Part shown: in pieces, positions 1 to 64,000 of the stretch
Layout of the letters: each line of letters starts with the position of its first letter
How positions within the stretch are numbered: position 1 is the stretch's first letter
Assembly: GCA_013374835.1 (NCBI GenBank)
Contig: CP055307.1
Coordinates: 10,447-74,446 of the forward strand
Length of the DNA: 64,000 nucleotides
Reading direction: 5' to 3'
From: Candidatus Woesebacteria bacterium
Lineage (GTDB): Bacteria; Patescibacteriota; Microgenomatia; UBA8517
Position numbers and translations under genes: made by a program
The notes under the pieces: generated by a model
What the model saw: the letters and a program-made list of their open reading frames with translations, nothing else
Told to the model about the DNA's origin: nothing
Database searches by the model: none

Positions 1-3000
1 AATGGAGTAACGCTTACCGATAACGGCACGACTGCTTCAGCAGGAGGAAAATTCAAGCTTGGGAGCGAACATATTCCTGCAAATAATGAGTATTTATCAG
101 CTGCTTCTACTATAAGCGGAGTTAAAAGTGTGAGCTTTTGGGTAAATCCAGACAGTAATACTAATTATTATATAAGCCTTACTTCATCGGCATATATTAC
201 ATCCACCTCAGGCACACTTTCTGCCAGCGGATTTAGCGATCCTAAAATTTATGTAAATGGAGTTAAGTCCAGCTCTATTTCAGCTAATACATGGTCTTTA
301 GTAACCGTTACCGACACAACTTCCATTGATGCAAACCAATTTTATGTAGGAAGGCAGGGATCAAACTATTTTGACGGGACCATGGATGAAGTTAGGCTAT
401 ATAATCGTGTTCTTTCGTCTGATGAGGTACGGTGGCTTTATGAATGGGCGCCGGGTCCAGGAGGATATTGGAAGTTCGATGAAGGTACAGGCAGTACGAC
501 CTATGATGTTTCAGGGAATTCAAATAATACAAGCTTTATAAATTCTCCTTTGTGGACAATAGGCAAAATAGGCTCTGCATTAGATTTTAACCCAACAGAT
601 ATGGATTCAGTATCTGTAGCTGGCAATAGTGTAATTTCCCCAACAACTTCTGGAACTATAATGGCATGGGTTAATTCAAATCGCAGTTACCCAAGTGACA
701 CTACTGATTTCAGATATAGAAATATAGTTAATAATTTTTCAAGCGGCAGCTGCACAGGAGCAAATTCATTTATTTTATCATGGACAGGTACAAATTCAGG
801 TGCTGATATTTATGGATGGTTGTGTGACGGGACAAATACTGATTATATTTCCTATTCAACAACTTTTACACCAGGCACTTGGTACCATGTGGCTATGGTA
901 TGGGACGGTGCTTATCAATATATATATTTAAACGGGATAATGGTAAAAAAAGAAACACAAACAATAAATGCACAGAATTCTTCAAATAATGTTAATATTG
1001 GATGCGGCTACGCTTCGACCTGTAATAACTGGGCTTACGCATGGGACGGGAAAATTGATGAAGTAAAAATTTACACTTACGCCCGTTCTCCACAACAAAT
1101 TGTGGAAGATATGAACGCCGGACATCCGACAGGTGGCTCACCTATCGGATCCCAAGTAGCAAGGTGGAAGTTTGATGATATGAATGGTACGACTGCTAAA
1201 GACAGCGGGCCGAATGGACAAAACTTGACACTTGTTAATACTCCCACCTGGACTTCTTTGGGCAAGCTTGAAGGGGCGCTTTCGTTTGCCAGTGCTTCGA
1301 GTGAATATGGATATGCCGCGGACAGTACTTCCCTTTCAATTACAGGAAGTTTAACCCTTTCGGCATGGATAAAACCAAGCTCAAATACCGCTTCAACATT
1401 CTATGATATTGCAGGCAAGTGGGATGGAACGAATGAAAGCTATCTTTTAACGCAATATGGGGATGAAATACGCTTTTATATTGATAGCAGCAGTGGGTAT
1501 ATAGAAACAACTACCGCAAACCTTGCTACAGGAACCTGGTATCATGTGGCGGGTGTTTATGATTCTGTGCTTCAAACTATGAAGATTTATATAAATGGTG
1601 TAGCGCAGTCAACTACTTCAACTACAGTGCCATCTTCAATTGGGGACGACGGAGGGAGATTCCATGTAGGTGCGAGCCATTCAACCGGCGGCAGCCCTTC
1701 AAATTTTTATAACGGTGTAATTGACGAAGTACACCTATATAATTCGGCCTTGAGCGATTCGCAGATTGCTATTGATTATAATTTCGGATCTGCAGTTAAT
1801 TATTCATCAGGTTATGAAGAAACGGATGATCTGGGAGATGGAGCGGGAAATCCGCCTATCGGCTATTGGCCTTTAGATGAAAACACAGGCACCAGCACTA
1901 CTTACGACAAATCAGGGAACGGCTATAACGGAACTCTAGGGGGTATACAAGAAGATGACTGGGTACCGGGAATGTTCGGCTCAGCTCTGGGCTTTGATGC
2001 AGCAAATGATTATGTACAAATTGCTGATAATGATGTGTTTTCCATAAACAACACAAACGAGATGACTGTGGGAGCTTGGATTAAACCTACTTCTGTATCC
2101 GGCACCACCTATATCGTCAGCAAAAGGTCCTCAAGCAATTATGAATGGCACTTGAACATAGCCTCCGGGTATTTACACGCTCATATATATACTCTTGCTG
2201 GATCTGATTATATGTATGCATTTGCTCCTACAACAATCAATGCCGGTGAATGGCATTACGTTGCATTTACAGCTGATTTAAACGCACCCGACCTTAAACT
2301 ATATATCGACGGGAAAGTGGTTGCCCAAGACACTACCTCTTCAGGAACTTATGGCAATGGCTCAGCCCCAGTCCGAATAGCAGAAGATGCAAACGGCGCG
2401 GGAGATTACAACGGAATAATTGATGAGGTGAAAATATATAATTATGCCCGCACTCAAGCCCAAATTGTCTATGATTATAACCGAGGGAGGCCAGTCGGAC
2501 ACTGGAAGTTCGACGAATGCCAAGGAACAACGGCTTATGATTCAAGCGGTAACGGCAAAAACGGTACTATAAGCCTTGGAGCTACACCTGCCGGCACTTG
2601 TACAGGATCTACAGGTGAGGCTTGGTATGAAGGCGCAAGTGGAAAGATTAATGCAAGCCTTAAGTTTGACGGAAGCGATGATTATGTTTACGTTACTAAT
2701 AACAGCATCCACAATATGGGCTCTGGGGATTTTACATTATCCGCTTGGTTTAAGACCTCAACAACCAGTACGGGAAATATAGTAGGCAAAGGCAGTACTT
2801 ATACCACGGGCAAGAGATACCAAATAAATATTAACGATACGACCGACTGTGCAAGTGGAAAGATTAAAGTTGAGATTGATGACGACACTACAAAAGAATT
2901 CATCTGCTCAACTTCAAGCTCGCTCAACAACAATTCCTGGCATCATGTGGTAATGATAAGAGACGGGAATAATTTGAGGCTTTTTATTGACGGAACTGAG

Positions 3001-3207
3001 GATACGAATTCCCCAAACGACATTACAGGATACGGAAATATAGACAGCAGCCGTGATTTTTATATTGGAGCGATTTATCAGGAAGGACTTGGCATAGCCG
3101 ATTATTACAATGGTTTGGTAGATGACGTAAGACTTTATAATTATGCTCTTTCAGCTAGTCAAGTACGAAAAGTTTATAACACAGAAGCAGCGGTGAGGTT
3201 TTGGTAA
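1..3207 (+). CDS. LamG / concanavalin-A-like lectin repeat protein, 5'-partial: frame 1 is open from nt 1, and the GTG at 130 is only the first in-window start
   Basis: Five repeats of the Laminin_G_3-type signature are visible (…DG.MDEVRLYNRVLSSDEVRWLY, IDEVKIYTYARSPQQI, IDEVHLYNSALSDSQI, IDEVKIYNYARTQAQI, VDDVRLYNYALSASQV), each preceded by a 'W.H.A..' jelly-roll core. There are no stops in frame 1 upstream of 130. Confidence 0.7.
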   Translation, partial: NGVTLTDNGTTASAGGKFKLGSEHIPANNEYLSAASTISGVKSVSFWVNPDSNTNYYISLTSSAYITSTSGTLSASGFSDPKIYVNGVKSSSISANTWSLVTVTDTTSIDANQFYVGRQGSNYFDGTMDEVRLYNRVLSSDEVRWLYEWAPGPGGYWKFDEGTGSTTYDVSGNSNNTSFINSPLWTIGKIGSALDFNPTDMDSVSVAGNSVISPTTSGTIMAWVNSNRSYPSDTTDFRYRNIVNNFSSGSCTGANSFILSWTGTNSGADIYGWLCDGTNTDYISYSTTFTPGTWYHVAMVWDGAYQYIYLNGIMVKKETQTINAQNSSNNVNIGCGYASTCNNWAYAWDGKIDEVKIYTYARSPQQIVEDMNAGHPTGGSPIGSQVARWKFDDMNGTTAKDSGPNGQNLTLVNTPTWTSLGKLEGALSFASASSEYGYAADSTSLSITGSLTLSAWIKPSSNTASTFYDIAGKWDGTNESYLLTQYGDEIRFYIDSSSGYIETTTANLATGTWYHVAGVYDSVLQTMKIYINGVAQSTTSTTVPSSIGDDGGRFHVGASHSTGGSPSNFYNGVIDEVHLYNSALSDSQIAIDYNFGSAVNYSSGYEETDDLGDGAGNPPIGYWPLDENTGTSTTYDKSGNGYNGTLGGIQEDDWVPGMFGSALGFDAANDYVQIADNDVFSINNTNEMTVGAWIKPTSVSGTTYIVSKRSSSNYEWHLNIASGYLHAHIYTLAGSDYMYAFAPTTINAGEWHYVAFTADLNAPDLKLYIDGKVVAQDTTSSGTYGNGSAPVRIAEDANGAGDYNGIIDEVKIYNYARTQAQIVYDYNRGRPVGHWKFDECQGTTAYDSSGNGKNGTISLGATPAGTCTGSTGEAWYEGASGKINASLKFDGSDDYVYVTNNSIHNMGSGDFTLSAWFKTSTTSTGNIVGKGSTYTTGKRYQININDTTDCASGKIKVEIDDDTTKEFICSTSSSLNNNSWHHVVMIRDGNNLRLFIDGTEDTNSPNDITGYGNIDSSRDFYIGAIYQEGLGIADYYNGLVDDVRLYNYALSASQVRKVYNTEAAVRFW

Positions 3208-3221
3208 AATAAAATTAAACT

Positions 3222-5342
3222 TTATACTGAATAATTATCAACCCATATCACATAATCTAGACCATCAACACGGCCATCTTCATTGAAGTCGCCTTGTGAG
3301 GGGCTGGAGACGTTTATGAATCCATAGTTGTCCACCCATATCACATAATCAAGCCCGTCAACCCGCCCATCCCCGTTTGCATCGCCGGGTTTTGAAAAAT
3401 TAATAGGAGTAGGTGTAACTGGAATAGGAATATAATTTCCACCCTGAACTAAACGGATGAATTCACTACCATTAGGCAATTCTTCAACATAAGCATAAGA
3501 TGCACCAATCTTTTTGTATTTAAACCAGTTACCAGTTTTACTTCTATAATAAGCTAAAGCCTCTGGATCCCATACCTCAGGTATATCATTGAAAAGTTCC
3601 ATATCAGTAAATAGTTTGGCTCTTTGCTGACTCCAGATGGCTTTTTCATTGCTTACCTGATAATTACCCACTAAAGAAAGTTCAGGCAAACCTCCGAGAA
3701 GAGCGGAAACAGTATCGTCTGTATTTTTTTCATTGCTTTCACGAGTCCAGGAATAACTACCAGTGAGAGCAACACGGAGGGGATGATTAATTTTTATGGA
3801 ACTGTAATAGCTTTTATAGGTTTCAGCTCCTTGCCAAGTATAAAAGGCGAATGGCATAATCCAAGGAGAAAGATATTCACTCATAATAGCAAAGTCTGGT
3901 TTGTGTACAAGAAAATTAGAGATGGCACTTACCTCCCCTGTAATATAGTCGTGGCCGTCTATAACCTTTTTCCCGGTTGAAAACATAAAGCCATGATCCA
4001 TGCCAAGAATATCCATATAAGCTCCTTGGCTTTTGTGGGTAGCAAGATAATTACCCAGATTTCTAACCAAATAGTTTTGAAATTTAGTTGAGCCAGGGTG
4101 AAGGACATACAAGGATGAACCATCAAAATAATTTACTTTAATATCTGACCAATAATTCTGCCAGTTTTGCGGAGTACTTTCGTAGTCGGGGTTAAAGCTA
4201 TACCCGGGAGGCAGATAACCCTGTGCGGATAATTGAGATAGTCTTGAAGAGGTACCCGAATCTGAATGAATAAGAGTCCAAGGGTGATAAAGAACAATAG
4301 GCATTTGATTAGCATTGAGAAGATTGGTAACCTCAGGAGTAGGCATACCGATCACTCTTGCCAGAGTATGATCACCGAATAAAACAATTCTATCACCATT
4401 CCAAAGGAAAAAAAGGATTTTTTTGGGATCAATGTTAAGCTTACCAGGGTCTTTTAACTCGCTAACTAATTGGCTAGCTCGAGAATAATTGTTTGTGCCC
4501 CAAAACATAGCATGAATATTTCTAACCCAGGGTGAAGTATTTTTCCAAAGAGGCTTTGCACCTGTTCTTTCTTCGAACTTAACACGCCAACGCTTTGCTG
4601 CTTTGTTCCAAGCTTTATATGTGCCAATACGCCATACTGGTGAAACAATTTTTTGAGAATTGGATTCTTTGGGATCGCGGCCGGTATTTAATAAGAGCGT
4701 GTCATAACTATTTTGATGATTTAGATTGATATTGTGAGGTGGATAACTGGTTGTTTCCGCCCAAAAAGCGGCCACGGAGTTATTGCCTTCGACAACTGCC
4801 ATAATTGGAGAGGGAAAGCTACTGTGATTGGAAGAATCATTGGAAGGAGGATCGCCTCGCTTGTATTTAGCACCACTCCCAAGTATAACTGAGGATTGGG
4901 TAATATTAATAATTGGTAAATCAAGCGATGATGGAATCCCATTACCCAAAGCAGTAAGCTGGATTAAAACCTCACCTGTTGTGTCAATATTGATATCAAA
5001 AATTAACTGCCTAGTCGAGATTGTGTAGATTAATCTGCCTTGGTTCGAATTTAATTTCTGAAATTCAACCGAGCTCGTTTCAGACGGCATAAATCCATTT
5101 GAAAAATATGGCCGATTAACCCAGGCACTGGTTTTAACCAACTCTTCACCTGAAGATATATCCTTAATGAAATTTATAACACCACCTTCGATAGACATTT
5201 CTAACTGAGATGTTTGAATTATGAGAATCTTATTAGCAAATAAAAAGTATTTATCTGATTGAGCTAAAATCTTAGGGGGGTTAAGGAAAATAAGTAAACC
5301 AAGCACCAAATGTAAAATTATACGACAGGTAAATTTTAACAT
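3222..5342 (-). CDS. secreted protein (signal peptide) with C-terminal tandem type-I dockerin-like module; the catalytic/binding domain is unidentified
   Basis: N-terminal hydrophobic signal (LVLGLLIFLNPPKILAQS). The C-terminus reads 'GDANGDGRVDGLDYVIWVDNYG…QGDFNEDGRVDGLDYVIWVDNY', which is two EF-hand-like D-x-N-x-D-G-x-V-D-x-x-D loops each followed by a helix, i.e. the duplicated dockerin architecture. Confidence 0.65.
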   Translation of the reverse strand: MLKFTCRIILHLVLGLLIFLNPPKILAQSDKYFLFANKILIIQTSQLEMSIEGGVINFIKDISSGEELVKTSAWVNRPYFSNGFMPSETSSVEFQKLNSNQGRLIYTISTRQLIFDINIDTTGEVLIQLTALGNGIPSSLDLPIINITQSSVILGSGAKYKRGDPPSNDSSNHSSFPSPIMAVVEGNNSVAAFWAETTSYPPHNINLNHQNSYDTLLLNTGRDPKESNSQKIVSPVWRIGTYKAWNKAAKRWRVKFEERTGAKPLWKNTSPWVRNIHAMFWGTNNYSRASQLVSELKDPGKLNIDPKKILFFLWNGDRIVLFGDHTLARVIGMPTPEVTNLLNANQMPIVLYHPWTLIHSDSGTSSRLSQLSAQGYLPPGYSFNPDYESTPQNWQNYWSDIKVNYFDGSSLYVLHPGSTKFQNYLVRNLGNYLATHKSQGAYMDILGMDHGFMFSTGKKVIDGHDYITGEVSAISNFLVHKPDFAIMSEYLSPWIMPFAFYTWQGAETYKSYYSSIKINHPLRVALTGSYSWTRESNEKNTDDTVSALLGGLPELSLVGNYQVSNEKAIWSQQRAKLFTDMELFNDIPEVWDPEALAYYRSKTGNWFKYKKIGASYAYVEELPNGSEFIRLVQGGNYIPIPVTPTPINFSKPGDANGDGRVDGLDYVIWVDNYGFINVSSPSQGDFNEDGRVDGLDYVIWVDNYSV

Positions 5343-5416
5343 TAATTAAGTATAACAATGACAACAAGAAAAATTAAAAAAATATAAGTTTGATTTTTTT
5401 AAATCTAAACTAAAAT

Positions 5417-6907
5417 TTAAACCAAATAATTATCCACCCAGATTACATAGTCGAGGCCATCTATCTTGCCATCCCTGTTGAAATCTCCCTGAGAAACACT
5501 GGCTCCTGAACTTATACCATAATTGTCAACCCAGATGACATAATCCAATCCGTCAACACGGCCGTCGCCATTAGCATCACCCAACTTAATCTGTGGGGTT
5601 GAGGAAGGGGTTTGCGTAGGACGCGGAGATCCCTCAAAACTAACGAAATCTCCCCTGCTATCTGGGATCGTTATTGAAGTTACTCTATTACCATTTCTAT
5701 CAAAGTATGTTTTGTCTGTTGGAAGCGAAATTGTTTTTGTGCTTCCGGTAAAATTCATATATATCATGCCCTTTGTTGTCTGGCGCTGGTACAAGCGATA
5801 GCCACGAGAACGGCCGGATTCTTGTTCACTTTGGAATTCACCAATTGGATCACCTATTTTGTTACGTATATCCTGAAAAATTTGCGGATTAATTTCTTTT
5901 TTAGTAGTGGCTGATTGTAAACAATGAAAAAAGTTATCTCCTCTTACCATCAAATAGCCTATATATGCTGTACGAACAACATCTTGATTATCAGGTATAT
6001 CGCGGACTCTTAGAAGCGCTACCTTATTTTGTTGGGCAAACCATTTGGTTCGATTCCACCAATCATACAGGGTATCTCGATTAATCGACGACAAATCCAT
6101 CGATGCAAATAAATCCTCGTGCATTATTCCATGAATATCTTTGTAAACATACTCAAATTTACTCCAATCTCCCATAGATCCCATATTTACCATTATCTTT
6201 ACATCGGGGTATTTTGCTTTGATTTTTCTGAAAAAAGTTGCAATATCCTCATAATACTCAGCTGGAGTTTTCCAAAAAGGATCATTCATAACAAGTCCAG
6301 AGCTTCCAAAACGAACAAAATTTCCACTGTCATCAAAAACACCATAGTTACTAGGGCTAAACATTCCATTATCAGAGCCTATCCAATCAGCAGGACCCAG
6401 GGTTGTTTGTCCAGGATAGGCAATTTTTCTGACATATTCATTAACAAAAAAATCGATAAAACGATCATCTGCCACGTCAGCAAGCTGAAAATTGTTACCC
6501 GATGGATAACCCCAAGCTGCATAAACATATCTTGTCTTACCTTGATATGTCGCGGTAACCATTACCGGAGGTCTACCTGCGGCAATCTCAGAATTATTAA
6601 GAGCAATCAGTTTTGAATAAGGAAAACCTGTGTGTCCTCCTGTTTCATCCCAAGTATTAAAATGATGAAAACGTGCGTGTTTAACTTTAAGTCCGTCCGG
6701 AGACATTTTAGTAAAAACATCATTTAAAGCGCCAAAGACTACTGCCCCCATTCCTTTCCAATCATCGTTATAGGGATAAACAAAGATGCTACCTCTCTCG
6801 CTTTTAGTGGGAACTGTTCTTTCTGCTTCTACCGGCTCTACAAGTGCAAACATTAAGGCTATAGATATAACAAGAAGAACAAATAAATTCAGAAGTTTGT
6901 TGCCCAT
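5417..6907 (-). CDS. secreted protein with Pro/Thr linker and C-terminal tandem dockerin-like module
   Basis: Signal peptide (LLVISIALMFALVEPVEA). A 'PRPTQTPSSTPQ' linker is followed by 'KLGDANGDGRVDGLDYVIWVDNYG…QGDFNRDGKIDGLDYVIWVDNY'. Confidence 0.65.
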   Translation of the reverse strand: MGNKLLNLFVLLVISIALMFALVEPVEAERTVPTKSERGSIFVYPYNDDWKGMGAVVFGALNDVFTKMSPDGLKVKHARFHHFNTWDETGGHTGFPYSKLIALNNSEIAAGRPPVMVTATYQGKTRYVYAAWGYPSGNNFQLADVADDRFIDFFVNEYVRKIAYPGQTTLGPADWIGSDNGMFSPSNYGVFDDSGNFVRFGSSGLVMNDPFWKTPAEYYEDIATFFRKIKAKYPDVKIMVNMGSMGDWSKFEYVYKDIHGIMHEDLFASMDLSSINRDTLYDWWNRTKWFAQQNKVALLRVRDIPDNQDVVRTAYIGYLMVRGDNFFHCLQSATTKKEINPQIFQDIRNKIGDPIGEFQSEQESGRSRGYRLYQRQTTKGMIYMNFTGSTKTISLPTDKTYFDRNGNRVTSITIPDSRGDFVSFEGSPRPTQTPSSTPQIKLGDANGDGRVDGLDYVIWVDNYGISSGASVSQGDFNRDGKIDGLDYVIWVDNYLV

Positions 6908-6932
6908 AATTTATGGTAACATAAAATTAAAA

Positions 6933-8216
6933 TCAAGTATTGTAATTATCCACCCAAATAACATAGTCAAGGCCATCGACCTTGCCATCCCTGTTGAAAT
7001 CTCCCTGAGAAACACTGGCCCCTGAGCTTGTACCGTAATTATCTACCCAGATGACATAATCCAATCCGTCAACACGGCCATCGCCATTAGCATCACCCCG
7101 TACAACCAGAGATGTAGCTGTTGGCATGGGAGAAAATGACGGAATTGGAATGCTTGGACAAAAGCTTGGGGAGTTTGGTGCGTTAACTTTAAGCCAACCG
7201 GGGATTATGCTTGCTGAGATGCTGTAAAGAGCACAATGCTGATTTTGATAGATATAGCTGCTACCGCTTTTTGAACCTAGCTGAGAGGAGAACATCCCAT
7301 GACGCCACGGCCACCAAGAAATTGTGTCAGCACCACCTGACTGTGAGACAAGACAAGCCCACCGTTCCATAGTAGATGGGCTTGGCATGTATTCTGCACC
7401 CATGGCTCCTAGAAGCATGTTTATTTTTACATTCGGATCGCGAGATTTAATATAATTTCGCTCTCTTTCAAAAAATATTTGCATTTCTTCTGCCGTATCG
7501 GTTGAAGGATCAGAGTCTTTCTCGTGAGTTTCATAATTAGGATAATCGTGAAGAAGAGCTATGTCTGCCTCCCCCGCTTCAAAGCCACGTTTTATTCCAT
7601 CACCGTTAATATTATCGTACCCCTCCATTTGTATCGCAGATCGGTAGTGAACAAACATTGGCACCCAAGTTCCATCATCTCTCATTGTTATTTCCTTATT
7701 TTTTTGATAAATCTCTTTACGTTGCGCCGTAACAAGATAATTTAGCCTGTTACCAATTCTCCAATCATCCATTACCTGATGATTCATTGTATAAGCATAA
7801 TTTCCTGCTATAGCAGGATGATATTTAAGGGCTTTGTTTGGAGCATATTTGTTATTAACTGGTATTTGATAATTAAAAAGATGATTAAATTTATTATATG
7901 CATCTGTCGGATCAAAAGTTGATCCCCCGAAACCACCCTTTTGATAAAGGGTGTTAAATACCACCTTTATATTGTTATCAGCTGCAGCATTTAAAACTTT
8001 TAAACCTTCGATTGGATCGCTATTATAAAGGGGGTACATTATCCAATTGATTCCGATCGACTTCAAATACGGAAAATCCGAAGTTTCCCAAACGCCATAA
8101 ACACCGTGGTATGTAGAATGCTTGGAGCCAATACACTGCATTGCATATGATTTGTTGGGAGTAATTAAAAAAGTGACAACTAAAATAAATATTATAAAAA
8201 TCAATTTTTTTCTCAT
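6933..8216 (-). CDS. secreted protein, possibly a TIM-barrel glycoside-hydrolase-like domain, with C-terminal tandem dockerin-like module
   Basis: Signal peptide. The C-terminus reads 'RGDANGDGRVDGLDYVIWVDNYG…QGDFNRDGKVDGLDYVIWVDNY'. The dockerin-coding DNA is near-identical to that of the 5417..6907 gene. Confidence 0.6.
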   Translation of the reverse strand: MRKKLIFIIFILVVTFLITPNKSYAMQCIGSKHSTYHGVYGVWETSDFPYLKSIGINWIMYPLYNSDPIEGLKVLNAAADNNIKVVFNTLYQKGGFGGSTFDPTDAYNKFNHLFNYQIPVNNKYAPNKALKYHPAIAGNYAYTMNHQVMDDWRIGNRLNYLVTAQRKEIYQKNKEITMRDDGTWVPMFVHYRSAIQMEGYDNINGDGIKRGFEAGEADIALLHDYPNYETHEKDSDPSTDTAEEMQIFFERERNYIKSRDPNVKINMLLGAMGAEYMPSPSTMERWACLVSQSGGADTISWWPWRHGMFSSQLGSKSGSSYIYQNQHCALYSISASIIPGWLKVNAPNSPSFCPSIPIPSFSPMPTATSLVVRGDANGDGRVDGLDYVIWVDNYGTSSGASVSQGDFNRDGKVDGLDYVIWVDNYNT

Positions 8217-9295
8217 AATTCATAATTATTTATCCAGATTACGTAGTCAAGGCCATCGACCTTGTGGTCGTTATTAAAATCCCCTTGAGAAACACTCTTT
8301 TCTTCTGAATTCATACCATAATTATCTACCCAAATAACATAATCAAGGCCATCGACCTTGCCATCCCCGTTTGCATCTCCCAACTTAGAAGGAGTAATTG
8401 AAGGGCTAGGAGAAATAGAGGGAAAAGTAGTAGGGATAGATGAGGGTGACTGTGTGGGGGTAGAAGTTTGTGTGGGATAGGGGGTAAAGACTGGACTAGC
8501 GGTAGGTAAAGGGGTATGATTTGTATGAGATTGCGAGATAGCAACATCATCGACGTAAATACTTACATGAGAGGGGGAGATGCTGTCTGTATAATTATTT
8601 ACACTCCACTGAATAGGAGTATCTGTAAGGGCTGTATGAGCTGATGGTACGTCAAAAATCTTCTGACCGTCCTGCCAGATAGCTACTCGTCCAGAATTTC
8701 CTGTATCAAGACGATAAAACCCTTCAATTAAAAACCACCTATCCCTAGGTACAGCAATGGGGTTAGTTTGCCGATATATCTTTTTTAAGCTATTACTATC
8801 AGGACGATAATAGAGCATAAGACTTACCGGATTTGTATTACCAGCAGTTCCTGCGTCTAAAGACCACATTGGAGTTGAGACGTTTGATGAACTTAGAGAT
8901 TTCCATTGCCAGATGTTCCACCATGCCCCGGGATTAATATTTGAGGGAATATAGTACCACGCCGAGAAATAGTTTTCTTTTGTAGGAAGCGCTTTCCACC
9001 TAAACAGATAGGCAGCTTGGGATCCCCCAGCAGAGAGGTCGATTTCGAGTGCTACTGCGTATTTTCCTGAATGAACGGGGAAGCTAACAACTGTTGCTTT
9101 ACCACTTACTCCCTGCCTAATAAAATCACCTCCGCCATCAGAATTCCAATCGGATATGTTCCCACTTTCAAAGCCAGTAGACCACAAGACTGAACTTTGA
9201 GCATAAGAGAAGGAAGGAAATAAATAAATACATAAAAATAAAATAAAAGAGATTGATATAAATACTTTTCTTATGTACATAAACAATTTTCTCAA
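8213..9295 (-). CDS. secreted jelly-roll-type protein with PT-rich linker and C-terminal tandem dockerin-like module
   Basis: Signal peptide (ISFILFLCIYLFPSFSYA). A 'PTQTSTPTQSPSSIPTTFPSISPSPSITP' linker is followed by 'KLGDANGDGKVDGLDYVIWVDNYG…QGDFNNDHKVDGLDYVIWINNY'. The stop overlaps the upstream gene's start (ATGA-type overlap). Confidence 0.6.
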   Translation of the reverse strand: MRKLFMYIRKVFISISFILFLCIYLFPSFSYAQSSVLWSTGFESGNISDWNSDGGGDFIRQGVSGKATVVSFPVHSGKYAVALEIDLSAGGSQAAYLFRWKALPTKENYFSAWYYIPSNINPGAWWNIWQWKSLSSSNVSTPMWSLDAGTAGNTNPVSLMLYYRPDSNSLKKIYRQTNPIAVPRDRWFLIEGFYRLDTGNSGRVAIWQDGQKIFDVPSAHTALTDTPIQWSVNNYTDSISPSHVSIYVDDVAISQSHTNHTPLPTASPVFTPYPTQTSTPTQSPSSIPTTFPSISPSPSITPSKLGDANGDGKVDGLDYVIWVDNYGMNSEEKSVSQGDFNNDHKVDGLDYVIWINNYEL

Positions 9296-9319
9296 ACATT
9301 AAGACTTTATTCAAATATA

Positions 9320-10417
9320 TTAAAGATTGAGGGAATCAACTAGCTGTTTGAGCATGGAGACCATAACTGCAGGCGCCATTAGGGATACACTTTCAACGCC
9401 GTTGTCATCCAAAATTCTCCATGGTTTTTCTTTGATATTTACTTTTTTGTTCTTTTTATCATAGCTTAAAATAAATTCAGGAGTAATTTCATAAGGGTCA
9501 AAATATTTACCCACTTCTTTAGCTGGAACGTGATTTCTTAATAAAACCTTTGGAATTCCATGAAGCGAAAATGCTTTTCTTAGTATATCCTCGTCTTTTT
9601 CAAGGCGGGGGCGAATGGGCTCGATACCAAGTTCATCCCCCTCTTTTGCTATCATTCTTTCACCTTTGCAAGAGGGATTGTCACACAGAAGGTAGAATTT
9701 GTGTTCTTTTTCATCGTAGCCTACTTTACTTGTTACCAAAAGTTTTAAGTTTCTTGAAGTTTGGCATTTGGGGCAGATGACGCGGTACTTAATCCGTTCT
9801 GCTATTACCGACTCGGGAATATCAATAAGGACAAAAACATCTGGATCATCACGGTAGTTTATTAAATCCCTGAAATACAGCGAATAGCTCACCTGATCAA
9901 GTTCACGGGGAAGACCGTCGATAAAAAGCACTTTTCCTTCGTGCTCTTTGATATAAAGCTTCATTAGAGCTAGGACAAATTCCGTCGGGAGAAGGTTCGC
10001 AGTAGAACGGCCTTTAAGTGCTTTTACAGCCTCTTCAAAGGATATAAAACCCCGGTAGTAGCTTTTGAGCTCATCTAATTTGTTTTTTGCAATTTTGTCC
10101 CAGTTTGCATCTGCATCACGGACTACATCTCCTACTGAAACGTGGGCTACTTTTTCCTCGCCGAAGATTTCGGTAAAAAGTTTTGAGTAAGTGCCTTTGC
10201 CAGAGTTTTTTTTGCCAAGAAGAAATGCTACAAAAGTGTTTGACTGCATGTAATTTTTGAGGGCTGCTATCTCGCCACCGGCTTTGGCTTCAAAATACTC
10301 ACTTCTCCCTTTTGGGCTATTGATATCAAATTTTTTGTTAAGCCCTTTTACTTTTGTCCCTATTATTGGGAATTCAAGTTTTTTCATCTTAATATTAATT
10401 AGAAATAATTCTATCAA
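9320..10417 (-). CDS. adenylate kinase family protein (NMP kinase) with N- and C-terminal extensions
   Basis: P-loop 'GKKNSGKGT', NMP-binding 'HVSVGDVVRD', 'LFIDGLPRELDQ', LID-domain Zn knuckles 'CPKC…CDNPSC' and 'RDDPD' are present in adenylate-kinase order. At 365 aa it is longer than a canonical Adk. Confidence 0.6.
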   Translation of the reverse strand: MIELFLINIKMKKLEFPIIGTKVKGLNKKFDINSPKGRSEYFEAKAGGEIAALKNYMQSNTFVAFLLGKKNSGKGTYSKLFTEIFGEEKVAHVSVGDVVRDADANWDKIAKNKLDELKSYYRGFISFEEAVKALKGRSTANLLPTEFVLALMKLYIKEHEGKVLFIDGLPRELDQVSYSLYFRDLINYRDDPDVFVLIDIPESVIAERIKYRVICPKCQTSRNLKLLVTSKVGYDEKEHKFYLLCDNPSCKGERMIAKEGDELGIEPIRPRLEKDEDILRKAFSLHGIPKVLLRNHVPAKEVGKYFDPYEITPEFILSYDKKNKKVNIKEKPWRILDDNGVESVSLMAPAVMVSMLKQLVDSLNL

Positions 10418-11705
10418 AACCGGCTTTATTTTTAAAAGGCCCGATGATTGCTAAATTTAGCCTTTCTTTGGAAAAAAAATTATTTGCTAGCTCTAAAAGT
10501 TCTTCTTTTTTTACCTTATCTATTTTCTCGAAAATTTCTTCAAGACTTTTTATTTTTCCAAGAAGAAGCTCCTCTTCTCCAAAAAATTGGTTTATTGCGC
10601 TTGTGTCCTCAAGGGCGAGCGATATCTTCCCTTTTATGTATTCTTTTGCTTTGGCAAGCTCTTTAGCCGTTATTTTGATTTTTTCATTTTTTAAATCTTC
10701 AAATACTTTAAGCATGATTTTGAGGGCGTCTTCAGCTTTGTTTGGTTCGACTCCAGCATATGCAGTAAAACGGCCAGTATCCGTATAGTGATCGCTATAA
10801 GTTTTTACAGCGTATGCGAGGCCTCTTTTTTCGCGAACCTCGGTAAACATCCTACTGCTCATGCCACCACCGAGAATAGCATTTAAGACTGCTTCAGCGT
10901 AGCGGTTTTTATGCCCAAGTCTTTCCCCTAGAAATCCAATCATTATATGCGCCTGATCCGTTTTTTTGTTTACCATTTTAATCTTCGGCGCCTTCTGAGA
11001 CGAAACAAACTTAACAGGAGGATTTTTTACTCCCCTTTTGATTGATCCGAAATATTTTTCTGAAAGCTTAAGTGCTTTGCTCTCTTCGATACTTCCCGAA
11101 AGAGTAATGAGCATATTTTGAGAAAAATAATATTTTTCGAGATAATTCTTGAAATCTTTGGCTGATATCCCATCTATTGCCTTTTTAGTGCCGATGATAT
11201 CACGGGCTAAGCTATTGCCCTCAAAGACTATATTTTCAAGAAATTCCTCCACTCTTCTTATCGGAAGATCCTCATACATATCCATTTCAGCCTTTATTAC
11301 TCCCTTTTCTCTTTCTATATCGGAAGGCTTAAGAAGTGGTGACAAAAGCATATCGGAGAGCACGTCAAAAGCTTTTTCAATTTTGTCCGCCCTTACTTTT
11401 ATATAAAAAAGGGTAATTTCTTTTCCTGTTGAAGCGTTAAATTCACCTCCTATTGAATCTATTGCTTCTGAAATTTTTTTAGCTGAATTGTATTTTTTAC
11501 CTCCTTTAAACACAATATGCTCCAAAAAATGGCTTATACCGGCTTTTGACTCATCTTCGTAGCGCGAGCCTACGTTTACCCACACTGTTAATGTTACTGA
11601 TTCTATCTTTTTAATAGATGTTGTGAGAATTTTTAAGTCATTAGAAAGAGTTGAGATATCCGGTTTCATGAAAGCTAGTATATCAGTATGAACTAAGATT
11701 AACAA
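10395..11705 (-). CDS. M16 family zinc metallopeptidase (pitrilysin/insulinase-like)
   Basis: The inverted zinc-binding motif HxxEH ('HFLEHIVFKG') lies near the N-terminus. The size and layout fit the M16 family. The gene overlaps the adenylate-kinase-like gene by 23 nt. Confidence 0.7.
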   Translation of the reverse strand: MLILVHTDILAFMKPDISTLSNDLKILTTSIKKIESVTLTVWVNVGSRYEDESKAGISHFLEHIVFKGGKKYNSAKKISEAIDSIGGEFNASTGKEITLFYIKVRADKIEKAFDVLSDMLLSPLLKPSDIEREKGVIKAEMDMYEDLPIRRVEEFLENIVFEGNSLARDIIGTKKAIDGISAKDFKNYLEKYYFSQNMLITLSGSIEESKALKLSEKYFGSIKRGVKNPPVKFVSSQKAPKIKMVNKKTDQAHIMIGFLGERLGHKNRYAEAVLNAILGGGMSSRMFTEVREKRGLAYAVKTYSDHYTDTGRFTAYAGVEPNKAEDALKIMLKVFEDLKNEKIKITAKELAKAKEYIKGKISLALEDTSAINQFFGEEELLLGKIKSLEEIFEKIDKVKKEELLELANNFFSKERLNLAIIGPFKNKAGFDRIISN

Positions 11706-11731
11706 TAAAATCTAAAAGACTGCGACAATGC

Positions 11732-13378
11732 TTACACGCTATAGTGATCTATCCAGATGACATAATCTAGGCCATCAACGCGGCTGTCGGCATTAAAATC
11801 GCCTTGAGAGGGGCCAGAAGAGTTTGAACGACCATAATTATCAACCCATATCACATAATCAAGCCCATCGACACGTCCGTCTCCGTTGGCATCACCTGGT
11901 TTAACTGTGGGTGAGGTTGCTTTTGGACTCGCAGATGGCGTAGGAGAAGCAGTTGCAGGGGTGGGTGAAGGTGTTGGAGTTGGAACAACCCCGCCACACG
12001 TTGAATCTGTACATCTTATTAACCTTATTCTGCCATAACTAAAATTGGGATAACCTGTTTCGTATGTTCCAAGACCCGCGCTGGCAGCGGCCTGATATAC
12101 CACCCGCGGTTCTCCACCTGGAAAAGAATTGTTATTAAAAGTCGCAATATAATCAATCATTACTGAATCTACTGCGATAGGATCAGTTGAAATAAAAATC
12201 GAACTTGGCCACGGTTTTATTCCATGAGCTGAATCTGGACTTTGACTCGGACCCCCGCTTTTTAGCCCGTACATTGCGTCTCCTACTACAAGAATTGTCT
12301 TATTTTTTATCCATGGTTGTGAATTTAAAACTACCAAAGAATAGCTACCATTATACGGCGAGGCTAAACCATAGTGAAAAGAAGACGGATTATTAGTACT
12401 GCCAAGATGATTTTTAAGGCTAAGAGTAACTCTCCCACCCTCGTGAGTACTAAGAAGTGGCATATTAATTAAATATTTTGCATCGCTTAAAATACAAGTA
12501 AGTCTAGCCGAACCATTTGGTCCAGTCCAAATATCGCTTCCACAAAAACCACCACCCGGATTCATCTGTACGTTTGGAAAACGCGACCTAATCCCAGCTT
12601 GAAACGGAGATTGAATAGGTCTTGAAGCATCGTAAAGAATTATATTTGACTGGCTAACTCCGACTTCGTTGACAAGCTGCCTTAGGAGAGAGTTAACAAC
12701 CTGATAGTTGGGGTTACGATTCGTGATCACTCCACTATTATTAAAATTAAGCTTTATTGCAATTTTTTCACCTTGAGTATAATCGGATCCTCCATTGAAA
12801 TTCTTAAAAATCTGTGACCACGAGGCCTTAACAGTTGATTGTCCGGTAAGCCTTTTAATCGCTGTATCCATCATCTCATCTGAAACAGAAGCGTTTACTC
12901 TTGCGCTTAAATCACTGCTCCATCCAGTTGCCGCCCTTGTATCTCTTATCCAAACAACAGTCGGCGCAGTCTGCCCTATGGACGTCTGAACTAGCTTTCT
13001 CTCCATCTGAAGCACGTAAACGCTATGCAACTTAGAGACCAAAAACAGTGCTGTGAGACCAAGAACAACCCCTCTTGCCAACAATTTTCCTCGTCTTTTT
13101 AGGCGATATGAAAGTACAGTAGATACAAACAATCCCGAAATCCAGCTTAAAAAAACAACGGAATTAGCAGCTGCTACTTTTTGACAAGGATATGTTAATC
13201 GACTCGGTTTCCTTCCAGACCTAATAATTAACCATAGCATACTCCCCAAACCAACAAGCAAAAATAACAAAGAGGGTGTATGCTTTTTTTTGTGTTGCAA
13301 AAGCCTTGCCTCTTCGTGAACCCTATAAAAGATATAACTGATAAATTTGTTTATATGCTTATTTAACTTTTTTTTCAT
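11732..13378 (-). CDS. membrane-anchored or secreted protein with PT-rich linker and C-terminal tandem dockerin-like module
   Basis: N-terminal TM/signal segment. A 'PTPTPSPTPATASPTPSASPKATSPTV' linker is followed by 'KPGDANGDGRVDGLDYVIWVDNYG…QGDFNADSRVDGLDYVIWIDHY'. Confidence 0.6.
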   Translation of the reverse strand: MKKKLNKHINKFISYIFYRVHEEARLLQHKKKHTPSLLFLLVGLGSMLWLIIRSGRKPSRLTYPCQKVAAANSVVFLSWISGLFVSTVLSYRLKRRGKLLARGVVLGLTALFLVSKLHSVYVLQMERKLVQTSIGQTAPTVVWIRDTRAATGWSSDLSARVNASVSDEMMDTAIKRLTGQSTVKASWSQIFKNFNGGSDYTQGEKIAIKLNFNNSGVITNRNPNYQVVNSLLRQLVNEVGVSQSNIILYDASRPIQSPFQAGIRSRFPNVQMNPGGGFCGSDIWTGPNGSARLTCILSDAKYLINMPLLSTHEGGRVTLSLKNHLGSTNNPSSFHYGLASPYNGSYSLVVLNSQPWIKNKTILVVGDAMYGLKSGGPSQSPDSAHGIKPWPSSIFISTDPIAVDSVMIDYIATFNNNSFPGGEPRVVYQAAASAGLGTYETGYPNFSYGRIRLIRCTDSTCGGVVPTPTPSPTPATASPTPSASPKATSPTVKPGDANGDGRVDGLDYVIWVDNYGRSNSSGPSQGDFNADSRVDGLDYVIWIDHYSV

Positions 13379-15408
13379 CCCCCATAATTATCCACCCAAA
13401 TAACATAATCAAGCCCATCGACTCTATGGTCATTATTAAAATCACCCAGAGAAACACTCGCCCCTGAGTTCGTACCATAATTATCCACCCAAATAACATA
13501 ATCAAGCCCATCGACACGTCCGTCTCCGTTGGCATCACCTGGTTTACCAGATGGAGTTGCGCTGGGCGAACCAATTGGCGGCTGTATTCCTGGCTCAAAT
13601 CCCGGAAAAGGTATTGGAGTTGGTATAGGTAAGGATGAACAGTTATCGGTTGTTACAGTACCGCTTGTTCCTGTCTCGATAATTTTGCCAGTATTTTTAC
13701 ATAATGTTATACCTACTGCATTACGCAGATAGATATCCGCATACGGATGATTGTGTCCAGAATTATTGGAAACCAAAGAGTTATGAGCACGAATTACAAA
13801 ACCATTTCGCGCTAGACCGTAACCCGTATAATATGAATGGTTGTTAATAATTTTCATATTACTTGCTGAATCTGTACAAATTCCACCCAAACCATTGCTA
13901 CTGGGATTAACCCATTGGTTGTCATACATAACGTTGTTGCGAGCTTCGTTTCCATTACCGTTAAACCAGATAGCACAGGCACCTTGATGGATAATTGTAT
14001 TGCCCTCCACAAGATTGTTATATCCATTAAGCGTAACACCCATGTCCTCTCCGTCTGCAATATAGTTGCCGATAACTTTTACATTAGGGCCGCCAAAAAA
14101 CGATAGCTGGTCTGACCAGCCGCGAAGCGCCACATTGCCTTTAATTAAACTGTCGTGCATTCCCGGTTCAGCATGAACGGCGGTATAGTTAGTTCGCCTT
14201 GTTAAAACCTCATAGCGCGTACCATTTGGCGGAGTTACTCTTTTACCTGTTAAATCCCACCAATCATGTACATTAATACGAGTAGAAGTAAAATTTCCTC
14301 CACCCCAAAGAGCGCCTAAATAAACACCGTAGGCGGTATATGGAGTACCATCTGGCGGTGCAGAACGCGGAAGTCTATCGCTGTCGTTAAGCCATTCTTC
14401 AACCGTAATTTTTGTTTCCGAGTCAACTTTTAAAACCACGCCAAAAGCACCATCGCTTGTCTTAATAATTTCTCCTTTTAAAATTCCGCTGGAAACAAAC
14501 TTTGCGGTGGGATCGGTAAGAGTGTTTTTGGTATAAGTTGCTGAACCCTGTTCGCGTACAGGCATTACTCTAATATTTACCACTACATCAGTCGACCTTC
14601 GCTCTTGCTCTGGAAAATTACCAAAACGAGCATTGGTATCAGTAAGAGAATTACTGGTATAAGTAACGCTATTTCCCTGTCCTGTGTGTGGACCGGCTTT
14701 AACCAACCACCAGTAACCATCAAACCAATTATCTTCAATAGTTATATTTCGAGCATTATAAACTCTATCCTGCTCAGAATTAAAAATAATTCCCTCGTGT
14801 AGCCAAAGAAATTTATTTCTACGAAAAACTAAATTATTAGCGTCGAAATTAACAAGTACTGCCCTCCCCATAACAACCCCAGGTGAATGAAAAAGAGAGT
14901 CTTCAATTACTACATCTTGTGCGTTGGTAAGCACAATTATATTCATGTCTCTTGTATTCCAAAAACGGCACCTGCTTATTCTAAAGGGACGCGGAGCCCC
15001 AGAACCATTAATATCAATCTGCGTTGACCCGCCGCTAGTCGTGTCAAAACCAAGATCTTCAATAGCTACATTAGAAACATTCGCTGTACTTTCAACAGTT
15101 CTACCTGTTGCCACTAGGACAGACTGGTACATTCCTGCGCCTTTAAAGGTTACATTTGATTTAGTTAAAGGCAGTGCTCTGCTGCCAACTTTGTAACGCC
15201 CTGGTGGAAAATAAACCACACCCCCACCCGCCGGTAAGGCATTAAATGCCGCATGGATTGCTCCTGTATCATCTGCTGTGCCGTTACCAAGGGCACCATA
15301 GTCTTTTACATTGACGGTAGTTTGAGCTTTAGTAGAGGAGAAAAAAATGAAAAAAAATGAAATACTGATAATTTGAAAAATAAAAAATAAATAAATTTTT
15401 TTAAACAT
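13375..15408 (-). CDS. right-handed parallel beta-helix (pectate-lyase superfamily) secreted protein with C-terminal tandem dockerin-like module
   Basis: The N-terminal 'VNVKDYGALGNGTADDTGAIHAAFNA…GGVVYFPPGRYKV' is the classic pectate-lyase_3 / GH28-like start. The C-terminus reads 'KPGDANGDGRVDGLDYVIWVDNYG…LGDFNNDHRVDGLDYVIWVDNY'. Confidence 0.7.
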   Translation of the reverse strand: MFKKIYLFFIFQIISISFFFIFFSSTKAQTTVNVKDYGALGNGTADDTGAIHAAFNALPAGGGVVYFPPGRYKVGSRALPLTKSNVTFKGAGMYQSVLVATGRTVESTANVSNVAIEDLGFDTTSGGSTQIDINGSGAPRPFRISRCRFWNTRDMNIIVLTNAQDVVIEDSLFHSPGVVMGRAVLVNFDANNLVFRRNKFLWLHEGIIFNSEQDRVYNARNITIEDNWFDGYWWLVKAGPHTGQGNSVTYTSNSLTDTNARFGNFPEQERRSTDVVVNIRVMPVREQGSATYTKNTLTDPTAKFVSSGILKGEIIKTSDGAFGVVLKVDSETKITVEEWLNDSDRLPRSAPPDGTPYTAYGVYLGALWGGGNFTSTRINVHDWWDLTGKRVTPPNGTRYEVLTRRTNYTAVHAEPGMHDSLIKGNVALRGWSDQLSFFGGPNVKVIGNYIADGEDMGVTLNGYNNLVEGNTIIHQGACAIWFNGNGNEARNNVMYDNQWVNPSSNGLGGICTDSASNMKIINNHSYYTGYGLARNGFVIRAHNSLVSNNSGHNHPYADIYLRNAVGITLCKNTGKIIETGTSGTVTTDNCSSLPIPTPIPFPGFEPGIQPPIGSPSATPSGKPGDANGDGRVDGLDYVIWVDNYGTNSGASVSLGDFNNDHRVDGLDYVIWVDNYGG

Positions 15409-15439
15409 TTACATATTATTTATATTTTTATAATACTAT

Positions 15440-15620
15440 ATTTTTATAATACATAAAAAAATACACACATTAAAGAGAGAGAGCTTTTTTAAGGATATCC
15501 TCGTCTTTTTTAGGGCAAGACGAACTGACTCGATACCAAATTGGAGATTATCGCAAAAGAAAGTGCTACCAAAAATGCGGCTATGTATGAAGGTGTGATA
15601 AATAATTTTTGCCTATCCCA
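15440..15620 (-). pseudogene. degenerate relic of the C-terminal part of an adenylate-kinase-like gene, paralogous to 9320..10417
   Basis: The minus-strand translation '…TFFCDNLQFGIESVRLALKKDEDILKKALSL*' aligns with '…FYLLCDNPSCKGERMIAKEGDELGIEPIRPRLEKDEDILRKAFSL' of the intact gene. About 50 nt are near-identical between 9583-9640 and 15490-15545. There is no start codon, and an internal deletion is present. Confidence 0.55.
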
Positions 15621-15703
15621 TGAAAAAACTCAATAAGATGGAGGTAATTTGTTTTTTAATTTTCTGATTCATATAAAATTCATATAAAAAGATTATAAAT
15701 TAT

Positions 15704-17389
15704 TTACATTTTTTCCGGGGCTTTTATTCCCAGAAGCAAAAGGCCGTTTTTGAGGACAGTACCGGTTGCAACAGTTATGGCAAGGCGGAATTGACTCATG
15801 ACTGATGACTTATCACTAATATCTAATATTCTGTGTTTAGAATAGAAAGTATTGTATTTTTGGGCTAAATTGAATAAGTAACTACAAAGAATGTTTGGTG
15901 AGTAATTTTTGGCGGCATTAACTAAAACGTCTTGATATTGGGACAAAATACGAAGTAAAGAAAGTTCTTCTTTGTTAAATTGCATCTTCCAAGCACCAAG
16001 ATCCAAAGATTTTTTATTTGGGATTTGAGATTTATTTATTATGCTTTGTGTTCGGGCATAAGTGTACTGAAGATATGGTCCTGAGTTTCCTTTAAGATTA
16101 AATATGCTATTCCAATCAAAATTTATATCACTCTCAGGGTGATGCATAAGATCAAAATATTTTATAGCTCCGATGCCAACTTTTTTAATAATCTCCTTTT
16201 TTTCTTCTGAATCGATATCTTTTGCCACTTTTGCTTTTTCAAACAACTCTGCCGCCTTATCCATCGCTTTTTCGAGAATATCTTCAAGTTTTATAGTAGT
16301 TCCTTTTCTTGTCGACATTTTTTTGCCGCCTATTAAGACAAGACCGTGAGCTATGTGTACAAAACTCGTCTTTTTTGCCCATCCTAAAAGTTCTGCTGCC
16401 TTAAAAACTTGCCTAAAGTGAAGCTTTTGTTCGCTTCCAACTTCATAGATAATGAGCGAGGGGTTCCATTTTTTGAGGCGAAAGTCTATAGCTGCAAGAT
16501 CGCGCGTAAGATATGTTGTTGTACCGTCGGATTTTATAAGCATTGCTGGCGGTAAATCTTTACCGAGATCTATTATAAGTGCACCCCGGCTTTTCTTAGC
16601 TAATTTCTTTGCTTTTGCTAGGCTTATTATTTTTGCCATTTTATCTTCATAGAAGCTTTCGCCGTAGGTATAGTCTATTTTTATATCAAGAAGATCGTAA
16701 ATTTTTTGATATTCGGCGAGTGATATTTTGTTTACTATCTCCCAAATTTGGCGGGCTTTTTTGTCTTTATCTTCCAAACGCTTGAACCAATCTTTAGCTT
16801 TTTCTTTTAGAGCGAGGTTTTCTTTTGCTCTTTTGGAATAATCAACATAAAGCTCTTCAAGTTCATTAAGAGTAATACTATCCGGATTAAAACTCTTTTC
16901 TTCAATAGCTGAAAGGATTATGCCAAACTGTGTTCCCCAATCCCCCAGATGATTGTCCCCAACTGTATCAAAACCTAAAAAAGTATATAAATTGTATACA
17001 GCTTGACCTATTACAGTACTTCTTAAGTGCCCTATTGAAAAGCGTTTTGCAACATTTGGGGACGAATAATCTATAACTACACATTTACCCTTTCCAATTT
17101 CATCTTTTCCGTAATTGTCTTTTTGCTTTAGTATTTTTTCTAGATTATCAATAAGAGCTTCTTTTGAAAGCCAAAAATTGATAAAACCTTCTTTAATTTC
17201 AATTTTTGATACTATTTGTGAAAGGCTTTTATCTTTTGTGAGATTTTTTTTAATTTCTTCAGGATTACCCTTTTTTAACCCTATGTTTGTACTGAAATCA
17301 CCATAAGCTGGATTCGCCGGTATTTCTAATTCCACTTTATCTACTTTCGCTGCTTTTTTCAAAGATGATTCGATAAGTTTTTTATACAT
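15704..17389 (-). CDS. argS: arginine--tRNA ligase
   Basis: Class-I HIGH-type motif 'PNVAKRFSIGHLRS' and 'KMSTRKG' (KMSKS-like) are present, with a DALR-type C-terminal anticodon-binding region. The length is 561 aa. Confidence 0.85.
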   Translation of the reverse strand: MYKKLIESSLKKAAKVDKVELEIPANPAYGDFSTNIGLKKGNPEEIKKNLTKDKSLSQIVSKIEIKEGFINFWLSKEALIDNLEKILKQKDNYGKDEIGKGKCVVIDYSSPNVAKRFSIGHLRSTVIGQAVYNLYTFLGFDTVGDNHLGDWGTQFGIILSAIEEKSFNPDSITLNELEELYVDYSKRAKENLALKEKAKDWFKRLEDKDKKARQIWEIVNKISLAEYQKIYDLLDIKIDYTYGESFYEDKMAKIISLAKAKKLAKKSRGALIIDLGKDLPPAMLIKSDGTTTYLTRDLAAIDFRLKKWNPSLIIYEVGSEQKLHFRQVFKAAELLGWAKKTSFVHIAHGLVLIGGKKMSTRKGTTIKLEDILEKAMDKAAELFEKAKVAKDIDSEEKKEIIKKVGIGAIKYFDLMHHPESDINFDWNSIFNLKGNSGPYLQYTYARTQSIINKSQIPNKKSLDLGAWKMQFNKEELSLLRILSQYQDVLVNAAKNYSPNILCSYLFNLAQKYNTFYSKHRILDISDKSSVMSQFRLAITVATGTVLKNGLLLLGIKAPEKM

Positions 17390-17419
17390 TTGTGCTAATT
17401 TTAATATTTTTGCTACTAT

Positions 17420-17851
17420 TTGTATATGGACGAAGAAGAACTTCCAAAACCGGATAACGCTGAAGGTAAAGACGACCCAAATCTTTTAATACTCGAGCAA
17501 CTTATAAAAAAGGCAGGCAGTATAAGCGATCCACTAAAATCCGCAGTTAAAGCCAATGCTCTTTCTTACCTTAAGGCAATTTATACAAGTTCACTGACGA
17601 TTAAAGATGACGACGATTACCAGAAAACTCTTGATATGTATAAAAATTTTGTAGAATCTTTAAAAAATTCCGAAATATATTTAGAGATTAAGAATATCGA
17701 TGAAGAAGAACTGCAGGAACTTACTCCTGTTATTTCGGTTATTGAAGATGCTCTAAAAATAGCGAATGATGAAAGGATAGTAACTCCTAAAAATAGTCAT
17801 TTCGCTTCTGGTTCAACTACTAACGATCCTAGTTTACCTTCTCAAGAGTAA
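17420..17851 (+). CDS. hypothetical acidic protein
   Basis: Complete ORF with an ATG start, and the only plus-strand gene in a minus-strand block. No recognisable motifs. Confidence 0.35.
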   Translation: MYMDEEELPKPDNAEGKDDPNLLILEQLIKKAGSISDPLKSAVKANALSYLKAIYTSSLTIKDDDDYQKTLDMYKNFVESLKNSEIYLEIKNIDEEELQELTPVISVIEDALKIANDERIVTPKNSHFASGSTTNDPSLPSQE

Positions 17852-18659
17852 AACCGTTTGTAGCTATCACAACATCCCCTTCTTCTTTGGTTACAAATGT
17901 TCTTATATTTCTAGCGGAGAGCATGTCTAAAACTTCTTTATGGGGATGTCCCCAAGGGTTTCTACCTGCCGATATTACTGCTATCTGAGGATTGGTTGCA
18001 TCAAGAAGGCTTTCGGTAAGACCATTTTTACTTCCATGATGAGGTATTTTGATATATTCCAAGTTTGGCAGCCTGTGTGCTTTTAGTAAATCTTCAATTG
18101 CGTCCGGACCAATATCTCCTGTAAATAATCCCTCAAAATCAGCGTATTTTAAAAGAAGAACCACCGAATTGTTATTATTTCCTTTCTGAGGATATTCTTC
18201 TAAAGGCCAGAGTATATCTAAATATATCAATCCTATTTTTAACTTTTTTGTCCTTTGAGTGCTTATGAGCTTGACATTTTCTTTTTCTATTAAATTTTTT
18301 AGCACTCCGAATGATTGATTGCCAGATTCAGCCTCGTTTGATAAAAAATATAAAACTTTAAAATTGTTGAACACTTCTAAAAGGCCATGATAGTGATCCT
18401 CTTCCGGGTGCGTTAGAACAACAAGTTCTATTTTTCTGTCCCAAAACGGAATATTCTTAGAAAGGCAATTTGCGACTTTGTTTCCCGGTCCGCCATCAAT
18501 CAATATTTGGGTATTCCTCTTTGTGATCAGAAACGCGTCTCCCTGCCCGACGTTGCATGCTATAATTCTCAAATTTTTCTCCGGAAGCGTAAAAACAGCT
18601 ATCCAAAAAAGCGCCGCTATAAGCGTAAGCAATGAAAGGGTTAATATAGTTTTTCTCAT
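17829..18659 (-). CDS. comEC: ComEC/Rec2 C-terminal metallo-beta-lactamase-fold domain protein (split comEC, 3' part)
   Basis: MBL motif 'THPEEDHYHG' follows an N-terminal TM helix. The gene lies directly downstream of the competence-domain ORF with an ATGA overlap. Confidence 0.7.
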   Translation of the reverse strand: MRKTILTLSLLTLIAALFWIAVFTLPEKNLRIIACNVGQGDAFLITKRNTQILIDGGPGNKVANCLSKNIPFWDRKIELVVLTHPEEDHYHGLLEVFNNFKVLYFLSNEAESGNQSFGVLKNLIEKENVKLISTQRTKKLKIGLIYLDILWPLEEYPQKGNNNNSVVLLLKYADFEGLFTGDIGPDAIEDLLKAHRLPNLEYIKIPHHGSKNGLTESLLDATNPQIAVISAGRNPWGHPHKEVLDMLSARNIRTFVTKEEGDVVIATNGFTLEKVN

Positions 18660-19720
18660 CAGCTAAAAAAATTTATTACAAGCAAAAACCAGCTTGAAAG
18701 CGGGTATATCAAATAAAGTATGGGGAGCGAGAGACTAGTTGATATTATGCCAAGCAAAGAAGAGATCATTCCGAGAATTGTTATGGGGGCTATTGTCCAA
18801 AGGATGAGTGTGTTTATCAGAGGAGAAATGGGATTAAAACTTCCAAAGGATATGAAAAGAATCGGAGCAACGCCGATTTGTGCTGCTAGGGATGTTGAGA
18901 AGTCTTGCCTAAAGAATTTTGGTAAAAAGTATATCAATCTATTAATTTTGTTTTCAAAAAGTATCAATGACAATGTTGCCATAAAGGAAAGGATAAAACC
19001 CAGATCCCAAATCCAAAGAGGATTTATTATAAGCATTGTAAAAGCAGAAATAAAAAGCGCTCTTTTGGCAAAATAGATTTTTCCTAAACCCTGAGCAATA
19101 AAGGCTACAGAACCCATTATACCTGCACGAACAAGAGGAGCTTCCAAGCCGCAAAATAACACATAAAGCCAGATGACTGCGATTGAAACCAAGACTGCTT
19201 TTTTTCTTTTAGTTAAGAGTATAAGTGAATTAAGGGTAAAGCCTCCTACTAAAGAAACATTCATACCTGAAGCGACGACAACATGTGCCGTACCTGTTGA
19301 TTTTAAGTCTTGCCAAAAATCCTCAAAGATATTCTTTTTAGAACCAATGACTACCCCAGAAACTAATGCTGAATGAGGATAAGGAAGCGTGCTATTAATG
19401 TTACTAAGTATTTTTTCCCTTAGTGGATAAAAAAATCCTTTTGATTTTTCCAGACTTAAAAGAGCCGGGTCTTTAAGCTTTCGCCCATCTACTACCCCCT
19501 CTACCACCAACCTATCTCCATAGCTTATTTCTGGATATGGATCGAAGTAAATTTTAATGCCTTTTAGTGTAATTGATTGATAATTTTCTCCCCGAAACGG
19601 CTCTTGGGTAACTCGAGACCTTATCCTTATCCTATCTCCATCTTGATATTTCGGAATGGCTATCATATAGCGAAAGAAAAATAAAGCAAATAGAAGAAGC
19701 CCCAAAAAATATTTAATCAT
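18659..19720 (-). CDS. comEC: ComEC/Rec2 N-terminal membrane (DUF4131 + competence domain) protein (split comEC, 5' part)
   Basis: Polytopic membrane protein downstream of comEA. The start of the MBL ORF overlaps this gene's stop by 1 nt. Confidence 0.65.
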   Translation of the reverse strand: MIKYFLGLLLFALFFFRYMIAIPKYQDGDRIRIRSRVTQEPFRGENYQSITLKGIKIYFDPYPEISYGDRLVVEGVVDGRKLKDPALLSLEKSKGFFYPLREKILSNINSTLPYPHSALVSGVVIGSKKNIFEDFWQDLKSTGTAHVVVASGMNVSLVGGFTLNSLILLTKRKKAVLVSIAVIWLYVLFCGLEAPLVRAGIMGSVAFIAQGLGKIYFAKRALFISAFTMLIINPLWIWDLGFILSFMATLSLILFENKINRLIYFLPKFFRQDFSTSLAAQIGVAPILFISFGSFNPISPLINTLILWTIAPITILGMISSLLGIISTSLSLPILYLIYPLSSWFLLVINFFS

Positions 19721-19729
19721 TTAGACTAA

Positions 19730-20347
19730 TTAGTATACTGAAAAGAGATCTTTGTTTTTATCGTAAACGTTTTGTTTTAAAATCTTTTTGGTAAGTAATT
19801 CCTCTACTGTTGAGTAAGGTCTTTGTTCAATGATTTTTTGGGCTGTAACAGGGCCTATTCCCCATAATGATTCCAGCTCTTTTTGGCTTGCAGTATTAAT
19901 GTTTATCGTTTTTTCCGACGCCTGAAATATGTCATCCGAAACACCCAGATACCCCCCTTGATTATTAGCACTCATGTCTATTGACTGCTCACTGCTTGAC
20001 GGAATATAAATTTTTTGTCCGTCTTTGAGAGGGCTTGCGCGATTAAGGTATTTTGAAATCCATTCGTTGTCGGCGTCTTTGGATAATCCACCTGCTTTGT
20101 TTAACGCATCCTCTACTCTTTCGCTACTTTCAAAGGAATATACTCCGGGATTTTTTACGCTTCCTGATACTTCGACAATTATTTGACTTTGCTGTGCTTG
20201 TTTGGTGCCATTGCCTTTTTCTATTATTTCAATGCTATCTTGAGCGAACGGATTGGAAGCATAAAGAATTATTCCTGAGGCTACAAATATTAAACCCGTA
20301 AGGAAAAAAGCAATCTGCCAACGAAATTTATAGATTAGCTCTTCCAT
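19730..20347 (-). CDS. comEA: competence protein ComEA (SLBB + helix-hairpin-helix DNA-binding)
   Basis: N-terminal TM segment. The C-terminal tandem HhH reads 'INTASQKELESLWGIGPVTAQKIIEQRPYSTVEELL'. Confidence 0.8.
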   Translation of the reverse strand: MEELIYKFRWQIAFFLTGLIFVASGIILYASNPFAQDSIEIIEKGNGTKQAQQSQIIVEVSGSVKNPGVYSFESSERVEDALNKAGGLSKDADNEWISKYLNRASPLKDGQKIYIPSSSEQSIDMSANNQGGYLGVSDDIFQASEKTININTASQKELESLWGIGPVTAQKIIEQRPYSTVEELLTKKILKQNVYDKNKDLFSVY

Positions 20348-20377
20348 CTATAATATTATTATAGTTATAATATCCTT

Positions 20378-20968
20378 ATGAAAAGAATTGTTTTTGTGGC
20401 CGGATTGATGATATCGCTATCTTTTTTTAAAATTTCGCTACCTGCCAAAGTCAAGGCTTCTGAGGGTATATTTGAGCTAAAAAACCAAACTGGAGAAGAT
20501 GCGAGGTGTTATGCATTATCCGTACTTATGGCGGACCTTTCTTATGAGATTCTTGCTTCGTGCAGAGATATCCTCTACCCCGGAGGAACCGAGGTTTTTA
20601 GCTATGTTGCTTGGATTAATCCAGTTGACGGAGGTAATCCCCAAAGGCTCGGTACGCTGGGGGTTGGAAAAGTAGAGTTCAAAACAAAAACGCCTTTTAC
20701 AAGCATTTTTGTTACCAAGGAGCTAAACAGCAACGCACGCCAACCCGGAGGAACTATTGTAATGCAAGGCGGACTTCAAAGAATTACTCTCCTTGAAAAC
20801 CCAAATCTAGCCAAAATCGAAGCTCCTGAGCTTGGCGAACCGGAAACATCCCCAAGCCCTACCCCCAAAGCAAGAAGTAGAATTAATATTTTCAGGATTG
20901 GAGGGGCAGCTGCTTTTGTAGGGATATTTTTAATAATTCTACTTGTGCTCTTTTTAACCAGAAGATAA
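20378..20968 (+). CDS. hypothetical secreted protein with C-terminal membrane anchor
   Basis: Signal peptide, PT-rich stretch 'PETSPSPTPK', and a C-terminal hydrophobic helix plus 'TRR'. Confidence 0.45.
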   Translation: MKRIVFVAGLMISLSFFKISLPAKVKASEGIFELKNQTGEDARCYALSVLMADLSYEILASCRDILYPGGTEVFSYVAWINPVDGGNPQRLGTLGVGKVEFKTKTPFTSIFVTKELNSNARQPGGTIVMQGGLQRITLLENPNLAKIEAPELGEPETSPSPTPKARSRINIFRIGGAAAFVGIFLIILLVLFLTRR

Positions 20969-20969
20969 T

Positions 20970-23597
20970 TTACTTCAGAACAAAATTTATAATTTTTTGA
21001 GGTACAAATATCGTTTTTACAACCTTTTTACCTTTTAACCATTGATTTATTTTAGGATCGGCAATTGCTTTTTTAGCTACAACATCTTGGTCCAAAGCTT
21101 CGTGGTGCGCAAACCTAAGAACCTTTCTAACTTTTCCGTTAACTTGGATTGCTATATTAACCGGCTGATTTTTGATTATTTTGGTATTAATTTTAGGCCA
21201 AGTAGACTTATGGATCGAGAAATCCTTTCCCAGAACCTCTACCCAGACTTCTTCCGCCAAATGTGGTGTAAAGGGAGCGAGTAGTTTACAAAGTACAATT
21301 AACGAATCTTGACTAATCCTTTTTTGTTCTTTTAGGAAATTTACCAATTCCATTATGGATGCTATTGCCGTATTGTATCTAAATTTTTTTATATCTTTGG
21401 TTACTTTTTTTATAGTTTGATTTACTTTGATTGACTCTTTTTTACTTGTTTTCAGTGAATATTTTGTGTTGAATAGTAGCCAGAGGCGCTCAAGAAACTT
21501 TCTCATTCCTTCAATTCCCGTATCGCGAAAATCCGGATAACCGTCCATAGGGCCTAAAAACATGGTGTAGAGCCTTAATGTATCTGCACCGTATTTTTGG
21601 ATGTAGTCATCCGGATTTACTACATTTCCACGGCTTTTGCTCATTTTAGCTCCGTCTTTAATCAAAAGGCCGTGAGCAAAAAAGCGTGGAAATGGCTCCT
21701 CAAAACTTATAATTCCAAGATCAAAAAGAGCCATTGAAATAAATCTTGCGTACATTAGATGCAACACAGCGTGCTCTGCTCCGCCGAAATACAGATCAAC
21801 AGGCAACCAATTTGAGAGAATTTCATCATTAAAAGGCTTAGCACTCTCTTTATTTGTCTGCTTAATTTGTGCTCGAAGATCTTGTCCATATTCTTTAGTG
21901 CCGACGTTTGGATAAGCCAAAAAATACCACGAACTATCTAAAAATGTATCAGAAACATCAGTTTCTCTTTTTGCGACAGATCCGCATACAGGACATCTTG
22001 TTTTATAAAATTCAGGATGGTCTGCAAGAGGGCCTTTGCCTGTACCTTGAGGCAGATAGTACTTGAGTTTGGGAAGAAGTACTGGAAGGTTTTCCTCCGG
22101 ATACCAACCTGCCGACTGCCAGTCATCGGAATTTCTAGAATTTTCAGGTAGACTATTTTTTGTAAACCAGCTTTTTCCCTGTCTAGCGCATTTTTCGCAA
22201 TAGATCATTGGAATAGGCGGACCCCAATAGCGTTGCCTTGAAATGAGCCAGTCGCGAAGGTGATATGTAGTTTTTCGCTTACCCCAACCTTGTTTTTCCA
22301 AATAGTCCAAAATTTTCTCTGTTGCTTTATGAGTATTCATTCCGTTTAAAAATTCGGAGTTTATTGCTATTCCTTCGCCTTCCTCTACCTTGTCTAAAGT
22401 TGTTATCTCAGAAGTATCCCCATTTGAACCAACAACTACTCTTTTTACGGGAATGTTAAACTCTTTTGCGAACTCAAAATCGCGTTTGTCATGCCCCGGA
22501 ACGCCGACAACAGCTCCCGTTCCAAAACCACCCAGTACAAAATCCGACACCCAAATGGGCATTTTATAATTATTTAGCCGATTAATGGCATAAAGTCCTG
22601 TAAAGACGCCTGTTTTTACTCTACCTTCTTTTTTCCTTTGTTGCTCGGTTTTGTTTAAGGCATTATTGACATACTTTGTTACTTTTTGAATATTTTTAGG
22701 AGGAATTAAATTTACTAGATTCTTGCGGGCGTATTCAGGTGAAACAACAATAAAAGTCGCTCCAAAATTTGTGTCAGGGCGGGTTGTAAAGCAATCTATG
22801 GATGCATTTTTACCATCAACTGGATAAGTAATTATGATCCCCTCTTTTTTGCCTATCCACTCTTTTTGAGTTTTAACTACTCTTTCGGACCAATTAATGT
22901 TATCAAGATTTTTAAGTAGTCTTTCAGCGTAATGCGTAATCTTTAAGAACCATTGTTTAAGAATCTTTCGCTCAACTACAGTTCCACATCTTTCGCAGAC
23001 CATCACATCCTCGTCGGAGCCAACTGGCTTCCCGTCTGCACGAATCGGGTCTTTACCTGCCTGAGCCGGAGTCATAACCTGTTCATCCGCAAGTACTGTC
23101 TTACAAGACGGGCACCAATTTACCTCTGCTTCCTTTCTGTATGCCAAGCCCGCTTTAAAAAGCTTTACAAATAGCCACTGAGTCCATTTGTAATAGTCCG
23201 GATCTGATGTTGTTAGCGAATGAGTCCAGTCATAGCCATGCCCCATGCTTTTAAGCTGGTTTGTATAAGTCTTTAAAGTTCGCAAAAGCATTTTCTGGGG
23301 TGTTTCATTTACTTTTATTGCGTAATTTTCAGAGTGAATTCCAAATGAATCGTAGCCTATGGGCTGAAATACTTCTTTCTCGTTCATTCGCATAAATCGA
23401 CCAAATATATCGCTTCCGGTCGAGGAAAAGGCATGCCCTGCGTGTAAACCTTCAGCCGAAGGGTAAGGGAACATAAAAAGGTTATAAAAGGTCTGCTTGC
23501 CGCGAGCTTTCATATCGGTATTATAAATACCCTTTCTCTCCCATATTTTTTGCCACTTTTTTTCTACGACACTGTGGTTATAATTGTATTTTGACAT
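20970..23597 (-). CDS. leuS: leucine--tRNA ligase
   Basis: 'FPYPSAEGLHAGHAFS' (HxGH) and 'KMSKSRGN' are present, with a CP1 editing-domain insert. The length is 875 aa. Confidence 0.9.
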   Translation of the reverse strand: MSKYNYNHSVVEKKWQKIWERKGIYNTDMKARGKQTFYNLFMFPYPSAEGLHAGHAFSSTGSDIFGRFMRMNEKEVFQPIGYDSFGIHSENYAIKVNETPQKMLLRTLKTYTNQLKSMGHGYDWTHSLTTSDPDYYKWTQWLFVKLFKAGLAYRKEAEVNWCPSCKTVLADEQVMTPAQAGKDPIRADGKPVGSDEDVMVCERCGTVVERKILKQWFLKITHYAERLLKNLDNINWSERVVKTQKEWIGKKEGIIITYPVDGKNASIDCFTTRPDTNFGATFIVVSPEYARKNLVNLIPPKNIQKVTKYVNNALNKTEQQRKKEGRVKTGVFTGLYAINRLNNYKMPIWVSDFVLGGFGTGAVVGVPGHDKRDFEFAKEFNIPVKRVVVGSNGDTSEITTLDKVEEGEGIAINSEFLNGMNTHKATEKILDYLEKQGWGKRKTTYHLRDWLISRQRYWGPPIPMIYCEKCARQGKSWFTKNSLPENSRNSDDWQSAGWYPEENLPVLLPKLKYYLPQGTGKGPLADHPEFYKTRCPVCGSVAKRETDVSDTFLDSSWYFLAYPNVGTKEYGQDLRAQIKQTNKESAKPFNDEILSNWLPVDLYFGGAEHAVLHLMYARFISMALFDLGIISFEEPFPRFFAHGLLIKDGAKMSKSRGNVVNPDDYIQKYGADTLRLYTMFLGPMDGYPDFRDTGIEGMRKFLERLWLLFNTKYSLKTSKKESIKVNQTIKKVTKDIKKFRYNTAIASIMELVNFLKEQKRISQDSLIVLCKLLAPFTPHLAEEVWVEVLGKDFSIHKSTWPKINTKIIKNQPVNIAIQVNGKVRKVLRFAHHEALDQDVVAKKAIADPKINQWLKGKKVVKTIFVPQKIINFVLK

Positions 23598-24091
23598 TTA
23601 GTGGCATTATTTTAATTGACTTGAGGTCTAAAAAGCAAGGAAACAAAATAAATTCCTTAATATAGCCATAAACTTCATAAAAAAAAGCTTAGCAGTTATT
23701 ACCCTCCAGTGCTAAAATATGAATTTGTTATCTAAGTTAAAAGAATTAATTTCCATGCATTTATTTTATGATTTATCTAATCTGTGAAAATAATTAAAAT
23801 TATGCGTGAAATATAAACGTATCATAAAATATTTCTCTTATCTGTAATAAGCATTTTAATAAATATAATTATATTAACAATTTCCCTGTAGTATTTTTGC
23901 ATAATTGAGCTCGTGTAAAATGCGGAAATGTAATAAAAATATTTTTAGAGGATAAATTTAGTATTTATAATTGATTAAATTTTAAGATAAATCTTCTTTG
24001 CGGAAATTTTGTTATTAGGATATGTGAAATATTATTGTATATTGATACTTGTTTATAGCGTTTTATTTATTTCCTTTTTCTTTTCTAAGTA

Positions 24092-24121
24092 TTGACAATT
24101 GTAGTTAACAAGTTATAGATT
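24092..24121 (+). promoter_or_regulatory. candidate sigma70-like promoter (TTGACA-18-TAGATT) in the 575-nt AT-rich divergent intergenic region
   Basis: TTGACA at 24092-97 and TAGATT at 24116-21 lie about 50 nt upstream of the ATG at 24174. Confidence 0.25.
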
Positions 24122-24173
24122 AAAAGTATAATTTGATATAATTTATGTAAATTAGCCTCATTTTTTATATACC

Positions 24174-25361
24174 ATGAAAAATATTAAAAATATAGAAAAA
24201 AATTTTCTAAATTACCTTAATGAAATGAATCTTTCGAGATCTACAATTAAGAATTACAAATCTGATATTTACTACTTTATAAAATGGTTTAATTACAAAT
24301 ACCCTAGAGTTTCTTTGTCGAAATTTAGTTTATCTGCGATTGACGAATATATTAATTTTCTTCGCTCTTCAAAAACTTCTTATGTAACTATTAATAGAAG
24401 GCTTACTACTCTTAGACATTTTACTAACTTTTTGGTTGAGAGAGGTTTTATTGATCGCAATTTTATGAAGCAATACAGAAATGTGGATAAACGATCTGAA
24501 AGTGATGTACGTAGACTTTTGGGTTTTTTCGAAGAAGATCTCCTTTATAAAGGAGTCAGTAGGAAAAGTGCAAAAAATTATAAATCGGATATAAAGTCTT
24601 ATATTCGCTGGCTATACAAACTCGGTATGGGACAGGAGGATATAAATACTAAAACCTCAAACGCATATCATAAAGAGCTTTTAAAAATCAGGGCCGAAAG
24701 AAGCGTTAAGAGAAGTAGAACCTCTGTCAATAGATTTATAAGGTGGTTTAACAAGGACGAAGACGGTTTTGTACTCAACGGTGTAAAAAGAGAAAAAGAA
24801 ATTACAGATTTGCCAAAAAAGCCTACCGTCCCCATAATACTATTTATAACAGCAATTATTCTTCTAATTACACAAATCGTAATCAGCACTGATCCTGCTG
24901 CTCCCCCAGCTACTGTATCGGCGCTTGACAGTTATTCTTTGGATACCGTTGAGAGTGAGACATCTGAAAAAGAGCTTTATTCAAACTTAAAAGACAAAAA
25001 AATATCTATAATCCTTGATGATAAGACCCTTCCGCATTCCGTTACTGCCAATGCGCATTTTAATGAGGAGAATATGCTCGTTCTTGAGCTTGTGGATGAA
25101 GAGTCACCGGACAGCGTGCTTAATATGAGCGAAAGCGGTAATTATATTGCCGGTGTGTCTTTTATACCAGCGGGTAAAACTGAATACTTTATATATAATC
25201 CAGAAGTAAAAGAGAATTCGTTTATTTATATTACGCCAAAAACCTCTAGTGAAAACCAAATAATTTATGTCAAAAACCAGGGTGAGGGTTTTTTTGTAGC
25301 AGCTATAGATAAGCCTCTTAACAGACAGCTTGATTTTAACTGGGTATTGATTAATATATAA
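24174..25361 (+). CDS. membrane-anchored protein with two tandem phage-integrase-N-terminal SAM-like (core-binding) domains and no catalytic domain
   Basis: '…LSRSTIKNYKSDIYYFIKWF…' and '…VSRKSAKNYKSDIKSYIRWL…' are two copies of the Phage_int_SAM-type helix bundle. A TM helix (PIILFITAIILLITQIV) follows, then a C-terminal beta-rich domain. No R..H..R..Y tyrosine-recombinase catalytic residues are present. Confidence 0.5.
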   Translation: MKNIKNIEKNFLNYLNEMNLSRSTIKNYKSDIYYFIKWFNYKYPRVSLSKFSLSAIDEYINFLRSSKTSYVTINRRLTTLRHFTNFLVERGFIDRNFMKQYRNVDKRSESDVRRLLGFFEEDLLYKGVSRKSAKNYKSDIKSYIRWLYKLGMGQEDINTKTSNAYHKELLKIRAERSVKRSRTSVNRFIRWFNKDEDGFVLNGVKREKEITDLPKKPTVPIILFITAIILLITQIVISTDPAAPPATVSALDSYSLDTVESETSEKELYSNLKDKKISIILDDKTLPHSVTANAHFNEENMLVLELVDEESPDSVLNMSESGNYIAGVSFIPAGKTEYFIYNPEVKENSFIYITPKTSSENQIIYVKNQGEGFFVAAIDKPLNRQLDFNWVLINI

Positions 25362-25465
25362 AGTATTATTTCTATATCATTCTATATAAATTAATATATA
25401 GAATAATAATTTGAGATAATCAGGTCTTGACAAAACAAATATATTAAGAGAATAATTATCAAAAC

Positions 25466-27487
25466 ATGAACGCTAACTTGGAAAAAATCGAATCCTTTGT
25501 AACATATTTGATTGTAGCTTTGGTTCCCGTAGTGATATTGGCAGTATTCCCCAATGCCTTTACTACACCAAAATTGATTGTGCTTTCTTTTGGTGTTTTT
25601 ATATTAATTCTATTTAAAGTAGCCAAAGTTTTTTTAAAAGGTAATATAGAATTTAGCGTAGGAAGTTTTGATATTCCAATACTACTTTTGATAATTGCGT
25701 ATCTTGCAAGCGCTATTGTTAATACTCCTAATAAGCCGGAGGCGTTCTTTTTGCCGGGTACTGCAACAATATTTATAGCAGGAGCTTTTTTGTATTTCTT
25801 GCTTAATCAAGCCTCTTCATCCACCAGAAAAAATACTATGATTGCCCTTTATATTTCGGGGATTATTGTAGCAGTTTTTTCTCTATTTTCTACCGCTGGC
25901 ATATTTAGCAGAATGGAGTCTTTGCCTGCATTTATGAAAGAGACTGGCTTTACTCCCGTAGGAGGAAGCCTTCCATCATTTATCATGTTTGTTACTCTTA
26001 TCCCAGTTGGTATTAACTACATGCTCAAAGAAAAGGATATTTCACAGAAAGCTTTTTGGGGTGTAAGCTTAGCGCTTCTTTTATTTGGCACAGTGACTTC
26101 ACTTATTAATATAGTTCCGGGAAAATCAAGCTCTCCCCAACTTCCAAGCTTCAAAACTTCTTGGGTAGTTACTGTTGATACACTGAAAAACAGTCCCCTC
26201 CTTGGTATTGGTGCAGGAAATTATTTGACTGCATTTAATAGATTTAGACCCATTGAATACAATCAAACCGATTTATGGAGGCTTAGATTTACCTCTGCGA
26301 GAAACTTTTACTTTACAGTTATTACCGAAACAGGATTGCTGGGATTTGCGGCTTTGGCAATGATTGCTTACAGCACTTATAAGACAATCAAAAGTGAAGA
26401 CAAAGAGAAAAAGCTTGTCGGCTGGAGCACCAAAGATACATCTATAATACTACCGCTTGTAATTTTAGCTGCTCTTATGCTTCTATTTCCATCTAACATT
26501 GTATTTGTAATGATGATTTTTGTTTTTTTAGCATTGAATTCGGAACTACATCCTATTAAGCTCGGAGCATTTTCTGTAGCACAAAGTGAAGGTAGTCGAA
26601 CAAACAATCTGGGGATGAAGCTACCTATTATTATAATTACCTTACCAATTATAATCGGATTTATTGTATTTAGCTATTATGCTTCCAGAGCTATTGCGGC
26701 AGAGCACTCTTATAAAAAATCACTTGACGCTATTGCCAGAAACGACGGAAAAAATGCTTATGATTTGTTAAGAAATGCAATTAATACCAATCCATATGTT
26801 GACAGGTATCATACAACTTATGCTCAAATAAACCTTGCGCTAGCAAACACAATAGCCTCAAAAGAAGATTTTTCCGATCAAGACAGAGAAACCGTTGCCC
26901 AGTTAATACAGCAGGCAATAAGAGAGGGCAAATCTACCGTGACTCTAAACCCACAAAGAGCTGCAAACTGGGAAGTTCTTGCAAGAATTTATCAGGCAAT
27001 AATACCTTTGGCTAATAATGCGAATGCATTTGCTGCTGAGACTTACAGACAAGCTGTAGCTCTTGATCCAATAAATCCCGAACTTAGGATAGCTCTTGGA
27101 GGAATTTACTATGCAGCAGGAGACTATAATAACGCCATCAGAATCTTTGAATTGGCTACTGTTACTAAACCCGATTTCGCAAATGCTTATTATAATCTTG
27201 CTTATGCTTTGTATGGAAATGAGCAGTATGACCAGGCGATACAGCAGATGTCTGTGGTATTGTCTTTAGTTGAATCCAATAGCCAAGATTATGAAACAGC
27301 CAGACAGGCTTTGGAGAACTTCCAAGAGAAAAAAGAGACCAAAGCTCCCAGTACGGATAACTTAACCCCACCTAAAGAGCAAGAAAAATCTATTATAGAG
27401 CCTCCCATTGAACTCCCCAAAGAGGCTGAACCTCCAGAACAATCTGCTTCACCAAGTCCGACAGTTTCCCCTACTCCACTACCTTAA
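25466..27487 (+). CDS. O-antigen-ligase/Wzy-like polytopic membrane protein fused to C-terminal TPR repeats
   Basis: About 12 TM helices precede a C-terminal TPR-like 'A..Y…A…P…A' periodicity and a PT-rich tail. Confidence 0.55.
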   Translation: MNANLEKIESFVTYLIVALVPVVILAVFPNAFTTPKLIVLSFGVFILILFKVAKVFLKGNIEFSVGSFDIPILLLIIAYLASAIVNTPNKPEAFFLPGTATIFIAGAFLYFLLNQASSSTRKNTMIALYISGIIVAVFSLFSTAGIFSRMESLPAFMKETGFTPVGGSLPSFIMFVTLIPVGINYMLKEKDISQKAFWGVSLALLLFGTVTSLINIVPGKSSSPQLPSFKTSWVVTVDTLKNSPLLGIGAGNYLTAFNRFRPIEYNQTDLWRLRFTSARNFYFTVITETGLLGFAALAMIAYSTYKTIKSEDKEKKLVGWSTKDTSIILPLVILAALMLLFPSNIVFVMMIFVFLALNSELHPIKLGAFSVAQSEGSRTNNLGMKLPIIIITLPIIIGFIVFSYYASRAIAAEHSYKKSLDAIARNDGKNAYDLLRNAINTNPYVDRYHTTYAQINLALANTIASKEDFSDQDRETVAQLIQQAIREGKSTVTLNPQRAANWEVLARIYQAIIPLANNANAFAAETYRQAVALDPINPELRIALGGIYYAAGDYNNAIRIFELATVTKPDFANAYYNLAYALYGNEQYDQAIQQMSVVLSLVESNSQDYETARQALENFQEKKETKAPSTDNLTPPKEQEKSIIEPPIELPKEAEPPEQSASPSPTVSPTPLP

Positions 27488-27506
27488 TTACTAATGACTA
27501 ATAATG

Positions 27507-27577
27507 TGGACCTAGCCAGAATCGAACTGGCAATTTACCCATGCGAAGGGTACGGTATACCATTTACCTATAGGCCC
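27507..27577 (-). tRNA. tRNA-Ala (anticodon CGC)
   Basis: Manual fold of the minus-strand sequence GGGCCTA-TA-GGTA…TACC-G-TACCC-TTCGCAT-GGGTA-AATT-GCCAG-TTCGATT-CTGGC-TAGGTCC-A. A G3·U70 Ala identity pair is present. It is 71 nt, and CCA is not encoded. Confidence 0.75.
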
Positions 27578-27597
27578 GCTTGATAAATTATAGATTG

Positions 27598-28704
27598 TTA
27601 AAGAATGGTCAAGGGATCGAGGAATGTACCTCCACGACGAATTTCAAAGTGAAGATGAGTCCCTGTTGAACGACCTGTTGAGCCCATCTTACCTATCGCA
27701 TCCCCTCTTCTTACTGTTTGGCCTACTAAAACATAGATTAATGACATGTGGGCATAAAGCGTTTGATAGCCGTTTCCATGATCTATCATTACTCTATTTC
27801 CATAGCCATATCCATCCGGCCATCCTGCTACTATTACAGTTCCCGAATCAGCAGCCAGAATATTTGGAGCTGCGCTGTTAGCAATATCTATACCCTTGTG
27901 GTACCAAGCAAAACGCTGCGTGATTGTACCACTTACTGGCCATACGAACTGTCCTGAGGCTACGACCGTACCTGCATCCGGTGTAACCTGCCTGACTCTT
28001 GCTACTGGTGACCAAGGTATGGCTTCGGGCATTATACCATCCGGAACAATTATTGTTTGACCTATTGCAAGCTCAAATGTTTCATCGTTTATAAACGCGT
28101 TGTATGGATAATCAACGATTGCCTGAGGAGAAGTGTCGTATTTTTTAGCTATTGAATAAACAGTATCACCCTTTTGAACTTTATGGGATACGCCGGTGAT
28201 TGGTAAAATTTCGAGTGTTTGGCCGACTTTTATCTGGTCTTTTGATTTAAGCTTATTCTGCCAACGGACAGTATCAACAGATACTCCGAATTTTTCCGCT
28301 ATTGTACTTACTGTATCCCCTTCTTCTACGGTATATTCAATAACTTTATCCCTCATTTTCTCGGAAATCATTGTAGAAGTTCCGGAAGAATTGTCTATTG
28401 TAGCCGAAAGCACTGTTCCGGGTGACGGGGTATCCCAGGGATCCACCTTGCTTTGAGGAAATTCCTGCGCAACTATCGGAGCAATCATTATACCGAAAGC
28501 CGTAATGCCTGCCATACCAGAATGCATAAGCCGTCTTGCCATTTTACCTCTCTGCCTATATAAAGAGGTGACAAAAACACTTTTATAAATTTCTATCTTG
28601 CGAGCGTGAATTCTTGTAAGCTTTAGTAGATAAGAAAACAGCTCGCGTAAAAAGATTAAAAAATCAGTCAAAAGGGACTTAAAATTTAAAAACAGCTTGT
28701 TCAT
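27598..28704 (-). CDS. LysM-domain M23 family peptidase (peptidoglycan endopeptidase)
   Basis: Two LysM motifs ('YTVEEGDTVSTIAEKFGVS', 'HKVQKGDTVYSIAKKYDTS') are present. The C-terminal M23 signature reads 'GSTGRSTGTHLHFEIRRGG'. Confidence 0.8.
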   Translation of the reverse strand: MNKLFLNFKSLLTDFLIFLRELFSYLLKLTRIHARKIEIYKSVFVTSLYRQRGKMARRLMHSGMAGITAFGIMIAPIVAQEFPQSKVDPWDTPSPGTVLSATIDNSSGTSTMISEKMRDKVIEYTVEEGDTVSTIAEKFGVSVDTVRWQNKLKSKDQIKVGQTLEILPITGVSHKVQKGDTVYSIAKKYDTSPQAIVDYPYNAFINDETFELAIGQTIIVPDGIMPEAIPWSPVARVRQVTPDAGTVVASGQFVWPVSGTITQRFAWYHKGIDIANSAAPNILAADSGTVIVAGWPDGYGYGNRVMIDHGNGYQTLYAHMSLIYVLVGQTVRRGDAIGKMGSTGRSTGTHLHFEIRRGGTFLDPLTIL

Positions 28705-28751
28705 TGCTGTGGGAATACATTACCACAAGATGGCTTACGAAATCAATTATT

Positions 28752-29978
28752 TTAAGCTGGGGTTTTTAGGGAATTTAAGAATTCGTCGTTGTCTTCGGTT
28801 TTTTTGAGTCGCTCCAGAAGCATTTCGGTTCGCTCATCATCCGGCATCATTTCAAGCATACGCCTTAGGGTCTGTACCTTTTTGAGTTTATCTTCTCCGT
28901 AAAGAAGCTCTTCGTGCCTTGTGCCAGATCTTGATACATCTATTGCGGGAAAAATCCTTTTTTCAGCAAGTTTTCTTACCAGGTGAAGCTCCATATTTCC
29001 TGTGCCCTTGAATTCCTCATAGATTAAATCATCCATTCTAGATCCTGTATCAACAAGGCAAGTTCCTATAATTGTGAGAGAGCCTCCATCTTCAATCTTT
29101 CTTGCTGCGCCAAAGAATCTTTTGGCGGGGAAAAGAGCCTGGGGATCAAAGCCTCCTGTAAGGGTTCTACCCGATGTCGGAAGAGCAAGGTTATAAGCCC
29201 GTGCTAAGCGCGTGATTGAATCAAGCAGCATTACCACGTTGTTTCCCTCTTCTACTAATCTTTTTGCTCGGTCAAGGGCAAGTTCGGCAACTCGGGTCTG
29301 ATTTTCCGGCGGTTCGTCAAAATTACTTGCTGCAACATCCCCTTCTCCATCTGTAACCGAACTTACGTGACGCTTGATATCTGTTACCTCTTCGGGGCGT
29401 TCACCTATAAGAACTGCAATTATATGTGCTTTAATTTCCTTCCCCTTTGAGTTTTCAGGGTAATTTTTGGCAAGACCCCCAATTATATCTTTAAGAAGCC
29501 ATGTTTTACCTGCTTTTGGAGCTGAAACTATCAAACCTCTCTGGCCAAAGCCTATTGGCGCTATCAAATCTATCACTCTTGTTGTTAAGGGCTCTTTACC
29601 CGTAGAAAGTTTGATTTGAGAATCTGGATAAATTGCTACCAAATTTTCGAAATCGGAGCGTTTTTGCAATTCCACCGCTTCTTTTCCATTTACTTTTTCT
29701 ACTTTAAGAAGACCCCAGTAGCGCTCGTTTTCTTTTGGCCTTCTGGCAAGGCCTGTGATCATATCTCCATTTCTAAGATTAAATCTTCTTATCTGCGAGG
29801 CCGAGATATAGATATCGTTATCCGATGCAGAAAATTGAGGTCTTAATAGGCCTGAACCTTCATTTGCAACGTCTAATACTCCCTTAACTTCTTCTGTCGG
29901 CAAGCCCGAATCAGGAAGAACTCGATCATCAACAATCAGTTTCTTTTGGGAATCTTCTGTTTTTGAATCTGAAACCAT
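28752..29978 (-). CDS. rho: transcription termination factor Rho
   Basis: Rho N-terminal/OB fold, Walker A '[15 protein letters not shown]', and the RecA-like core '[14 protein letters not shown]'. Confidence 0.9.
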
Positions 29979-30107
29979 GAAATTAATTCTCTATATTTAA
30001 GAGGCAGGTAATTCATTCATTGTGTGGAAAACCTTCTTTTTGAGAAGTTATTAAATTATATTTTTATCCTTACAACTTGTCAATATCAAAGTTCTTTGAA
30101 TTCTTTA

Positions 30108-31124
30108 TTAGAATCCGATTAATTGCACCTCGGGAACGAGTGTAACTTTGTATTTTTGTTTAACATCCAGTACTATTTTTTCAGCCAGATTTTTAATGTC
30201 ATTTGCTTTTGCTTTGCCATCGGGGTTTATTAATATTAGCGCGTGTTTATCCGAAACTGCTGCTGTTTTGAAAGATTTTCCCTTCCAGCCTGCTTTTTCA
30301 ATAAGAAAGGCAGCCGATATCTTAAACTTGTTTCCCGCCGGATAGGCAGAAACTTCACCAATAATTTTTTTTAATTTTTGAAATTCGTTTTTACTGATTT
30401 CGGGATTTTTGAAAAATGATCCTGCATTTCCAATAATATTCCAATCCTCAAGCTTCGCCTTCCTTATTGCAAGCACAGCATTTCTTACATCCCACAAAGA
30501 AGGATTGTTGATACCGTTTTCATTTAGATAAAACGACAATGAGTCGTATTTAATTTTTGGAGTATTATCTTTCCTAAGTTTTAGGGTGACTTCAAAAATA
30601 ATAAACCTTCCCATTTCTTTTTTAAAGATGCTGTCTCTGTAGGCAAAACGGCAGTCTTTTTTATTCATCTTTATAAATTCCTCATTTTTTCTGTCAAAGG
30701 CTATAAGGCTTTCAAATGTGTCGGCAAGTTCTTGGCCGTAAGCTCCGATATTTTGGATAGGGGCGGCTCCAAGAGTGCCAGGTATGCCAGATAAACATTC
30801 AATACCGGATAAGCCTTTTTGAATTGATTTTTCTACCAGATAATCCCAAACTACTCCTGCTCTGCCGACTACAATATTACCTTTAATTTTAAGGCTTTTA
30901 TCGGTTATTTTTATAACCATGCCTTTTATGCCTTTGTCACTTACTAGGATATCGCTTCCCCCACCAAGAACAAACAAATTAATTTTTTTCTTTTTTGCAA
31001 AATCGTGAGCATAAATAATATCTTTTTTGTTTTTAACCTCAAAATAGAATTCTGCCGGACCTCCCAAATGAAAGGTTGTTAAATCTCTAAGTATTAAATT
31101 TTTTTTAATATTTCTTTTAACCAT
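30108..31124 (-). CDS. murB: UDP-N-acetylenolpyruvoylglucosamine reductase
   Basis: FAD-binding PCMH domain ('LTTFHLGGPAEFYF', 'GGGSDILV') and a MurB C-terminal domain. Confidence 0.8.
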   Translation of the reverse strand: MVKRNIKKNLILRDLTTFHLGGPAEFYFEVKNKKDIIYAHDFAKKKKINLFVLGGGSDILVSDKGIKGMVIKITDKSLKIKGNIVVGRAGVVWDYLVEKSIQKGLSGIECLSGIPGTLGAAPIQNIGAYGQELADTFESLIAFDRKNEEFIKMNKKDCRFAYRDSIFKKEMGRFIIFEVTLKLRKDNTPKIKYDSLSFYLNENGINNPSLWDVRNAVLAIRKAKLEDWNIIGNAGSFFKNPEISKNEFQKLKKIIGEVSAYPAGNKFKISAAFLIEKAGWKGKSFKTAAVSDKHALILINPDGKAKANDIKNLAEKIVLDVKQKYKVTLVPEVQLIGF

Positions 31125-31159
31125 CTAACTTCAGGTAAATCCTAGTTGGCTATAACAAT

Positions 31160-31603
31160 TTATGGCGCCACTTCTTTCCATCTAATTTTCTTTTTGTTTA
31201 AAGTTCTGGGGTAATTCCAGAGTATTTCAGGGGAGTATGTGAAGGATTCTGCAGGGGTATTTACATTTCCCTCTCTAAGATCCCTTTTAAGTGAAACACT
31301 CTGGGCATATACAGATCCGCGTATTTTTAGGGGTGAATCAGGATTTGGGTAGGAGGAGGCTGTTTCAAACTCACCCTGGGTGTAGAAAACCCCCTCAAGA
31401 GCATATTCATTTGCTGGGCTTGTTACTGATGGGATTACTGTGGTATTTCCACCTACTATTGCCATGAAGAAGTCTTGGGAAGGATTTGCCAGAGTTATCC
31501 TTCCTGCTATTGTTAGATTCCCCTCTACCATAAGGACTACCTTTCTTCCACCTGATATTGTTATGTTTCCGTTTATTGTTAAGTTTCCATTTCTTTGTAC
31601 CAT
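31160..31603 (-). CDS. hypothetical protein with short beta-helix-like 'NGN.TI.G' repeats
   Basis: ORF with an AAGGA RBS-like sequence upstream. It overlaps the 3' end of the upstream surface-protein gene in another frame. Confidence 0.4.
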   Translation of the reverse strand: MVQRNGNLTINGNITISGGRKVVLMVEGNLTIAGRITLANPSQDFFMAIVGGNTTVIPSVTSPANEYALEGVFYTQGEFETASSYPNPDSPLKIRGSVYAQSVSLKRDLREGNVNTPAESFTYSPEILWNYPRTLNKKKIRWKEVAP

Positions 31604-33507
31604 TCGTATCCTTCAGCGTCTGATCTTGCTCCAGAGAGGTTTGAGATGGCTGAACTGCTTATGGAGGTTACTAAAATGCGGGTTGGAATCAATGTTTGGA
31701 AAAGACGGTAGGAATAGTCTGTTTTTATATTTGAAATTGAATTTGCAAGCCAGAGGGTTTCTGAGACAATCCCCCTTGAATCTGCCTGTGCTGAGAAGTC
31801 TGCTCTTCTTCCTCCATAGATACCAACACCTGGTGTACCCCCAGAACCAGTTAGAATGAACACTGGGTTGCAAGCTGGGGGTGTACATGTTGGCGGTATG
31901 GGTGAGTCAAGATCCCCTGTGCCTGATATTACATCTCCTTCTTTTGCTTGTATCCATGGGTCTGGGGCTTGTATGTTTAGGGTTGATGTATCCTGACAGC
32001 GGACTACTCCATACATAACCCCCTCCCCTATTATTCTTGTGTTTCCTATTGAAAGGGCTGTTATGTCTGATCTAAAAGGCTGGGATGTATCAGGGGATGT
32101 AGCACTAGCTAAGGATGGGTTTTCAATTCTAAATCTTACTTCTGAGACAGTGCCGTTTGTTCCGTTTGCTATGGCTGCTATTTCCCTTTGTTCACCTATA
32201 ACCATATTTAAAGGATCTGGAAGAAGGTTAAGAGTACAGCTTGGGGCTGAAACAGTAAAGGATGCTGTATCTGAGCAGGTTGGACTGCCATTAACATATA
32301 CTGTTCCTGTTATTGTTACAGTTCCTGGGGAAATGGCGGTAATTCTGGTATTAAAAGGAAAGGAAAAATCAGGTGAAACCACATTTGCTATTGAGCTGTT
32401 GCTGGAGGAAAAAGAAACAAAAGAAACTGATCCGTTTCTAACGCTTATTGAAGCATTTAAAGTAGCACTCTGACCGATATTTGTTGTCATAGATCTTGGA
32501 TTAAGGGAGATGCTGCAGCTTGGAGGAGGTGGTGGTGTGGGACGAGGTGTGGGAACAGGTGGCACAGGTGTTGAGCCAGGGCGGGGTGTGGGTGTTGATG
32601 GTGCTGGTGTTGAGCCAGGGCGAGGAGTTGGGGTTCTGGGGGGAGTTGTTGGAGCAAATGTTGGTGTTACAGATGAATCTGTTATTGTAATTAATGCACT
32701 TGAATGGCAGCGCTCTACTCCATTTACCAAGCCTCTTGCATATATTCTTGTTTGTCCTGCTGATACTGGTCTGAAATACATATAATAGTAAGGCCCACTT
32801 GTTGAAGGATTTATTATTGGTCCACCCCAGGGAGCATTTCTAATCCTTACTACATTTGTATCATTAACTGTCCAGAGAACTTTAAAATCTGCTTCTGGAG
32901 GATTAAATTGAAGGTAGCAGTTATTAACCTTTATTCTACTGCAATCAGGGAGAATCCCTCTTCTGAAGTATGCTGTTGAGATGTCAAATGTTCCACTGTC
33001 AACTCTTCCCAAAAGACACCACTGGGGGGCTGAACCACCTCCACTGGGTGCACACCTTGCTGGATCCCATACACAATTTCCTTCCCAAAGGACACATTCT
33101 GAAGTGGGATGACCACAGCTACTACAAGAGCCACAGCCACCACTTCCACCTGGAGCAGTGGTTGGAGTGGGGGTTGACCCACCTCCTCCACCACCAGTTG
33201 TGTAGCAACCGTCAGTCGATCGAACTGTTGAATCACTAATCACACATCCAGAAGGACCAGCAGAACAATAATAATCAACTCTCCTTATTAATCCCCTACA
33301 GTCATAGCCATCAAAAGCACAGCTAACAGATGCTATTCTTGGTCTACCGACACACTGGTATGAACCGGGATCGCCTTCACAACTATATGCAGTATATGTT
33401 GTTGATGCTGTTCCACTGCATGTTTGTGCATTAACTGATTTATTTGTTAGAAAAAAAAGAAAAAATACGCCAAAGATTAAAAGAGCTGTTTTTAAGTGCT
33501 TAGTCAT
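31579..33507 (-). CDS. large secreted surface protein: Cys-rich N-domain, poly-Gly, Pro/Thr-rich repeats, Ig-like (Big) domains
   Basis: Signal peptide and an N-terminal domain with 18 Cys. The 'GGGGGGSTPTPTTAPGGSGGCGSCS' segment is shared with the small Cys-rich protein at 39079..39468. PTPRPGSTP repeats are present. Confidence 0.6.
   Translation of the reverse strand: MTKHLKTALLIFGVFFLFFLTNKSVNAQTCSGTASTTYTAYSCEGDPGSYQCVGRPRIASVSCAFDGYDCRGLIRRVDYYCSAGPSGCVISDSTVRSTDGCYTTGGGGGGSTPTPTTAPGGSGGCGSCSSCGHPTSECVLWEGNCVWDPARCAPSGGGSAPQWCLLGRVDSGTFDISTAYFRRGILPDCSRIKVNNCYLQFNPPEADFKVLWTVNDTNVVRIRNAPWGGPIINPSTSGPYYYMYFRPVSAGQTRIYARGLVNGVERCHSSALITITDSSVTPTFAPTTPPRTPTPRPGSTPAPSTPTPRPGSTPVPPVPTPRPTPPPPPSCSISLNPRSMTTNIGQSATLNASISVRNGSVSFVSFSSSNSSIANVVSPDFSFPFNTRITAISPGTVTITGTVYVNGSPTCSDTASFTVSAPSCTLNLLPDPLNMVIGEQREIAAIANGTNGTVSEVRFRIENPSLASATSPDTSQPFRSDITALSIGNTRIIGEGVMYGVVRCQDTSTLNIQAPDPWIQAKEGDVISGTGDLDSPIPPTCTPPACNPVFILTGSGGTPGVGIYGGRRADFSAQADSRGIVSETLWLANSISNIKTDYSYRLFQTLIPTRILVTSISSSAISNLSGARSDAEGYEWYKEMET
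32567..32644. repeat. two tandem 39-nt coding repeats (ggtgttgagccagggcg.gg.gt.gg…) encoding the TPRPGSTP(A/V)P linker
   Basis: 'ggtgttgagccaggg' occurs at 32567 and 32606, and the flanking bases match. Confidence 0.6.
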
Positions 33508-33973
33508 ATTTATGGATTACAATATTTATTCTGCCATAGCCTTCTTTTCCCACCTTTGGATCAATATTTATGTTTTCGTCAAAAAACAGAACTGTTACCG
33601 GTGTATTTCTCTGAAAGCTTTGGTAAAGCTCCGAAGACTCAAATATTCTCCACAAAAATTCGCTTTGTCTTTCGTCGGTATTTAAAGTAATCATTGTGGA
33701 ACTTGGATCAAAAAAAATTTTTGTTCTTGAATCTTCAGCACTTGCCAGAGTTAATTCTGCTTGATCCTTATTCAAACTAAAACCACTAACTACCCCGGTA
33801 AATACGCTTTTACCCAAAGTATTATTAAAAACCAACCCATAAATCATCTTTTCTCCTTTGTAATAAACGCTTGGAAAACCAAGCTTCCTGTTCTGATACT
33901 CAAGTAACACAAACAAAAAAACAAAAACCATAATAAAAAGAAGAGCCACAACAGCAAAAAGTATCTTTTTCAT
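33500..33973 (-). CDS. hypothetical small membrane-anchored protein
   Basis: N-terminal TM helix (ILFAVVALLFIMVFVFLFVLL). Lies downstream of paralog P1. Confidence 0.45.
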   Translation of the reverse strand: MKKILFAVVALLFIMVFVFLFVLLEYQNRKLGFPSVYYKGEKMIYGLVFNNTLGKSVFTGVVSGFSLNKDQAELTLASAEDSRTKIFFDPSSTMITLNTDERQSEFLWRIFESSELYQSFQRNTPVTVLFFDENINIDPKVGKEGYGRINIVIHKYD

Positions 33974-34042
33974 ACCAACGCTCCCAGATAATTCACTTTA
34001 ACATAGCGCAAGAAGTTAACTCAAGCGTTGGTATATAATCAA

Positions 34043-35944
34043 TTATCTTCTTATATTCAGTGAATGGCTTATGCCAATATAGTAGATGTTATCTTTATTA
34101 AGAGACGCATCCCCTAAACCAATTGCTAAGCTTCTAAACTGATTATTGTACTCTTTTACTGAATAAGCTATTTGATCTGTTAACTTAACTAAACTTACAC
34201 GATTATTAACAATATCAACAAGCTGACCCAAATATTCCTCCCACGAATCCAAATAAAACGATATCCACGGCGATATTTTGGTACCAGGAATTAATTTCGG
34301 CAACACATACGTTTGAGTGTCTCGATCAACATCCACCCTGCCTCCCGAGATAATTTTCTCTTTTGGTATCGACACTGCAATTAAATAATCTTTACCGCTA
34401 TCCTTGTGGCGCGCAAGCATTAGGATGTCAATAACTTCAAGCTCACCTCCAAAATTAGCTTCTTCTATGATTTGATTTGTTTCAGGATCCCTAAGAAAAA
34501 GTCCTGTTATTACCCTCTCCCCCAAAAAACCAACAAAGGCACCATCGGGTGAAATTGAAATGTCTTTATAATACGAGTAGTTTTCAGACTTAAAAAGACT
34601 AACACCATCATGATAACCATCTGATTTAATCTGATAACTCTTTCCATCTACCACTATACTTCCTGAAATCACATTACGATCAACTCCAGAATAATACACC
34701 TTTGTATCTGGAGTTACAGCATATTCCCCCTGCCAAGGTCTTCCAAGATATTCTCCGTTGGTTCCAAATATTTCATTTGAATAGCCTAAAAATATTTCCT
34801 CCGACTCCCTAAAATAGTTAAAGCTATTAATATTTGGACCTACTGCTACTTTTCTTAAGGGGATATTTCCCTGAAACAGAGAGTAAGCAACCCAGGCGTA
34901 TTCTACCTGATCTTCTGGTGTGGGAGTTTCTACAAGGATCCATGTATAGCCTTCATTTGACACCTCTATCATTTCATCTTCGTTTATAATTGCCCCTAAA
35001 AGGTCTAAATTATCAGGTATTCCCTCAGGGTTGGGGATCACAACTTTATCGTTTATCTGCCCCAAGATTTGAGAGGTGGTATTTGGCTCTTTTCTTAAAT
35101 TTACATTTGCTCCTTGTGAGAAGGTTCTGAGTGTAAGAAAGTATGCAGCTTCCTTAGTAATTATTTGTGATATGTTTCCATCTTTGTCTACCTCCACAGG
35201 GATGAGTGATCCATTGGCTGGGAATTCAAAGGATCTGTTTTCATTTATGTATCCACATCTTGTCAGAGCTTTTAGTAGATCCTCCTTGAGTGTATCGTCT
35301 AATTTTGCAATGACTATTTTTGATCCTTCCTCCGCTGGATTAATCCAATGAAGGTCTCCTTCACTTCCATAAAATATTACTCCACCACTTTTATATTCTA
35401 CTTCATTCCAAGTAAAATCATTTTGTGCTTCAAGTACAACTGAAACTTTTTTGATTTCAGAATCTTTGTTTGTTTGGGTAAGAAGCTTTATGGACAGTTC
35501 TCCACCCCAGTTTTTTGCTTCTTCCTGCAAAAAAAGAACTCTTTCAAAACTTTGGGAAAGATCTGGATTGGTGATATTTTGAAGTTTTTCCATCTTTTCC
35601 GGATCAAGAGATACTGCCATCAGGGTGTCTGGAGCTTTCCTTGTTACTATCTCTGAGACAAGTCTTGATTCTTCATCCTCAAGGCTGATTGATGGTATTT
35701 CAGGAAGAAATTCTTTTTGAATTTGATTTTCTTTTGTTTCAAAGTCTGGAATAACTACATCACCCATTTGAGAAGCTCTAAACTCATCTACTGAACCTAT
35801 GTTTTGTGTGTGGGAATTTAATGAATTTGGATATGACTTTTGGGGATTTTTTTGATATTTTTCAGAAATAGGTCCAAGTGTTGAAGAAGAAAAAAATACA
35901 CCTGTAAAAAGAGCATCCACAGTCCCTTTAAACCTATCTTTCAT
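34043..35944 (-). CDS. paralog 1 of a three-member family of ~640-aa secreted SH3b-domain proteins
   Basis: Shares 'EAQNDFTWNEVEYKSGGVIFY' and the SH3b-like 'GANVNLRKEPNTTSQILGQI…GYTWILV' block with 36396..38312 and 39490..41433. Preceded by the conserved leader. Confidence 0.55.
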   Translation of the reverse strand: MKDRFKGTVDALFTGVFFSSSTLGPISEKYQKNPQKSYPNSLNSHTQNIGSVDEFRASQMGDVVIPDFETKENQIQKEFLPEIPSISLEDEESRLVSEIVTRKAPDTLMAVSLDPEKMEKLQNITNPDLSQSFERVLFLQEEAKNWGGELSIKLLTQTNKDSEIKKVSVVLEAQNDFTWNEVEYKSGGVIFYGSEGDLHWINPAEEGSKIVIAKLDDTLKEDLLKALTRCGYINENRSFEFPANGSLIPVEVDKDGNISQIITKEAAYFLTLRTFSQGANVNLRKEPNTTSQILGQINDKVVIPNPEGIPDNLDLLGAIINEDEMIEVSNEGYTWILVETPTPEDQVEYAWVAYSLFQGNIPLRKVAVGPNINSFNYFRESEEIFLGYSNEIFGTNGEYLGRPWQGEYAVTPDTKVYYSGVDRNVISGSIVVDGKSYQIKSDGYHDGVSLFKSENYSYYKDISISPDGAFVGFLGERVITGLFLRDPETNQIIEEANFGGELEVIDILMLARHKDSGKDYLIAVSIPKEKIISGGRVDVDRDTQTYVLPKLIPGTKISPWISFYLDSWEEYLGQLVDIVNNRVSLVKLTDQIAYSVKEYNNQFRSLAIGLGDASLNKDNIYYIGISHSLNIRR

Positions 35945-36049
35945 ATTATCCTATAATACCATAAATGGGTAGGATTTCCAGTATGAACATTCTTAACCGA
36001 AGCTCTACTTGGCCTTAATTCAAAACCCACTTTAATTATTATACTACAG
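35945..36049 (-). promoter_or_regulatory. conserved promoter / ~85-nt 5'UTR element (copy 1 of 3)
   Basis: About 90% identical to 38313..38418 and 41434..41577. The minus strand reads '(c)TGTAGTATAATAATTAAAGTGGGTTTTGAATTAAGGCCAAGTAGAGCTTCAG…TATAGGATAAnATG', with a -10 TATAAT and an AGGA SD. Confidence 0.5.
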
Positions 36050-36350
36050 TGGCAGGATTGCTTATTCTGCAGGAACCGGTCCAGTAATCACAGCCACTGG
36101 TATTGGGCATAATATTACAATCCGGATATACTCCACAACCTCTGTTTTGAGAGCCTTTGCAGTTATAATATTGGTGCGTAACCTCGTTATAGTCACAATT
36201 CCAATAACATGTAAATCCAGAACCTGTACATGTTTGAGCATTGATATCTTGGGGTATCAAAAAAAATACTAATAAAAAATAAAAAGAAAGAAGTGTGAAT
36301 AATAAAAATGTAATGTTAGTTTTCTTATCAACAAAAAGATAAGATGTCAT
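36039..36350 (-). CDS. small secreted Cys-rich protein (10 Cys), copy 1
   Basis: The signal peptide is followed by 'AQTCTGSGFTCYWNCDY…CKGSQNRGCGVYPDCNIMPNTSGCDYWTGSCRISNP'. The 3' coding DNA is near-identical to 39079..39468, and the 3' end abuts and overlaps leader copy 1. Confidence 0.6.
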   Translation of the reverse strand: MTSYLFVDKKTNITFLLFTLLSFYFLLVFFLIPQDINAQTCTGSGFTCYWNCDYNEVTHQYYNCKGSQNRGCGVYPDCNIMPNTSGCDYWTGSCRISNPATVV

Positions 36351-36395
36351 AATTATAATAATATTAAACTACTGAAGCTAAAAAAAGCAATGCTG

Positions 36396-38312
36396 TTAGC
36401 CAATAAGAACAAGATGTCGTTCACGGATCATTTTTGATTTTGTTCCTGCTGGGGTTACTACCTCTTGTTCATCTCCGATTACATTCTTTACTACGCTTTC
36501 TATCTCATTAACAAACCCTCCGACAACCGGCTTAAGTTTTACAAGTTCACCTCCATAACCTAAGCTATAAGCCATAAAAATGAAGAGTACATCCTCTGAA
36601 AGATAACTTTGAATCAATAAATTGCCATAATCATTCCGATTACTTGGTATTTCATATAATATTCTGCCCAACACATAATTTTGTTTCTTTTCAGGCTTAT
36701 AGCCATTTGCCACAGTATTATAACCCCAAGTAATTGTTTTATAAACATCCGCGGTCATATCCGAAGCTATTTGAATAAATAATCTATTGTTAGGATTTCC
36801 CATCCTAAATCTAGGGTGATCTTTAAAGGTGTCAATTATCCTGTTTATTAACTCCTCATCGTGATTGAATCTAGATCTTGACAAATCCTCCTGCCCCCTT
36901 AGGGTTCTATTTGCAAGATGAGTTGGATTTCCCTCTAGTCTCGCGTTTATTCCAAGCTCTGGAATAATAAGTGTATCAAGCGTTGTAACCCAACCGCTTT
37001 CAACATTTTGCCCCATCCCAGGCCTCCAAACAAATACTTTTCCATCCATGATCTTTACATATCCCCTTAGTTCATGGGAGTATTTTCCCTCTGCTTCATC
37101 TATTACTTCTTGGGGTGTATATTCTGTAACAGTTTCTTTTGTTCTCCTGTATTCTTCTTCTGTTATTCCGTATCTCTCCCATGGAGCTTCACCTGAATCA
37201 AAGTAGTATATTTCTTCTAAGGTTTTGAATCTTTTTTCATCAAGATTGTCAATTTTTATCCCCAAAACTTGAAATTCTCTTTTTAGTGTTATCAGGTTTC
37301 CTGCGGTCCAGCCTATTTTTCCATCTTTTGTCATTACCATTACCCACTCATTTACGCCCACTTTTTTGACTAACATCCTATTTTCTTCATCTTCTACTAC
37401 ACCATCTTCTCTTAAGGCAGGTGGTACTAAAGTGGGATCAACAATTATATTATTGTCTATTGAATTTTCTAATATGTTCTCATTTGTTGTTGTATCTGGG
37501 GTTTTTCTTATCCTTACTCCCTGGGTTCCTTGATACATTTGGCTCACAAAGTAAAAGCTTGCGTCTTTTGTTCTGACTTGTATGAGTTGCCCTTGCAAGT
37601 CTGTCTCTAAAACAACCCAACTACCGAGTTCAGGGAGTTTTAGTGTGTGGTAGCGATTGTATCCGGCAAGATCAAAGCCCTGCTTTATTTTGTCTACCAA
37701 ATCCCGATCTAGCTTTGTTATTGAAATATTTGTTTCTATGCCAAGATGCTTTGAGGGAACTATTGCACGAGCAAGTCCTTCACGGTCTATGAAAATTTCT
37801 GAGTCTTTTTTGATACTTACCGGGTTTCCTTCGCTATCAAGCCATTCAAAATCATTTTCGGCTTTGAGCATTATCCCCACTTGTTGGTTCTTAATATATA
37901 CTGCATCCTGATTTACCTCGGATTCATAGATAATATTTAGGTTTAGATTGCCTCCAAAACTTTCTGCATCCTTAATGGCTTCAAGTGCTGCTTGTGTGTA
38001 AGCCCAGAGCTCACTTCCCTCTTCAAGTTTAATATCTGGTACTAAGATGCCGTCTTCGCTCTCACTAAGATTGACCTTTTGAATAATCAAGCCTTCTTTA
38101 TCCACCCCTGAAGTTTCTAAAATAGACTCTGCCTCGGATTTGCGGAGAGCATGTTTGTCTATTGAGAGCAAGTCGTGAGAGAGCTTTTCTTGCTGATCTA
38201 GAAATTCTGGTCTAAGGAAAACTGAAGCGGTAGCAGCAGCAATAAGTTTTAAAAATTCACGCCTAGTTAGGTTTGCGCCAAACTCCTTCTTGGCCAAATT
38301 GTCAGGAGTCAT
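36396..38312 (-). CDS. paralog 2: Tat-signal (TRREFLKL) secreted SH3b-domain protein
   Basis: Twin-arginine motif 'LTRREFLKLIAAATASVFL'. The block 'PWERYGITEEEYRRTKETVTEYTPQEVIDEAEGKYSHELRGYVKI' is almost identical to the one in paralog 3. Confidence 0.6.
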   Translation of the reverse strand: MTPDNLAKKEFGANLTRREFLKLIAAATASVFLRPEFLDQQEKLSHDLLSIDKHALRKSEAESILETSGVDKEGLIIQKVNLSESEDGILVPDIKLEEGSELWAYTQAALEAIKDAESFGGNLNLNIIYESEVNQDAVYIKNQQVGIMLKAENDFEWLDSEGNPVSIKKDSEIFIDREGLARAIVPSKHLGIETNISITKLDRDLVDKIKQGFDLAGYNRYHTLKLPELGSWVVLETDLQGQLIQVRTKDASFYFVSQMYQGTQGVRIRKTPDTTTNENILENSIDNNIIVDPTLVPPALREDGVVEDEENRMLVKKVGVNEWVMVMTKDGKIGWTAGNLITLKREFQVLGIKIDNLDEKRFKTLEEIYYFDSGEAPWERYGITEEEYRRTKETVTEYTPQEVIDEAEGKYSHELRGYVKIMDGKVFVWRPGMGQNVESGWVTTLDTLIIPELGINARLEGNPTHLANRTLRGQEDLSRSRFNHDEELINRIIDTFKDHPRFRMGNPNNRLFIQIASDMTADVYKTITWGYNTVANGYKPEKKQNYVLGRILYEIPSNRNDYGNLLIQSYLSEDVLFIFMAYSLGYGGELVKLKPVVGGFVNEIESVVKNVIGDEQEVVTPAGTKSKMIRERHLVLIG

Positions 38313-38418
38313 GTTATCCTATAATATCATAAAATGAATAAATTTTCCAGTTTGAAGATTCTTAACTGAAGCTCTACTTGGCCTTAATTCAAAACCCACT
38401 TTAATTATTATACTACAA
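38313..38418 (-). promoter_or_regulatory. conserved promoter / 5'UTR element (copy 2 of 3)
   Basis: See copy 1; it lies immediately upstream of the paralog-2 ATG. Confidence 0.5.
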
Positions 38419-38458
38419 GGTGGGGACAGCCCGTGGTGAGATGAATTATAAAAAGAAA

Positions 38459-38941
38459 TCAAGAGGAAACTGGCAGTTCAAACCAAAAACTGCTCCCCTT
38501 ACCCGGTTCGGATTCAACACCAATATTCCCTTTAAATTTCTCAATCAAAAGCTTTGAGATATAAAGCCCCAATCCACTGCCTATTGTCTTGCCGACTTTT
38601 GATTTAACTCTATAAAACTTGCTAAAAAGCTTTTTTTGCTCCTCCTTTGATATACCCATTCCAGTATCAATAACTTCAAGCCTTACTATTTTCGAACCTT
38701 TATTGAATAACTTTATGGTGATTCCACCCTCCTCTGTATATTTAGTAGCGTTGCTTAAGAAATTAATAACCACCTCATGGAGTCTATCACGATCAACACG
38801 TACACGGTCCCGCAAATCGCTTTGGACTTCTAATCTAAACTCAAGATTCTTTCTCTCCGCTTTTTCATTTCTAAGTTGACCTAAAATAGACTCTTTCTCC
38901 TCTAAAAACATCTCTTTGAACGATTCCTTTATTCCCCACAT
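38459..38941 (-). pseudogene. sensor histidine kinase fragment: HATPase_c domain only, lacking the H-box and sensor
   Basis: N, G1 and G2 boxes are visible ('FLSNATKYT', 'VIDTGMGI', 'GSGLGLYISK'). The upstream in-frame sequence '…KYITRLVENLESRFDQISFNDTAT' has no HisKA phospho-acceptor His and hits a stop. Confidence 0.55.
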
Positions 38942-39078
38942 AGTGGCGGTGTCATTAAAACTTATCTGATCAAACCTTGATTCAAGATTTTCAACTAATC
39001 TTGTGATGTATTTTTATAATCGGTTCTGTTTTTATATACAAAAATCAAAGGGCCAATGTTTCCGTTTTCTATATCTGA

Positions 39079-39468
39079 TCAAAGTCCAAAATATCTTTCT
39101 TTAATATATTTACTGCATGAACCGCAGCCGCCGCTTCCACCCGGAGATGTGGTAGGTGCGGCAGTGGGAGCTGCTGTTGGTGCGGGTGTAGGATTGCTTA
39201 TTCTGCAGGAACCGGTCCAGTAATCACACCCACTTGTATTGGGCATGATTCCACAATCAGGATATATTCCACATCCTCTATTTTGGGAGTTACAGTTTGT
39301 CCAACGACAAGTGTGGTCACAGACTTGTCTGCACCCAAAGTAGCAAATAAACCCCGGTCCTGTGCAAGATTGAGAGTAAACATTTTTAGGTTCAACATAA
39401 AATAACAAAAGCGCACAAGACATAAAAAACAAAGATAGGTATTTTTTCATCAAATCCGTCCTAAGCAC
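39079..39468 (-). CDS. small secreted Cys-rich protein, copy 2, with a PAPTAAPT/GGSGGCGSCS tail
   Basis: 'SQSCTGPGFICYFGCRQVCDHTCRWTNCNSQNRGCGIYPDCGIMPNTSGCDYWTGSCRISNP' is followed by 'TPAPTAAPTAAPTTSPGGSGGCGSCSKY'. Confidence 0.6.
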   Translation of the reverse strand: MLRTDLMKKYLSLFFMSCALLLFYVEPKNVYSQSCTGPGFICYFGCRQVCDHTCRWTNCNSQNRGCGIYPDCGIMPNTSGCDYWTGSCRISNPTPAPTAAPTAAPTTSPGGSGGCGSCSKYIKERYFGL

Positions 39469-39489
39469 AATATATCAAAGAATCAGAAG

Positions 39490-41433
39490 TTAATCTACAA
39501 TAACTAAACTTTTAGGTCGGACAGCATATGCATGCATCATTAAATCAAGATCGCCCAATACATTTGAGATATACCCTTCAATCTTTGAATTAAACCTGTA
39601 TTTTACCGGTTTTCCACCCCAAATAACATTTTTTGGATCGCCCAAATCACCAGTTAAAAATTGGTATGTTGAAATCATGATCATCTCGGAAAACGCAGTT
39701 TCTGCAATACCTTCTTTTTGGTTATCGTATTCTTCTTTTAATCCATAAAAAAGCCTTCCTGTTGCGAATTTATCAGTATAATATGCATCAATCTTAAAAG
39801 CTTCTAGCGCGTCTCCTAGGTTTGGAGTTAGTATAATAGGTTTATATATATCAACATCTTCATCTAATTCTGTTACTATCTGAAAAAATATTTTACTTCC
39901 CTCCCTAAATCTTGTGTTGCGATTAATCTTTCTGCTTTGATTTTCTAACAACTCTTTCTCAAAATTTAACATTTCTTCCTCCAAGAATCTTATATTATTA
40001 AGGTCTGCCAGTCCTTTCTGACTCTTTGAACGCTTACTCAACTCTATATCTCTACCTTCTAAGATTATCTCGAGCCAACCATCTTTTTTGTTATGGAATT
40101 TAAAACTTCCTAACTGCTTATACCATCCGTTCTTGCCTGCTCCTGGTCTCCAAACCATGACATCAGAGGTTTCTTCATCGATTTTTACATATCCCCTTAG
40201 TTCATGGGAGTATCTTCCCTCTGCTTCACTTATCACTTCTTGGGGTGTGTATTCATTTACAGTTGCCTTTGTTTCAAGGTATTCTTCTTCTGTTATCCCA
40301 TATCTTTCCCAGGGCTTATCTTCAAAATCAAAGTAATTTATTTCATCAATGCTTCTGAAAATTGACTCCCTTGGTATTTGAGGCCCGGCTGCTACATTTA
40401 CAGTATCTGGATTTTTTACATCTAAAGCACTCCAGCCATACCGTCCATCGCTGTACCGGACTAAGTACCATTTATATCCATTGGCTTGTGTTACAAAAAC
40501 TTTACTTTCTTTATATGTGTCTACAGAAACATTTCTGGGATCTACGTTTCCAGGTAACTCAGGAGGTAGTCCAGTGGGTGTAACTATTGATGTATTGGCA
40601 TCCAGGGTTTGTGTTATTATGTTTTGATTATTTGAAGTATTTGGTTCACTTCGAACATTAAGCTCAACCGGACCAACAAACACTCTCTTTGTTAAAAATA
40701 CAGCTTCTCCTTCGGTAATTATCTGGACAATATTTCCTTCTCCATCTAATTCCGCCATTATCCAAGAGCCGGCTCCTTCGGTTATTAGTTCTCCATATCC
40801 GAGTTCTTTGTATTTTGCTTTCAACTGGGAGTCTGTCTGTTCATTAAGTTTTATGGTTTTAATTTTTGATCCAGGGAGAAATCCGGATTCTTTGATGAAG
40901 TGTAAACTAAATTCTCCACCATCTTTCTCTCTTATGATAATGGGTTCGCCTGCCTTTACATCTCTTTCTCCCATCTTTAGATCGCTTTTTGCCCTCATTA
41001 TCACAGCTGCTTCTTTTGGAGGGTTTACCCCATCGTAATCAAAGAGTATTTCCAGCCCCATGTCGGCACCTTCTATACGCAGGTCGTTTATCCAACCCAG
41101 TGCATAATCAATCTGTTCTTTTAAGCCTTGGGTTTCAAACTGAATTTCGGGAGTTAAATACCCATTTAGATTTTCCTCGAGTTTAAGTTCTCTGAAAGTA
41201 AGCGCAGGCTCTATTGGCCTGTTATACTCAGGCTCTATCAATCTGGCGGCATCGGTATCTGTAAGATTAAATTTCTCAATCGATGCCTGAACTTGAATCT
41301 CGGATTGCCTTTCCTTTATCTCCAAACCTGGAAGCGCAGTCATAGTAAGTGCTGAAGCCGCACCCCATTCCAAGACTTGGCGCCTTGTTAGCTTTGTATC
41401 AAACACCTTCTCTACCAAATTATCAGGTGTCAT
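39490..41433 (-). CDS. paralog 3: Tat-signal-like secreted SH3b-domain protein
   Basis: 'LTRRQVLEWGAASALTMTALPG', with a shared C-terminal block and SH3b-like 'VELNVRSEPNTSNNQNI…GYKWYLVRYSDGRYGWSA'. By manual counting the start codon lies about 1 nt from the ORF-track coordinate. Confidence 0.6.
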   Translation of the reverse strand: MTPDNLVEKVFDTKLTRRQVLEWGAASALTMTALPGLEIKERQSEIQVQASIEKFNLTDTDAARLIEPEYNRPIEPALTFRELKLEENLNGYLTPEIQFETQGLKEQIDYALGWINDLRIEGADMGLEILFDYDGVNPPKEAAVIMRAKSDLKMGERDVKAGEPIIIREKDGGEFSLHFIKESGFLPGSKIKTIKLNEQTDSQLKAKYKELGYGELITEGAGSWIMAELDGEGNIVQIITEGEAVFLTKRVFVGPVELNVRSEPNTSNNQNIITQTLDANTSIVTPTGLPPELPGNVDPRNVSVDTYKESKVFVTQANGYKWYLVRYSDGRYGWSALDVKNPDTVNVAAGPQIPRESIFRSIDEINYFDFEDKPWERYGITEEEYLETKATVNEYTPQEVISEAEGRYSHELRGYVKIDEETSDVMVWRPGAGKNGWYKQLGSFKFHNKKDGWLEIILEGRDIELSKRSKSQKGLADLNNIRFLEEEMLNFEKELLENQSRKINRNTRFREGSKIFFQIVTELDEDVDIYKPIILTPNLGDALEAFKIDAYYTDKFATGRLFYGLKEEYDNQKEGIAETAFSEMIMISTYQFLTGDLGDPKNVIWGGKPVKYRFNSKIEGYISNVLGDLDLMMHAYAVRPKSLVIVD

Positions 41434-41577
41434 ATTATCCTATAATATCATAAAATGAATAAATTTTACAGTATGAAGTTTTCTTTGAGGTGAGCCTTCC
41501 CTCCCCCGATTAAAACGGGGCTTGACGAAGCATCTATATAATCCAAAACCCACTTTAGTTATTATACTACAAGGTGA
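41434..41577 (-). promoter_or_regulatory. conserved promoter / 5'UTR element (copy 3 of 3; carries a ~45-nt insertion)
   Basis: See copies 1 and 2. The inserted segment reads 'ggtgagccttccctcccccgattaaaacggggcttgacgaagc'. Confidence 0.45.
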
Positions 41578-41584
41578 GAAGGGA

Positions 41585-41956
41585 TTAATTAACTTTTTGT
41601 TTTTTGTAATAATTTATAATTTCCTGAAACAATTCTTTGTAATATCCTGTTTTCTCCTTATAATTAAATATCAATTCTGCTCCAGCATACATAGCTTTCC
41701 CTAAACTTTTATCTTTTTCTTCAATATCCCTAAGCCACCATATTTCTCCATTAAAAGTAAGGTATTCACATATTGCAGAAAATTCTTGAATAGAAATCTT
41801 TTTTTCTAGGAAATCTTCAACTGCCAGTAAAAATACTTTTTTAATGTCTTCCATTTTAAACCTGTTCCAAAAAAATTTGGGTTTTATTCCGAAACTTCTT
41901 TGATATTTATGAATAATATCGCTTACGTCTGGAAGTTTGTTGTTTTTATAATTCAT
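41585..41956 (-). CDS. hypothetical protein
   Basis: ORF with an ATG start. Basic, with no motifs recognised. Confidence 0.4.
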   Translation of the reverse strand: MNYKNNKLPDVSDIIHKYQRSFGIKPKFFWNRFKMEDIKKVFLLAVEDFLEKKISIQEFSAICEYLTFNGEIWWLRDIEEKDKSLGKAMYAGAELIFNYKEKTGYYKELFQEIINYYKKQKVN

Positions 41957-42074
41957 AATTTTAAAAATAGAAGGACATGGGGTTTATACCCTATCGTGGT
42001 AGCTGACACGATTAACTGCTCTTATGTGCAGCAAGTCCTTCTTTGATAGCTACTTATTCAATTATAACTCGGCA

Positions 42075-42308
42075 TTATCCGATATTTGGATATTGTCGAG
42101 TCACTCGACCAGTGTTCTGGTTTACTTCATGGATGCCCCAGCAATTACCACTCTGGTCAGTGTCGAACGATCTGCGATAGTTCGAGCTTGGATCGTAAGA
42201 CACAACATGCCAATGGTCGCCTCTGTTATAGGCATTGCTGTGATTGAAGCTCCATCCACTCTGGTAAACAGTTATTCCTGGTCCTGATGGAAACACAGGA
42301 AAGGACAT
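42075..42308 (-). CDS. small hypothetical protein S1 (77 aa, from the ATG preceded by a GGAGG SD, not the TTG-extended ORF-track start)
   Basis: 'gagaaaggaggaaggcggATGtcc' reads SD-8nt-ATG, located at the 3' edge of repeat R1. No signal peptide. Confidence 0.45.
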   Translation of the reverse strand: MSFPVFPSGPGITVYQSGWSFNHSNAYNRGDHWHVVSYDPSSNYRRSFDTDQSGNCWGIHEVNQNTGRVTRQYPNIG

Positions 42309-42315
42309 CCGCCTT

Positions 42316-42617
42316 CCTCCTTTCTCAGATCTCAACTGGCGCAACTGCCAGCTAGTCTGCCCGGGATTGGGCGGAGGAGATTGGCTTTCTTGGAGTTTTT
42401 TAGCTTTACTTCTTTGGCTTTTTCTACCTTAGTGGCTTTTTTATGTTTGGCCTCTATTCCTCCCGCTTTTGGGAGTCGGCCGGCTATACAAGCATGAAGT
42501 TAGAAAACAGGCCTTTGAAGTTTGAGCCTAAAACCCAAGCTTTTGAAGGTGCAAAAGCGAATTTCGCACGCTTTGGGAGGTAGATTAGCAGAAGAAGAAG
42601 AAGAAGAAGTCAAGGGG
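42316..42617 (-). repeat. R1: ~300-nt conserved structured element / long 5' leader (copy 1), containing a (GAA)6 tract
   Basis: About 88% identical over ~300 nt to 44178..44474. It has the same orientation and an SD+start codon at its 3' (minus-strand) end. Several conserved hairpins (CTGGC-AGTTGC-GCCAG, CTCCC-AAAAGC-GGGAG, AAAGCG-TGCGAAATT-CGCTTT) are present. Confidence 0.7.
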
Positions 42618-42619
42618 TG

Positions 42620-43840
42620 TTACCTGATATTTCTTGATATCAAATTTCCTGCTGCCACAGCATGGGGCAATGAATTAAAAGGCTTTAATACTATCTGATC
42701 ATCTAGTATATATAGCGGGTTTTCTTTCTGCTTTGCTCCTTTAAAACAACGGTTAAAAGTCTCTGCATATAATTTGCTTAAATTTTGGTTTGGGTTTTTA
42801 TAAATCTCAATCTCAAACAAAATCCTTCGAAATACTAACAAAAAATCCACGATCCTTGACTGGTATAGTCTATCGGATAAATTTCTTAACTCTTTGAACT
42901 CAATTTCATATGCCTCAACTTCAGCCTGATATTTTCCTTTTTCAAGAAGATCAATTTCGTTTTCAAAATTTTTTAAATAACTCAAAACATGACCAAGCTC
43001 ATGAATCAAAAATAAAGATTGGTGACGAACATTAAAATTATTGTTTATATATACATCAAAACCATCTTTTTTGCTGTTATAGATGGTATACGTTTTATCT
43101 GACATTAGAACATTTATTTTTGACCTAAATTTATTTAAAAGATTATATTTTTTAAACATATATTTTTTAACTTCATGAGGTGATCTTAGGGGAAAAGCCG
43201 GCAATAAACACACTAAACAGGGTTTATTAAAGATTGAATAAAAATCACGAGAAAAATCTGTTTTTGTAAGAATTTGATTATTTATGAAATCAATTATTTT
43301 ATCTACATTTATGATAAATTTATTGAAATCTGATAAAGGAATTTTGTATTTTTTCTTATAAAAATTTATAAATTCGGACCGATGTAAACTTTCAACTTCT
43401 TTTTTTCTGTTAACTAATAATTTTATAAATTTTTCTTCTATTTCAGTTAACGGCAGATCCAGTTCATCCCAGATTTTTTTCCTATCTTCAATTCTTTTGT
43501 CAAAGACTTCTTTATCAATTCTATTGGCTACTTCAGTAGGCAAAAGAAGAAAATAATCTGACATTGCTTTTTCATATTTACTATTGCCAGGATTAAAAAT
43601 ATCTAATTTCTTTAGTGTTTTTGTCACAAAATCTTTATCTATCGCTTCACGAATTCTGTGCTTTATGTATAAATTAATAGAGCATGTTTTTGGATCCCTT
43701 AAAATTTTGTAGTCTTTTTCAGCTTCAAATCCAGCATTCAAAACTAGATCTTTGATTTTTTTGGGATCAGAAAATTTAGTATGGATTTTATATTGAGGAT
43801 AATATTCTTTAAATATGTCATTTAAGTCTTGATTTCTCAT
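42620..43840 (-). CDS. cytoplasmic HExxH metallopeptidase-like protein
   Basis: 'LFLIHELGHVLSY' is an HExxH motif, and glutamates follow about 25 aa downstream ('EVEAYEIEF'). No signal peptide. The gene is flanked on both sides by the R repeats. Confidence 0.5.
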   Translation of the reverse strand: MRNQDLNDIFKEYYPQYKIHTKFSDPKKIKDLVLNAGFEAEKDYKILRDPKTCSINLYIKHRIREAIDKDFVTKTLKKLDIFNPGNSKYEKAMSDYFLLLPTEVANRIDKEVFDKRIEDRKKIWDELDLPLTEIEEKFIKLLVNRKKEVESLHRSEFINFYKKKYKIPLSDFNKFIINVDKIIDFINNQILTKTDFSRDFYSIFNKPCLVCLLPAFPLRSPHEVKKYMFKKYNLLNKFRSKINVLMSDKTYTIYNSKKDGFDVYINNNFNVRHQSLFLIHELGHVLSYLKNFENEIDLLEKGKYQAEVEAYEIEFKELRNLSDRLYQSRIVDFLLVFRRILFEIEIYKNPNQNLSKLYAETFNRCFKGAKQKENPLYILDDQIVLKPFNSLPHAVAAGNLISRNIR

Positions 43841-43950
43841 AGTTTTACAATTTTATTAAAATTAATGGAGAAAGAGTATAGCTAATATGCTATTTGGAGG
43901 GCTGGGACCCACTCTTTCTCCTTCCAGAAGTATTCGTTTAGGTCAACAAG

Positions 43951-44172
43951 CTAGGACCGCTCATCGCTTGAGACGTTCTCTGGGCTTTGACCACATCCAC
44001 CCGTTGAGCCCTGACTATTGCCAGAGGTTTCTTCAAAGCCTTTAGATGCAGAAATCGCATCTGCAGGATTCGTCTGAACAATGTGATCTGAGCCATAGTA
44101 GATTGTACGGTCAAGCTGCAATCCCCACTTGTCCGCAAGCTCTTGAGCTTTCGGCGAATACTTGTCGCTCAT
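43951..44172 (-). CDS. small hypothetical protein S2 (73 aa)
   Basis: 'ctgagaaaggaggagaagATGagc' reads SD-5nt-ATG at the 3' edge of repeat R2. Ser/Gly-rich C-terminus. Confidence 0.45.
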   Translation of the reverse strand: MSDKYSPKAQELADKWGLQLDRTIYYGSDHIVQTNPADAISASKGFEETSGNSQGSTGGCGQSPENVSSDERS

Positions 44173-44177
44173 CTTCT

Positions 44178-44474
44178 CCTCCTTTCTCAGAACTTAACTG
44201 GCGCAACTGCCAGCAAGTCTGTCCGAGATTGGGCGGGAGAGAGATCTTTCTTGGAGTTTTTTGGCCTTACTTCTTAGGCTTTTTCTATCTCAGTGGCCTT
44301 TTTTGTGTTTAGCCTGTTTCTCCTCCCGCTTTTGGGAGTTGGCCGATTTAGATAGGCATGAGGTTAGAAAATAGGCCTTTGAAGTTTTGGCCTAAAAAAC
44401 CCAAGCCTGTGAAGGTGCAAAAGCGAATTTCGCACGCTTTGGGAGGTAGATTAGCAGAAGAAGAAGTCAAGGGG
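44178..44474 (-). repeat. R2: ~300-nt conserved structured element / long 5' leader (copy 2), with a (GAA)3 tract
   Basis: See R1. Confidence 0.7.
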
Positions 44475-44477
44475 AGG

Positions 44478-45053
44478 TTAGTTTATATCTACCAGTTTGG
44501 TTTCGGTTCTTTTGAAGCGCTCGTAGGAGGAGTTGAGCATATTAAGAAAACTATTTGGATCTTTTGGATCATTATGAATCTCTTTGGTAAAGAACCAGAT
44601 TGTGTTGTGGATCGCCATCTGAACATTTTCGTTGGAGAAATTATCCGGGTTTATATAAAGATTTACTTTTAGAACACCGTTTTCAAAAGATATGCTTGCG
44701 CTACTTAGATCTTTTTCTTGTGTGCCTATTTTAAAATACGGCTGAGGTTCATTTGTAAATACAAACTCGATTTTTCTAATAGGCGTGTAAAGTTTTATAT
44801 ACTCGCTATCTGGATTTCCGTAATAAATAGTATTAATTTCACTGAATTTAGAATCGGATAATATTTCCTCCCAAGCCGTTTTATCTCCCAGCTCGGCTGA
44901 ATTAATTTGAGGGTGATTTGATTTAAAGCTAATTTCTACGCCGCCGACTTTTTCTGGAGGGAAAACAGCACTACGAATAACAAGAAACCATAAAAGAACA
45001 GGGATTAGAAGCAAAAAAAAGATGATTACCAATAAAACCTTTTTGTTAAACAT
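44478..45053 (-). CDS. hypothetical membrane-anchored protein
   Basis: N-terminal TM helix (VLLVIIFFLLLIPVLLWFLVI) followed by a soluble domain. Confidence 0.45.
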   Translation of the reverse strand: MFNKKVLLVIIFFLLLIPVLLWFLVIRSAVFPPEKVGGVEISFKSNHPQINSAELGDKTAWEEILSDSKFSEINTIYYGNPDSEYIKLYTPIRKIEFVFTNEPQPYFKIGTQEKDLSSASISFENGVLKVNLYINPDNFSNENVQMAIHNTIWFFTKEIHNDPKDPNSFLNMLNSSYERFKRTETKLVDIN

Positions 45054-45080
45054 TACTAAAATTAGTTTAGCATATTTTTG

Positions 45081-45812
45081 TCAAATATTTGAAGGGGTGG
45101 CTATTATTAGAAGTCTTTTTTTTGCTGTACCCGGCGGATCGCATGTTTGAAGAATAAGCTCTTCTTTGTCGTCTTTGGGAATGAGCCAGCTTGTTTCCGA
45201 GGGTTCTGCTATAAATTTGTAAGTTACTTTGTATTCAAATTTTTTGTTGTTATAAAATATTATTACTTTATCCCCCATCTCAAGCTCCCGTAGTCTAAAA
45301 AACACTGCATTATAATCGGCTACATTAAGGCTTGAGTCCGTTGAATGAGCGAAAAGGAAAATACTCCTTCCCTGCCCGGGGAAAAATGTATCTTTCGCAT
45401 GGGCGATGCCTTTTTTTAGAGCATCTTTATATTGATCATCATCAAAAGGATCTATGTTTGGAATTATTTTTGATTTGGCTTCAATTTTGGGAATGACTAT
45501 TGAAAAGCTTGTATCCACCCCCCACACGCGGGCTTCTTCCATTACTGCACCAACAGAATCATCTTTTACAAGATAGCGGCTTGTTTTGGGAACGGACTGG
45601 ATTACCGGTTTAGGGGTGGGAAAGGGACTAATTATTTTTTTCTCATAATAAGCGTTGAGGGGGGCGCTATAGTTAACCAAAAAAAATGTGATTGAGAGGC
45701 TTGTAAGAGAAAGGCCTAAAAGTTTAAGAATTTTTTGAAAAAGATTTAGATTTCTCATATAAAAATAGCCCCAAAAACCCAAGAGCTGCCATGGTGAGAG
45801 CAAGAAACTCAT
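45081..45812 (-). CDS. sortase family transpeptidase
   Basis: His ('FLFAHSTDS'), the catalytic 'LILQTCDP' (TLxTC) motif and a downstream Arg ('KKRLLI') are present. N-terminal TM anchor. The true start is possibly the internal M (MRNLNLF, ~45758), which reduces the overlap with the upstream gene. Confidence 0.7.
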   Translation of the reverse strand: MSFLLSPWQLLGFWGYFYMRNLNLFQKILKLLGLSLTSLSITFFLVNYSAPLNAYYEKKIISPFPTPKPVIQSVPKTSRYLVKDDSVGAVMEEARVWGVDTSFSIVIPKIEAKSKIIPNIDPFDDDQYKDALKKGIAHAKDTFFPGQGRSIFLFAHSTDSSLNVADYNAVFFRLRELEMGDKVIIFYNNKKFEYKVTYKFIAEPSETSWLIPKDDKEELILQTCDPPGTAKKRLLIIATPSNI

Positions 45813-46323
45813 CGGGCCCTGTTTCGGGCAGGGTTTGGCCTCCTTTTGTCTCTACTGTAAAGCCGGGTTTGGGTGTTCCAGTCGGCGTTGGACTGATGGT
45901 CGGTGTCGGGCTTGGTGATGGCGATTTTGTGGGAGCCGGGGTTGGGGTAGCAAACTGGGGATTTCCGGCGCTATAGAGATTACAATTATTATCCCCTTCT
46001 TTAACTCGGATGCTACAAGCTAGTGTCGCGTTTTTGGGATAATAGTGGACCTCACCGCAGTTTGATGGAGGATTTGCACAGAGCGCGTCGCTTCTTGCAT
46101 CTGTCAAACTAGCTCCCTGATCTTCCTTGGTGCAAGCACCGTCTTTATTAGTATCTCCATTTGGGCAGTTATAAGTCTCGCAACGGACGATAGCTTCCCC
46201 GTCTGGGCAATGGTACCACGGAGAGTTTTGCGCTTTTACCACGCTTTCGGCAGAAAAAAGCAGAAAAAATAATAGCAAAGATAGATTTATAAATAATTTT
46301 TTATTCATCAAAAATACTGACAA
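45724..46323 (-). CDS. secreted Cys-rich surface protein with LPXTG cell-wall sorting signal (sortase substrate)
   Basis: Signal peptide, 12 Cys and a 'PTPAPTKSPSPSPTPTISPTPTGTPKP' linker. The C-terminus carries 'LPETG' followed by a hydrophobic helix and a 'KSKSFSKNS' tail. Confidence 0.7.
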   Translation of the reverse strand: MSVFLMNKKLFINLSLLLFFLLFSAESVVKAQNSPWYHCPDGEAIVRCETYNCPNGDTNKDGACTKEDQGASLTDARSDALCANPPSNCGEVHYYPKNATLACSIRVKEGDNNCNLYSAGNPQFATPTPAPTKSPSPSPTPTISPTPTGTPKPGFTVETKGGQTLPETGPDEFLALTMAALGFLGLFLYEKSKSFSKNS

Positions 46324-46359
46324 AAAACTTTATTCAACCAAATTGAAGCGAGTCAAGTA

Positions 46360-49300
46360 TTATAACAATAAAATAAGGAATGTCAAGGGCAGAAGAAGAA
46401 AACCAATCCATTGAAGGATCTGAGGAAGATAAATTATGTAAATAGCAGTTGGTAGTTGGTAGTCAGAGCTAGGAATTTGCCAAGCATTTGCCCATGAGTT
46501 AAGCTTAAAATGTGGTAGTACTTTTATTTTCCAATTATTTATACTAAAAGCAACCCAGCCGGAGTCGTAACCTTGGGAAAGAGCTACAATCCCCTCATCG
46601 CTAACATCTGCTTTATAAAGAGCTGTGCCGAATTTCTTAGTGTCAGTTACTTCAAGGCGGTTATTTATTATTTTTTGATCATTGTTTACTATTTTTATCT
46701 TAGAAAGCCATTCTAAAGGCACCGAGTAGGTAGCTACTAAATCTACTTCATTGATACTTTTTTCACGCCCAAAGGAGCGAGTCTCGAGATTAAGAGTATA
46801 GTTACCTCTGCTTTCAAAAGGCCAGCTTAAAATCGAGAAATAGTTGTCAAAAGAGTTTGGCGAAAGAAGTACCTCAAGATCATTTTTTTGCGTTGCCGGA
46901 TTATAAAGATATGCTTTAAGGCTTCTTCCCTCTTTGTTTTCCCCTCTGATACGCAAGACAAAGCTCTCTTCCGGTGCCGGATAACCCAATATTAAATAGT
47001 CACACAATGCGGCCCTTTCTTCTGCAATATAAATAACTTTATTGTCATTAACTTTTTTTGATACCCCCCCTCTTTGGAAAAGGTCACAATTTCTTTCTCT
47101 TTGCGGGCCTCCATTTATAAAGTCTATGTCAATTTCTTTAGTAGGAATATTTAAAGTAAGGTTATCAATGTTATCAACTAAAATTTTTGTTCCATTTATT
47201 AATTTATCCCAATTAGAATTGGAAAATACAATATCAGCAGATTTATTCATTAAAGAAATATTCACAGGTCGGTAAAAAATAGTTGTTTCAGCTCCAGTTT
47301 CATCAGGAGGACGAGCCGCAAGAACCAACCAATAATTGGCCGTCTCGGGTACAATCATTTCGCGCTCAACTAATCCCCAATCTTTTGATGTGGGGGTTTT
47401 ATAAAAAATTTCTTCATGAATGCATTCGGACTCGCCTTCTTTTACTACACAGAAATGAGGCTTTGCGCCGCTATCCGACCTGTATGGCAACGCGATTTTC
47501 AAAAGCGAATCTTTTTTGAGATTGCCGATTTTCTGAGATGAGCAAGCAACCATGTCTTTTACCTTTATCTCTAGGACACCATCTGACTTTTCAATATTAA
47601 AGTTCCCTTTTGTATTCTCCCTCTGCCAACAATTTACAAATTCCGAATCAAAAAAAGAAAAATTGAATATTTCGCCAGGTATTTCGTAAATTTTTATCTG
47701 TAGAGCTTTGCTAGGGTCAAAAAGAAAAGGAGTTAATTCTTTTTTATCTCCTTGATTAAGATTAGTAACTTTTCCGTTTATAAACAGTGCAATGGATCCT
47801 GGTTTGTCTCTAAGTGTTATATAAAAAGGTTTGAAAAAATTAATCGGGGCTAGATTTTCAAAAAAAACGGGATCTAACAGATTGATTGTAATAAGATTGT
47901 CTTTCAAAGAAACGCTTCCGTGTGCTCTAAACGGATTTTTTAAGGGTGGAATCAATAACTCTTTTTTATTCTGATTAAGGGTTATTTGTGATGATATGGA
48001 CAAAAAAGTTGATCCATCTATATTTGGCTTTACTTTTATATTGTTTAGCTCTTCTCTAAGAAGATTTCCAAAGGGGTAAACAAATTTTTTTGAAGAGACG
48101 TAGTTACCATACTCCATATAAACAGGATCGTATCTTGCATAATCAAGGTCAATATCCGCAAATATGTATGTTTTGGGTGCGTAAACAAAGCTCTCCTCTG
48201 ATGGGACTTTGTAGATTACCAAAAAGCCCTTTTCCCATACCTTTTGGGCGCCAATATCGCTTAAAAGTTTTTCTGTTTCTTTGAATCTTAGAATATTTGG
48301 GTTTCCCTCCGGAACTATTACGCTTTTGTCAATCAAAGCGTAGGTGACATCGTATTTATCAAACAACTTTTTAAAAGCATCTTTGTCTTCGCGGTAGAGC
48401 GCTGTTGAGATTTCATGATAGTAGCCTTCATTGTATTTGCTCCAAACGTCAAAAGCTCTATCCAAAATAGGCTGTTCAATTCCATACCAGAGAAAGCCGC
48501 TTCCCCTGTATCCCCAATCATAGAAATCCCAACCCCAAAATGTTTGGACAGGAAAACGTGCTATCCTTGCCTCCCGGGGCTGAGACCGGAAATAGTCAAA
48601 TAAAGAAAAGTATTCTTCTGGATACTTAACTTGCATTGAATTCGAGATCAGATTTCCTTTAAAGAGCGGTCTTAATTGCAGTACAGCAAGTACGGATATA
48701 AGTAAACAAAAAATAAATGCAGTGACTAAAGTGTATTTTTTCACTAGTTTACTTATGTAAGCGACAAATAATCCTACTCCTAAAGCAAAGCTTAGAGCGT
48801 ATGCGGTAGACCATTTTGTAAACACGGATCGAAACATTTGGCCAAAAAGAGGCACCGCACGAGACATTGTGTTGTAAACTACACCAAGTACGCCTTCCCC
48901 TGCCGTAAGCATAAGAAAAGATAAAATAAACATTGCAAAAAGTGATAGTTCCCACCTGTTTCTTCGTAAAAAAGCACCAAATAAAAAGCCTACTAAGGAT
49001 ACCGCAAACAAACCAATACCGATAATCTCAAATGTTTCAGTACTTACATATTCGCGCCAAAATGGCATAAGGTAATTAAATTCACCGTTTAGTTCATCGC
49101 TATATTCCAGCCAAAAACCCCTCATAAGCATGATGTTTTCGGGATCTCCAAAACCTTGGTTCATAAGTTTTACTTCGGCTGTTGGAAGAACGCTTGTCTT
49201 TGCGCTTATAAGTACTTCGGATCCGCTAAAAGTAAAATATGCTACAGGGATTGACCAAAATGCTGTGGAAAGAGCTGTAATTATTCCAAGTTTTATTACG

Positions 49301-49971
49301 CTACTAAATAATTTTTGTTGTTTTGAAAAAAAATATTCAACAACAAAAAGAGACAAAAGCATAATAAAAACTACAAAATGTGTTTGTATGTAAAATGCTG
49401 TCGCACCCAATAACAGTGCCGTGGAATAATACAATAAGTATCTTTTCTTCGCCTTTTTTAAATATAAAATCGCCAAATAAATAAAAAATGGTAAACATCC
49501 GTAAAAGGTGATAAATGATTCAAAAGGAACAAAAAATGTTTGCACTGTTGACATGTTTAAAAGATATAGCAATCCACCTGCTAGAGCAGCGAAATTGTTA
49601 CGAGTAACATGCCGTGCCAGTAGGTATCCACCAAGCGGTCCAAGTAGAAGCATTCCAAAAGACCAAACATAGCGCAACGCTTCGCGAGGAACAACAAAGG
49701 AGAGCACGGTAAACAACAATTGCCGCGGCAAGTCCGCCGCGTGCGCCATACCACCCAGAAGCCCAACTCCCTGGTATTCCTGCCACACCGCATTAAGTGA
49801 CCTTGTAATGTTAGAGGAAATATTAAACTCCGGGTGCAGATTATCCCAACCAGACAAAACAGTACCTTCGGCAACCGTGCTGGAAATTATTAAAAACCAA
49901 GCAAAAACTATTACTATCGGCGCGATAAATTCCAGTAGTACAGAACAAGCCTTAAGCATTCTTTTCTCCAA
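46360..49971 (-). CDS. very large polytopic membrane protein (N-terminal ~14 TM helices, GT-C-like, plus ~750-aa extracytoplasmic domain)
   Basis: 1203-aa ORF. The hydrophobic N-terminal third resembles GT-C/YfhO-type glycosyltransferases. It sits immediately upstream of the GT4 and GT2 genes. Confidence 0.5.
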   Translation of the reverse strand: MEKRMLKACSVLLEFIAPIVIVFAWFLIISSTVAEGTVLSGWDNLHPEFNISSNITRSLNAVWQEYQGVGLLGGMAHAADLPRQLLFTVLSFVVPREALRYVWSFGMLLLGPLGGYLLARHVTRNNFAALAGGLLYLLNMSTVQTFFVPFESFITFYGCLPFFIYLAILYLKKAKKRYLLYYSTALLLGATAFYIQTHFVVFIMLLSLFVVEYFFSKQQKLFSSVIKLGIITALSTAFWSIPVAYFTFSGSEVLISAKTSVLPTAEVKLMNQGFGDPENIMLMRGFWLEYSDELNGEFNYLMPFWREYVSTETFEIIGIGLFAVSLVGFLFGAFLRRNRWELSLFAMFILSFLMLTAGEGVLGVVYNTMSRAVPLFGQMFRSVFTKWSTAYALSFALGVGLFVAYISKLVKKYTLVTAFIFCLLISVLAVLQLRPLFKGNLISNSMQVKYPEEYFSLFDYFRSQPREARIARFPVQTFWGWDFYDWGYRGSGFLWYGIEQPILDRAFDVWSKYNEGYYHEISTALYREDKDAFKKLFDKYDVTYALIDKSVIVPEGNPNILRFKETEKLLSDIGAQKVWEKGFLVIYKVPSEESFVYAPKTYIFADIDLDYARYDPVYMEYGNYVSSKKFVYPFGNLLREELNNIKVKPNIDGSTFLSISSQITLNQNKKELLIPPLKNPFRAHGSVSLKDNLITINLLDPVFFENLAPINFFKPFYITLRDKPGSIALFINGKVTNLNQGDKKELTPFLFDPSKALQIKIYEIPGEIFNFSFFDSEFVNCWQRENTKGNFNIEKSDGVLEIKVKDMVACSSQKIGNLKKDSLLKIALPYRSDSGAKPHFCVVKEGESECIHEEIFYKTPTSKDWGLVEREMIVPETANYWLVLAARPPDETGAETTIFYRPVNISLMNKSADIVFSNSNWDKLINGTKILVDNIDNLTLNIPTKEIDIDFINGGPQRERNCDLFQRGGVSKKVNDNKVIYIAEERAALCDYLILGYPAPEESFVLRIRGENKEGRSLKAYLYNPATQKNDLEVLLSPNSFDNYFSILSWPFESRGNYTLNLETRSFGREKSINEVDLVATYSVPLEWLSKIKIVNNDQKIINNRLEVTDTKKFGTALYKADVSDEGIVALSQGYDSGWVAFSINNWKIKVLPHFKLNSWANAWQIPSSDYQLPTAIYIIYLPQILQWIGFLLLPLTFLILLL

Positions 49972-51220
49972 TCAACTGTACATACTTTTCCCCCGCGTGT
50001 TTCCAGGAACGTTTATTTCGAATTATCTCCGAGAAGTTTGATAGCTTACGAATTAATCTTTTGTCATTCAGTCTAGTAATAAGATTTTCAAATCCTTCAT
50101 CGGTTAGCGGAAAAGTCATGTTGTCTGCTGTTAGACCACTCGCCTGCAAGCCTTCCTTCATATCTTCTGTCACAAAATAGCCGCGAAGCTCATCTGATAA
50201 AACCACCGGCTTACCGTAGGAAAATGCCCAAGATAGCGGCCCGCTACTACTGACAAATACCCGATATGGCATAACAAGTACATCGCCAGCTGCGAAGTAA
50301 AGCGAAAAATCACTCTCCGGAACAAAACCCGTAATTATAATTTTGTCACTATGTTTGCTGGCTTTGGTATGAATTCCATCAATCATTTTCTGGTATTGAC
50401 TGTCTTCCTTAAACCGCGGGTTCTCTCCCCCAGCAATTAGAAGTCTGATTTTTTGATCGGGATTTTTCTCCAAGTACCTGCTTACTGTATCCACAAGCCA
50501 ATCTGCCCCTTTGTACCAAATAAGAAAACCGAAATACATAAGCACCAGTTCATCTTCTTTAAACCCAAGCTTTTCTCGAGCTTTTTGGCGAGGCATAATA
50601 TCTTTTACCACATCCACTCCATGGGGAATTGTGACAAGCTTATCCTTTTTTCCAGTAAGCGCAATAAGCTCCTGTCGCAGTCCCTCCTCGAATAATACTA
50701 TGTAATTACTTGCAAACACGGTTAACCAGTAGTAACTCTTTAGTGTCAGTGACAGTAGTTTTGTTTTTGTACTCCCCTTCTTTGCCCCCACTTGGCCTGC
50801 TACGCTGTCCGCATCAAGAAGTACTGCATGAGATATGAAAAACACCCGCTTACCCATGAGTCGCATTGCGACAATCATCACAGGCACGAATGTCAAGTGC
50901 CAGCGCTTGTCACTAAACATTGACCACTCAAAAGCAAAAATGATATTTTTTGCCTCTTTGTGAGAAAAGACCGATCTTAATATTTTCCAATAAAGATTTA
51001 GTTTTCCTCGTTTCCAGATTCTTTCTACTTTGATGCCTTCTTCGTAATAAGACTCTTTTTGATCTTTGATTTCGGCTAGGACTATGATTTTGTTTTTTAG
51101 GTGCTTTAAAAGCTCAAGCAGAGTATTTTTGGTATAAGAGGCCGCTCCAGTCATTTTGTGACCGTAGAGGGTCCCTTTGGGGGGGTAAGCTGAAATTACC
51201 AGTAAGGCTTTCTTTCCCAT
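49952..51220 (-). CDS. glycosyltransferase family 4 (GT-B fold)
   Basis: Two-Rossmann layout with the C-terminal 'GGENPRF…ITGFVPESD…AGDVLVMPY' pattern typical of Glycos_transf_1. Confidence 0.6.
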   Translation of the reverse strand: MGKKALLVISAYPPKGTLYGHKMTGAASYTKNTLLELLKHLKNKIIVLAEIKDQKESYYEEGIKVERIWKRGKLNLYWKILRSVFSHKEAKNIIFAFEWSMFSDKRWHLTFVPVMIVAMRLMGKRVFFISHAVLLDADSVAGQVGAKKGSTKTKLLSLTLKSYYWLTVFASNYIVLFEEGLRQELIALTGKKDKLVTIPHGVDVVKDIMPRQKAREKLGFKEDELVLMYFGFLIWYKGADWLVDTVSRYLEKNPDQKIRLLIAGGENPRFKEDSQYQKMIDGIHTKASKHSDKIIITGFVPESDFSLYFAAGDVLVMPYRVFVSSSGPLSWAFSYGKPVVLSDELRGYFVTEDMKEGLQASGLTADNMTFPLTDEGFENLITRLNDKRLIRKLSNFSEIIRNKRSWKHAGEKYVQLIGEKNA

Positions 51221-51240
51221 ATTTCCAGTCTAGCTTTTTT

Positions 51241-52050
51241 TTATGATTTGGCATAGAGATATACTTTCTCTATAAGAAGTGATGGACTGAAGCGTGGCTT
51301 TGGTAAACAGTATATGCCTTTAAGATCATTTATTTTAATAACAAGTAACTCATATAACCCTCTAGCTACATCTCTTAGCACTCCCACCTTGCTTGAATCA
51401 ACATGCTTCCAAACAATCGGCAGCTCGATAATACTGTATCCGAGTTTATTGGCAATATAAAGAACCTCTGGGTCAAAACTCCAGCGCTCTTGGGTGATAC
51501 GCGGGAAAACAGTTTTGGACACACGGCGGGAATAGACCTTAAAGCCACCTGTTACATCGGCAAGCGGCAAACCCAGTAGCTGGCGAACTAAAAAACTATA
51601 GCCCCAGCCAAAGAGTTTTCTTAGGAGACTTCGTTTTACAAGTGAAACCGAGCCGACAAGCCGCTTACTGCCAACGAGTACATCGACACCATTTTCCATA
51701 TGCGGAATGAATGCTTTGAGATTTGAAAATGAGATAGACATATCTGCGTCAATGATAAGGGCGTAGTCGCTCTCCACATGCCTCATCCCACGCTTTAAGG
51801 CATAACCTTTACCGCGGTTTTTGGTATAGCTTATGATTTCTATCTCTGCCCCACTTGGAAGTTTCATCTGTTTTTCTTGCTTATATTTATTAAGCATTGC
51901 AAGGGTATTGTCGTAACTTCCGTCATTTACAAAAATAATCTTCTCCACGCGAACACCGCGCGGGTTTTTAAGTTTATTAACCGCGTTAAATGCAAGATGA
52001 ATTCGCTTCTCTTCGTTGTAAACTGGTATAACTACAGTTAAGGTTTTCAT
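51241..52050 (-). CDS. glycosyltransferase family 2 (Dpm1/GtrB-like polyprenyl-phosphate glycosyltransferase)
   Basis: 'VVIPVYNEEKRI', 'NDGSYDNT' and 'IIDADMS' (DxD) motifs are present. A 10-bp perfect hairpin (GGGTTTGTTT…AAACAAACCC) sequesters the AAGGTGG SD directly in front of the ATG. Confidence 0.7.
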   Translation of the reverse strand: MKTLTVVIPVYNEEKRIHLAFNAVNKLKNPRGVRVEKIIFVNDGSYDNTLAMLNKYKQEKQMKLPSGAEIEIISYTKNRGKGYALKRGMRHVESDYALIIDADMSISFSNLKAFIPHMENGVDVLVGSKRLVGSVSLVKRSLLRKLFGWGYSFLVRQLLGLPLADVTGGFKVYSRRVSKTVFPRITQERWSFDPEVLYIANKLGYSIIELPIVWKHVDSSKVGVLRDVARGLYELLVIKINDLKGIYCLPKPRFSPSLLIEKVYLYAKS

Positions 52051-52212
52051 ATGGGTTTGTTTCTTACCACCTTAATTAAGATGATTAAAAACAAACCCAC
52101 AACCCCAACGAACACTTCTCTAAACACATCCCACACTTTTTTGCATCAGCAAACTGATGCCAAGTATGAGGCGGCCAGAGAAGGTCGTCGAGGTTGTGGT
52201 TAATAGGCAAAC

Positions 52213-53478
52213 TTAACTACACGGACGAAGCGTTGCCGCTTCGACCAACCCGGTGAAACCAGGAGGGATCCCAACTTTAGGGTCCTCCTGACCAGGACGC
52301 GGTTCGCCAGCTTCAGCGCGATAACCGTCTTGCCAACATCCAGAGCTGTTGGTGAGACTCGTCGGCACACTCGCGACTACCCAGCAGTTTGTCTCGCCAG
52401 CGCACTGCGTGAGTGTGACTCCGACTGGGAGGGCGAACAATGTTCGCACCGTCGACTCGGACCAGTCGGCAGGCGCCGGCTGAACGGACTGTGCTGCAGG
52501 TACAGGTTGTGCGGCGGTGGTGGCCGTGGTGATGGGTGTCACTTGGACAACCCATCCTGTTACCCAAGCGCGAGTCCCGTCGGAGTCAGAAACTCGATAC
52601 CACTGCTCTTGGTCGACCAAGACATAGCCGTCCGACGAGACAATCTGACCTGGTACCAGCGTACCCACCTGGTCGAAACTCTCGCCAGGACCTGAACGCA
52701 GATTTACGTTCCCGTTCCCGCTTGGGGTAACAGAAAACAACTGCGGCTCGTCGCATGGGCGTAGTGTCGCCATTTCGGCAGCGACCTGATACGAGTGCGG
52801 CGGGATCGAAATCCGCGGGCCATCGGGATGATTCGAGAAGTCCGGTCGGACTTCACCGGGGTTGACACGGAACCCGTCCACCCAATTTGAGCAGACGTTT
52901 GTGACCAGCCAGCTCTGTCCCTCGATAAACGGGACTTCCCAGCTCTGGAGTCCGTGACGCTGAAGTGGCACAACAGGCCCCTCCAACTGATAAAAAGCTA
53001 CGGCCTCTTCCACCGACCATTGGACTTCGGATTCGCCGCGTTCCTCGAGCGAACTCTGCTGCTCAGGAGCCAGCGGTCGAGCGACCAAGACTTCGACGAA
53101 GCATTCCTGCGTCGTCACGAAATTAGGCGGTATTGAAATCCGGTCAGCTCTTTGCATCGCTGCATAAGATGGCCGCACTTCGCCCGCACACTTACGATAC
53201 CCATCCACCCACAGGGTGAACGGGTTGACCATCTGGATGCTGCCGGCGAACTTCCAGCAATTCGGTTCAACGACGCCCTCGTAAAGGCACTCCACCACGG
53301 CGTACGTGCCGGAAATGCTGTAAAGAGCGACCGCTTCTTCGATCGTCCATGAGGCTGTAGGGGTGGGGGTTGGTGTCTCCCCACCTTGTGCGTTCACTGA
53401 AGGCGTTACCGCCGACAGCGCCAGGGTTGCAACCAAAAAGGCCACAACCAAAGTCCCAAAAACTACGTTTTTGCGCAT
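52213..53478 (-). CDS. secreted protein with a bacterial SH3 (SH3b) domain and three repeats of a novel Cys-containing ~45-aa module; encoded in a ~60% GC island
   Basis: Strong SD (AAAGGAGGT-6nt-ATG) and a signal peptide. SH3b-like 'GNVNLRSGPGESFDQVGTLVPGQIV…WYRV'. The three repeats read 'W.DG(Y/F)R…GE(V/P)RP…I(S)IPP…ATLRPC'. Codon usage is clearly different from the neighbours. Confidence 0.65.
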   Translation of the reverse strand: MRKNVVFGTLVVAFLVATLALSAVTPSVNAQGGETPTPTPTASWTIEEAVALYSISGTYAVVECLYEGVVEPNCWKFAGSIQMVNPFTLWVDGYRKCAGEVRPSYAAMQRADRISIPPNFVTTQECFVEVLVARPLAPEQQSSLEERGESEVQWSVEEAVAFYQLEGPVVPLQRHGLQSWEVPFIEGQSWLVTNVCSNWVDGFRVNPGEVRPDFSNHPDGPRISIPPHSYQVAAEMATLRPCDEPQLFSVTPSGNGNVNLRSGPGESFDQVGTLVPGQIVSSDGYVLVDQEQWYRVSDSDGTRAWVTGWVVQVTPITTATTAAQPVPAAQSVQPAPADWSESTVRTLFALPVGVTLTQCAGETNCWVVASVPTSLTNSSGCWQDGYRAEAGEPRPGQEDPKVGIPPGFTGLVEAATLRPCS

Positions 53479-53738
53479 CGCTACCTCCTTTTGAGGCGCT
53501 GGTGACCCGAATGGGTCGTTTAAAAACCAGCTCCTCTGAACTAGCGCACGGAAGGAAGAACTTTTTGTTCCGCCCTCTGTGCGCTAGTTAAGGAGTAAAG
53601 TTGCCTATTTTTTTAAAGTGCATTTTTAAGTCAAGATTTGCCCTGCTAAACGGGCGGCTTAACTTAAAAAATTGTTATCATTATAGGCAGGGGGTTGGCT
53701 TTGGAAGAGGCAAAGACAACGCTCTACCTACAAACTCA

Positions 53739-54047
53739 TTAACTTTCAAGAAGTTCATCTATAAAGCGACTCTTTTTCTTATTTGAAACAAAACTGAAGG
53801 CAGCCGCCGCCATGACTGCGGCAACACCCGCTACTCTTAAATCTTCTTTAAGGCCTGCTTTGACTGTGATGTGTTCCTCTGGAGTTGTCACACCACAAAC
53901 TACACCCTGACCATAAGATGTGGTGCATGTAGCTTCTGCGGCTTTTATAGTGCCGACAGGAGTTAAAACTGCTAATGCCAGTACCAAAGAAATGATAAAC
54001 TTTTTCATATTACGAGGAATGATATCAGAAGAATATTGTTTTGTCAA
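53739..54047 (-). CDS. small secreted protein with C-terminal hydrophobic segment and a basic tail (sorting-signal-like, but no LPXTG)
   Basis: Signal peptide 'MKKFIISLVLALAVLTPVGTIKA'. The C-terminus reads '…VKAGLKEDLRVAGVAAVMAAAAFSFVSNKKKSRF'. Lies immediately downstream of the second sortase gene. Confidence 0.45.
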   Translation of the reverse strand: MTKQYSSDIIPRNMKKFIISLVLALAVLTPVGTIKAAEATCTTSYGQGVVCGVTTPEEHITVKAGLKEDLRVAGVAAVMAAAAFSFVSNKKKSRFIDELLES

Positions 54048-54102
54048 GACTACAGGATATTATTAAAGTCCAAACCGGTTGATAAAGCAATATTTTAAAA
54101 TT

Positions 54103-54813
54103 TTAGATTTTTAGGAGGCGTGCGTAAACGAAAATTCTTGTGTCGCTTGTGAGATCCTGACAGGTGTAAAGTATTAAATCTGCCGAATAATCGGAAATTT
54201 TATCACCTTTAGCTAATTCATAAACTTCGTAAATATATTTTCTTTGCTGCCAGATGATTTCGACTGTATCCCCCTTTTCAAGCTTTGGAAGATTATAAAA
54301 GGAATGTTTTCTTCTAAAGATATTGCTCCATTTTAAATATCCAAAGCGGTGTGCGGCAAGAATTATAGGTTTAGAGTTATTATCCGGTGTTGCAAAATCC
54401 GGGACTCTCCAGACGCCTTTTTTGAGAGCTTCTTCGTAATTATCGTATGCTGCTTCGTGAATTTGCGTCTCAACTCCTATTTTTTCAATAACCAAGTGCG
54501 CGCCGAGCGAAAGGGATTTATCAAAAGGCGGCTTATAGGGAGTATTATCCTCTTCAGCGCTTGAATTAACTGCTTTTGCTTCCTCGGCCGTATCTAAAAG
54601 ATAGTTTGAGATTATTTTACCTCCTTGGGAACGGAGGCTATACCAAGCCGAAGGCGCGTATGAGGCTATAAAAAGAAAAATACCCAAACCAACTAAAAAA
54701 GCTGCCAGCCTTGTAAAGATATTTGGAGGGATGTCCGAGCTTTTCCTTTTCGGGACTTTGTGTGGCTTTCGAAAGTCTTTATTTAAATATTTCTCAATAT
54801 GCTTTGATTCCAT
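54103..54813 (-). CDS. sortase family transpeptidase (second copy)
   Basis: N-terminal TM anchor, His 'ILAAHRFGY', catalytic 'LILYTCQD' (TLxTC) and a downstream Arg 'VYARL'. Confidence 0.65.
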   Translation of the reverse strand: MESKHIEKYLNKDFRKPHKVPKRKSSDIPPNIFTRLAAFLVGLGIFLFIASYAPSAWYSLRSQGGKIISNYLLDTAEEAKAVNSSAEEDNTPYKPPFDKSLSLGAHLVIEKIGVETQIHEAAYDNYEEALKKGVWRVPDFATPDNNSKPIILAAHRFGYLKWSNIFRRKHSFYNLPKLEKGDTVEIIWQQRKYIYEVYELAKGDKISDYSADLILYTCQDLTSDTRIFVYARLLKI

Positions 54814-54827
54814 TAGTTTATTTTAGA

Positions 54828-54896
54828 CCAAAAAAAATCAACCTCAAAGAGAGTGGGTAGTACGCCTGCCCTACATACCACCCACCCTATTTGAGG
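54828..54896 (-). terminator. rho-independent-terminator-like hairpin plus U-tract on the minus strand
   Basis: Minus strand: ACCTCAAATAGGGTGGGT-[18 nt]-ACCCACTCTCTTTGAGGT, followed by 'TGATTTTTTTTGG'. The element ends only ~15 nt upstream of the sortase start codon. Confidence 0.35.
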
Positions 54897-55265
54897 TTGA
54901 TCCGCTTAAACACCACTTGACTTTTTGGTGCAAATCGAGTTAGTCTTATAATGATTTATCCAGTAAAAAGAGCCTGCTCTAGCTGGATAAATTATTAAAA
55001 GAGCGTTACCTAAAGGATTGTGTACTTTGCTTTTTGTGACTTGTTTCTCTTGTGTAGAGATATGTCAACGATAAGCGAAGTTTACAAACAAACAGGTACG
55101 CTCTTTTTTGTGTGACTTAAGGTGCTAATTACTATTAAAGCAAATATATCACTTCTTGATCGAGGATGTCAAATCCTATAATTAATATTACATAATTTTT
55201 ACATATTCCTATAGTAAAAAACATAATAAAAATTGCCTTATTTTCGGTTTAAAATTAAAAACAGC

Positions 55266-56594
55266 TTATTTTGTGGATAACATGAGGATAGCTTTTTTAA
55301 GATTATTTGCGGTTTTGGCCGACACGATATTATTAAAACCTTGTTTTCTCATTTCTTTGATCCTTTTTTCTTCAGAGGTAACTTTTCTTATTTCCCCCAT
55401 GAGACCTAATTCTCCAATAGCAACCGTATTTGCTTTTATGGGTTTTTCTTTATATGCGCTTATAATTGACAAGGCAATGGCCAGATCTGCCGCCGGATCC
55501 CGAACACTAATACCCCCTACCGCATTTGCATAGATATCGAAGTTATATAAAGGAATATTCAAACGACTAATAAGCACTGCCACAATAAGCTCTAAACGGC
55601 GTGAGTCTATTCCTTGTGCAATTCTTTTAGGATAGGGCGTATTTGTTCGATTTACAAGAGCTTGAATTTCTACGAGAAGCGGCCTTGTGCCCTCGAGAAT
55701 GCTTGTGAGCACCGATCCCGGCTCGGATGAAGTTTTACTGCTTACGAATAAATCATTGAGGCTACTAACTGACATTAAACCCTTTTCCTCCATTCTGAAA
55801 AGTCCAATTTCATCAGTTGGACCAAAGCGGTTTTTAATCGAGCGGAGAATGCGAAGAAGCAGGTCTTTGTCACCCTCGAACCAGAGCACTGTATCAACAA
55901 TGTGCATTAGTGTAGCAGGCCCTGCAACCGAACCTTCTTTTGTAACGTGCCCAACCATGATTAAAGGAATACTATTTGACTTGGCAAGGCGAACGAGTCT
56001 TTGGGCTGATTCTCTTACCTGTCCTACCGATCCTGCAATGCCGGATAAATCTCTTGTTGATACCGTTTGGATAGAATCGATTATTATCAATTGAGGAAGA
56101 CTTTTCGTAGAAAGGTTTTCCAGATAGCTTATTATTGAGTCAACATCGGACTCTTCGAGAAGATTTATGCGGTTCGAGTAAATACCAAGCCTTGTAGCCC
56201 TTAGCTTAAGCTGGTGAACCGATTCTTCAGCAGATATATAAAGAATGTATGCGTTTCTACTTGTTTTGGCTAATTTTTCGGATATTTGGAGTAAAATTGT
56301 GGACTTACCAATCCCCGGTTCTCCGGCAAGGAGCACTACCTGCCCTTTTACAAAACCACCACCAAGGACATTGTCCAGCTCGGGGATATTTGTTTTTATC
56401 CTTTGGAGGTCTTTCTGAGGAACAGACGACAAAGAAACAGGTTCTAAAATTTTTGTAGTTTTCTTTTTGGATTTTGTCTCTTTTGGAATAAGCGTTTCAA
56501 CAAGAGATCCCCAAGCACCACACTGAGGACACCTTCCTCCCCAACCTGTTTGTGTATAGCCGCATTGCTGGCAGACATAACTTGACTTTGCCAT
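55266..56594 (-). CDS. radA: DNA repair protein RadA/Sms
   Basis: N-terminal C4 zinc finger 'CQQCGYTQTGWGGRCPQCGAWG', Walker A 'GEPGIGKST', the KNRFG motif ('SIKNRFGPT') and a Lon-like C-terminal domain. Confidence 0.85.
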   Translation of the reverse strand: MAKSSYVCQQCGYTQTGWGGRCPQCGAWGSLVETLIPKETKSKKKTTKILEPVSLSSVPQKDLQRIKTNIPELDNVLGGGFVKGQVVLLAGEPGIGKSTILLQISEKLAKTSRNAYILYISAEESVHQLKLRATRLGIYSNRINLLEESDVDSIISYLENLSTKSLPQLIIIDSIQTVSTRDLSGIAGSVGQVRESAQRLVRLAKSNSIPLIMVGHVTKEGSVAGPATLMHIVDTVLWFEGDKDLLLRILRSIKNRFGPTDEIGLFRMEEKGLMSVSSLNDLFVSSKTSSEPGSVLTSILEGTRPLLVEIQALVNRTNTPYPKRIAQGIDSRRLELIVAVLISRLNIPLYNFDIYANAVGGISVRDPAADLAIALSIISAYKEKPIKANTVAIGELGLMGEIRKVTSEEKRIKEMRKQGFNNIVSAKTANNLKKAILMLSTK

Positions 56595-56658
56595 AAATCA
56601 ATCTAAATATTATCAGATATCCCAAATATTGAAAATTTTCAGCCTTTTTGAAATTTAT

Positions 56659-57756
56659 CTATTTGTAACCTATCGGTTTTGTTGTGAGGACTAAACCGAG
56701 AGAGATTTTTCGCTCAGAGGCGTTTATTTCCTCTATGTAAACTTCTATTTCGTCACCCTTTTTAATATCTTTATCGGGCGGAATTTTGGTCATGTGCACC
56801 AACCCCTCAATTCCCGGCTCCAGTTCCACAAAAACTCCAAAGCCGCTTTTTCGTACAACTTTGCCTTTAAGTTTTTGTTCCTTTTGGTATTTTTCTTCCA
56901 CACTTAGCCAAGGATCTTTTTGGGCATCTTTAATCGAAAGGGAGAGCTTGCCATCTTTTGTGCCGAGTACTTTTACCTCAACTTTATCCCCCACCGAAAC
57001 TATTTTTGAAGGATCGCTTATTTTTTCCCAAGATAGCTCGGAGATATGAACCAAGCCCTCGATAGGAACAGGTTTTTTACCGATCTCCACTCTTAACTCT
57101 ACAAAGGCGCCGAATGAGGTGAGCTCTTTTACTCTTCCTTTGAGTATTTCACCTTCTTTGAGGTTTTTGAGAGCTTTTTCTTCAAGCTCTAATTCTTCTC
57201 TTTCGGAAACAGCTCTTTCTGAAAGAACAATCCTATTTTTATCCCTATCTACTTCTATTATCTTTGCCGGAAATTCTTGGTCGAGAAGCTTATCTACTTC
57301 TTTTGCCGCTTCTTTACCAAGCTGGGATGCCGGAATAAAACCGATTAATGATTTTTCAACTTCGACAACTACACCTTTTTCAGTAACGTTTTTACCTACG
57401 ACTTTTATTTCGGCTCCTTTATTTTTAGCTTTTTCCAGCTTGTTCCAAAGAGAATCGAATGCTTGATCTTTGATTGAAAGAAGTACATTCCCGTCGCGGC
57501 TTTCGGGTTCGACCACTACTGCGTTTACCACGTCCCCAACTTTGAGCTTTTTGACAAAACTTTTAACCTCATCGTAATGCGAACCTATAACAAGCGCGTC
57601 TGATTTGGCCCCTATATCCAAAGTTATTACACCTTGTTCGAGAGAAAGTATTTTTGCTTTTACTTCTTGGCCTGCTTCGAAGCTTTGAACAACAATGGGT
57701 GAGCGAGCAAGCAGCTCTTCCATTGTAATTTTTTTGTTATTTTGTTTTTTTGCCAA
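56659..57756 (-). CDS. rpsA: 30S ribosomal protein S1 (four S1 domains)
   Basis: Repeated S1 OB-fold pattern ('G.V…..GAFV.L…..GL.H.S..'). Lies directly upstream of 5S on the same strand. Confidence 0.7.
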   Translation of the reverse strand: MAKKQNNKKITMEELLARSPIVVQSFEAGQEVKAKILSLEQGVITLDIGAKSDALVIGSHYDEVKSFVKKLKVGDVVNAVVVEPESRDGNVLLSIKDQAFDSLWNKLEKAKNKGAEIKVVGKNVTEKGVVVEVEKSLIGFIPASQLGKEAAKEVDKLLDQEFPAKIIEVDRDKNRIVLSERAVSEREELELEEKALKNLKEGEILKGRVKELTSFGAFVELRVEIGKKPVPIEGLVHISELSWEKISDPSKIVSVGDKVEVKVLGTKDGKLSLSIKDAQKDPWLSVEEKYQKEQKLKGKVVRKSGFGVFVELEPGIEGLVHMTKIPPDKDIKKGDEIEVYIEEINASERKISLGLVLTTKPIGYK

Positions 57757-57830
57757 AAATCATGACCGCCTTTCTATTTTTTTATTATCGCAAATAATTT
57801 AAGCCAGGAAAAATGGATTTTAATCCGGGC

Positions 57831-57962
57831 CTAGATGGACCAGCAATGACCTATTTTCGCACAAAGTTGCCTAAGCACTATCGTAGGCGCTGCCCAGTTT
57901 TACTTCTGAGTTCGGAATGGGGTCAGGTAGTTCCAAGGCGCTTTAATCACTGGTCCATCCAG
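57831..57962 (-). rRNA. rrf: 5S ribosomal RNA
   Basis: The minus strand contains 'ACCTGACCCCATTCCGAACTCAGAAGTAAAAC', matching the universal 5S loop B/helix III region. Terminal helix I pairs 'GGATGGACCAG' with 'CTGGTCCATC'. Ends are ±5 nt. Confidence 0.8.
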
Positions 57963-58170
57963 ACCCAGACTGTGTTAACCACAATCAGGGTAGCTGGTTT
58001 AAATTTTAAAAAGGTGCGAATTCAGATTGTTATCTGAAATCTAAAGAGAAAGGTACAAAGAAAAGTCTAATGACCGATTCGTGCAAAGTAAGCTTAATTC
58101 CTTACGGAACTTCCACTTCCTGCCGATCAACCTGATGTTCTTTCAGGAGTCTAAGAGCCCTCATCTTGGG

Positions 58171-58209
<39 letters not shown>

Positions 58210-58394
58210 AGGAATGTAGCTACCCGGCGCTGCCGCTGACGCGACAACCGGCACACTAGGGATTCCCCCTTCCTGGTCCTCTCGTACTGAGGAAAGCTCC
58301 CCTCAAGGCTCCAACGCACACACCGGATAGAGTCCGAGCTGTCTCGCGACGCTCTGAACCCAGCTCACGTACCACTTTAATGGGCGAACAGACC

Positions 58395-58427
<33 letters not shown>

Positions 58428-59013
58428 GTGAGCCGACATCGAGGTAGCGAACCGCGCCGTCGATATGGACTCTCGGGCGCGACTACTCTGTTATCCCCGG
58501 GGTAACTTTTATCCGTTAAGCCCCATCCATTCCCACAATGAGATGGGGGATCACTAAGACCTGCTTTCGCACTAGCTCCACCCGTCGGTGTCGCTATCAA
58601 GCTGGCTTATAGCTTTACCCTTAATCCGCCATTTCCATCGGCGGAAAGCCAACCTTTGTACCCCTGCGTTACCTTTTGGCAGGGTACCGCCCCAGTAAAA
58701 CTGCCCATCTGACACTTTTCCTGAACCCGTCTTCAGGGCCCTTAGGTAAGCCTTTTAATCTTCGAAGGGTGGTATCACACTGGCTCCCGATTAAATCGGG
58801 ATCCCACCTATTCTTGACAATCGAGGACTAAAGGAGGCAATGCCAGACTACAGTAAAGCTCCACGGGGTCTATTTGTCCTGGTGTGTGTAGGCCGCGTCT
58901 TCACAGCCACCGCAATTTCGCCGGGTGGATTTTCAAGACAGTTGTTAGCTCGTTACGCCTTTCGTGCGGGTCTAAACTTACTAGACAAGGAACTTCGCTA
59001 CCGTAGAACAGTT

Positions 59014-59762
59014 CATTTTTGTTACATTGAATACTTAAATATTCCTTAAGTATTCAAAGATTCTGTCATTTCTGCAGAATTCTCCGACTCTCGCCGGAGA
59101 TCGGACTATATCATCCCCACTTGGTATAAAACTCTGTGGAGGCTAACGTATAGTCTCTGGGGATTCCAAAACATCACTAATTGAATATTTTCTTTTTCTT
59201 CCTTTACCTTTGTTAAGCTTCTCTCTTATTTCAAGCAGTTTCAAAAGCCCATCTTTTTCAAGATGTTTTTTGTCATACATTATTTTCACAGCTTTTTTAA
59301 AAAGAGAAAAATTTCTCTTTTTAGTGTTTGAAAAAAAACTATATTTGGTAAAGAAAGGTATTATTTTTTCCTGAATTGCGGTTGGATTAGTAACATCAAA
59401 AGAATATAAACCATCTTTTCTTTGTTTGATAATTCCACAACCTAAATAACGTTTCATCAAAGCAAGAATTGTCCTTTCTCTTTGAGAAACATTAAAAGAT
59501 AAAACAGGTTGCCATCTTTGCTTATAATCGATTTTGTGGCGGAGTGAGATATTAAAACTTCCTTCTCCGTCAACAAAACCTGCAAAATACCAACCAATTT
59601 TTTCAGGAACTTTTATTCTGGACTGTTTTGGTCTTTCCTGCTGATTATCTCTATTCATCTGATTGTCACTGCTATTAAGGTAAATTTAGCTTAACAGCAG
59701 TACAGATGACCTGTCAAGATTTCCCAGCATATAGTTAGCTTTTACAACTACTATTTAATCTA
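59014..59762 (-). mobile_element. group-I-type intron in 23S rRNA, inserted between positions equivalent to E. coli U1917 and A1918 (helix 69), carrying a homing-endonuclease ORF
   Basis: Exon sequence '…GGCAGCAGUAACUAU' | intron | 'AACUGUUCUACGGUAGCGAAGUUCC…' aligns with E. coli 'GGCCGUAACUAU|AACGGUCCUAAGGUAGCGAAAUUCC'. The upstream exon ends in U and the intron ends in G (omega-G). The 749 nt between have no 23S similarity. Confidence 0.75.
59143..59658 (-). CDS. LAGLIDADG family homing endonuclease (single-motif, I-CreI-like homodimer type), intron-encoded
   Basis: A single 'YFAGFVDGEGSF' LAGLIDADG motif followed by the typical basic DNA-binding scaffold. 171 aa, located inside the 23S intron. 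Confidence 0.8.
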   Translation of the reverse strand: MNRDNQQERPKQSRIKVPEKIGWYFAGFVDGEGSFNISLRHKIDYKQRWQPVLSFNVSQRERTILALMKRYLGCGIIKQRKDGLYSFDVTNPTAIQEKIIPFFTKYSFFSNTKKRNFSLFKKAVKIMYDKKHLEKDGLLKLLEIREKLNKGKGRKRKYSISDVLESPETIR

Positions 59763-60588
59763 ATAGTTACTGCTGCCGTTTACCGGAGCTTCGGTTCAAA
59801 GCCCTGTGCAAAGCACGGACAGATCCCCTTAACTTACCGGCACTGGGCAGGCGTCAGCCCGTATACTTAAGATTTTCTCTTTTGCACGGACCTGTGTTTT
59901 TGATAAACAGTCGACTAACAATCATTAGCTGCGGTCCCGCCATGGGCGGGACAGGACATCTTGCGAACTTACGTCCAGCTTGTTTGCCTAGTTCCTTAAA
60001 AATCCTTCTCCCGATCGCCTTAGTATTCTCTACCTACCCACCTGTGTTGGTTTACGGTACGGCTTATTTGGGCACTCACTGCGAACCTTTTCTTGCAGGC
60101 TATTAACCAGAATCACCCTACTCTCGTAAGGCTTTGCACCACCCCGATTAAACGCAAGAGCGGATTTTCCATCTCTCACTACCGAGACTTCTGCACTTTA
60201 CTTCACGAAAAAGCTCTGATTTTTTCACCTTGTCAGTCCCCAGCTACCCCGCATAGCGGGGTTTGGCGCACCCAAACAAGTACTGGAATTTTAACCAGCT
60301 ATCCATCGGCTACGCCATATGGCCTTACCTTAGGAGCCGACTAACCCCTGGCAGACGAACTTCACCAGGGAAACCTTGGGTTTTCGGCGGTCCGGATTCT
60401 CACCGGACTTGTACGCTACTCATACCGGCATTCTCACTCCCATCCGTTCCACCTAACTTTACAGTTCGGCTTCACCACGAATGGGACGCTCCCCTACCAC
60501 GTCCCGCTAAGCGGGACATCTCTAGCTTCGGCACTTGGCTTATCCTCGATAAATCTTCGGCGCACGCTCTCGGTCGACCAGTGAGCTG

Positions 60589-60639
<51 letters not shown>

Positions 60640-61154
60640 AAGAGAGTGTACTTCCTTTCAAACTTAGTCAAGATTTAGAGGCCTTAGCTGAGAGTCTGGG
60701 TTGTTTCCCTTTTGTCGTACGAGCTTAGCCCCGTACGGCTGTATGCTAAACATCCTTATCAGTATTCGGAGTTTGGTTGATCACGATTGCTTTCGCTCTC
60801 GTGACCATCCAGTAGCTCTACCCCTGATAAGTTTTTATTTAACACGGTCCCTATAGACCTTTCGGGGAGAACCAGCTATCTCCAGGTCCGATTGGCATAT
60901 TACCGCTATCCACAAGTCATCCGAGCAAATTGCAACTTACACCGGTTCGGGCGTCCGCCACGCTTTCGCGTAACCTCCCCCTGCTCATGGATAGATCACC
61001 TGGTTTCGGGTCTGCCACACAGTACAAAATCGCGCTATTAACACTCGCTTTCGCTATGCCTTCCCCTTTTAGCAGGGTTAAGCCGCACTGTGAGACAACT
61101 CGCCGGTTCATTCTTCAATAGGCACGAGATCACCCGCTCGCAGAGCAGGAAGTT

Positions 61155-61285
61155 CCAAGATCTAATAATCAAATTGTAAACAAATTCCAACTCCAAAATT
61201 ACAAGCTTGACTTCAAACTTTCGCTATTTAAGGTTTGTAATTTGGTTATTGTTTGTGATTTGATATTTGTGATTTGAAATTTCCT
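61155..61285 (-). other. AT-rich IVS-like expansion in 23S domain I (helix-25 region)
   Basis: A ~130-nt, >75% AT insertion between conserved blocks corresponding to E. coli ~530-560. It forms a long imperfect hairpin (CAAATTACAA…TTGTAATTTG). Confidence 0.5.
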
Positions 61286-61764
61286 GTTCTACGAACAGGC
61301 TCTCTCGGTTTGTCCGCAAACAGTTTCAGTTACTATTTCACTCCCCTCCCGGGGTGCTTTTCACCTTTCCCTTACGGTACTAGTTCACTATCGGTCACCA
61401 ACCATATTTAGCCTTGGAGGATGGTTCCCCCAGATTCATCCGAAGTTGTCGATCGGATTACTCAGGATACCCATAGGCGCTTTGCAAGGATTTCGTGTAC
61501 AAGACTTTCACTTTCTATGGCCAACCATTCCAGATTGTTCCACTATCCCCAAAGCTACCACGTCTGGGTCCTACAACCCCCCGATAGCCTCCCGAAGGAG
61601 ATCATCGAGGTTTGGGCTTTTGCCTTTTCGCTCGCCGCTACTTGGGCAATCTTTAATTTAATTTCTTTTCCTCACCTTACTTAGATGTTTCAGTTCAGGT
61701 GGTACCCCACTTCATCGCTATATACCCTGCATTCTATGCACAAATCACGCTCTGCTGCGACGAA

Positions 61765-61870
61765 AAATACAAGATCACAAATTGTAAATTACAAACAATA
61801 CTCAATTTACAAAATTAAAAAACCAAAACTTCATATTTTGAATTTGTAATTTTTGCAAAGCTAATTACTT
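61765..61870 (-). other. AT-rich IVS-like expansion near the 23S 5' end (helix-9/10 region)
   Basis: About 105 extra AT-rich nt between 'TTAGATGTTTCAGTTC' and 'GGGTTTCCCCATTCGG' relative to E. coli. It forms a hairpin (ACAAATTGTAAATTACAAA…TTTGTAATTTTTG) and shares the 'CAAATTGTAAA' core with the other insertion. Confidence 0.45.
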
Positions 61871-62083
61871 ATGAACAGAATGCAAGGTATTTTTACGATG
61901 AGTTACTCCGAGATAAATCGGAGTGGGTTTCCCCATTCGGAAACCGCCGGATCACAGGATCGTGGCTCCTACCCGGCGAGTATCGCCGCCATGTGCGTCC
62001 TTCATCGGTGGTTGATGCCAAGGCATCCACTGTCTGCGTTGTGTAGACTTTCGACCTTTCTCTTCAGATGTCAAAGAGCAAAG

Positions 62084-62157
62084 TGGACCGAGCCGGATTC
62101 GAACCGGCGGCCTTCCGGATGCAAACCGGATGCTCTAGCCAGCTGAGCTATCGGCCC
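62084..62157 (-). tRNA. tRNA-Ala (anticodon UGC)
   Basis: GGGCCGA-TA-GCTC-AGCTGGCTA-GAGC-A-TCCGG-TTTGCAT-CCGGA-AGGCC-GCCGG-TTCGAAT-CCGGC-TCGGTCC-A. A G3·U70 pair is present. It lies ~30 nt upstream of the 23S 5' end on the same strand. Confidence 0.85.
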
Positions 62158-62331
62158 AAGTCCAAAAAATATGTCAAAACGGTTTGAGACGGAGACTTTG
62201 GAAGCTATCCTTAAGGCAGTAAAAAAGAAACTTTTCTCATTAAATTGGTATTTATGCTTCTCATTTATTCCGAACTCAAACTATAACTATTATATAGATA
62301 AGGTCAAGGTGAGTCAATAGCCTAGCAATAC

Positions 62332-62360
62332 TTGACATTTAGCACTCTTAATGATAGAAT
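62332..62360 (+). promoter_or_regulatory. sigma70-type promoter (TTGACA-17-TAGAAT)
   Basis: A perfect -35 at 62332-37 and a near-consensus -10 at 62355-60, with a 17-nt spacer. Confidence 0.4.
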
Positions 62361-62506
62361 GCTTACATTACAGGATATCACTTCTTTAATAAACTTACTA
62401 AAAATGATTCACTTCCCATAAGTACTTGAAAAATGATTGGTTGGCTAGAAGACGTTAGACAAGGGGGTGTGGCCTACCGTGGCGACATGGGACGCGCTGC
62501 GCCTCA

Positions 62507-62821
62507 TTGTCTGAGGCCTTTTGGTCTTTTGATAATTTTTATAAAGAAGATGGAGAGCCATTAATTTTTGAGCTAAGGCAGGGTGAAAAAACTGCGAAAG
62601 CAAAAGTAGTGGATATTTCTACTGTACATGTTGACGATTATTATCAAGGAACATTTTTCAGAAGCAGTGATAATAAAAGATATTATGTTGATCGAGAAAA
62701 AATTGGTCTTCCGAAAAACGTTCTGGCAGAAGATCAAATAACATTTGTTGTATGCTCCGGGGAGTACATCGACGGCGAATGGAGTGAGCGGATGCTATTG
62801 ACAATTGAAAAAACACCTTGA
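62507..62821 (+). CDS. hypothetical protein (TTG start; the 5' end is uncertain)
   Basis: A 104-codon ORF of non-repetitive composition. It is followed immediately by a strong intrinsic terminator, and a promoter lies ~170 nt upstream. There is no ATG/GTG in frame after the upstream stop at 62456, and no clear SD. Confidence 0.4.
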   Translation: MSEAFWSFDNFYKEDGEPLIFELRQGEKTAKAKVVDISTVHVDDYYQGTFFRSSDNKRYYVDREKIGLPKNVLAEDQITFVVCSGEYIDGEWSERMLLTIEKTP

Positions 62822-62837
62822 GCTTACTTCATAAATG

Positions 62838-62925
62838 GCTTTCTGCGGTCAAGCCTGCTTAAAGGCAAGATAAACGATTAAACTTGCCGAAGAAACAGGC
62901 TTGATCGCAGAAAGCCCTTTTGTAA
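62838..62925 (+). terminator. rho-independent terminator (20-bp stem with inner helix, then CCTTTTG)
   Basis: GCTTTCTGCGGTCAAGCCTG … CAGGCTTGATCGCAGAAAGC pairs at 19 of 20 positions, with an inner GGCAAG/CTTGCC helix, then 'CCTTTTGTAAAAAAAAA'. It starts 17 nt after the stop codon. Confidence 0.6.
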
Positions 62926-63083
62926 AAAAAAACCAAGTTATGCAATAATAATTTACATGGATGAAAGAAATAGGAAGCTTACTTATTTTTTGATTATTCT
63001 TGACTTTTTTCTGATGATAGTACTTGGCCTTTTAGTGGCTGAAATTTTGAAACAGACCGTCTTTATGGTAAATTAAGTGGCGT

Positions 63084-63107
63084 GAACCCGTAGCTCAGCT
63101 GGTTAGA
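63084..63107 (+). other. 24-nt duplicate of the 5' end of tRNA-Ile (with 3 preceding nt this makes a 27-bp direct repeat with 63397..63423), i.e. a tRNA gene fragment
   Basis: 'cgtGAACCCGTAGCTCAGCTGGTTAGA' occurs at 63081-63107 and again at 63397-63423. The upstream copy diverges after 'TTAGA' into the palindrome CCTGCCTGCCGGCAGGCAGG. Confidence 0.7.
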
Positions 63108-63131
63108 CCTGCCTGCCGGCAGGCAGGGCGC

Positions 63132-63401
63132 ATGAATGTGATGAAATACTTTGTATATATCATATATAATCTTAGAGATAAAAAGTATTATACAGGAATC
63201 ACTAACGATTTATTTAGAAGGTTGAAAGAGCACAACAAAATAGGATCTAGTACGATAACTACAACTAATAGAAATTCTTTTATAATAGTGCACACAGAAC
63301 AATGTGAAGATAGGGATAAAGCTAGGGAAAGAGAATTGTTTTGGAAAAGCGGATATGGAAGAGAGTTGCGAGATAAGTTCATGAGGAATTTGATTTCGTG
63401 A
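63132..63401 (+). CDS. small stand-alone GIY-YIG nuclease (YhbQ/UPF0213-like, 89 aa)
   Basis: 'KYFVYIIYNLRDKKYYTGITNDLFRRLKEHN' contains the GIY…YIG…R…E…N catalytic core, and only the catalytic domain is present. The stop TGA overlaps the first two nt of the tRNA-Ile gene. Confidence 0.7.
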   Translation: MNVMKYFVYIIYNLRDKKYYTGITNDLFRRLKEHNKIGSSTITTTNRNSFIIVHTEQCEDRDKARERELFWKSGYGRELRDKFMRNLIS

Positions 63402-63473
63402 ACCCGTAGCTCAGCTGGTTAGAGCGCCAAACTGATAATTTGGAGGTCCCTGGTTCGAGTCCAGGCGGGTTCA
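63400..63473 (+). tRNA. tRNA-Ile (anticodon GAU)
   Basis: GAACCCG-TA-GCTC-AGCTGGTTA-GAGC-G-CCAAA-CTGATAA-TTTGG-AGGTC-CCTGG-TTCGAGT-CCAGG-CGGGTTC-A. All stems are Watson-Crick. Length 74 nt. Confidence 0.85.
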
Positions 63474-63507
63474 CAGAGAACGGTGCATAATCATATATAA
63501 TAAGATT

Positions 63508-64000
63508 ATGAGCCTTGCCACCCTTCTTCTTAAGATACCGAGAAATAATGACGTTACTCCCGAAGCAGCAAAAACATTTCTTTCGACGCTGACTCAGATA
63601 AACAGCGTTTCAAGATTAAACCGCTTGCTGGGGAAAAAACCTCTTCCCTTTTCTTTGGAGATTGCACTGATTAACCAACAGATAAAATTCTTTGTAACAT
63701 GCGATGAGAAGCTCGTGCCTTTTGTAGAAGCGCAAATTAAAAGCAGTTACCCACTTGTGATTATTGAGAAACATGCTGATCCTATTTCTGATATTGAAAA
63801 CCTTATTACTTCTTCTTTGTCCTTAAAAAAAGGCAACTATTATCCAATTGCTACTTATAAAAATTTTGAAGATGTTGATCCGCTTTCATCCCTTTTAACA
63901 ATTTTGTCCAAAGGGGATCCTAATGAATTTGCCATTATCCAATATGCAATATCAGGCGCCGGCTCCGGCTGGCAGTCTTCGGGGAAAATATTTGCAGAGC
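63508..64000 (+). CDS. hypothetical protein, 3'-partial (runs off the window end)
   Basis: ATG at 63508 and an open frame of 164 codons to the window edge ('MSLATLLLKIPRNNDVTPEAAKTFLSTLTQ…'). Absent from the ORF track because it is incomplete. Confidence 0.45.
   Translation, partial: MSLATLLLKIPRNNDVTPEAAKTFLSTLTQINSVSRLNRLLGKKPLPFSLEIALINQQIKFFVTCDEKLVPFVEAQIKSSYPLVIIEKHADPISDIENLITSSLSLKKGNYYPIATYKNFEDVDPLSSLLTILSKGDPNEFAIIQYAISGAGSGWQSSGKIFAE

Follow-up and report, generated by a model that had tools for sequence, protein, structure and literature searches.

Repeated segments and their boundaries

Why should two closely similar segments of about 300 nt each run directly into the start codon of a different small gene within one 64-kb stretch of DNA (the whole stretch analysed, hereafter the window)? 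BLASTN comparison of both segments with the whole window gave exactly two copies, copy 1 at 42306-42617 and copy 2 at 44173-44474, both co-oriented on the minus strand and sharing 87.7% of 293 aligned positions (E 1e-96), in agreement with the approximately 88% identity that an earlier note had read from the sequence. No third copy was found in the 64 kb by nhmmer or with a covariance model. The boundaries were also as the note had placed them, i.e., each copy opened right after an upstream stop codon and closed in a Shine-Dalgarno (SD) sequence and ATG. The 5' edge of copy 1 lay 2-3 nt past the TAA (42620-42622) of a 406-aa gene and that of copy 2 past the TAA (44478-44480) of a 191-aa gene, and both copies ended in CTGAGAAAGGAGGA, followed by AGGCGG-ATG for small gene S1 or GAAG-ATG for small gene S2. 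Open reading frames and an HELGH motif bore out the description of S1 as 77 aa, of S2 as 73 aa and of the 406-aa gene (42620-43840, minus strand) as an HExxH gene located between the copies.

The reading to which we incline, at somewhat better than an even chance, is that these segments are a lineage-specific promoter and 5'-leader module belonging to an uncultured bacterium of the Microgenomates group (candidate phyla radiation), an expression module that doubles as a recombination handle.

Copies in related genomes

Six further full copies were found in related metagenome contigs, which together with those of the window gave eight distinct full copies preceding six different small ORFs in total. 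All eight were oriented alike and joined at exactly the same point to an intact SD-ATG, ending in AAAGGAGGA-N4-7-ATG. The note had stated that further copies with disrupted SD/ATG ends, bounded by terminal inverted repeats, would point away from a regulator; none of the added copies was of this kind, and neither the repeat scan nor the alignments revealed convincing inverted repeats at the termini. In the window and approximately 190 kb of related loci, neither the complete element nor its central part occurred free-standing, and the element was absent from viral, phage and plasmid collections. In sequence and model searches, the element (eight copies) was restricted to one species-level clade. 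In less closely related Microgenomates, the leaders preceding S2 homologues resembled it neither in sequence nor by model, and one of these leaders, as modelled, measured only about 50 nt to the SD (about 60 nt to the ATG).

These results make it highly improbable that the segments are a selfish or passive repeat, i.e., a MITE- or REP-like palindrome or recombination scar that came to lie before genes by chance and has no regulatory role. Such a repeat would fit the long imperfect palindrome within the element, the exchange of its centre between copies, the IS transposase gene (rve_3) that abuts one module in L014 and the breaking of contig assemblies at the element, which is, however, expected of a repeat within one genome. 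The common orientation and exact SD-ATG junction of 8/8 copies, the results of the searches for inverted repeats and free-standing copies, and the absence from mobile-element collections are all against it, and the sense-strand G-U and compensated pairs described below argue for selection at the RNA level.

Promoter-like 5' end and variable TTC tract

The 5' end of the module resembles a sigma-70-type promoter in which a (TTC)n spacer separates TTGACT from TAATCT, a -10 with a TG extension. In copy 1 (minus strand), a putative -35-like hexamer, TTGACT (42608-42613), lay a few bases past the TAA of the 406-aa gene, at the 5' border of the repeat, and was followed by a (TTC)6 tract (42591-42608) within a 20-bp spacer from TTGACT to TAATCT and by an extended -10-like TGcTAATCT (42582-42590) that was invariant in 8/8 full copies. 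The corresponding promoter-like region of copy 2 (44448-44470, minus strand) consisted of TTGACT (44465-44470), (TTC)3 (44457-44465), from which a spacer of 11 bp results, and TGcTAATCT (44448-44456). Read on the plus strand, these tracts are the (GAA)6 and (GAA)3 whose difference in length had been correctly noted. TTGACT marked the 5' boundary of 7/8 full copies, across four different upstream contexts, and transcription would be expected to start 7-8 nt past TAATCT. In L014, a short-leader variant reused only the promoter part, with TGCTAGTCT in place of TGcTAATCT, whereas in a full copy the reuse began at the -10, and both TTGACT and the TTC tract were missing; promoter part and leader are thus separable modules.

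The number of TTC repeats across copies was 3, 4, 5 or 6, corresponding to spacers of 11, 14, 17 and 20 bp, with n = 3, 4, 4, 4, 5, 6 and 6 in full copies and n = 5 in the short variant. The spacer was therefore non-optimal (11, 14 or 20 bp) in most copies and 17 bp only with n = 5. A TG-extended -10 is able to work without a -35, so that the spacing may not matter. At an orthologous site 3' of the HExxH gene, n was 6 in the window and L019 as opposed to 5 in L006, with flanks 96-99% identical, while at the site 3' of a 151-aa gene n = 4 was constant in contigs from several different samples.

Slippage in this tract could flip each copy on (n = 5, 17 bp) or off, as in a contingency promoter of the kind known from Mycoplasma gallisepticum vlhA. 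The position of the tract exactly between TTGACT and TGcTAATCT, its variation from 3 to 6 units, the n = 6 versus n = 5 difference between otherwise conserved orthologous sites and the hypervariability of the locus among co-occurring strains are consistent with this explanation, which we nevertheless consider unlikely, since frequent slippage calls for longer tracts than 3-6 units, n = 4 was stable across samples, the spacing may be of no consequence beside an extended -10, and both copies in the window would be 'off'. Its precedent is the vlhA promoter, in which a (GAA)n tract with conserved flanks is considered active only at n = 12 (PMC6258824).

Putative folded leader

From the expected start onward, the leader of copy 1 (minus strand) could be folded into an 11-pair hairpin, P1 (42546-42573; AAG.GUGCGAAA-UUCGC-UUUUGCAC.CUU), which would form the very 5' end of the transcript, a long, irregular central hairpin (42389-42539; closing helix CUUGGG/CUCCAAG) containing an apical hairpin CUCCC-AAAAGC-GGGAG (42460-42475), and a 3' domain (42315-42380). 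The latter comprised a CCUCC-containing tract UCUCCUCC (42373-42380), a hairpin GCCC-AAUCCC-GGGC (42359-42372), a hairpin around CUGGC-AGUUGC-GCCAG (42336-42351) and the SD AAAGGAGGA (42315-42323). Copy 2 (minus strand) had the same arrangement, with P1 at 44412-44439, a central hairpin of type A' at 44250-44405 (82% identity to copy 1 over the segment) and a 3' domain at 44177-44243 consisting of CUCUCUCCC (44235-44243), hairpins at 44221-44234 and 44198-44213, and the SD AAAGGAGGA (44177-44185) before the ATG (44170-44172).

Support for a conserved sense-strand RNA structure came from the alignment of the copies. The consensus structure of 55 pairs had 97.7% of cells paired, as opposed to 24-56% when partners were slid, and the observed covariation score was reached by 0/500 shuffles. 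Seven pairs were compensated by changes on both sides, all of them in the central hairpin of approximately 150 nt and all between its two sequence types, A and B, the alignment of which was only 54-59% identical; with eight copies from one species-level clade, the covariation thus rests essentially on a single type A/type B split. P1 and the 3' domain were nearly invariant across copies and for that reason give no covariation evidence. In favour of an RNA read in the same direction as the S genes were 37 G-U cells on the sense strand and lower pairing (90.9%) when the alignment was read as antisense; with Watson-Crick pairs only, the value was 89.3% (both percentages are our own count from the covariation table).

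The near-invariance of the 5' end could also reflect selection on DNA, with the palindrome GTGCGAAA-TTCGC-TTTTGCAC binding a repressor on the transcription start and the rest acting as spacer. The 5' block was indeed 84-100% identical among copies while the centre diverged, P1 was without compensatory change, and other lineages had either XRE-type HTH genes (divergent beside the S2 homologue in L025 and, in the same neighbourhood, beside an unrelated 72-aa small gene in L033/L034) or, in L022, a 17-bp sequence repeated directly in tandem shortly before the putative -10 of the S2 homologue. Such an operator is very unlikely in our judgement: the modules in the window have no neighbouring regulator gene, the palindrome is made perfect by a G-U pair as RNA but is imperfect in DNA, and the compensated central helices and conserved 3' domain would be left unexplained.

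The earlier suggestion of an undescribed cis-regulatory RNA held with respect to conserved structure on the sense strand and failed with respect to evidence for a riboswitch. No Rfam family matched the element; the best hit, to the HtrA thermometer, scored 18 bits (cut-off, 52) and lay on the wrong strand, so that the proposed check for a known regulatory RNA came back empty. In each of the eight copies, pairing of the CCUCC tract with the SD was predicted, with p >= 0.9 in most, but dinucleotide-preserving shuffled leaders gave a mean SD occlusion of 0.8 and one third of them reached 0.9. The prediction was thus no better than for shuffled leaders and does not demonstrate occlusion. A terminator/antiterminator switch, also suggested earlier, was not upheld, as GCUUUUG/CAAAAGC followed by U was found only in copy 1, was weaker in copy 2 and, in type-B copies from relatives, lacked the U tail.

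A sensing RNA, i.e., a riboswitch or a leader bound by a protein or sRNA, in which a signal opens or closes the UCUCCUCC-SD pairing and co-regulates the small-protein genes, could account for the size and multi-helix fold backed by compensatory changes and for the CCUCC tract in 8/8 copies. It would be new, given the Rfam result, and a single leader on different but functionally linked genes would make a regulon. We judge this quite improbable. The covarying helices sit where loops and junctions differ between types, which is the opposite of a ligand pocket, and no structural evidence comes from the invariant parts. SD occlusion at the level of shuffled leaders, a terminator-like alternative hairpin that is not conserved, confinement to one narrow clade and downstream orphans without a shared metabolic theme point in the same direction.

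An SD of this strength was exceptional in its surroundings. GGAGG was noted upstream of only 1/38 large ORFs in the window, and no SD-like motif preceded 31.

Small genes, partner genes and terminator-like hairpins

S1 (42075-42308, minus strand; GC 0.46) is an orphan that was identical in L011 and otherwise had only weak matches, to a repeat motif in giant proteins. It is followed by a branched hairpin (41970-42041, minus strand; -28.4 kcal/mol, z -5.2) and UAUUUUU, which looks like an intrinsic terminator, and then by an AT-rich gene for a 123-aa protein (41585-41956, minus strand) without an SD; the partner of S1-type genes would be a helical protein of about 120 aa. A relative of the 123-aa protein, a clear match by eye, adjoins an HExxH homologue in L033.

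S2 (43951-44172, minus strand; GC 0.50), whose protein has ..TGG-CGQ(S/D)P.NV as its conserved motif, is by its pattern of substitution a real conserved coding gene: third codon positions differed about twice as often as positions 1 and 2, and 29/72 codons differed synonymously from L025. A Y-shaped hairpin (43867-43921, minus strand; GGAGAAAGAGU...ACUCUUUCUCC; -25.4 kcal/mol, z -3.8) with a U/A-rich tail follows S2, and equivalent hairpins with different stem sequences followed its homologues in L014, L022, L024 and L025. Stable branched hairpins with U-rich tails were noted after every S gene, and for S1 and S2 their coordinates agreed with those given earlier to within one base. The 406-aa partner of S2 is predicted to be a gluzincin oligopeptidase with an M3/M32/M2-like fold; H280, E281, H284 and E307 were invariant in 23 members, and the model (pLDDT 92) had M32, M3, ACE and neurolysin as top Foldseek hits.

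S2 homologues were located just upstream of the HExxH gene in the four lineages examined (this clade, L022, L024 and L025). This pairing and the M3/M32-type model lend indirect support, for S2 only, to the earlier idea of a leader peptide with its processing enzyme, whereas S1 is paired with the partner of about 120 aa. The small proteins and their partners had no match in Pfam, NCBIfam, PHROGs or PADLOC, and the downstream genes were orphans with no pathway or metabolic theme in common.

Exchange between strains and proposed function

Comparison of near-identical strains showed replacement of leader centres and of whole cassettes at the leader. Only 1 base differed between the window and L011 in the 731 nt 3' of the leader, whereas the leader centres were 58% identical. 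S1 with its 123-aa partner (window 42313 to approximately 41581) was replaced by S3 and a 117-aa gene in L006 and by S74 and a 136-aa gene in L019, with flanks 94-97% identical and the cassettes joined exactly at the 3' end of the leader. The locus was hypervariable between co-occurring strains. The portable promoter-leader cassette envisaged in the earlier note is supported by these findings, with eight copies before six small ORFs, a promoter-like 5' end and cassettes swapped at the 3' end.

Under the favoured reading of an expression module and recombination handle, the element represents a new family of RNA leaders, though of a familiar kind. The module would be transcribed, together with its S gene, from the putative promoter into a 5' UTR of approximately 265 nt carrying, in order, the 11-bp hairpin, the irregular hairpin of about 150 nt, whose two sequence types keep their pairing by compensatory changes, the conserved two-hairpin domain, a perfect SD and the ATG. 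It would drive a monocistronic gene of about 75 aa closed by a branched terminator hairpin, after which an AT-rich partner without an SD follows, either the helical protein of about 120 aa (S1-type) or the M3/M32-like HExxH oligopeptidase (S2-type). In a genome from which SDs are otherwise almost absent, the module may provide a few small-protein genes with a common and unusually strong expression signal. The folded leader would most likely shield and so stabilise the mRNA, gate ribosome access, or both, and (TTC)n, by setting the -35/-10 spacing in 3-bp steps, may tune or silence single copies. The conserved leader would also serve as a homology tract for swapping leader centres and whole S-plus-partner cassettes between strains.

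Comparison with known systems

The vlhA genes share with the module a multigene set, a conserved 5' region and a GAA/TTC tract that varies by copy and strain between conserved flanks. The vlhA tract has 4-27 units and lies approximately 40 nt upstream of the transcription start (PMC6258824), in contrast with 3-6 units between the putative -35 and -10 of the module. The vlhA genes encode surface lipoproteins and those of the module small, cytoplasmic-looking proteins.

The E. coli ompA leader, the B. subtilis aprE leader and the cryIIIA STAB-SD are 5'-UTR stabilisers with a 5'-terminal stem-loop. The module resembles them in its long leader, a stable hairpin at the 5' end (predicted in the module) and a strong SD, a unit that looks built for high output; it differs in having no sequence relation to them, about twice the length, a central hairpin of 150 nt and a start that is inferred. 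With SD-sequestering leaders (riboswitch platforms, ROSE, fourU) it shares an upstream CCUCC predicted to pair with GGAGG and close the two-hairpin domain, but it belongs to no Rfam family, pairs no better than shuffled leaders and has no conserved aptamer-like core.

The precursor genes of RiPP and bacteriocin loci are small, have strong signals and stand ahead of a hairpin and a partner or processing gene, and pneumococcal blp is a strain-variable bacteriocin-immunity region. The module likewise combines a small gene having its own strong signals with a hairpin and a partner gene, alternative small-gene-plus-partner cassettes occupy one locus across strains as in blp-like regions, and a C39-type peptidase gene adjoins the locus in relatives; however, no double-glycine leader, signal peptide or known maturase was recognisable here. 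Finally, Neisseria Correia elements and enterobacterial ERIC sequences are intergenic repeats that form hairpins and come to lie in UTRs. The module is similar to these as an intergenic repeat of 150 to 300 bp with a long imperfect palindrome that is a substrate for recombination, and is distinguished from them by few copies without detected terminal inverted repeats, fixed orientation, exact fusion to the SD-ATG and compensatory changes with sense-strand G-U pairs.

Organization of the repeated element

BLASTN searches of each island (leader plus small gene) against the window found exactly two copies of the element, 87.7% identical over 293 columns and both on the minus strand (copy 1, 42306-42617; copy 2, 44173-44474), and a repeat finder returned the identical pair as collinear blocks in the window. 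These results agree with the two co-oriented segments of about 88% identity described in the earlier note, and inspection of the minus strand of 41800-45300 bore out their boundaries, each segment opening right after an upstream stop and closing in the Shine-Dalgarno (SD)-ATG of a small ORF. Thus, copy 1 extends from just past the TAA of a 406-aa ORF (the HExxH gene, 42620-43840, minus strand) to the ATG of S1 (42075-42308, minus strand, 77 aa) and copy 2 from just past the TAA of a 191-aa ORF to the ATG of S2 (43951-44172, minus strand, 73 aa). The GC content of both islands was approximately 0.46-0.50 as opposed to 0.22-0.35 in adjoining genes. The reported difference between (GAA)6 and (GAA)3 was seen as six and three TTC units in the two copies. 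Protein coding inside the repeat was rejected because the copies differ by 1-2-nt indels and ORFs of neither strand are kept between the two sequence types of the leader, as was the repeat pair of a diversity-generating retroelement because the mismatches, judged by eye, lack adenine specificity.

Copies in related genomes

Named relatives of the window proteins belong to Candidatus Blackburnbacteria, Woesebacteria or the Microgenomates group, and the organism is therefore assigned to the Microgenomates group of the candidate phyla radiation. Related contigs were reached through 90%-identity clusters of neighbouring proteins, and one metagenome scan with an invariant 20-mer, which gave four true contigs and four chance matches, supplied two extra contigs (L014 and L019). 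Eight distinct full copies were identified: the window, L006/L007 and L019 each have two, and L011/L012 and L014 have one each. All eight copies end on the 3' side in AAAGGAGGA followed by 4-7 nt and an ATG, and six different ORFs (S1, S2, S3 of 84 aa, S74, S87 and S83) follow them. The presence of intact SD-ATG before six different ORFs in eight copies is as expected of the portable promoter-leader cassette with different small genes that had been proposed. The promoter-like start was also found at a ninth site, located in L014, as TTGAC(TTC)5TGCTAGTCT; it is followed there by only about 80 nt of unrelated leader, AAGGAGG-ATG and a 78-aa ORF (S78). The full copy in L014 is without TTGAC and the TTC tract, its similarity to other copies beginning at CTGCTAATCT. 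These two findings indicate that the promoter part and the leader part occur separately. Short-read contigs ended repeatedly inside the element. An IS-type transposase gene (rve_3, HTH_32; L014 9166-10287) ends inside the TTGAC(TTC)5 tract of the short-leader module (10233-10363), and its ORF reads the TTC run as a serine run.

A mobile repeat of the MITE or REP type was also considered. Terminal inverted repeats were noted neither in the repeat scan nor in alignments, the two ends of the element, TTGAC(TTC)n and GAGAAAGGAGGA, being alike only as pyrimidine and purine runs. In addition, 8 of 8 copies lie in one orientation, fused to intact SD-ATG, and no free copies were seen in the window or in approximately 190 kb of related loci. 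Broken SD/ATG ends together with terminal inverted repeats, the outcome named earlier as speaking for a MITE-like element, were looked for in the 8 copies and did not appear, and we consider a mobile repeat very improbable.

Other searches for the element gave no further copy. Thus, a 19-mer scan of GTDB species genomes returned only three chance matches in unrelated high-GC genomes, three motif scans of viral contigs returned nothing or one chance match, and BLASTN against phages and plasmids returned no match. Similarly, searches by nhmmer and by a covariance model of the eight copies detected no additional copy in the window or in the approximately 190 kb of loci, more distant relatives included. 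The regions upstream of S2 homologues in four of these relatives (L022, L024, L025 and L033) had no similarity to the leader by nhmmer, by Smith-Waterman comparison with shuffles or by the covariance model; in L022 and L024 these regions are long (about 220-450 nt) and folded, with sequence unrelated to the leader. As far as can be seen, the element is confined to one species-level clade. No description of the element or of the gene set was found in the literature.

Structure of the leader

Alignment of the copies distinguished a 5' segment that is 84-100% identical between copies, a centre of approximately 150 nt and a 3' segment that is 81-100% identical. The centre is of two types (A and B), with 81-100% identity within a type and 54-59% between types. 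RNAalifold predicted an 11-pair hairpin (P1) near the 5' end, a long irregular hairpin with closing helix CUUGGG/CUCCAAG and apical hairpin CUCCC/GGGAG, and two small 3' hairpins. Standard pairs occupied 97.7% of 440 cells, compared with 24-56% when partners were slid by 1-3 columns. Seven pairs, all in the centre, were changed on both sides, P1 and the 3' domain being nearly invariant, and the observed covariation score was reached by 0 of 500 shuffles; all copies come from one clade and these compensations reflect the single split between types A and B. The sense strand contained 37 G-U cells, and pairing fell to 90.9% on the antisense strand and to 89.3% if only Watson-Crick pairs were counted (calculated from the per-pair table), which together favour an RNA of the same sense as the small genes. 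A possible role as a 5'-terminal, mRNA-stabilizing stem-loop was weighed from the position of P1, which would begin 1-2 nt after the modelled start site, itself placed from the -10 position alone, and putative short leaders in L025 and L033 likewise open with a hairpin.

Whether this leader is a sensing RNA was considered in light of the earlier suggestion of an undescribed cis-regulatory RNA. The part of that suggestion that stood is a leader supported by structure and without a counterpart in Rfam. Thus, Rfam 15 gave nothing at gathering score across the whole window and only sub-threshold noise at E <= 10 for both window copies and a type-B copy, and the recommended check therefore yielded no match to a curated covariance model. 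The part that found no support is sensing. A conserved aptamer core was not found among the copies, as helices covary but, within the covarying centre, the two types have different loops and junctions, and the element occurs in one clade rather than in divergent taxa. Nor did the copies accompany genes of a single pathway or transport function, the six different small ORFs being without family assignment. A sensing RNA is accordingly quite unlikely. The terminator/antiterminator switch that had been raised as a possibility was rejected as a conserved feature, since the terminator-like alternative hairpin is not kept among copies. Leaders were folded to +40 from a modelled start, the A located 7-8 nt past TAATCT. 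In most copies, the SD GGAGG was predicted at p >= 0.9 to pair with a UCUCCUCC tract lying upstream; since mean SD pairing was 0.8 after shuffling of the upstream part, and about a third of shuffles reached 0.9, occlusion of the SD is treated here as a prediction.

Promoter-like motifs and the (TTC)n tract

The 5' edge of the element is TTGACT in four different upstream contexts, and TGcTAATCT, a TG-extended -10 sequence, is invariant among copies. The tract (TTC)n is located between these motifs, at 42591-42608 in copy 1 and 44457-44465 in copy 2, and gives a spacer of 3n+2. The window copies have n = 6 and 3, and n is 4 and 5 in L006, 4 in L011, and 6 and 4 in L019. Only n = 5 yields a 17-bp spacer; with spacers of 20 and 11 bp, the two window copies went undetected in a simple promoter scan.

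A simple-sequence repeat within or next to the core promoter is characteristic of phase-variable promoters of the vlhA kind. Such a promoter, as an attractive addition to an expression module, agrees with the difference in n at one orthologous site, the site after the HExxH gene, where n = 6 in the window and L019 and n = 5 in L006. At the site after a 151-aa gene, on the other hand, n was constant at 4 in contigs from several samples, and phase variation is at present a doubtful addition.

Translation signals across the window

The exceptional nature of the S-gene signal was evident from a survey of 22 nt upstream of each of 38 non-overlapping window ORFs of at least 150 aa. Thus, 31 of the 38 were without an SD-like motif, six had a 4-mer and one had GGAGG, and the partner genes of the modules were also without SD. 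The ORF with GGAGG (52213-53478, minus strand) encodes a secreted-looking 421-aa SH3_3 protein and has a GC content of 0.58 and GC3 of 0.61 in a window of 0.39 GC; this gene may have a foreign origin or be subject to unusual constraint. Leaderless mRNAs are suggested by a -10-like box that several window genes carry a few bases 5' of the ATG. Three paralogous genes of 633-647 aa (e.g., 34042-35944, 36395-38312 and 39490-41433, minus strand) have a common TTTATGATATTATAGGATAAT directly 5' of the ATG, a TG-extended -10-like box approximately 8 nt from the start codon that is likewise suggestive of leaderless mRNAs.

Small proteins and partner genes

Comparative evidence identifies S2 as a real gene. 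Homologues with 49-64% identity lie upstream of an HExxH homologue in L022, L024 and L025, and S87 and S83 are more distant members of the family. Third-position differences in this family were approximately twice those at positions 1 and 2, and the motif ...TGG-CGQ(D/S)P.NV was kept, followed by a variable tail. A word-indexed search with S2 found only S2 itself, and a single-sequence structure model was of low confidence (pLDDT 57). A search with S1 (42075-42308) found nothing on record. No S1 family was detectable, an exhaustive search matching only the first 30 residues to a repeat in giant proteins (a 2455-aa protein). A resemblance among the type-I small proteins (S1, S3, S74 and S78) that was seen by eye was not borne out, no significant similarity being noted in pairwise comparison. 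Neither small proteins nor partners were matched in NCBIfam, PHROGs or PADLOC.

The partner of S1 is a 123-aa gene (41585-41956, minus strand). Three of four partners of about 120 aa (123, 117 and 120 aa) were weakly collinear, the 136-aa partner of S74 being the exception, and a clear relative of the 123-aa protein, recognized by eye and unscored, adjoins the HExxH gene in L033. Downstream of every S gene examined lies a branched, stable hairpin that has a U-rich tail and differs between lineages in stem sequence, in accord with the hairpins noted earlier after S1 (placed here at 41970-42041) and S2 (43867-43921), and each small gene thus looks like its own transcription unit.

The partner of S2, the HExxH gene, belongs to a family of 35 members, all unnamed, in which H280, E281, H284 and E307 were invariant among 23 members. 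Top Foldseek matches of its AlphaFold2 model (pLDDT 92) were M32 carboxypeptidases, M3 Pz-peptidase/oligoendopeptidase F, ACE and neurolysin; probabilities were as high as 1.0 among the best matches, and TM was 0.4-0.5. The protein combines HExxH, a downstream Glu ligand and a predicted two-lobed all-helical channel fold, the features of M3/M32 gluzincins, and had no Pfam or PDB sequence match. Its predicted structure thus identifies it as a distant, shortened relative of M3/M32 gluzincin oligopeptidases, which gives substance to the earlier description of a metallopeptidase-like gene. In M32, M3, ACE and neurolysin families, the active-site channel of known members admits only short unfolded peptides. 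A frameshifted HExxH allele in L002, which would give a 125-aa truncated product in one public run, was rejected because this contig differs from L001 only by +1 A in four poly-A runs; a homopolymer sequencing artefact is probable.

Cassette replacement at the leader

The window and L011 differ in 1 of 731 bases downstream of the leader, yet their leader centres belong to separate types, with 58% identity. The window and L006, although only 82% identical in the leader centre, differ across S2 plus the HExxH gene in just 7 of 1558 bases. Between the leader 3' end and approximately 41581, S1 and the 123-aa gene of the window are replaced by S3 and a 117-aa gene in L006 and by S74 and a 136-aa gene in L019, with flanks that are 94-97% identical. 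Overall identity between the window and L019 HExxH genes is 43%, yet the last approximately 215 nt (window 42620-42835, about 72 codons; L019 1456-1671) belong to a block of 97% identity extending into the leader, which indicates a recombination breakpoint inside the HExxH gene. Replaced blocks and breaks in identity together show at least four alleles of the locus, two of them in one sample, with the leader as one of the junctions. An integron-type array, with an integrase gene and attC sites flanking promoterless cassettes, did not fit: the element has its own promoter-like motif and sits 5' of each ORF, and no recombinase was present among neighbours scanned or having precomputed Pfam matches.

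In all related contigs (L011 10604-13209 and L027-L032), two genes lie between a 192-aa gene and the leader, one encoding a 717-aa Peptidase_C39_2 protein and the other, divergently oriented, a product of 151 aa. The window is without both genes, copy 2 abutting the 191-aa gene directly (44474-44480).

Neighbourhood of the locus

Cell-surface genes flank the locus (45081-46323 and 54103-54813, minus strand), including sortase-like genes at 45081-45812 (Pfam Sortase match) and 54103-54813 (sequence only). Also encoded are a Pro/Thr-rich protein ending in LPETG and a membrane anchor, a multi-pass membrane protein of 1203 aa, and glycosyltransferases whose GT1/GT2 assignment comes from Pfam matches of L011 orthologues. 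RNA genes of the window comprise 23S rRNA, 5S rRNA and three tRNAs, with no 16S rRNA; tRNA-Ala(TGC) lies just upstream of 23S and tRNA-Ile(GAT) on the opposite strand. The 23S match (58058-62053) spans 3996 nt of window against a 2925-nt model, indicating approximately 1 kb of inserted sequence, and a 171-aa ORF inside it (59142-59658, minus strand) may mark an intron with a homing endonuclease.

Among more distant relatives, a radical SAM/SPASM gene and an adjacent 57-aa acidic, His-rich ORF (L033 4363-5657, L034 4357-5651) lie approximately 1 kb from the HExxH homologue and look like a RiPP-like pair. XRE-type HTH genes, divergently oriented, adjoin the small gene in L025 and L033/L034. In L022 (about 5400-5450), CCTCTAAGGTGTCTAGA occurs twice in tandem as a perfect direct repeat, which is located just upstream of a TGaTATACT -10-like box before the S2 homologue and resembles an operator.

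Discussion

The element represents a new family of RNA leaders of an already known kind. We lean slightly toward the view that small-protein genes share it as a promoter/5'-UTR expression module and that it is also a homology tract for cassette exchange. The module would provide a common promoter and 5' UTR from which different small-protein genes are expressed, and the leader would be the tract of homology at which cassettes are exchanged. A regulatory leader would constitute a new family of RNAs; even without a regulatory role, the leader accounts for the assembly breaks and the strain variation of the locus.

To our knowledge, almost nothing is known about gene regulation in bacteria of the candidate phyla radiation, and the locus offers a compact, testable example. 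The example comprises a self-contained expression unit with a perfect SD in a genome that otherwise hardly uses SD, a leader RNA structure maintained by compensatory change, and co-existing strains with different small-protein/partner cassettes joined at the leader. It also draws attention to a conserved, unannotated Microgenomates neighbourhood of an S2-type small protein, a helical protein of about 120 aa and a shortened M3/M32-like metallopeptidase, the small genes of which are often missed by gene callers.

A more far-reaching proposal, which we regard as unlikely to hold as a whole, is that an ultra-small, presumably host-dependent bacterium of this radiation possesses a combined RNA and DNA contingency system. 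The promoter-leader of approximately 300 bp would then be a common regulatory RNA for small-protein/partner cassettes, a trinucleotide on/off switch in each copy and a handle for exchange of leader centres and cassettes between strains, possibly feeding peptides to a dedicated M3/M32-like oligopeptidase. If true, this would be a vlhA-like variable-gene strategy, so far undescribed in the candidate phyla radiation. The closest described case for the (TTC)n tract is the vlhA family of Mycoplasma gallisepticum, in which activity is tied to 12 repeats of a (GAA)n tract with conserved flanks (PMC6258824). The two systems differ in the place of the tract, which in vlhA is approximately 40 nt upstream of the start whereas in the present element it lies between TTGACT and TGcTAATCT.

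What the first reader, a model, noticed from the sequence alone, without database searches (positions are those of the whole stretch)
52190..53600. 1.4-kb island of ~60% GC encoding a secreted SH3b / triple-repeat protein, a likely horizontal acquisition from a high-GC donor
Against a ~35-40% GC background, positions ~52190-53600 jump to ~60% GC with a completely different codon bias (CGC/GCC/GAC-rich). The region is exactly one gene (52213-53478, minus strand) with an unusually strong SD (AAAGGAGGT). It encodes a signal peptide, an SH3b-type domain and three copies of a ~45-aa module 'W.DG(Y/F)R…GE(V/P)RP…ISIPP…ATLRPC' that I cannot place in a known family. Composition returns to host-like values abruptly on both sides. 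This is a single-gene foreign insertion, possibly a cell-wall-binding effector, or else an assembly chimera.
Basis: seen in the sequence. Interest (0 to 1): 0.7.

Follow-up and report, generated by a model that had tools for sequence, protein, structure and literature searches.

The report
Persistently GC-rich surface-protein cassette in Microgenomates
The 60 % GC gene is real, but it is neither a recent foreign insertion nor an assembly error: it is a swappable gene for a secreted cell-wall-binding protein that holds the same chromosomal slot, and the same odd GC-rich composition, across many low-GC Microgenomates (CPR) bacteria, which ordinary mutation pressure should have erased long ago.

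Summary
Window 52213-53478 (-) is one 421-aa ORF at 58.5 % GC (GC3 0.61) in a 38 % GC background, and its tetranucleotide signature is anticorrelated with the rest of the window.

Two independent assemblies match the window exactly across both GC transitions, so it is not a chimera.

Homologues sit in the same slot (sortase, small protein, THIS GENE, GT2, GT1, ~1200-aa membrane protein) in every related contig examined. All are Microgenomates, and all homologues are 52-60 % GC against 31-48 % GC flanks. Synonymous sites between orthologues are saturated, yet GC4 stays near 0.6. The composition is therefore maintained, not left over from a donor. No donor clade was found among 1.84 billion representative proteins.

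Against the closest relative, homology collapses exactly over the mature-protein part (52233-53346). This indicates cassette replacement by recombination.

The protein has a signal peptide, a PT linker, and three copies of a new ~85-93-aa module (pLDDT 96.5, no PDB match) around one SH3b domain.

The gene is monocistronic. It has a conserved leader that sequesters the Shine-Dalgarno sequence and is absent from Rfam, and a long terminator hairpin. Why the GC stays high is unresolved.

The parts
53607..53634 (-). Promoter-like site (TTGACT, 16 nt, AAAAAT) upstream of the leader
   Evidence: Consensus scan, 9 of 12 matches. The surrounding sequence is conserved in L007 and L024. This is a consensus match only; it has not been shown to be functional.
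53476..53599 (-). Structured 5' leader: a three-way junction whose closing helix pairs ACUCCUU (53590-53596) with the Shine-Dalgarno AAGGAGG (53484-53490). It carries two internal hairpins.
   Evidence: MFE is -66.8 kcal/mol and z = -7.3 against 200 dinucleotide shuffles. The same architecture is found in L004, L007 and L024. In L006 the sequence differs but the pairs are kept through compensatory changes (covariance model R1, 35.5 bits). L025 has an analogous junction that sequesters the SD with unrelated sequence. There is no Rfam match.
52213..53478 (-). CDS of the 421-aa secreted protein, the GC-rich gene
   Evidence: ORF. Exact protein P0001 is present in NCBI and Logan assemblies. GC 0.585, GC3 0.614.
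53389..53478 (-). Sec-type signal peptide (aa 1-30, MRK + hydrophobic core + VNA|QG), followed by the ETPTPTPT linker (aa 34-41)
   Evidence: Read from the sequence. The AlphaFold model has a helix at aa 3-23 and then a disordered stretch at aa 24-42. No signal-peptide predictor was run. This part belongs to the conserved 5' flank block (93 % nt identity to L007).
53074..53352 (-). Module A (aa 43-135) of the new ~85-93-aa repeat
   Evidence: HMM built from the module alignment, 108 bits. Alignments.
52753..53022 (-). Module B (aa 153-242)
   Evidence: HMM 114 bits. It was the best-scoring stretch in the search of 1.84 billion representatives.
52549..52713 (-). SH3b domain (Pfam stretch aa 256-310; the fold spans aa ~248-315)
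   Evidence: PF08239 at 1.9e-9, 38 bits against a cut-off of 27. Foldseek hits to lysostaphin SH3b 5leo, ALE-1 1r77 and 2krs with probability 1.0.
52219..52467 (-). Module C (aa 338-420). This is the copy that was modelled.
52233..53346 (-). Replaceable cassette: the stretch with no detectable nucleotide homology to the closest relative (L007), although both flanks are 90-93 % identical
   Evidence: blastn blocks are window 53347-58000 (93.0 %) and 45000-52232 (89.8 %), with nothing in between. L007 carries a 571-aa allele that is 42 % identical.
52087..52199 (-). Long imperfect hairpin (52097-52199) followed by UUUGUUUUU (52087-52096): an intrinsic-terminator-like 3' end that makes the gene monocistronic
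   Evidence: MFE is -60.4 kcal/mol, z = -6.6. The sliding-window z is -8.35 for 52101-52250. The simple terminator scan missed it because the stem is too long for that scan.
54103..54813 (-). Upstream neighbour: sortase (conserved synteny)
   Evidence: PF04203 at 8.9e-12. It holds the same position in L001-L012, L019 and L022.
53739..54047 (-). Upstream neighbour: small secreted protein (called as 89 aa from MKKF) with a C-terminal hydrophobic segment and a KKKSR tail. Low GC (0.405).
   Evidence: ORF. An 84-104-aa gene is conserved at this position in all close relatives.
51241..52050 (-). Downstream neighbour: family-2 glycosyltransferase
   Evidence: PF00535 at 3.2e-27. It lies downstream of the family gene in all ten contexts, immediately so in most.
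49952..51220 (-). Downstream neighbour: family-1 (GT4-type) glycosyltransferase
   Evidence: PF13692 and PF00534. Synteny as for the GT2 gene.
46360..49971 (-). Downstream neighbour: 1203-aa polytopic membrane protein, probably a divergent GT-C-type glycosyltransferase
   Evidence: It has no Pfam hit itself. It has 910 homologues in Patescibacteria, and some of those carry PF11847 (AftD), PF10131, PF09586 (YfhO) or PF14264 (GtrII).

Best explanation
What it is (shown). The island is a self-contained transcription unit: promoter-like site, structured leader, one CDS and a long terminator hairpin. The CDS encodes a secreted protein with this order of parts: signal peptide, Pro/Thr linker, module A, module B, SH3b, linker, module C. 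The module belongs to a small family seen so far only in the Microgenomates group of the CPR/Patescibacteria. The gene always lies just upstream of a conserved GT2 + GT1 + ~1200-aa membrane-protein cluster, and usually downstream of a sortase and a small secreted protein.

How it evolves (shown). The mature-protein part behaves as an exchangeable cassette. The promoter, leader, signal peptide and last codons/terminator belong to the conserved flanks, and the middle is swapped for a deeply divergent allele by homologous recombination. In the window, L004 and L006 lineages the same allele type has diverged about as much as, or less than, the neighbouring genes. It has therefore lived in low-GC genomes for a very long time while staying 58-60 % GC. 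The high GC is a maintained equilibrium, not a fading donor signature.

How it most likely works (inferred).
- The protein is exported by Sec and is held non-covalently on the cell envelope through SH3b. Relatives use LysM or extra SH3b domains.
- It presents disulfide-braced modules at the surface as a binding or recognition protein. Diversifying selection on such a protein drives allele turnover.
- It is functionally tied to the adjacent extracytoplasmic glycosylation genes, either as a glycoprotein substrate (PT-rich linkers) or as a binder of their product.
- Translation is gated by the leader, which locks the SD in a helix.

Why the GC stays high (inferred). My preferred explanation is gene-specific selection. 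A Lys/Ile/Asn-poor, Pro/Val/Ala/Trp/Cys-rich protein accounts for about half of the excess. Selection at synonymous sites for a heavily base-paired nucleic acid accounts for the other half.
For: Transcription unit.

Domain architecture.

Family size and taxonomy:
- There are only 34 hits among 1.84 billion representatives.
- Named members are Ca. Microgenomatus, Ca. Gottesmanbacteria and Ca. Roizmanbacteria.

Synteny in ten lineage contexts.

GC of the family gene against its flanks:
- 0.585 vs 0.39, 0.583 vs 0.42-0.43, 0.595 vs 0.40, 0.585 vs 0.41.
- 0.567 vs 0.31-0.40, 0.555 vs 0.40-0.51, 0.52 vs 0.37-0.43.
- 0.547 vs 0.31-0.45, 0.597 vs 0.38-0.45.

Saturated four-fold sites with GC4 0.57-0.66.

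Cassette breakpoints at 53346/53347 and 52232/52233, plus a second breakpoint at ~52220 against L004.

Discordant identities:
- L007: flanks 87-97 %, target 42 %.
- L006: flanks 32-59 %, target 62 %.

Among L007-like strains the allele has 0 mismatches in 1716 nt, while neighbouring genes differ by up to 2-3 %.

Split of the GC excess into amino-acid and synonymous parts.

Excess folding of the CDS:
- z = -7.1, -4.7, -5.0 and -5.4 against synonymous-codon shuffles in four orthologues.
- Seven flanking-gene controls give +0.9 to -2.4.
- z = -8.2 for the window gene and -2.7 to -7.7 in distant family members with dinucleotide shuffles.

Leader conservation with compensatory pairs.

GT-C hints for the big neighbour.
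Against: - The cause of the GC maintenance is not demonstrated. The excess self-complementarity is equally strong on the antisense strand (z -3.6 to -7.3), so it is not specifically an mRNA property. Inside the CDS it is diffuse: 150-nt windows mostly give z between 0 and -4.
- Non-homologous genes in the same slot of other lineages are also GC-rich (L027 x429 at 0.56 and x284 at 0.59; L025 x375 at 0.53). This fits a slot-level or gene-pool explanation better than a constraint peculiar to this protein family.
- About 20 of the 34 family representatives sit on contigs too short to show their genomic background, so an unsampled high-GC reservoir is not excluded.
- Surface location, wall binding, disulfides, glycosylation and translational gating are all inferred from sequence, models and gene order. 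None is measured.
- The leader covariation rests on four distinct sequences.
Confidence: 0.6

Rival explanations
1. Ancient or recurrent horizontal import. The cassette pool lives mainly in an unsampled high-GC reservoir (high-GC Microgenomates, their hosts, or a mobile element). It is repeatedly recombined into the slot, so each resident copy is replaced before it ameliorates.
For: - The whole gene looks like a high-GC genome at every level: CGN Arg codons, no TTA, Lys 1.0 % against Arg 4.5 %, and a tetranucleotide signature anticorrelated with the host.
- Cassette replacement and mosaic flanks show that recombination does deliver alleles.
- Unrelated GC-rich genes share the slot in L025 and L027.
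- GC-rich genes of different lineages share a tetranucleotide signature, r = 0.3-0.78.
Against: - No member with a high-GC background was found in ten of ten contexts.
- All three named members are low-GC Microgenomates.
- Searches of 5.8 billion and 1.84 billion proteins gave no other clade.
- Type-I alleles in the window, L004 and L006 lineages diverge roughly in step with, or more slowly than, their flanks. This looks like long vertical residence in low-GC genomes.
- The recombination anchors (leader, signal peptide, terminator) are Microgenomates sequences, so the donors must be relatives.
- No integrase, repeats or phage genes were found.
Confidence: 0.22
2. GC-biased gene conversion at a recombination hot spot. 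Frequent recombination at this locus, combined with GC-biased mismatch repair, drives the GC upward.
For: - There is clear evidence of repeated recombination with breakpoints at the gene ends.
- The adjacent GT2 and GT1 genes have the next-highest GC3 in the window (0.40, 0.41). Their GC3 is 0.46-0.51 in L004 and L007.
Against: - Heteroduplex, and so biased repair, forms in the homologous flanks and not in a heterologous cassette. The cassette is nevertheless the GC-rich part.
- The low-GC 'small' gene lies between GC-rich genes in L027, and the sortase and small genes next to the cassette are 0.37-0.44 GC. The effect is therefore gene-by-gene and not regional.
- A +0.28 shift in GC3 is far larger than the effects attributed to gBGC in bacteria. 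This last point rests on my own knowledge of that literature and was not checked here.
Confidence: 0.08
3. Pure protein-level constraint. The amino-acid composition of an extracellular, Cys/Pro/Trp/Val-rich, Lys-poor protein explains the island by itself.
For: GC1 is 0.63 and GC2 is 0.51. The same protein written in host codons would already be 48.5 % GC against a 38 % background.
Against: - Expected GC3 with host codons is 0.34; observed is 0.61.
- Four-fold sites at identical residues are 57-66 % GC in all orthologues.
- Another secreted, PT-rich, Cys-rich protein in the window (45724-46323) lies in a region of ordinary GC, ~0.39-0.40.
Confidence: 0.04
4. Assembly chimera or contaminating high-GC fragment.
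For: The GC boundaries are sharp and coincide with the gene.
Against: - Independent Logan assemblies from two other runs are 100 % identical across both junctions.
- The same arrangement appears in JGI, ENA, NCBI and Logan contigs of relatives.
- The 5' homology block with L007 runs 132 nt into the GC-rich ORF.
Confidence: 0.01
5. Target of a diversity-generating retroelement or other local hypermutation that skews composition.
For: DGRs are common in CPR (my own knowledge). The gene is hypervariable between close relatives.
Against: - No template/variable repeat pair involving the gene exists anywhere in the 64-kb window.
- There is no adenine depletion or AT skew on the coding strand.
- The variation spans the entire mature protein with clean breakpoints and includes a change of architecture (extra SH3 domain). 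It is not confined to a short C-terminal variable region.
Confidence: 0.02

Closest known systems
SH3b cell-wall-targeting domains (lysostaphin and ALE-1 C-terminal domains, phage endolysin binding domains; Pfam PF08239 SH3_3)
   Same: Residues ~248-315 pass the Pfam threshold and superpose on lysostaphin SH3b (5leo), ALE-1 (1r77) and clostridial SH3b domains. As in those proteins, the SH3b is one domain of a secreted multi-domain protein.
   Different: No recognisable catalytic domain accompanies it (no M23, amidase, NlpC/P60 or GH25 hit). The partners are three copies of an undescribed module. What the SH3b binds is unknown.
Compositionally atypical genomic islands ('alien genes') acquired by horizontal transfer
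   Same: A discrete block with deviant GC, codon usage and oligonucleotide signature, and sharp edges.
   Different: It is higher in GC than the host, not lower. It is a single gene without integrase, tRNA or repeats. It is present in the same slot across a phylum-level clade. Synonymous sites are saturated but not ameliorated. No donor was found.
Hypervariable surface-protein or antigen loci replaced by homologous recombination in conserved flanks (for example pneumococcal pspA/pspC/cps and neisserial tbpB/porB; comparison from my own knowledge)
   Same: Conserved flanks with a deeply divergent centre, sharp breakpoints, a gene tree discordant with the flank tree, mosaic strain-level identity, and a secreted product.
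   Different: It is found in uncultivated CPR bacteria with ~0.9-Mb genomes. The exchange unit is precisely the mature-protein part of one gene, and the signal peptide and regulatory RNA remain with the flank. All alleles share an anomalous composition.
Two-step extracytoplasmic glycosylation systems (GT2 polyprenyl-phosphate-sugar synthase plus GT-C transferase: GtrB/GtrC, CsbB/YfhO, Ppm1/Pmt; comparison from my own knowledge)
   Same: The invariable downstream neighbours are a GT2 and a ~1200-aa polytopic membrane protein whose homologues sporadically hit GT-C Pfam families (AftD, YfhO, GtrII, PF10131). The protein has Pro/Thr-rich linkers of the kind that Pmt-type systems glycosylate.
   Different: The window's big protein has no Pfam hit of its own. 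No flippase was identified. No link between these enzymes and the GC-rich protein has been tested.
SD-sequestering cis-regulatory leaders (expression platforms of translational riboswitches, RNA thermometers)
   Same: The Shine-Dalgarno sequence is paired with a conserved upstream anti-SD, and the fold is kept by compensatory changes.
   Different: It matches no Rfam family. It is a three-way junction of about -67 kcal/mol, which is far too stable for a simple thermometer. No ligand or protein partner is known. It is seen only in front of this gene family.

Membership tests
Bacterial SH3 domain (Pfam PF08239, SH3_3) | Profile score above Pfam's gathering threshold | tested here: met
   38 bits against a cut-off of 27, E = 1.9e-9, aa 256-310.
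Bacterial SH3 domain (Pfam PF08239, SH3_3) | SH3b beta-barrel fold | tested here: met
   The model segment 248-315 is all-beta. Foldseek gives probability 1.0 to 5leo, 1r77, 2krs, 7aqh and 2kt8, with target-normalised TM of 0.52-0.73.
Bacterial SH3 domain (Pfam PF08239, SH3_3) | Binds peptidoglycan or another wall polymer | not testable with these tools
   Needs a binding assay.
Recently acquired genomic island (horizontal transfer) | Composition deviates from the host | tested here: met
   GC z = 6.0-6.4, GC3 z = 8.2, tetranucleotide r = -0.38.
Recently acquired genomic island (horizontal transfer) | Absent from the same site in related genomes | tested here: not met
   A family gene occupies the slot in all ten lineage contexts.
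Recently acquired genomic island (horizontal transfer) | Mobility hallmarks: integrase or transposase, tRNA junction, flanking direct repeats | tested here: not met
   No repeats or inverted repeats involve 52000-53700. The nearest tRNAs are at 27.5 kb and 62 kb. The neighbours are sortase and glycosyltransferases.
Recently acquired genomic island (horizontal transfer) | Homologues in a donor clade of matching composition | tested here: not met
   Nine and 34 hits in the two protein searches. All hits with context or a name are low-GC Microgenomates. Short contigs leave roughly 20 representatives unplaced.
Recently acquired genomic island (horizontal transfer) | Too little time has passed for synonymous sites to turn over | tested here: not met
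   Four-fold sites at identical residues are 31-37 % identical between orthologues, and GC4 is still 0.57-0.66.
Assembly chimera | Junctions not reproduced by independent data | tested here: not met
   L001 and L002, from other runs, are 100 % identical across both junctions. Raw reads could not be examined.
Hypervariable locus with allelic replacement by recombination | Conserved flanks, non-homologous centre, sharp breakpoints | tested here: met
   Flank blocks of 93.0 % and 89.8 % identity, with no blastn match for 52233-53346 against L007.
Hypervariable locus with allelic replacement by recombination | Gene history discordant with flank history | tested here: met
   Target is 42 % identical where flanks are 87-97 %, and 62 % where flanks are 32-59 %. 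The allele is identical among strains whose flanks differ by up to 2-3 %.
Sortase substrate (LPXTG-type sorting signal) | C-terminal LPXTG-like motif, hydrophobic segment and basic tail | tested here: not met
   The protein ends ...EAATLRPCS. In contrast, ORF 45724-46323 has LPETG, a TM segment and a basic tail.
Peptidoglycan hydrolase of the catalytic-domain + SH3b type | Recognisable catalytic domain | tested here: not met
Diversity-generating retroelement target | Template/variable repeat pair near the gene | tested here: not met
   No repeat in the 64-kb window involves the gene.
Diversity-generating retroelement target | Reverse transcriptase in the genome | not tested
   Only 64 kb of the ~0.9-Mb genome is available, and the ORFs of the window were not all scanned.
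SD-sequestering cis-regulatory RNA | SD base-paired in a structure more stable than chance | tested here: met
   P1 pairs ACUCCUU with AAGGAGG. MFE is -66.8 kcal/mol, z = -7.3.
SD-sequestering cis-regulatory RNA | Structure conserved through compensatory changes | tested here: inconclusive
   The L006 leader aligns full-length to model R1 with most stem pairs changed on both sides. Only four distinct sequences are available, and MAFFT/RNAalifold misaligned L006.
SD-sequestering cis-regulatory RNA | Membership of a described RNA family | tested here: not met
   There is no Rfam hit at gathering score, and no credible hit at E up to 10.
GT2 + GT-C extracytoplasmic glycosylation system (gene context) | GT2 synthase gene present | tested here: met
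   PF00535 at 3.2e-27 for 51241-52050.
GT2 + GT-C extracytoplasmic glycosylation system (gene context) | GT-C fold transferase present | tested here: inconclusive
   The 1203-aa neighbour has no Pfam hit. Some of its 910 homologues carry PF11847, PF10131, PF09586 or PF14264.

The most novel reading that the evidence does not exclude
The GC-richness is actively selected and belongs to a regulatory design. The transcript is made but kept translationally silent by the conserved SD-locking three-way-junction leader. Its coding region is selected at synonymous sites to be GC-rich and densely base-paired, so that the untranslated mRNA resists Rho-dependent termination and RNase attack until a cue opens the leader. 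That would make it a stored mRNA for on-demand production of a variable surface or host-recognition protein in an ultra-small episymbiont. More generally, Microgenomates would harbour a class of 'composition-locked' genes whose base composition is held far from the genomic mutational equilibrium.
Probability: 0.15. Interest if true: 0.85.

Novelty: new variant of a known kind. Interest (0 to 1): 0.6.

Why it matters
Compositional outliers are routinely read as recent horizontal transfers and are used to date them through amelioration. Here one gene stays 20 points of GC above its genome, in the same chromosomal slot, across lineages whose neighbouring proteins have diverged to 32-59 % identity. 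Its synonymous sites are fully randomised. This is a clean counter-example showing that a strong local force can hold composition away from the genomic equilibrium. It offers a tractable case, many natural replicates of one slot, for asking what that force is.

The locus also yields three leads into how uncultivated CPR bacteria build and vary their cell surface:
- a new, confidently modelled extracellular domain with no structural relative;
- a recombination-swapped surface-protein cassette;
- a candidate cis-regulatory RNA that is not in Rfam.

Tried and rejected
- The search for related loci with the six-protein alignment failed because it had no conserved stretch. With four proteins it returned only the already known Ca. 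Microgenomatus contig.
- The single metagenome-contig scan, using a C-terminal module pattern, returned one locus: another copy of the L007-type allele.
- The search for homologous proteins with the 44-sequence module profile returned nothing, so taxonomy had to come from cluster look-ups.
- PDB sequence search with the module profile gave only chance hits at E = 1.3.
- PHROGs found no match for the protein.
- Repeat and tandem-repeat searches found no att-like repeats, no template/variable pair and no DNA-level repeat of the three modules. DGR and mobile-element readings were dropped.
- Rfam in E-value mode gave only chance miRNA-type hits.
- MAFFT plus RNAalifold misaligned the L006 leader. 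Model R1 with default filters missed it too, and it was recovered only with filters off.
- I considered the CDS fold excess as evidence for an mRNA-specific structure. The antisense strand gives the same excess, so I do not claim strand specificity.
- I considered translational optimisation. The highly expressed-type S1 gene next door has GC3 0.34, so GC-ending codons are not the preferred set in this genome.
- A published complete Microgenomates genome (Ch65, PMC7143001) turned out to be a different organism: 801,504 bp and 44.8 % GC.
- The Gracilibacteria hypervariable-gene paper (PMC6851277) describes a different phenomenon, a PTD nucleotide-repeat locus.


Full report
OBSERVATION

The window is about 38 % GC. 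One ORF, 52213-53478 on the minus strand (421 aa), is 58.5 % GC, with GC1 0.63, GC2 0.51 and GC3 0.61.

Against the 35 other long ORFs of the window (GC 0.383 ± 0.034; GC3 0.323 ± 0.035, maximum 0.409), the gene lies 6.0 sd out for GC and 8.2 sd out for GC3.

Its strand-symmetric tetranucleotide profile correlates at -0.38 with the rest of the window. The 272 background windows of the same length average 0.84 and never fall below 0.40.

The transitions occur within about 100-150 nt at both gene ends.

The other GC-rich stretches near the right end of the window are a 23S rRNA gene with insertions, a 5S rRNA and a tRNA. This is therefore the only GC-rich protein gene in the window.

Pfam finds only an SH3b domain (PF08239, aa 256-310, 38 bits against a cut-off of 27).

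The module is present three times, at aa 43-135, 153-242 and 338-420.

If the protein were written in the host's codons it would be 48.5 % GC with GC3 0.34. Roughly half of the excess is therefore amino-acid composition (Lys 1.0 % against 7.3 %, Ile 2.6 % against 7.8 %, with more Pro, Val, Ala, Gln, Trp and Cys). The other half is synonymous choice: CGN instead of AGR, no TTA, and many NCG and GTC codons.

NOT A CHIMERA

The exact protein occurs on a 901,682-bp NCBI contig and in two Logan assemblies from different sequencing runs. Those two contigs are 100 % identical to the window over 10,448 bp (44437-54884) and 5,938 bp (51244-57181). Both span the two GC transitions.

NOT A RECENT INSERTION

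The protein search returned few homologues: nine hits, of which four are full-length relatives at 42-62 % identity. Each of these sits in the same gene order as in the window: S1 protein, RadA, sortase, a small ~89-aa secreted protein, the GC-rich gene, GT2, GT1, and a ~1200-aa membrane protein. One of these contigs is named Candidatus Microgenomatus sp..

A profile of the module, searched against 1.84 billion representative proteins, found only 34 proteins. Most are two-module proteins with an N-terminal anchor, and some carry SH3b or LysM domains.

Every more distant member for which a long contig exists again lies upstream of GT2-GT1-big membrane protein. The contexts are L017 (a Candidatus Gottesmanbacteria record), L019, L022, L025 and L027, plus L024 from the metagenome scan. 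A further named member is from Candidatus Roizmanbacteria. All named taxa belong to the Microgenomates group. I looked up the lineage for Candidatus Microgenomatus. For the other two, membership rests on established knowledge.

In every context the family gene is GC-rich against its own flanks:
- 0.58-0.60 against 0.39-0.43 in the close relatives.
- L017: 0.567 against 0.31-0.40.
- L019: 0.555 against 0.40-0.51.
- L022: 0.52 against 0.37-0.43, and a second family gene next to it is 0.548.
- L025: 0.547 against 0.31-0.45.
- L027: 0.597 against 0.38-0.45.

The flanks of the different lineages share one tetranucleotide signature (r = 0.86-0.96). The family genes share another (r = 0.3-0.78) that is anticorrelated with every flank.

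THE COMPOSITION IS AN EQUILIBRIUM

Between the four full-length orthologues, four-fold degenerate sites at identical amino acids are only 31-37 % identical. They are essentially randomised. Yet each copy keeps 57-66 % G+C at exactly those sites.

The window, L004 and L006 share the same architecture (type I: A-B-SH3b-C) at 60-62 % identity. Their flanking proteins are 50-57 % identical (L004 upstream side) or 32-59 % identical (L006). This allele type has thus diverged about as much as, or less than, its neighbours. That is what long vertical residence in low-GC genomes predicts.

Under the genomic mutation bias its synonymous sites should long since have fallen to about 0.33 GC. They have not. 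A donor signature that has not yet faded cannot explain this.

THE MATURE PART IS A RECOMBINATION CASSETTE

The closest relative (L007 and its strain variants) has flanking proteins 87-97 % identical to the window, but a 571-aa allele that is only 42 % identical and carries an extra SH3-like domain.

At the nucleotide level, identity is 93.0 % from 58000 down to 53347. That block includes the promoter region, the leader and the first 44 codons (signal peptide and PT linker). Identity then vanishes, and it resumes at 52232, six codons before the stop, at 89.8 % down to 45000.

Against L004 the downstream block (46480-52220) is 88 % identical, while everything upstream is 63-70 %. This places another breakpoint at the 3' end of the gene.

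Among L007-like strains the allele shows no substitution in 1716 nt. Divergence in the adjacent genes is patchy, from 99.9 % identity down to 97.0 %, with 17-26 mismatches in the sortase, GT2 and GT1 genes.

The locus is therefore a recombination mosaic. The exchanged unit is the mature-protein coding part.

No repeats, inverted repeats, template/variable pairs, transposases or phage genes accompany it.

THE PROTEIN

Read from the sequence, the N-terminus is a Sec signal peptide: MRK, a hydrophobic core and VNA|QG. It is followed by ETPTPTPT. The C-terminus (…ATLRPCS) lacks a sortase signal.

The full-length model (pLDDT 79.9) shows beads on a string. It matches solved structures only through the SH3b domain: lysostaphin, ALE-1 and endolysin binding domains.

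Conserved positions of the module include W2, a C…C pair around E-x-N-C-W, N40, C-W-x-D-G-Y/W-R, G-E-x-R-P, G-I-P-P and T-L-R-P-C. The paired cysteines suggest two disulfides per module. This is an inference.

Relatives combine the module with SH3b or LysM, both of which are wall-binding domains. This supports an envelope-associated role.

No catalytic domain is recognisable.

GENE NEIGHBOURHOOD

The invariant partners are a GT2 (PF00535), a GT1/GT4 (PF13692, PF00534) and a 1203-aa polytopic membrane protein. The last has no Pfam hit itself. It has 910 homologues in Patescibacteria, and some of them carry GT-C family hits: AftD PF11847, PF10131, YfhO PF09586 and GtrII PF14264.

GT2 plus GT-C is the layout of extracytoplasmic glycosylation systems (my own knowledge). 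Coupling to the GC-rich protein, either as a glycosylated substrate via its Pro/Thr linkers or as a binder of the product, is an inference from conserved adjacency only.

The wider locus also holds two sortases and a clear LPETG substrate. It is a cell-surface locus.

TRANSCRIPTION UNIT AND LEADER

A promoter-like site lies at 53634-53607.

The next ~124 nt (53599-53476) fold into a three-way junction of -66.8 kcal/mol (z = -7.3).

The same architecture is present in L004, L007 and L024. In L006 it has a different sequence but preserved pairing. A covariance model built on three sequences aligns the L006 leader end to end at 35.5 bits, with most stem pairs compensated. L025 has an analogous SD-closing junction with unrelated sequence.

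Rfam has no match.

Twelve nucleotides after the stop codon, a 103-nt imperfect hairpin (52199-52097, -60.4 kcal/mol, z = -6.6) is followed by UUUGUUUUU.

The gene thus looks monocistronic and translationally gated. This is inferred, not measured.

WHY DOES IT STAY GC-RICH?

Several explanations were tested.

(a) Protein constraint alone fails, because of the four-fold sites.

(b) Translational optimisation fails. The neighbouring S1 gene has GC3 0.34.

(c) Regional GC-biased gene conversion is unlikely.
- Heteroduplex forms in the homologous flanks, not in a heterologous cassette.
- The effect is gene-by-gene. In L027 the low-GC small gene (0.42) lies between GC-rich genes, and the sortase and small genes next to the cassette are 0.37-0.44.
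- GT2 and GT1 are only mildly elevated.

(d) Recurrent import from an unseen high-GC pool remains possible. It is favoured by one fact: unrelated genes in the same slot are also GC-rich (L027 x429 at 0.56 and x284 at 0.59; L025 x375 at 0.53). However, no such pool was found. The recombination anchors are Microgenomates sequences. The type-I alleles look vertically inherited.

(e) Selection at the nucleotide level has some support.
- The whole CDS folds far more stably than synonymous-codon shuffles that keep the protein and the codon counts: z = -7.1 in the window and -4.7, -5.0 and -5.4 in three orthologues.
- Seven control segments from flanking genes give +0.9 to -2.4.
- Dinucleotide shuffles give -8.2 for the window gene, -2.7 to -7.7 for distant family members, and +0.8 to -1.5 for controls.

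The excess is diffuse inside the CDS, and it is just as strong on the antisense strand. It is a property of the duplex sequence and cannot be assigned to the mRNA on this evidence.

I therefore rank gene-specific selection (protein composition plus nucleotide-level selection for a GC-rich, self-complementary sequence) first. I hold it with modest confidence and regard the cause as unresolved.

COMPARISON WITH WHAT IS KNOWN

The SH3b domain is an ordinary member of PF08239.

As a locus, this behaves like the recombination-replaced surface-protein loci known from pathogens. It differs in three ways: it is in a CPR lineage, the signal peptide and leader are kept with the flank, and the composition is anomalous and uniform across alleles.

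It fails four of the five tests for a recently acquired island, and it fails the test for a chimera.

The module and the leader have no described counterparts in the libraries I could search. AFDB was not available.

Full-text searches for the phenomenon found nothing that describes it.

VERDICT

The finding is more interesting than a routine island because the composition is conserved across deep divergence. The force behind that conservation is not identified.

Noticed in passing
window 53476-53599 (-); also L004 9881-10003, L007 4617-4738, L024 4313-4434, L006 5523-5646: Candidate new cis-regulatory RNA. It is a ~124-nt three-way-junction leader whose closing helix sequesters the Shine-Dalgarno sequence of the GC-rich gene. 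It is conserved, with compensatory changes in L006, and has no Rfam match.
   Followed up: partly
window 52087-52199 (-): An unusually long (103-nt) imperfect hairpin plus a U-run directly after the gene (z = -6.6). It is terminator-like. It coincides with the recurrent 3' recombination breakpoint at ~52220-52232.
   Followed up: partly
window 52213-53478 and orthologues in L004, L006, L007, L017, L019, L022, L025, L027: The coding sequences fold much more stably than synonymous-codon or dinucleotide shuffles (z -2.7 to -8.2). The antisense strands do so as well. Flanking genes do not. The cause is unexplained.
   Followed up: partly
L027 1500-2789 and 4359-5213; L025 8368-9495; L022 8664-9338: Further GC-rich genes (0.53-0.59) lie in the same slot of other Microgenomates. 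They are a PKD-like secreted protein, a charged 284-aa protein, a secreted protein with three Cys-rich repeats joined by TPTP linkers, and a second family member (SH3 plus one module). A low-GC conserved small gene sits between some of them.
   Followed up: partly
window 46480-52220 against L004 11284-17009: The GT2-GT1-big-protein block is 88 % identical between the window and a Ca. Microgenomatus genome whose upstream genes (S1, RadA, sortase) are only 63-70 % identical. The glycosyltransferase cluster itself has been exchanged between distant lineages.
   Followed up: partly
window 58058-62053 (-), ORF 59143-59658 (-): The 23S rRNA gene spans 3,996 nt against a 2,925-position model. It therefore carries about 1 kb of insertions, including a LAGLIDADG homing-endonuclease ORF (PF00961, 1.9e-19). 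Relatives L004 and L019 also have LAGLIDADG ORFs at the corresponding place.
   Followed up: partly
window 63062-63474 (+): A GIY-YIG nuclease ORF (63132-63401, PF01541, 7.9e-17) sits immediately upstream of tRNA-Ile (63400-63474). It is preceded by a 46-nt duplicate that includes the tRNA's 5' part (63062-63107 against 63378-63423, 80 %). This looks like an endonuclease insertion next to a tRNA gene.
   Followed up: partly
window 45081-46323 (-): A second sortase (45081-45812) lies next to a 199-aa secreted Cys-rich protein with a Pro/Thr/Ser linker, an LPETG motif, a TM segment and a basic tail (45724-46323). This is a textbook sortase substrate, and its GC is ordinary.
   Followed up: partly
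window 53739-54047 (-): The small conserved protein between the sortase and the GC-rich gene has a signal peptide and a C-terminal hydrophobic segment plus KKKSR tail, but no canonical LPXTG. It may be a non-canonical sortase substrate.
   Followed up: no
window 3198-13562 (-): Five or six tandemly arranged large ORFs (360-706 aa) share 88-190-nt repeats at 60-85 % identity near one end. This is a paralogous family of large proteins.
   Followed up: no
window 35963-41659 and 42315-44466: There are two sets of duplicated segments: ~3.1-kb spacing at 81-95 % identity, and ~1.86-kb spacing at 86-97 % identity. They indicate recent local gene duplications.
   Followed up: no

Follow-up and report, generated by a model that had tools for sequence, protein, structure and literature searches.

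The window (the whole stretch of DNA analysed, 64 kb in length) carries on its plus strand an intact tRNA-Ile(GAU) gene at 63400–63473/4 (ARAGORN; 73.7 bits with Rfam). It is directly preceded, on the same strand, by an 89-aa open reading frame (ORF; 63132–63401) that encodes a single-domain GIY-YIG nuclease, Ssn/Slx1-like and assigned to a tRNA-linked clade with a KSGxGR motif, and the stop codon of this ORF (TGA, 63399–63401) overlaps nucleotides 1–2 of the tRNA. Upstream of the ORF, a half-tRNA pseudo-copy was found in two parts, both on the plus strand: (i) part A (63081–63107; cgt followed by GAACCCGTAGCTCAGCTGGTTAGA), which consists of three leader nucleotides plus tRNA-Ile nucleotides 1–24 and is an exact copy of 63397–63423, that is, of the first 24 nt of the intact tRNA with its own three leader nucleotides; (ii) part B (63128–63131; GCGC), which by direct reading equals tRNA-Ile nucleotides 25–28. 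Nested between nucleotides 24 and 25 of the pseudo-copy is a perfect 20-bp palindrome (CCTGCCTGCCGGCAGGCAGG, 63108–63127). Further upstream, a consensus scan located a promoter-like site on the plus strand (63047–63074; TTGAAA, a 16-nt spacer and TAAATT, with TG preceding the second hexamer; nine of 12 matches). This is presumably the native tRNA-Ile promoter, which would now drive pseudo-copy, ORF and tRNA as a single transcript; in two relatives with an empty site (L248 and L252, see below), an AT-rich promoter-like region directly abuts the tRNA. The true start of the ORF may be a second ATG at 63141, and part B possibly continues in degenerate form toward the anticodon loop (TGAT, 63139–63142), overlapping the ORF start. 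The exact 27-nt repeat, the perfect 20-nt palindrome, the 89-aa ORF, the intact tRNA-Ile(GAU) and the stop overlap had all been reported in an earlier, sequence-only reading of this locus, and each was recovered at identical positions.

Since the GCGC that follows the palindrome equals tRNA nucleotides 25–28, the palindrome interrupts, and does not end, a copy of at least 31 nt. The copy may extend further upstream, as 10 of 19 positions match beyond −3 in the window. The repeated 24-mer occurs exactly twice in the window versus 0 expected (100 shuffles), and for the palindrome likewise 0 occurrences are expected, which rules out chance similarity for both. An assembly artefact was ruled out for the arrangement as a whole, since close relatives assembled independently (JGI, ENA and Logan) show it too. 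A search of the window cassette against Rfam for RNA families or an intron remnant returned none besides the tRNA and spurious hairpin matches.

The same layout, in which a single-domain GIY-YIG ORF is placed between an intact tRNA gene and a half-copy of the same tRNA, recurs at about two dozen independent loci, representing about 15 tRNA species and mostly CPR/Patescibacteria. Two forms were found: (i) the 5′-half form, at tRNA-His, Asn, Gly, Val-TAC, Gln, Ser-GGA, Lys, Arg-TCG, Arg-ACG and Leu, and at a second tRNA-Ile in another neighbourhood; (ii) a mirror form, which runs from the intact tRNA through the ORF to a 3′ half-copy with palindromes, at tRNA-Ser-TGA, Glu and Ser-GCT. For 12 of 16 cassettes, the acceptor strand of the fragment is identical at seven of seven positions to that of the adjacent tRNA, so that the fragment is a true local duplication. 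In relatives, the segment behind the palindrome matches the tRNA for a further 9–17 nt and reaches the anticodon loop, and the junctions between fragment and ORF cluster at the anticodon-loop region in the 5′ as well as the mirror 3′ forms. In L015, L016, L165, L171, L309 and L310, most differences between the fragment and its neighbouring tRNA fall in the acceptor stem, so that the fragment looks like a piece of another allele; such fragments are explained by neither simple duplication nor simple homologous recombination. Nothing is conserved in the neighbourhood of the cassettes other than the tRNA itself, and no description of a GIY-YIG gene combined with a half-tRNA was found in the open-access papers searched.

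The boundaries of these fragments also bear on an RNA-mediated origin, in which the 5′ tRNA half of a primary transcript would have been joined to the ORF and reinserted via cDNA. The repeat in the window begins where the predicted promoter would start transcription, and the fragments end near the anticodon loop. Furthermore, at L244, where a group I intron with an HNH ORF is located at anticodon position 35/36 of the cassette-bearing tRNA, the fragment reads as intron-less across the intron site. Such an origin is nevertheless highly improbable: no reverse transcriptase was found in or near any cassette, the duplication passes the transcript start in L136 and possibly (10 of 19 matches, above) in the window, and the mirror 3′ form does not need the model.

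Comparison of the tRNA-Ile locus among relatives, which the sequence-only reading had proposed as a check, revealed the cassette in close relatives and its absence from L248 and L252. In both of the latter, tRNA-Ile lies beside the same VirD4-like gene and in the same divergent tRNA-Ala/tRNA-Ile layout, with no ORF, fragment or palindrome. Together with the recurrence at many tRNAs, these empty orthologous sites bear out the proposal that the ORF was inserted in a tRNA gene with a partial duplication that regenerated the tRNA, and make a minimal selfish nuclease element landing in tRNA genes a fair description. The neighbouring protein in the two empty-site relatives is about 70% identical, and no close relative of >90% identity was found without the cassette; the empty sites, being confined to about 70% identity, therefore do not demonstrate a recent insertion. 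Two further loci, one with a decayed ORF (L191) and one with fragment and palindrome and no ORF (L171), show that cassettes turn over. Between the window and L001, the cassette is 96.3% identical and its flanks 95.5–96.5%; as the cassette diverges in step with the flanks, it has been stably inherited after insertion.

Stable vertical inheritance would also suit a domesticated or ordinary host gene, active for example in DNA repair, control of transforming DNA or maintenance of the tRNA locus, which would be a conserved neighbour of the tRNA, with the half-copy a by-product of duplication. Consistent with this, the five synonymous versus five non-synonymous codon differences that separate the window from L001 point to mild purifying selection, members of the clade all keep the catalytic residues (see below), and domestication has been proposed for Neisseria SsnA by the authors who described the Ssn proteins (PMC11893778). 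We consider a host gene improbable, however, given that the cassettes occupy about 15 tRNA species whose identities are interleaved on the protein tree, that orthologous sites are empty and the ORF can be decayed or missing, and that no neighbourhood besides the tRNA is conserved.

The 89-aa protein belongs to the GIY-YIG superfamily (Pfam PF01541, residues 5–77; E = 7.9e-17; 61.8 bits versus a cutoff of 22.6). It consists of a single domain without any auxiliary domain, and the tRNA-linked proteins measure 81–89 aa. Residues Y9, Y20, G22, R30, H34 and E68 are invariant across 21 homologs; from what is established for this fold, we take them to be the catalytic-type set, that is, one Tyr each from GIY and YIG, the Arg, the His and the metal-binding Glu, and this set stays invariant among homologs at 40–60% identity. 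All 20 of the 20 tRNA-linked proteins cluster together, with a bootstrap for the clade of only 58%, and a C-terminal KSGxGR motif is present in 18 of these 20 versus 0 of 70 other proteins. No NCBIfam model matched the window protein above its cutoff: TIGR01453 scored 21 bits versus a cutoff of 56, and the sub-threshold matches to group I intron endonuclease and homing endonuclease models were weak. PADLOC defence-system annotation returned nothing except one weak homing-endonuclease match. A C-terminal DNA-binding module of I-TevI or Seg type is absent, as the 89 aa hold no second domain, and neither a tyrosine nor a serine recombinase is encoded in the inserted segment, which has the single GIY-YIG ORF only. 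Gene callers were seen to give cassette ORFs spurious N-terminal extensions (…LPAGRQ…, …PACRQA…).

Among solved structures, the nearest are the UPF0213 proteins PDB 1ywl (E = 1.2e-6) and 1zg2 (E = 1.2e-4). Stand-alone GIY-YIG proteins of the UPF0213/YhbQ type have been classed as bacterial Slx1-like minimal domains (PMC1564403), and the window protein shares with them a minimal GIY-YIG domain and the lack of auxiliary domains; yet the similarity is low (32 bits), compared with 45 bits to an Ssn-type protein. No tRNA linkage or hairpin association is described for this family in the literature consulted. The label ‘YhbQ-type' given in the sequence-only reading thus holds as regards the best solved relatives (UPF0213, E = 1e-6), but not as regards the placement of the protein, which falls in the distinct tRNA-linked clade.

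The Ssn proteins have been found experimentally to be ssDNA-specific nucleases that bind hairpin repeats beside their own genes (Chenal et al. 2025, PMC11893778), and their authors liken the arrangement NTS-ssnA-NTS to an insertion sequence (PMC11893778). The family is defined there as the monophyletic clade cd10448, which includes N. meningitidis SsnA, and its members cut ssDNA exclusively, at specific sites beside the hairpin. Several features are shared with the window: a single-domain GIY-YIG protein of about 90 aa (the size given for Ssn in cd10448 is about 90–100 aa in a single domain, into which the 89-aa protein falls), and a gene next to a palindromic, GC-rich hairpin repeat of which further copies are scattered elsewhere. 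Moreover, the window protein is 43% identical over 65 aa (45 bits) to the protein of L047, which has a canonical SRM motif on either side. The differences are as follows: (i) the window protein is outside the clade that holds the SRM-flanked Ssn-type proteins and has a KSGxGR tail instead of the Ssn tail of NPxWxDL type; (ii) the window repeat is a perfectly symmetric 20-mer outside the SRM pattern, and a search with the SRM expression (HGTCWY...RNCYNB) matched only L047 and L077, and neither the window ORF nor any tRNA-linked cassette; (iii) one palindrome copy is present in 64 kb versus hundreds of repeats with Ssn; (iv) the window gene sits within a tRNA gene of which one half is duplicated, and PMC11893778 makes no mention of tRNA. 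The candidate nuclease is thus predicted to be related to the Ssn ssDNA nucleases and yet distinct from them.

A second comparison is with the phage GIY-YIG nuclease SegB, which cleaves within tRNA genes and causes the neighbouring segment to be duplicated in a recombination-dependent manner (PMC13096335), and whose genes show a statistical association with tRNAs of many isotypes (phage T4/T6; PMC2330249, PMC13096335). Both are GIY-YIG nuclease genes amid tRNA genes, but SegB, a far larger protein that includes a DNA-binding region, cuts dsDNA and is encoded between tRNA genes without splitting one, and neither a half-tRNA pseudo-copy nor a nested palindrome is described for it. SegB provides a precedent for the selfish cassette favoured below, through the duplication that follows its cuts. 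As a homing nuclease of the GIY-YIG type with targets inside tRNA genes, it also speaks for reading the cassette as a classical free-standing homing endonuclease. Such an enzyme would make a double-strand cut near the anticodon loop of a cassette-less tRNA, repair of which would copy the cassette, and the palindrome would be an unrelated passenger. The clustering of fragment/ORF junctions at the anticodon-loop region in 5′ and mirror 3′ forms is in favour of this reading, as are the weak sub-threshold matches to intron and homing endonuclease models; the group I intron of L244 marks position 35/36 of a cassette tRNA as a homing hotspot, the foreign-allele fragments would fit gene conversion between genomes, and the conserved target is polymorphic for presence and absence of the cassette (L248 and L252 being empty), with relatives at about 70% only. 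However, the proteins, at 81–89 aa and with no DNA-binding domain, are unlike I-TevI or SegB, Ssn nucleases, which are the nearest relatives that have been characterised, leave dsDNA uncut, the intact tRNA beside the ORF keeps the putative target so that the host would cut itself, and the palindrome in every cassette would be left unexplained. Homing of this kind is therefore judged unlikely, while keeping an appreciable chance of being correct.

The palindrome is single in the window even when up to three mismatches are allowed, and is the sole GC-rich palindrome of its kind of ≥12 nt in the 64 kb. Beyond the window, at least 169 exact copies (at least 166 non-redundant contexts) were found in at least 155 loci on metagenome and viral contigs, in hosts that span 29–71% GC. 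Among the matches listed, only nine of 169 adjoin a GIY-YIG ORF, and about 95% of the copies listed have no such ORF within 700 nt. Seen from the nuclease genes, the palindrome is enriched, being within 700 nt of six of ten GIY-YIG ORFs versus 20% expected (p = 0.006). The identical 20-mer sits in cassettes at other tRNAs, and in all well-resolved cassettes the pseudo-copy holds either this 20-mer or a related CCGG-centred palindrome, whose position within the tRNA fragment varies (nt 9–14, 21–24 or 31); some fragments hold two. In phage-like contigs, the palindrome is present at tRNA-Met in L237 and L214 and missing from the same position in L311 and L312, the difference being exactly 20 nt. 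No target duplication was found at this polymorphic tRNA-Met site or inside the tRNA fragments, and direct repeats of ≥8 nt flank 9.9% of stand-alone palindromes versus 1.7% of controls. Because of its dispersed copies and this precise presence/absence polymorphism, the palindrome is an independent 20-bp miniature insertion element of a MITE/REP-like kind. No match to its sequence was found in the open-access papers searched. An assembly or adapter artefact was rejected for the palindrome, which is found in JGI, ENA, Logan and NCBI assemblies, exists in mutated variants and has contiguous flanks in the polymorphic pair. A preference for the tips of pre-existing hairpins was weakly supported (stems of ≥7 bp in 1.9% versus 0.2%) and was dropped as a general rule. 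Contig L027 looks chimeric at a palindrome.

These data bear directly on the model put forward in the sequence-only reading, namely a single element of about 316 bp, with the palindrome as its left end, that inserted after nucleotide 24 and duplicated 27 bp of its target site, with a recognition site or terminator as the role of the palindrome. An exact 27-nt repeat does bracket palindrome and ORF, and the short direct repeats that often flank stand-alone palindromes would accord with duplication of a target. Nonetheless, the tRNA sequence resumes after the palindrome, with nucleotides 25–28 here and with as many as 17 nt in relatives. This places the palindrome inside the pseudo-copy and not at a junction, and insertion after nucleotide 24 with a 27-bp duplication does not hold. 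Nor is the palindrome a terminal feature of the cassette, given its varying position, its pairwise occurrence in some fragments, its many copies away from GIY-YIG ORFs and its lone, precise and duplication-free insertion at tRNA-Met. An intrinsic terminator was also rejected: the palindrome is followed by GCGCATGAATG and no T-run, a scan of 62800–63560 returned 0 terminator-like sites, and the ORF must be transcribed through the palindrome. As a recognition site in empty targets it fails as well, since the uninterrupted tRNA-Ile gene has no palindrome. The single-element model as a whole is thus very improbable.

Three further groups of known elements resemble parts of the locus. REP/RAYT and IS200/IS605 ‘peel and paste' systems combine a small nuclease gene with dispersed short palindromic hairpins, recognize ssDNA hairpins and leave no target duplication, and the 20-mer likewise inserts without target duplication at tRNA-Met; the differences are that the nuclease here is of the GIY-YIG type and not an HUH tyrosine transposase, that hairpins are not located at both ends of the gene, and that the perfectly symmetric window repeat spans no more than 20 bp. 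Integrase-borne islands and prophages also use tRNA genes as landing sites and restore the tRNA by a partial duplicate at the junction. They characteristically duplicate the 3′ part of the tRNA, whereas the cassette duplicates the 5′ half as far as the anticodon region, has no integrase and carries as its cargo one ORF of about 270 bp. In fungal mitochondria (for example, Allomyces atp6), free-standing GIY-YIG ORFs carry a duplicate gene end, and GC-rich hairpin elements are present. The likeness lies in a GIY-YIG ORF in an essential gene with one intact copy and one dead fragment, and in GC-rich palindromic clusters that are mobile within an AT-rich genome. The target there is protein-coding and organellar, however, and the cases also differ in their larger endonucleases and in their hairpin elements.

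Taken together, we favour, with a probability of roughly 0.6, a selfish nuclease cassette that resides within a tRNA transcription unit and spreads via tRNA homology, with the palindrome as a second element linked to the nuclease. A minimal GIY-YIG gene would have inserted in tRNA-Ile near the anticodon-loop region, and the insertion would have created a second copy of the 5′ half of the tRNA, running from a few nucleotides upstream of nucleotide 1 to about nucleotides 28–38. The resulting order would be native promoter, dead 5′ half-copy, nuclease ORF and complete tRNA, so that the host would retain a functional tRNA. The ORF, without a promoter of its own, would presumably be read from the tRNA promoter, with RNase P freeing the tRNA. 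The palindrome would be a second, separate arrival that landed precisely between nucleotides 24 and 25 of the dead half-copy, where its insertion would be tolerated, as it would not be in the working tRNA. The palindrome is probably an ssDNA hairpin that the candidate nuclease binds and cuts beside, which would link the two elements functionally; this pairing, and the specificity that it implies, are suggested by the enrichment near GIY-YIG ORFs and by analogy with the Ssn nucleases and the hairpin repeats that they bind. Between genomes, the cassettes probably spread by recombination, for which the conserved tRNA sequence would supply the homology.

A wider reading, which as a whole is put forward tentatively and has the odds against it, would see here two novelties at once. 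The first would be a new class of single-ORF element of about 270 bp, without integrase or transposase, that settles in tRNA genes through duplication of half the tRNA, lives on a tRNA promoter and passes between genomes with the tRNA as portable homology. The second would be a 20-bp palindromic ‘nano' insertion element, which may be the smallest mobile DNA described so far and would enter hairpin-prone DNA such as tRNA arms precisely and without target duplication, and would be mobilized in trans by Ssn-like ssDNA nucleases across many bacterial phyla and phages.

For annotation, the arrangement accounts for recurrent 5′ or 3′ pseudo-fragments of tRNAs and for the spurious N-terminal extensions of the cassette ORFs. 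A small protein and a 20-nt hairpin also form a testable pair, of interest for enzymology and for ssDNA tools. If the favoured reading is true, it would join three hitherto separate matters, namely the newly discovered Ssn-type ssDNA nucleases, the tendency of selfish DNA to settle in tRNA genes, which has long been recognized, and short palindromic repeats, and an 89-residue nuclease without DNA-binding domain or recombinase would persist in tiny CPR genomes by splitting an essential tRNA gene and repairing it with a half-copy.

On re-reading of the window, the 27-nt repeat, the palindrome, the 89-aa ORF and the overlap of its stop codon with the tRNA were all recovered where the sequence-only reading had placed them. 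The first repeat copy (cgt + GAACCCGTAGCTCAGCTGGTTAGA; 63081-63107) exactly matches 63397-63423, which comprises three leader bases plus nt 1-24 of the intact tRNA-Ile(GAU) gene (63400-63473); the 24-mer of the repeat occurs twice in the window, versus none expected by chance. Between the copies lie a perfect 20-nt palindrome (CCTGCCTGCCGGCAGGCAGG; 63108-63127), single-copy within the window with up to three mismatches permitted, and the GIY-YIG ORF (63132-63401), which has a strong domain match and a stop codon sharing the first two bases of the tRNA. The same reading had taken the palindrome as the junction that ends the tRNA copy; this had to be revised, as the GCGC directly 3′ of the palindrome is tRNA nt 25-28, so that the palindrome lies inside the copy and not at its end. 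A predicted extended -10 promoter has its last base at 63074. Folded in silico to minimum energy, the presumed transcript (63081-63480) is predicted to form a helix between the 5′ strand of the half-copy and the 3′ strand of the real tRNA's acceptor stem, with the entire ORF enclosed (z = -3.8); given this predicted pairing, the half-copy could compete with correct folding of the tRNA.

The neighbourhood comprises 5S and 23S rRNA genes, tRNA-Ala(UGC) on the minus strand and, downstream, a VirD4/TraG-like ATPase gene; together with the homologs, these surroundings place the window, as far as gene content and homology indicate, in a Microgenomates/Woesebacteria-like lineage of the CPR/Patescibacteria. 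The 23S rRNA match (58058-62053, minus strand) spans 3996 nt versus a model of 2925 positions, thus about 1 kb of insertions lies within the gene, which has low-GC patches at ~61100-61300 and ~61700-61900; relatives have 23S-IVS-protein and LAGLIDADG ORFs in its vicinity. Just past the upstream ORF is a long hairpin element (62833-62920; 28-nt arms, 89% complementary), the core of which (~72 bp) is exactly inverted in the close relative L001 (3703-3790), which suggests that the segment is invertible or that the arms have recombined with each other. The interval from tRNA-Ala to the cassette is also ~1.9 kb longer in L001 (1085-3700) than in the window (62160-62830), the extra DNA holding a 23S_rRNA_IVP-family gene and a 298-aa ORF.

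The gene 3′ of the tRNA-Ile is conserved across Woesebacteria-like genomes, and two of the fetched loci carry the site empty. In L248 (ortholog identity 72%), tRNA-Ile(GAU) is directly 5′ of the conserved gene, with only promoter-like AT-rich DNA before it; L252 (70% identity) keeps tRNA-Ala(-) and tRNA-Ile(+) divergent, as in the window, and has an empty promoter-tRNA gap. These empty sites bear out the earlier proposal of an insertion into a tRNA gene with duplication, though not of a duplication ending at nt 24, since nt 25-28 follow the palindrome. The cassette is an insertion that keeps the tRNA through duplication of half of the gene. Among close relatives no cassette-free locus was found, all six (L001-L004, L253 and L254) being occupied. 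Compared with L001, the window has the same fragment, palindrome and tRNA sequences, and its ORF (96.3% identity) has diverged like the flanks (95.5-96.5%); this, with occupancy in all close relatives, indicates that the insertion is older than the strains and stably inherited.

The first homologous loci fetched showed the same layout at tRNA-His (L005) and tRNA-Asn (L010), in each of which the upstream fragment matches its own tRNA and is broken by an identical or near-identical palindrome. Scanning one genome for each species, matching the exact palindrome against metagenome and viral contigs, and looking up the closest homologs brought the total to about two dozen independent loci: at tRNA-Ile (the window family, plus L308 with other surroundings), His (L005, L015, L309 and L310), Asn (L010, L014, L136 and L244), Gly (L013 and L027), Val-TAC (L016), Gln (L018 and L019), Ser-GGA (L142), Lys (L165), Arg-TCG (L186), Arg-ACG (L255), Leu (L191, ORF decayed) and Val-GAC (L171, fragment and palindrome without the ORF). 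By consensus, the promoter region is followed by tRNA from about -3 to x, a GC-rich palindrome, tRNA positions x+1 to y (y usually falling in the anticodon stem or loop), the GIY-YIG ORF from its start codon, and the intact tRNA, at or within whose 5′ end the ORF stops. In L028, L092 and L144 the layout is mirrored and runs from intact tRNA through the ORF to a 3′ half-copy that starts at ~nt 41-44 and is broken by CCGG-centred palindromes around the T-loop. In both forms, then, the ORF has the intact tRNA's outer end on one side and the anticodon region of the half-copy on the other. The fragment is a local duplicate, as in 12 of 16 cassettes it has the same acceptor-strand sequence as the tRNA beside it; at six loci, mismatches between the two lie mainly in the acceptor stem, which would fit an origin of the fragment from another allele. 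Every cassette has a palindrome, despite its sparsity in the genome.

Several loci carry further peculiarities. In L017 (2765-2864), tRNA-Pro is preceded by a clade member, but a tRNA fragment was undetectable; the gap between ORF and tRNA instead holds a tandem pair of 47-nt repeats, both containing a GC-rich hairpin (gatgcaggcgggggcgtgccccgttgcatc). L027 switches abruptly from AT-rich to very GC-rich exactly at its second palindrome copy (3800-3900); this MAG contig is probably a chimera, misjoined at the repeat during assembly, and its assignment to ‘Gammaproteobacteria’ is questionable. The called ORFs of four homologous proteins (P0002, P0012, P0017 and P0018) run upstream through palindrome and tRNA fragment, giving spurious N-terminal peptides (for example, ...DLPAGRQG... 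and GVAQLVRPACRQA...) that are a recognizable annotation artefact of the cassette. In L244 (478-3014; same contig as L256, from a viral-contig collection), one tRNA-Asn gene has three occupants. Besides bearing a GIY-YIG cassette with its 5′ half-copy, it is split at anticodon position 35/36 by a group I intron (Rfam 86 bits) that encloses an HNH ORF, and its 3′ end adjoins the gene for a 532-aa serine recombinase. Across the intron site, the half-copy runs on as intron-less sequence. Thus the anticodon region of cassette-bearing tRNA genes is targeted by other selfish DNA too.

The palindrome inserts precisely and is an element in its own right. The exact 20-mer was found in at least 120 metagenome and 35 viral-contig stretches, with at least 169 copies in at least 166 non-redundant contexts and loci of 29-71% GC; among the matches listed, only 9 copies lie ≤700 nt from a GIY-YIG ORF and 14 ≤800 nt from a tRNA, most having no nuclease gene nearby. 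Relative to phage-like contigs L311 and L312, which carry tRNA-Met and the homologous downstream gene without the 20-mer, L237 (2239-2330) and L214 (~8580-8650) carry it as an insertion of exactly 20 nt that separates ...CACGAGG from TCGCCGG... in the tRNA-Met variable loop, with no target duplication; there it may be tolerated as a long extra arm. L214 is also rearranged 3′ of the palindrome. With so many copies elsewhere and insertion on its own, the palindrome is not the integral part of a nuclease element that had been supposed. The cassettes match these insertions, the palindrome separating contiguous tRNA nucleotides after nt 9-14 or 21-24, positions that flank the D-loop, and in one case after nt 31. 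Two copies are present in some fragments; those of L019 and L308 have a second conserved hairpin type of 35 nt (CCCGCCyGCCAyGC...GGCGTTGCGGGCAGG), located on the 5′ side of the D-loop in these unrelated cassettes (Gln and Ile). L310 (~600-700) carries an expanded multi-unit hairpin of ~95 nt made of repeated half-units, a structure from which it appears that the palindrome can grow. Among stand-alone copies, 9.9% have flanking direct repeats ≥8 nt versus 1.7% of control positions, and enrichment at the tips of longer hairpins is weak. A 21-nt variant (one extra T) is in frame in a DUF4256 protein of L005 (3478-3498), as residues 15-21 (...PALPAGR...) of an N-terminal tail preceding the Pfam domain (from residue 25).

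Nuclease cassette and palindrome are nonetheless associated: in 1.01 Mb of palindrome-bearing loci, 6 of the 10 such GIY-YIG ORFs lie ≤700 nt from a palindrome versus 20% expected (p = 0.006). The expected catalytic residues show no variation in 21 homologs. The nearest solved structures are UPF0213 proteins (1ywl and 1zg2), a group classed as minimal bacterial Slx1-like domains (PMC1564403). The most relevant characterized relatives are the Ssn nucleases, single-domain GIY-YIG proteins of ~94 aa that bind hairpin repeats flanking their own genes and cleave only single-stranded DNA, beside those repeats (PMC11893778). Canonical Ssn-related motifs flank 2 of the 80 fetched relatives (L047 and L077), the window protein being 43% identical to that of L047 over 65 residues. 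Neighbour joining puts all 20 tRNA-linked proteins in a single group apart from the Ssn-type (bootstrap 58%, moderate), and a C-terminal KSGxGR marks 18 of these 20 versus 0 of 70 others. Within the protein tree tRNA identities are interleaved, thus lineages have changed tRNA species over time. In L182 (4913-5538), an Ssn-type gene (FTKRY...NPQW tail) is followed by two ~110-nt repeats (tgtcatatcgaggg...gggatgaca) whose start resembles the Ssn-related motif (TGTCAT...) and which both carry the 20-nt palindrome mid-repeat; similar GTCAT...-type flanks occur in L094, L111, L137, L148 and L170.

The ORF would be transcribed from the tRNA promoter, consistent with the predicted extended -10 element, and RNase P would free the tRNA from the transcript. 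By analogy with Ssn, the nuclease may recognize the palindrome as a single-stranded DNA hairpin. The cassette may have spread through recombination with the tRNA as homology, for which there is a precedent: the GIY-YIG nuclease SegB makes its cuts inside tRNA genes and drives duplications that depend on recombination (PMC13096335).

The cassette would work most like a pairing of Ssn nuclease and hairpin, but housed in a tRNA gene. It belongs to the GIY-YIG superfamily by sequence; it cannot yet be assigned to the Ssn family as defined, because the window protein falls in a separate clade and the family motif, when sought, was absent. Some features are common to free-standing homing endonuclease genes, whose DNA-binding module the cassette lacks, and others to tRNA-targeting integrative elements, though the cassette has no integrase. 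A search of open-access papers found no description of either the half-tRNA architecture or the 20-mer sequence.
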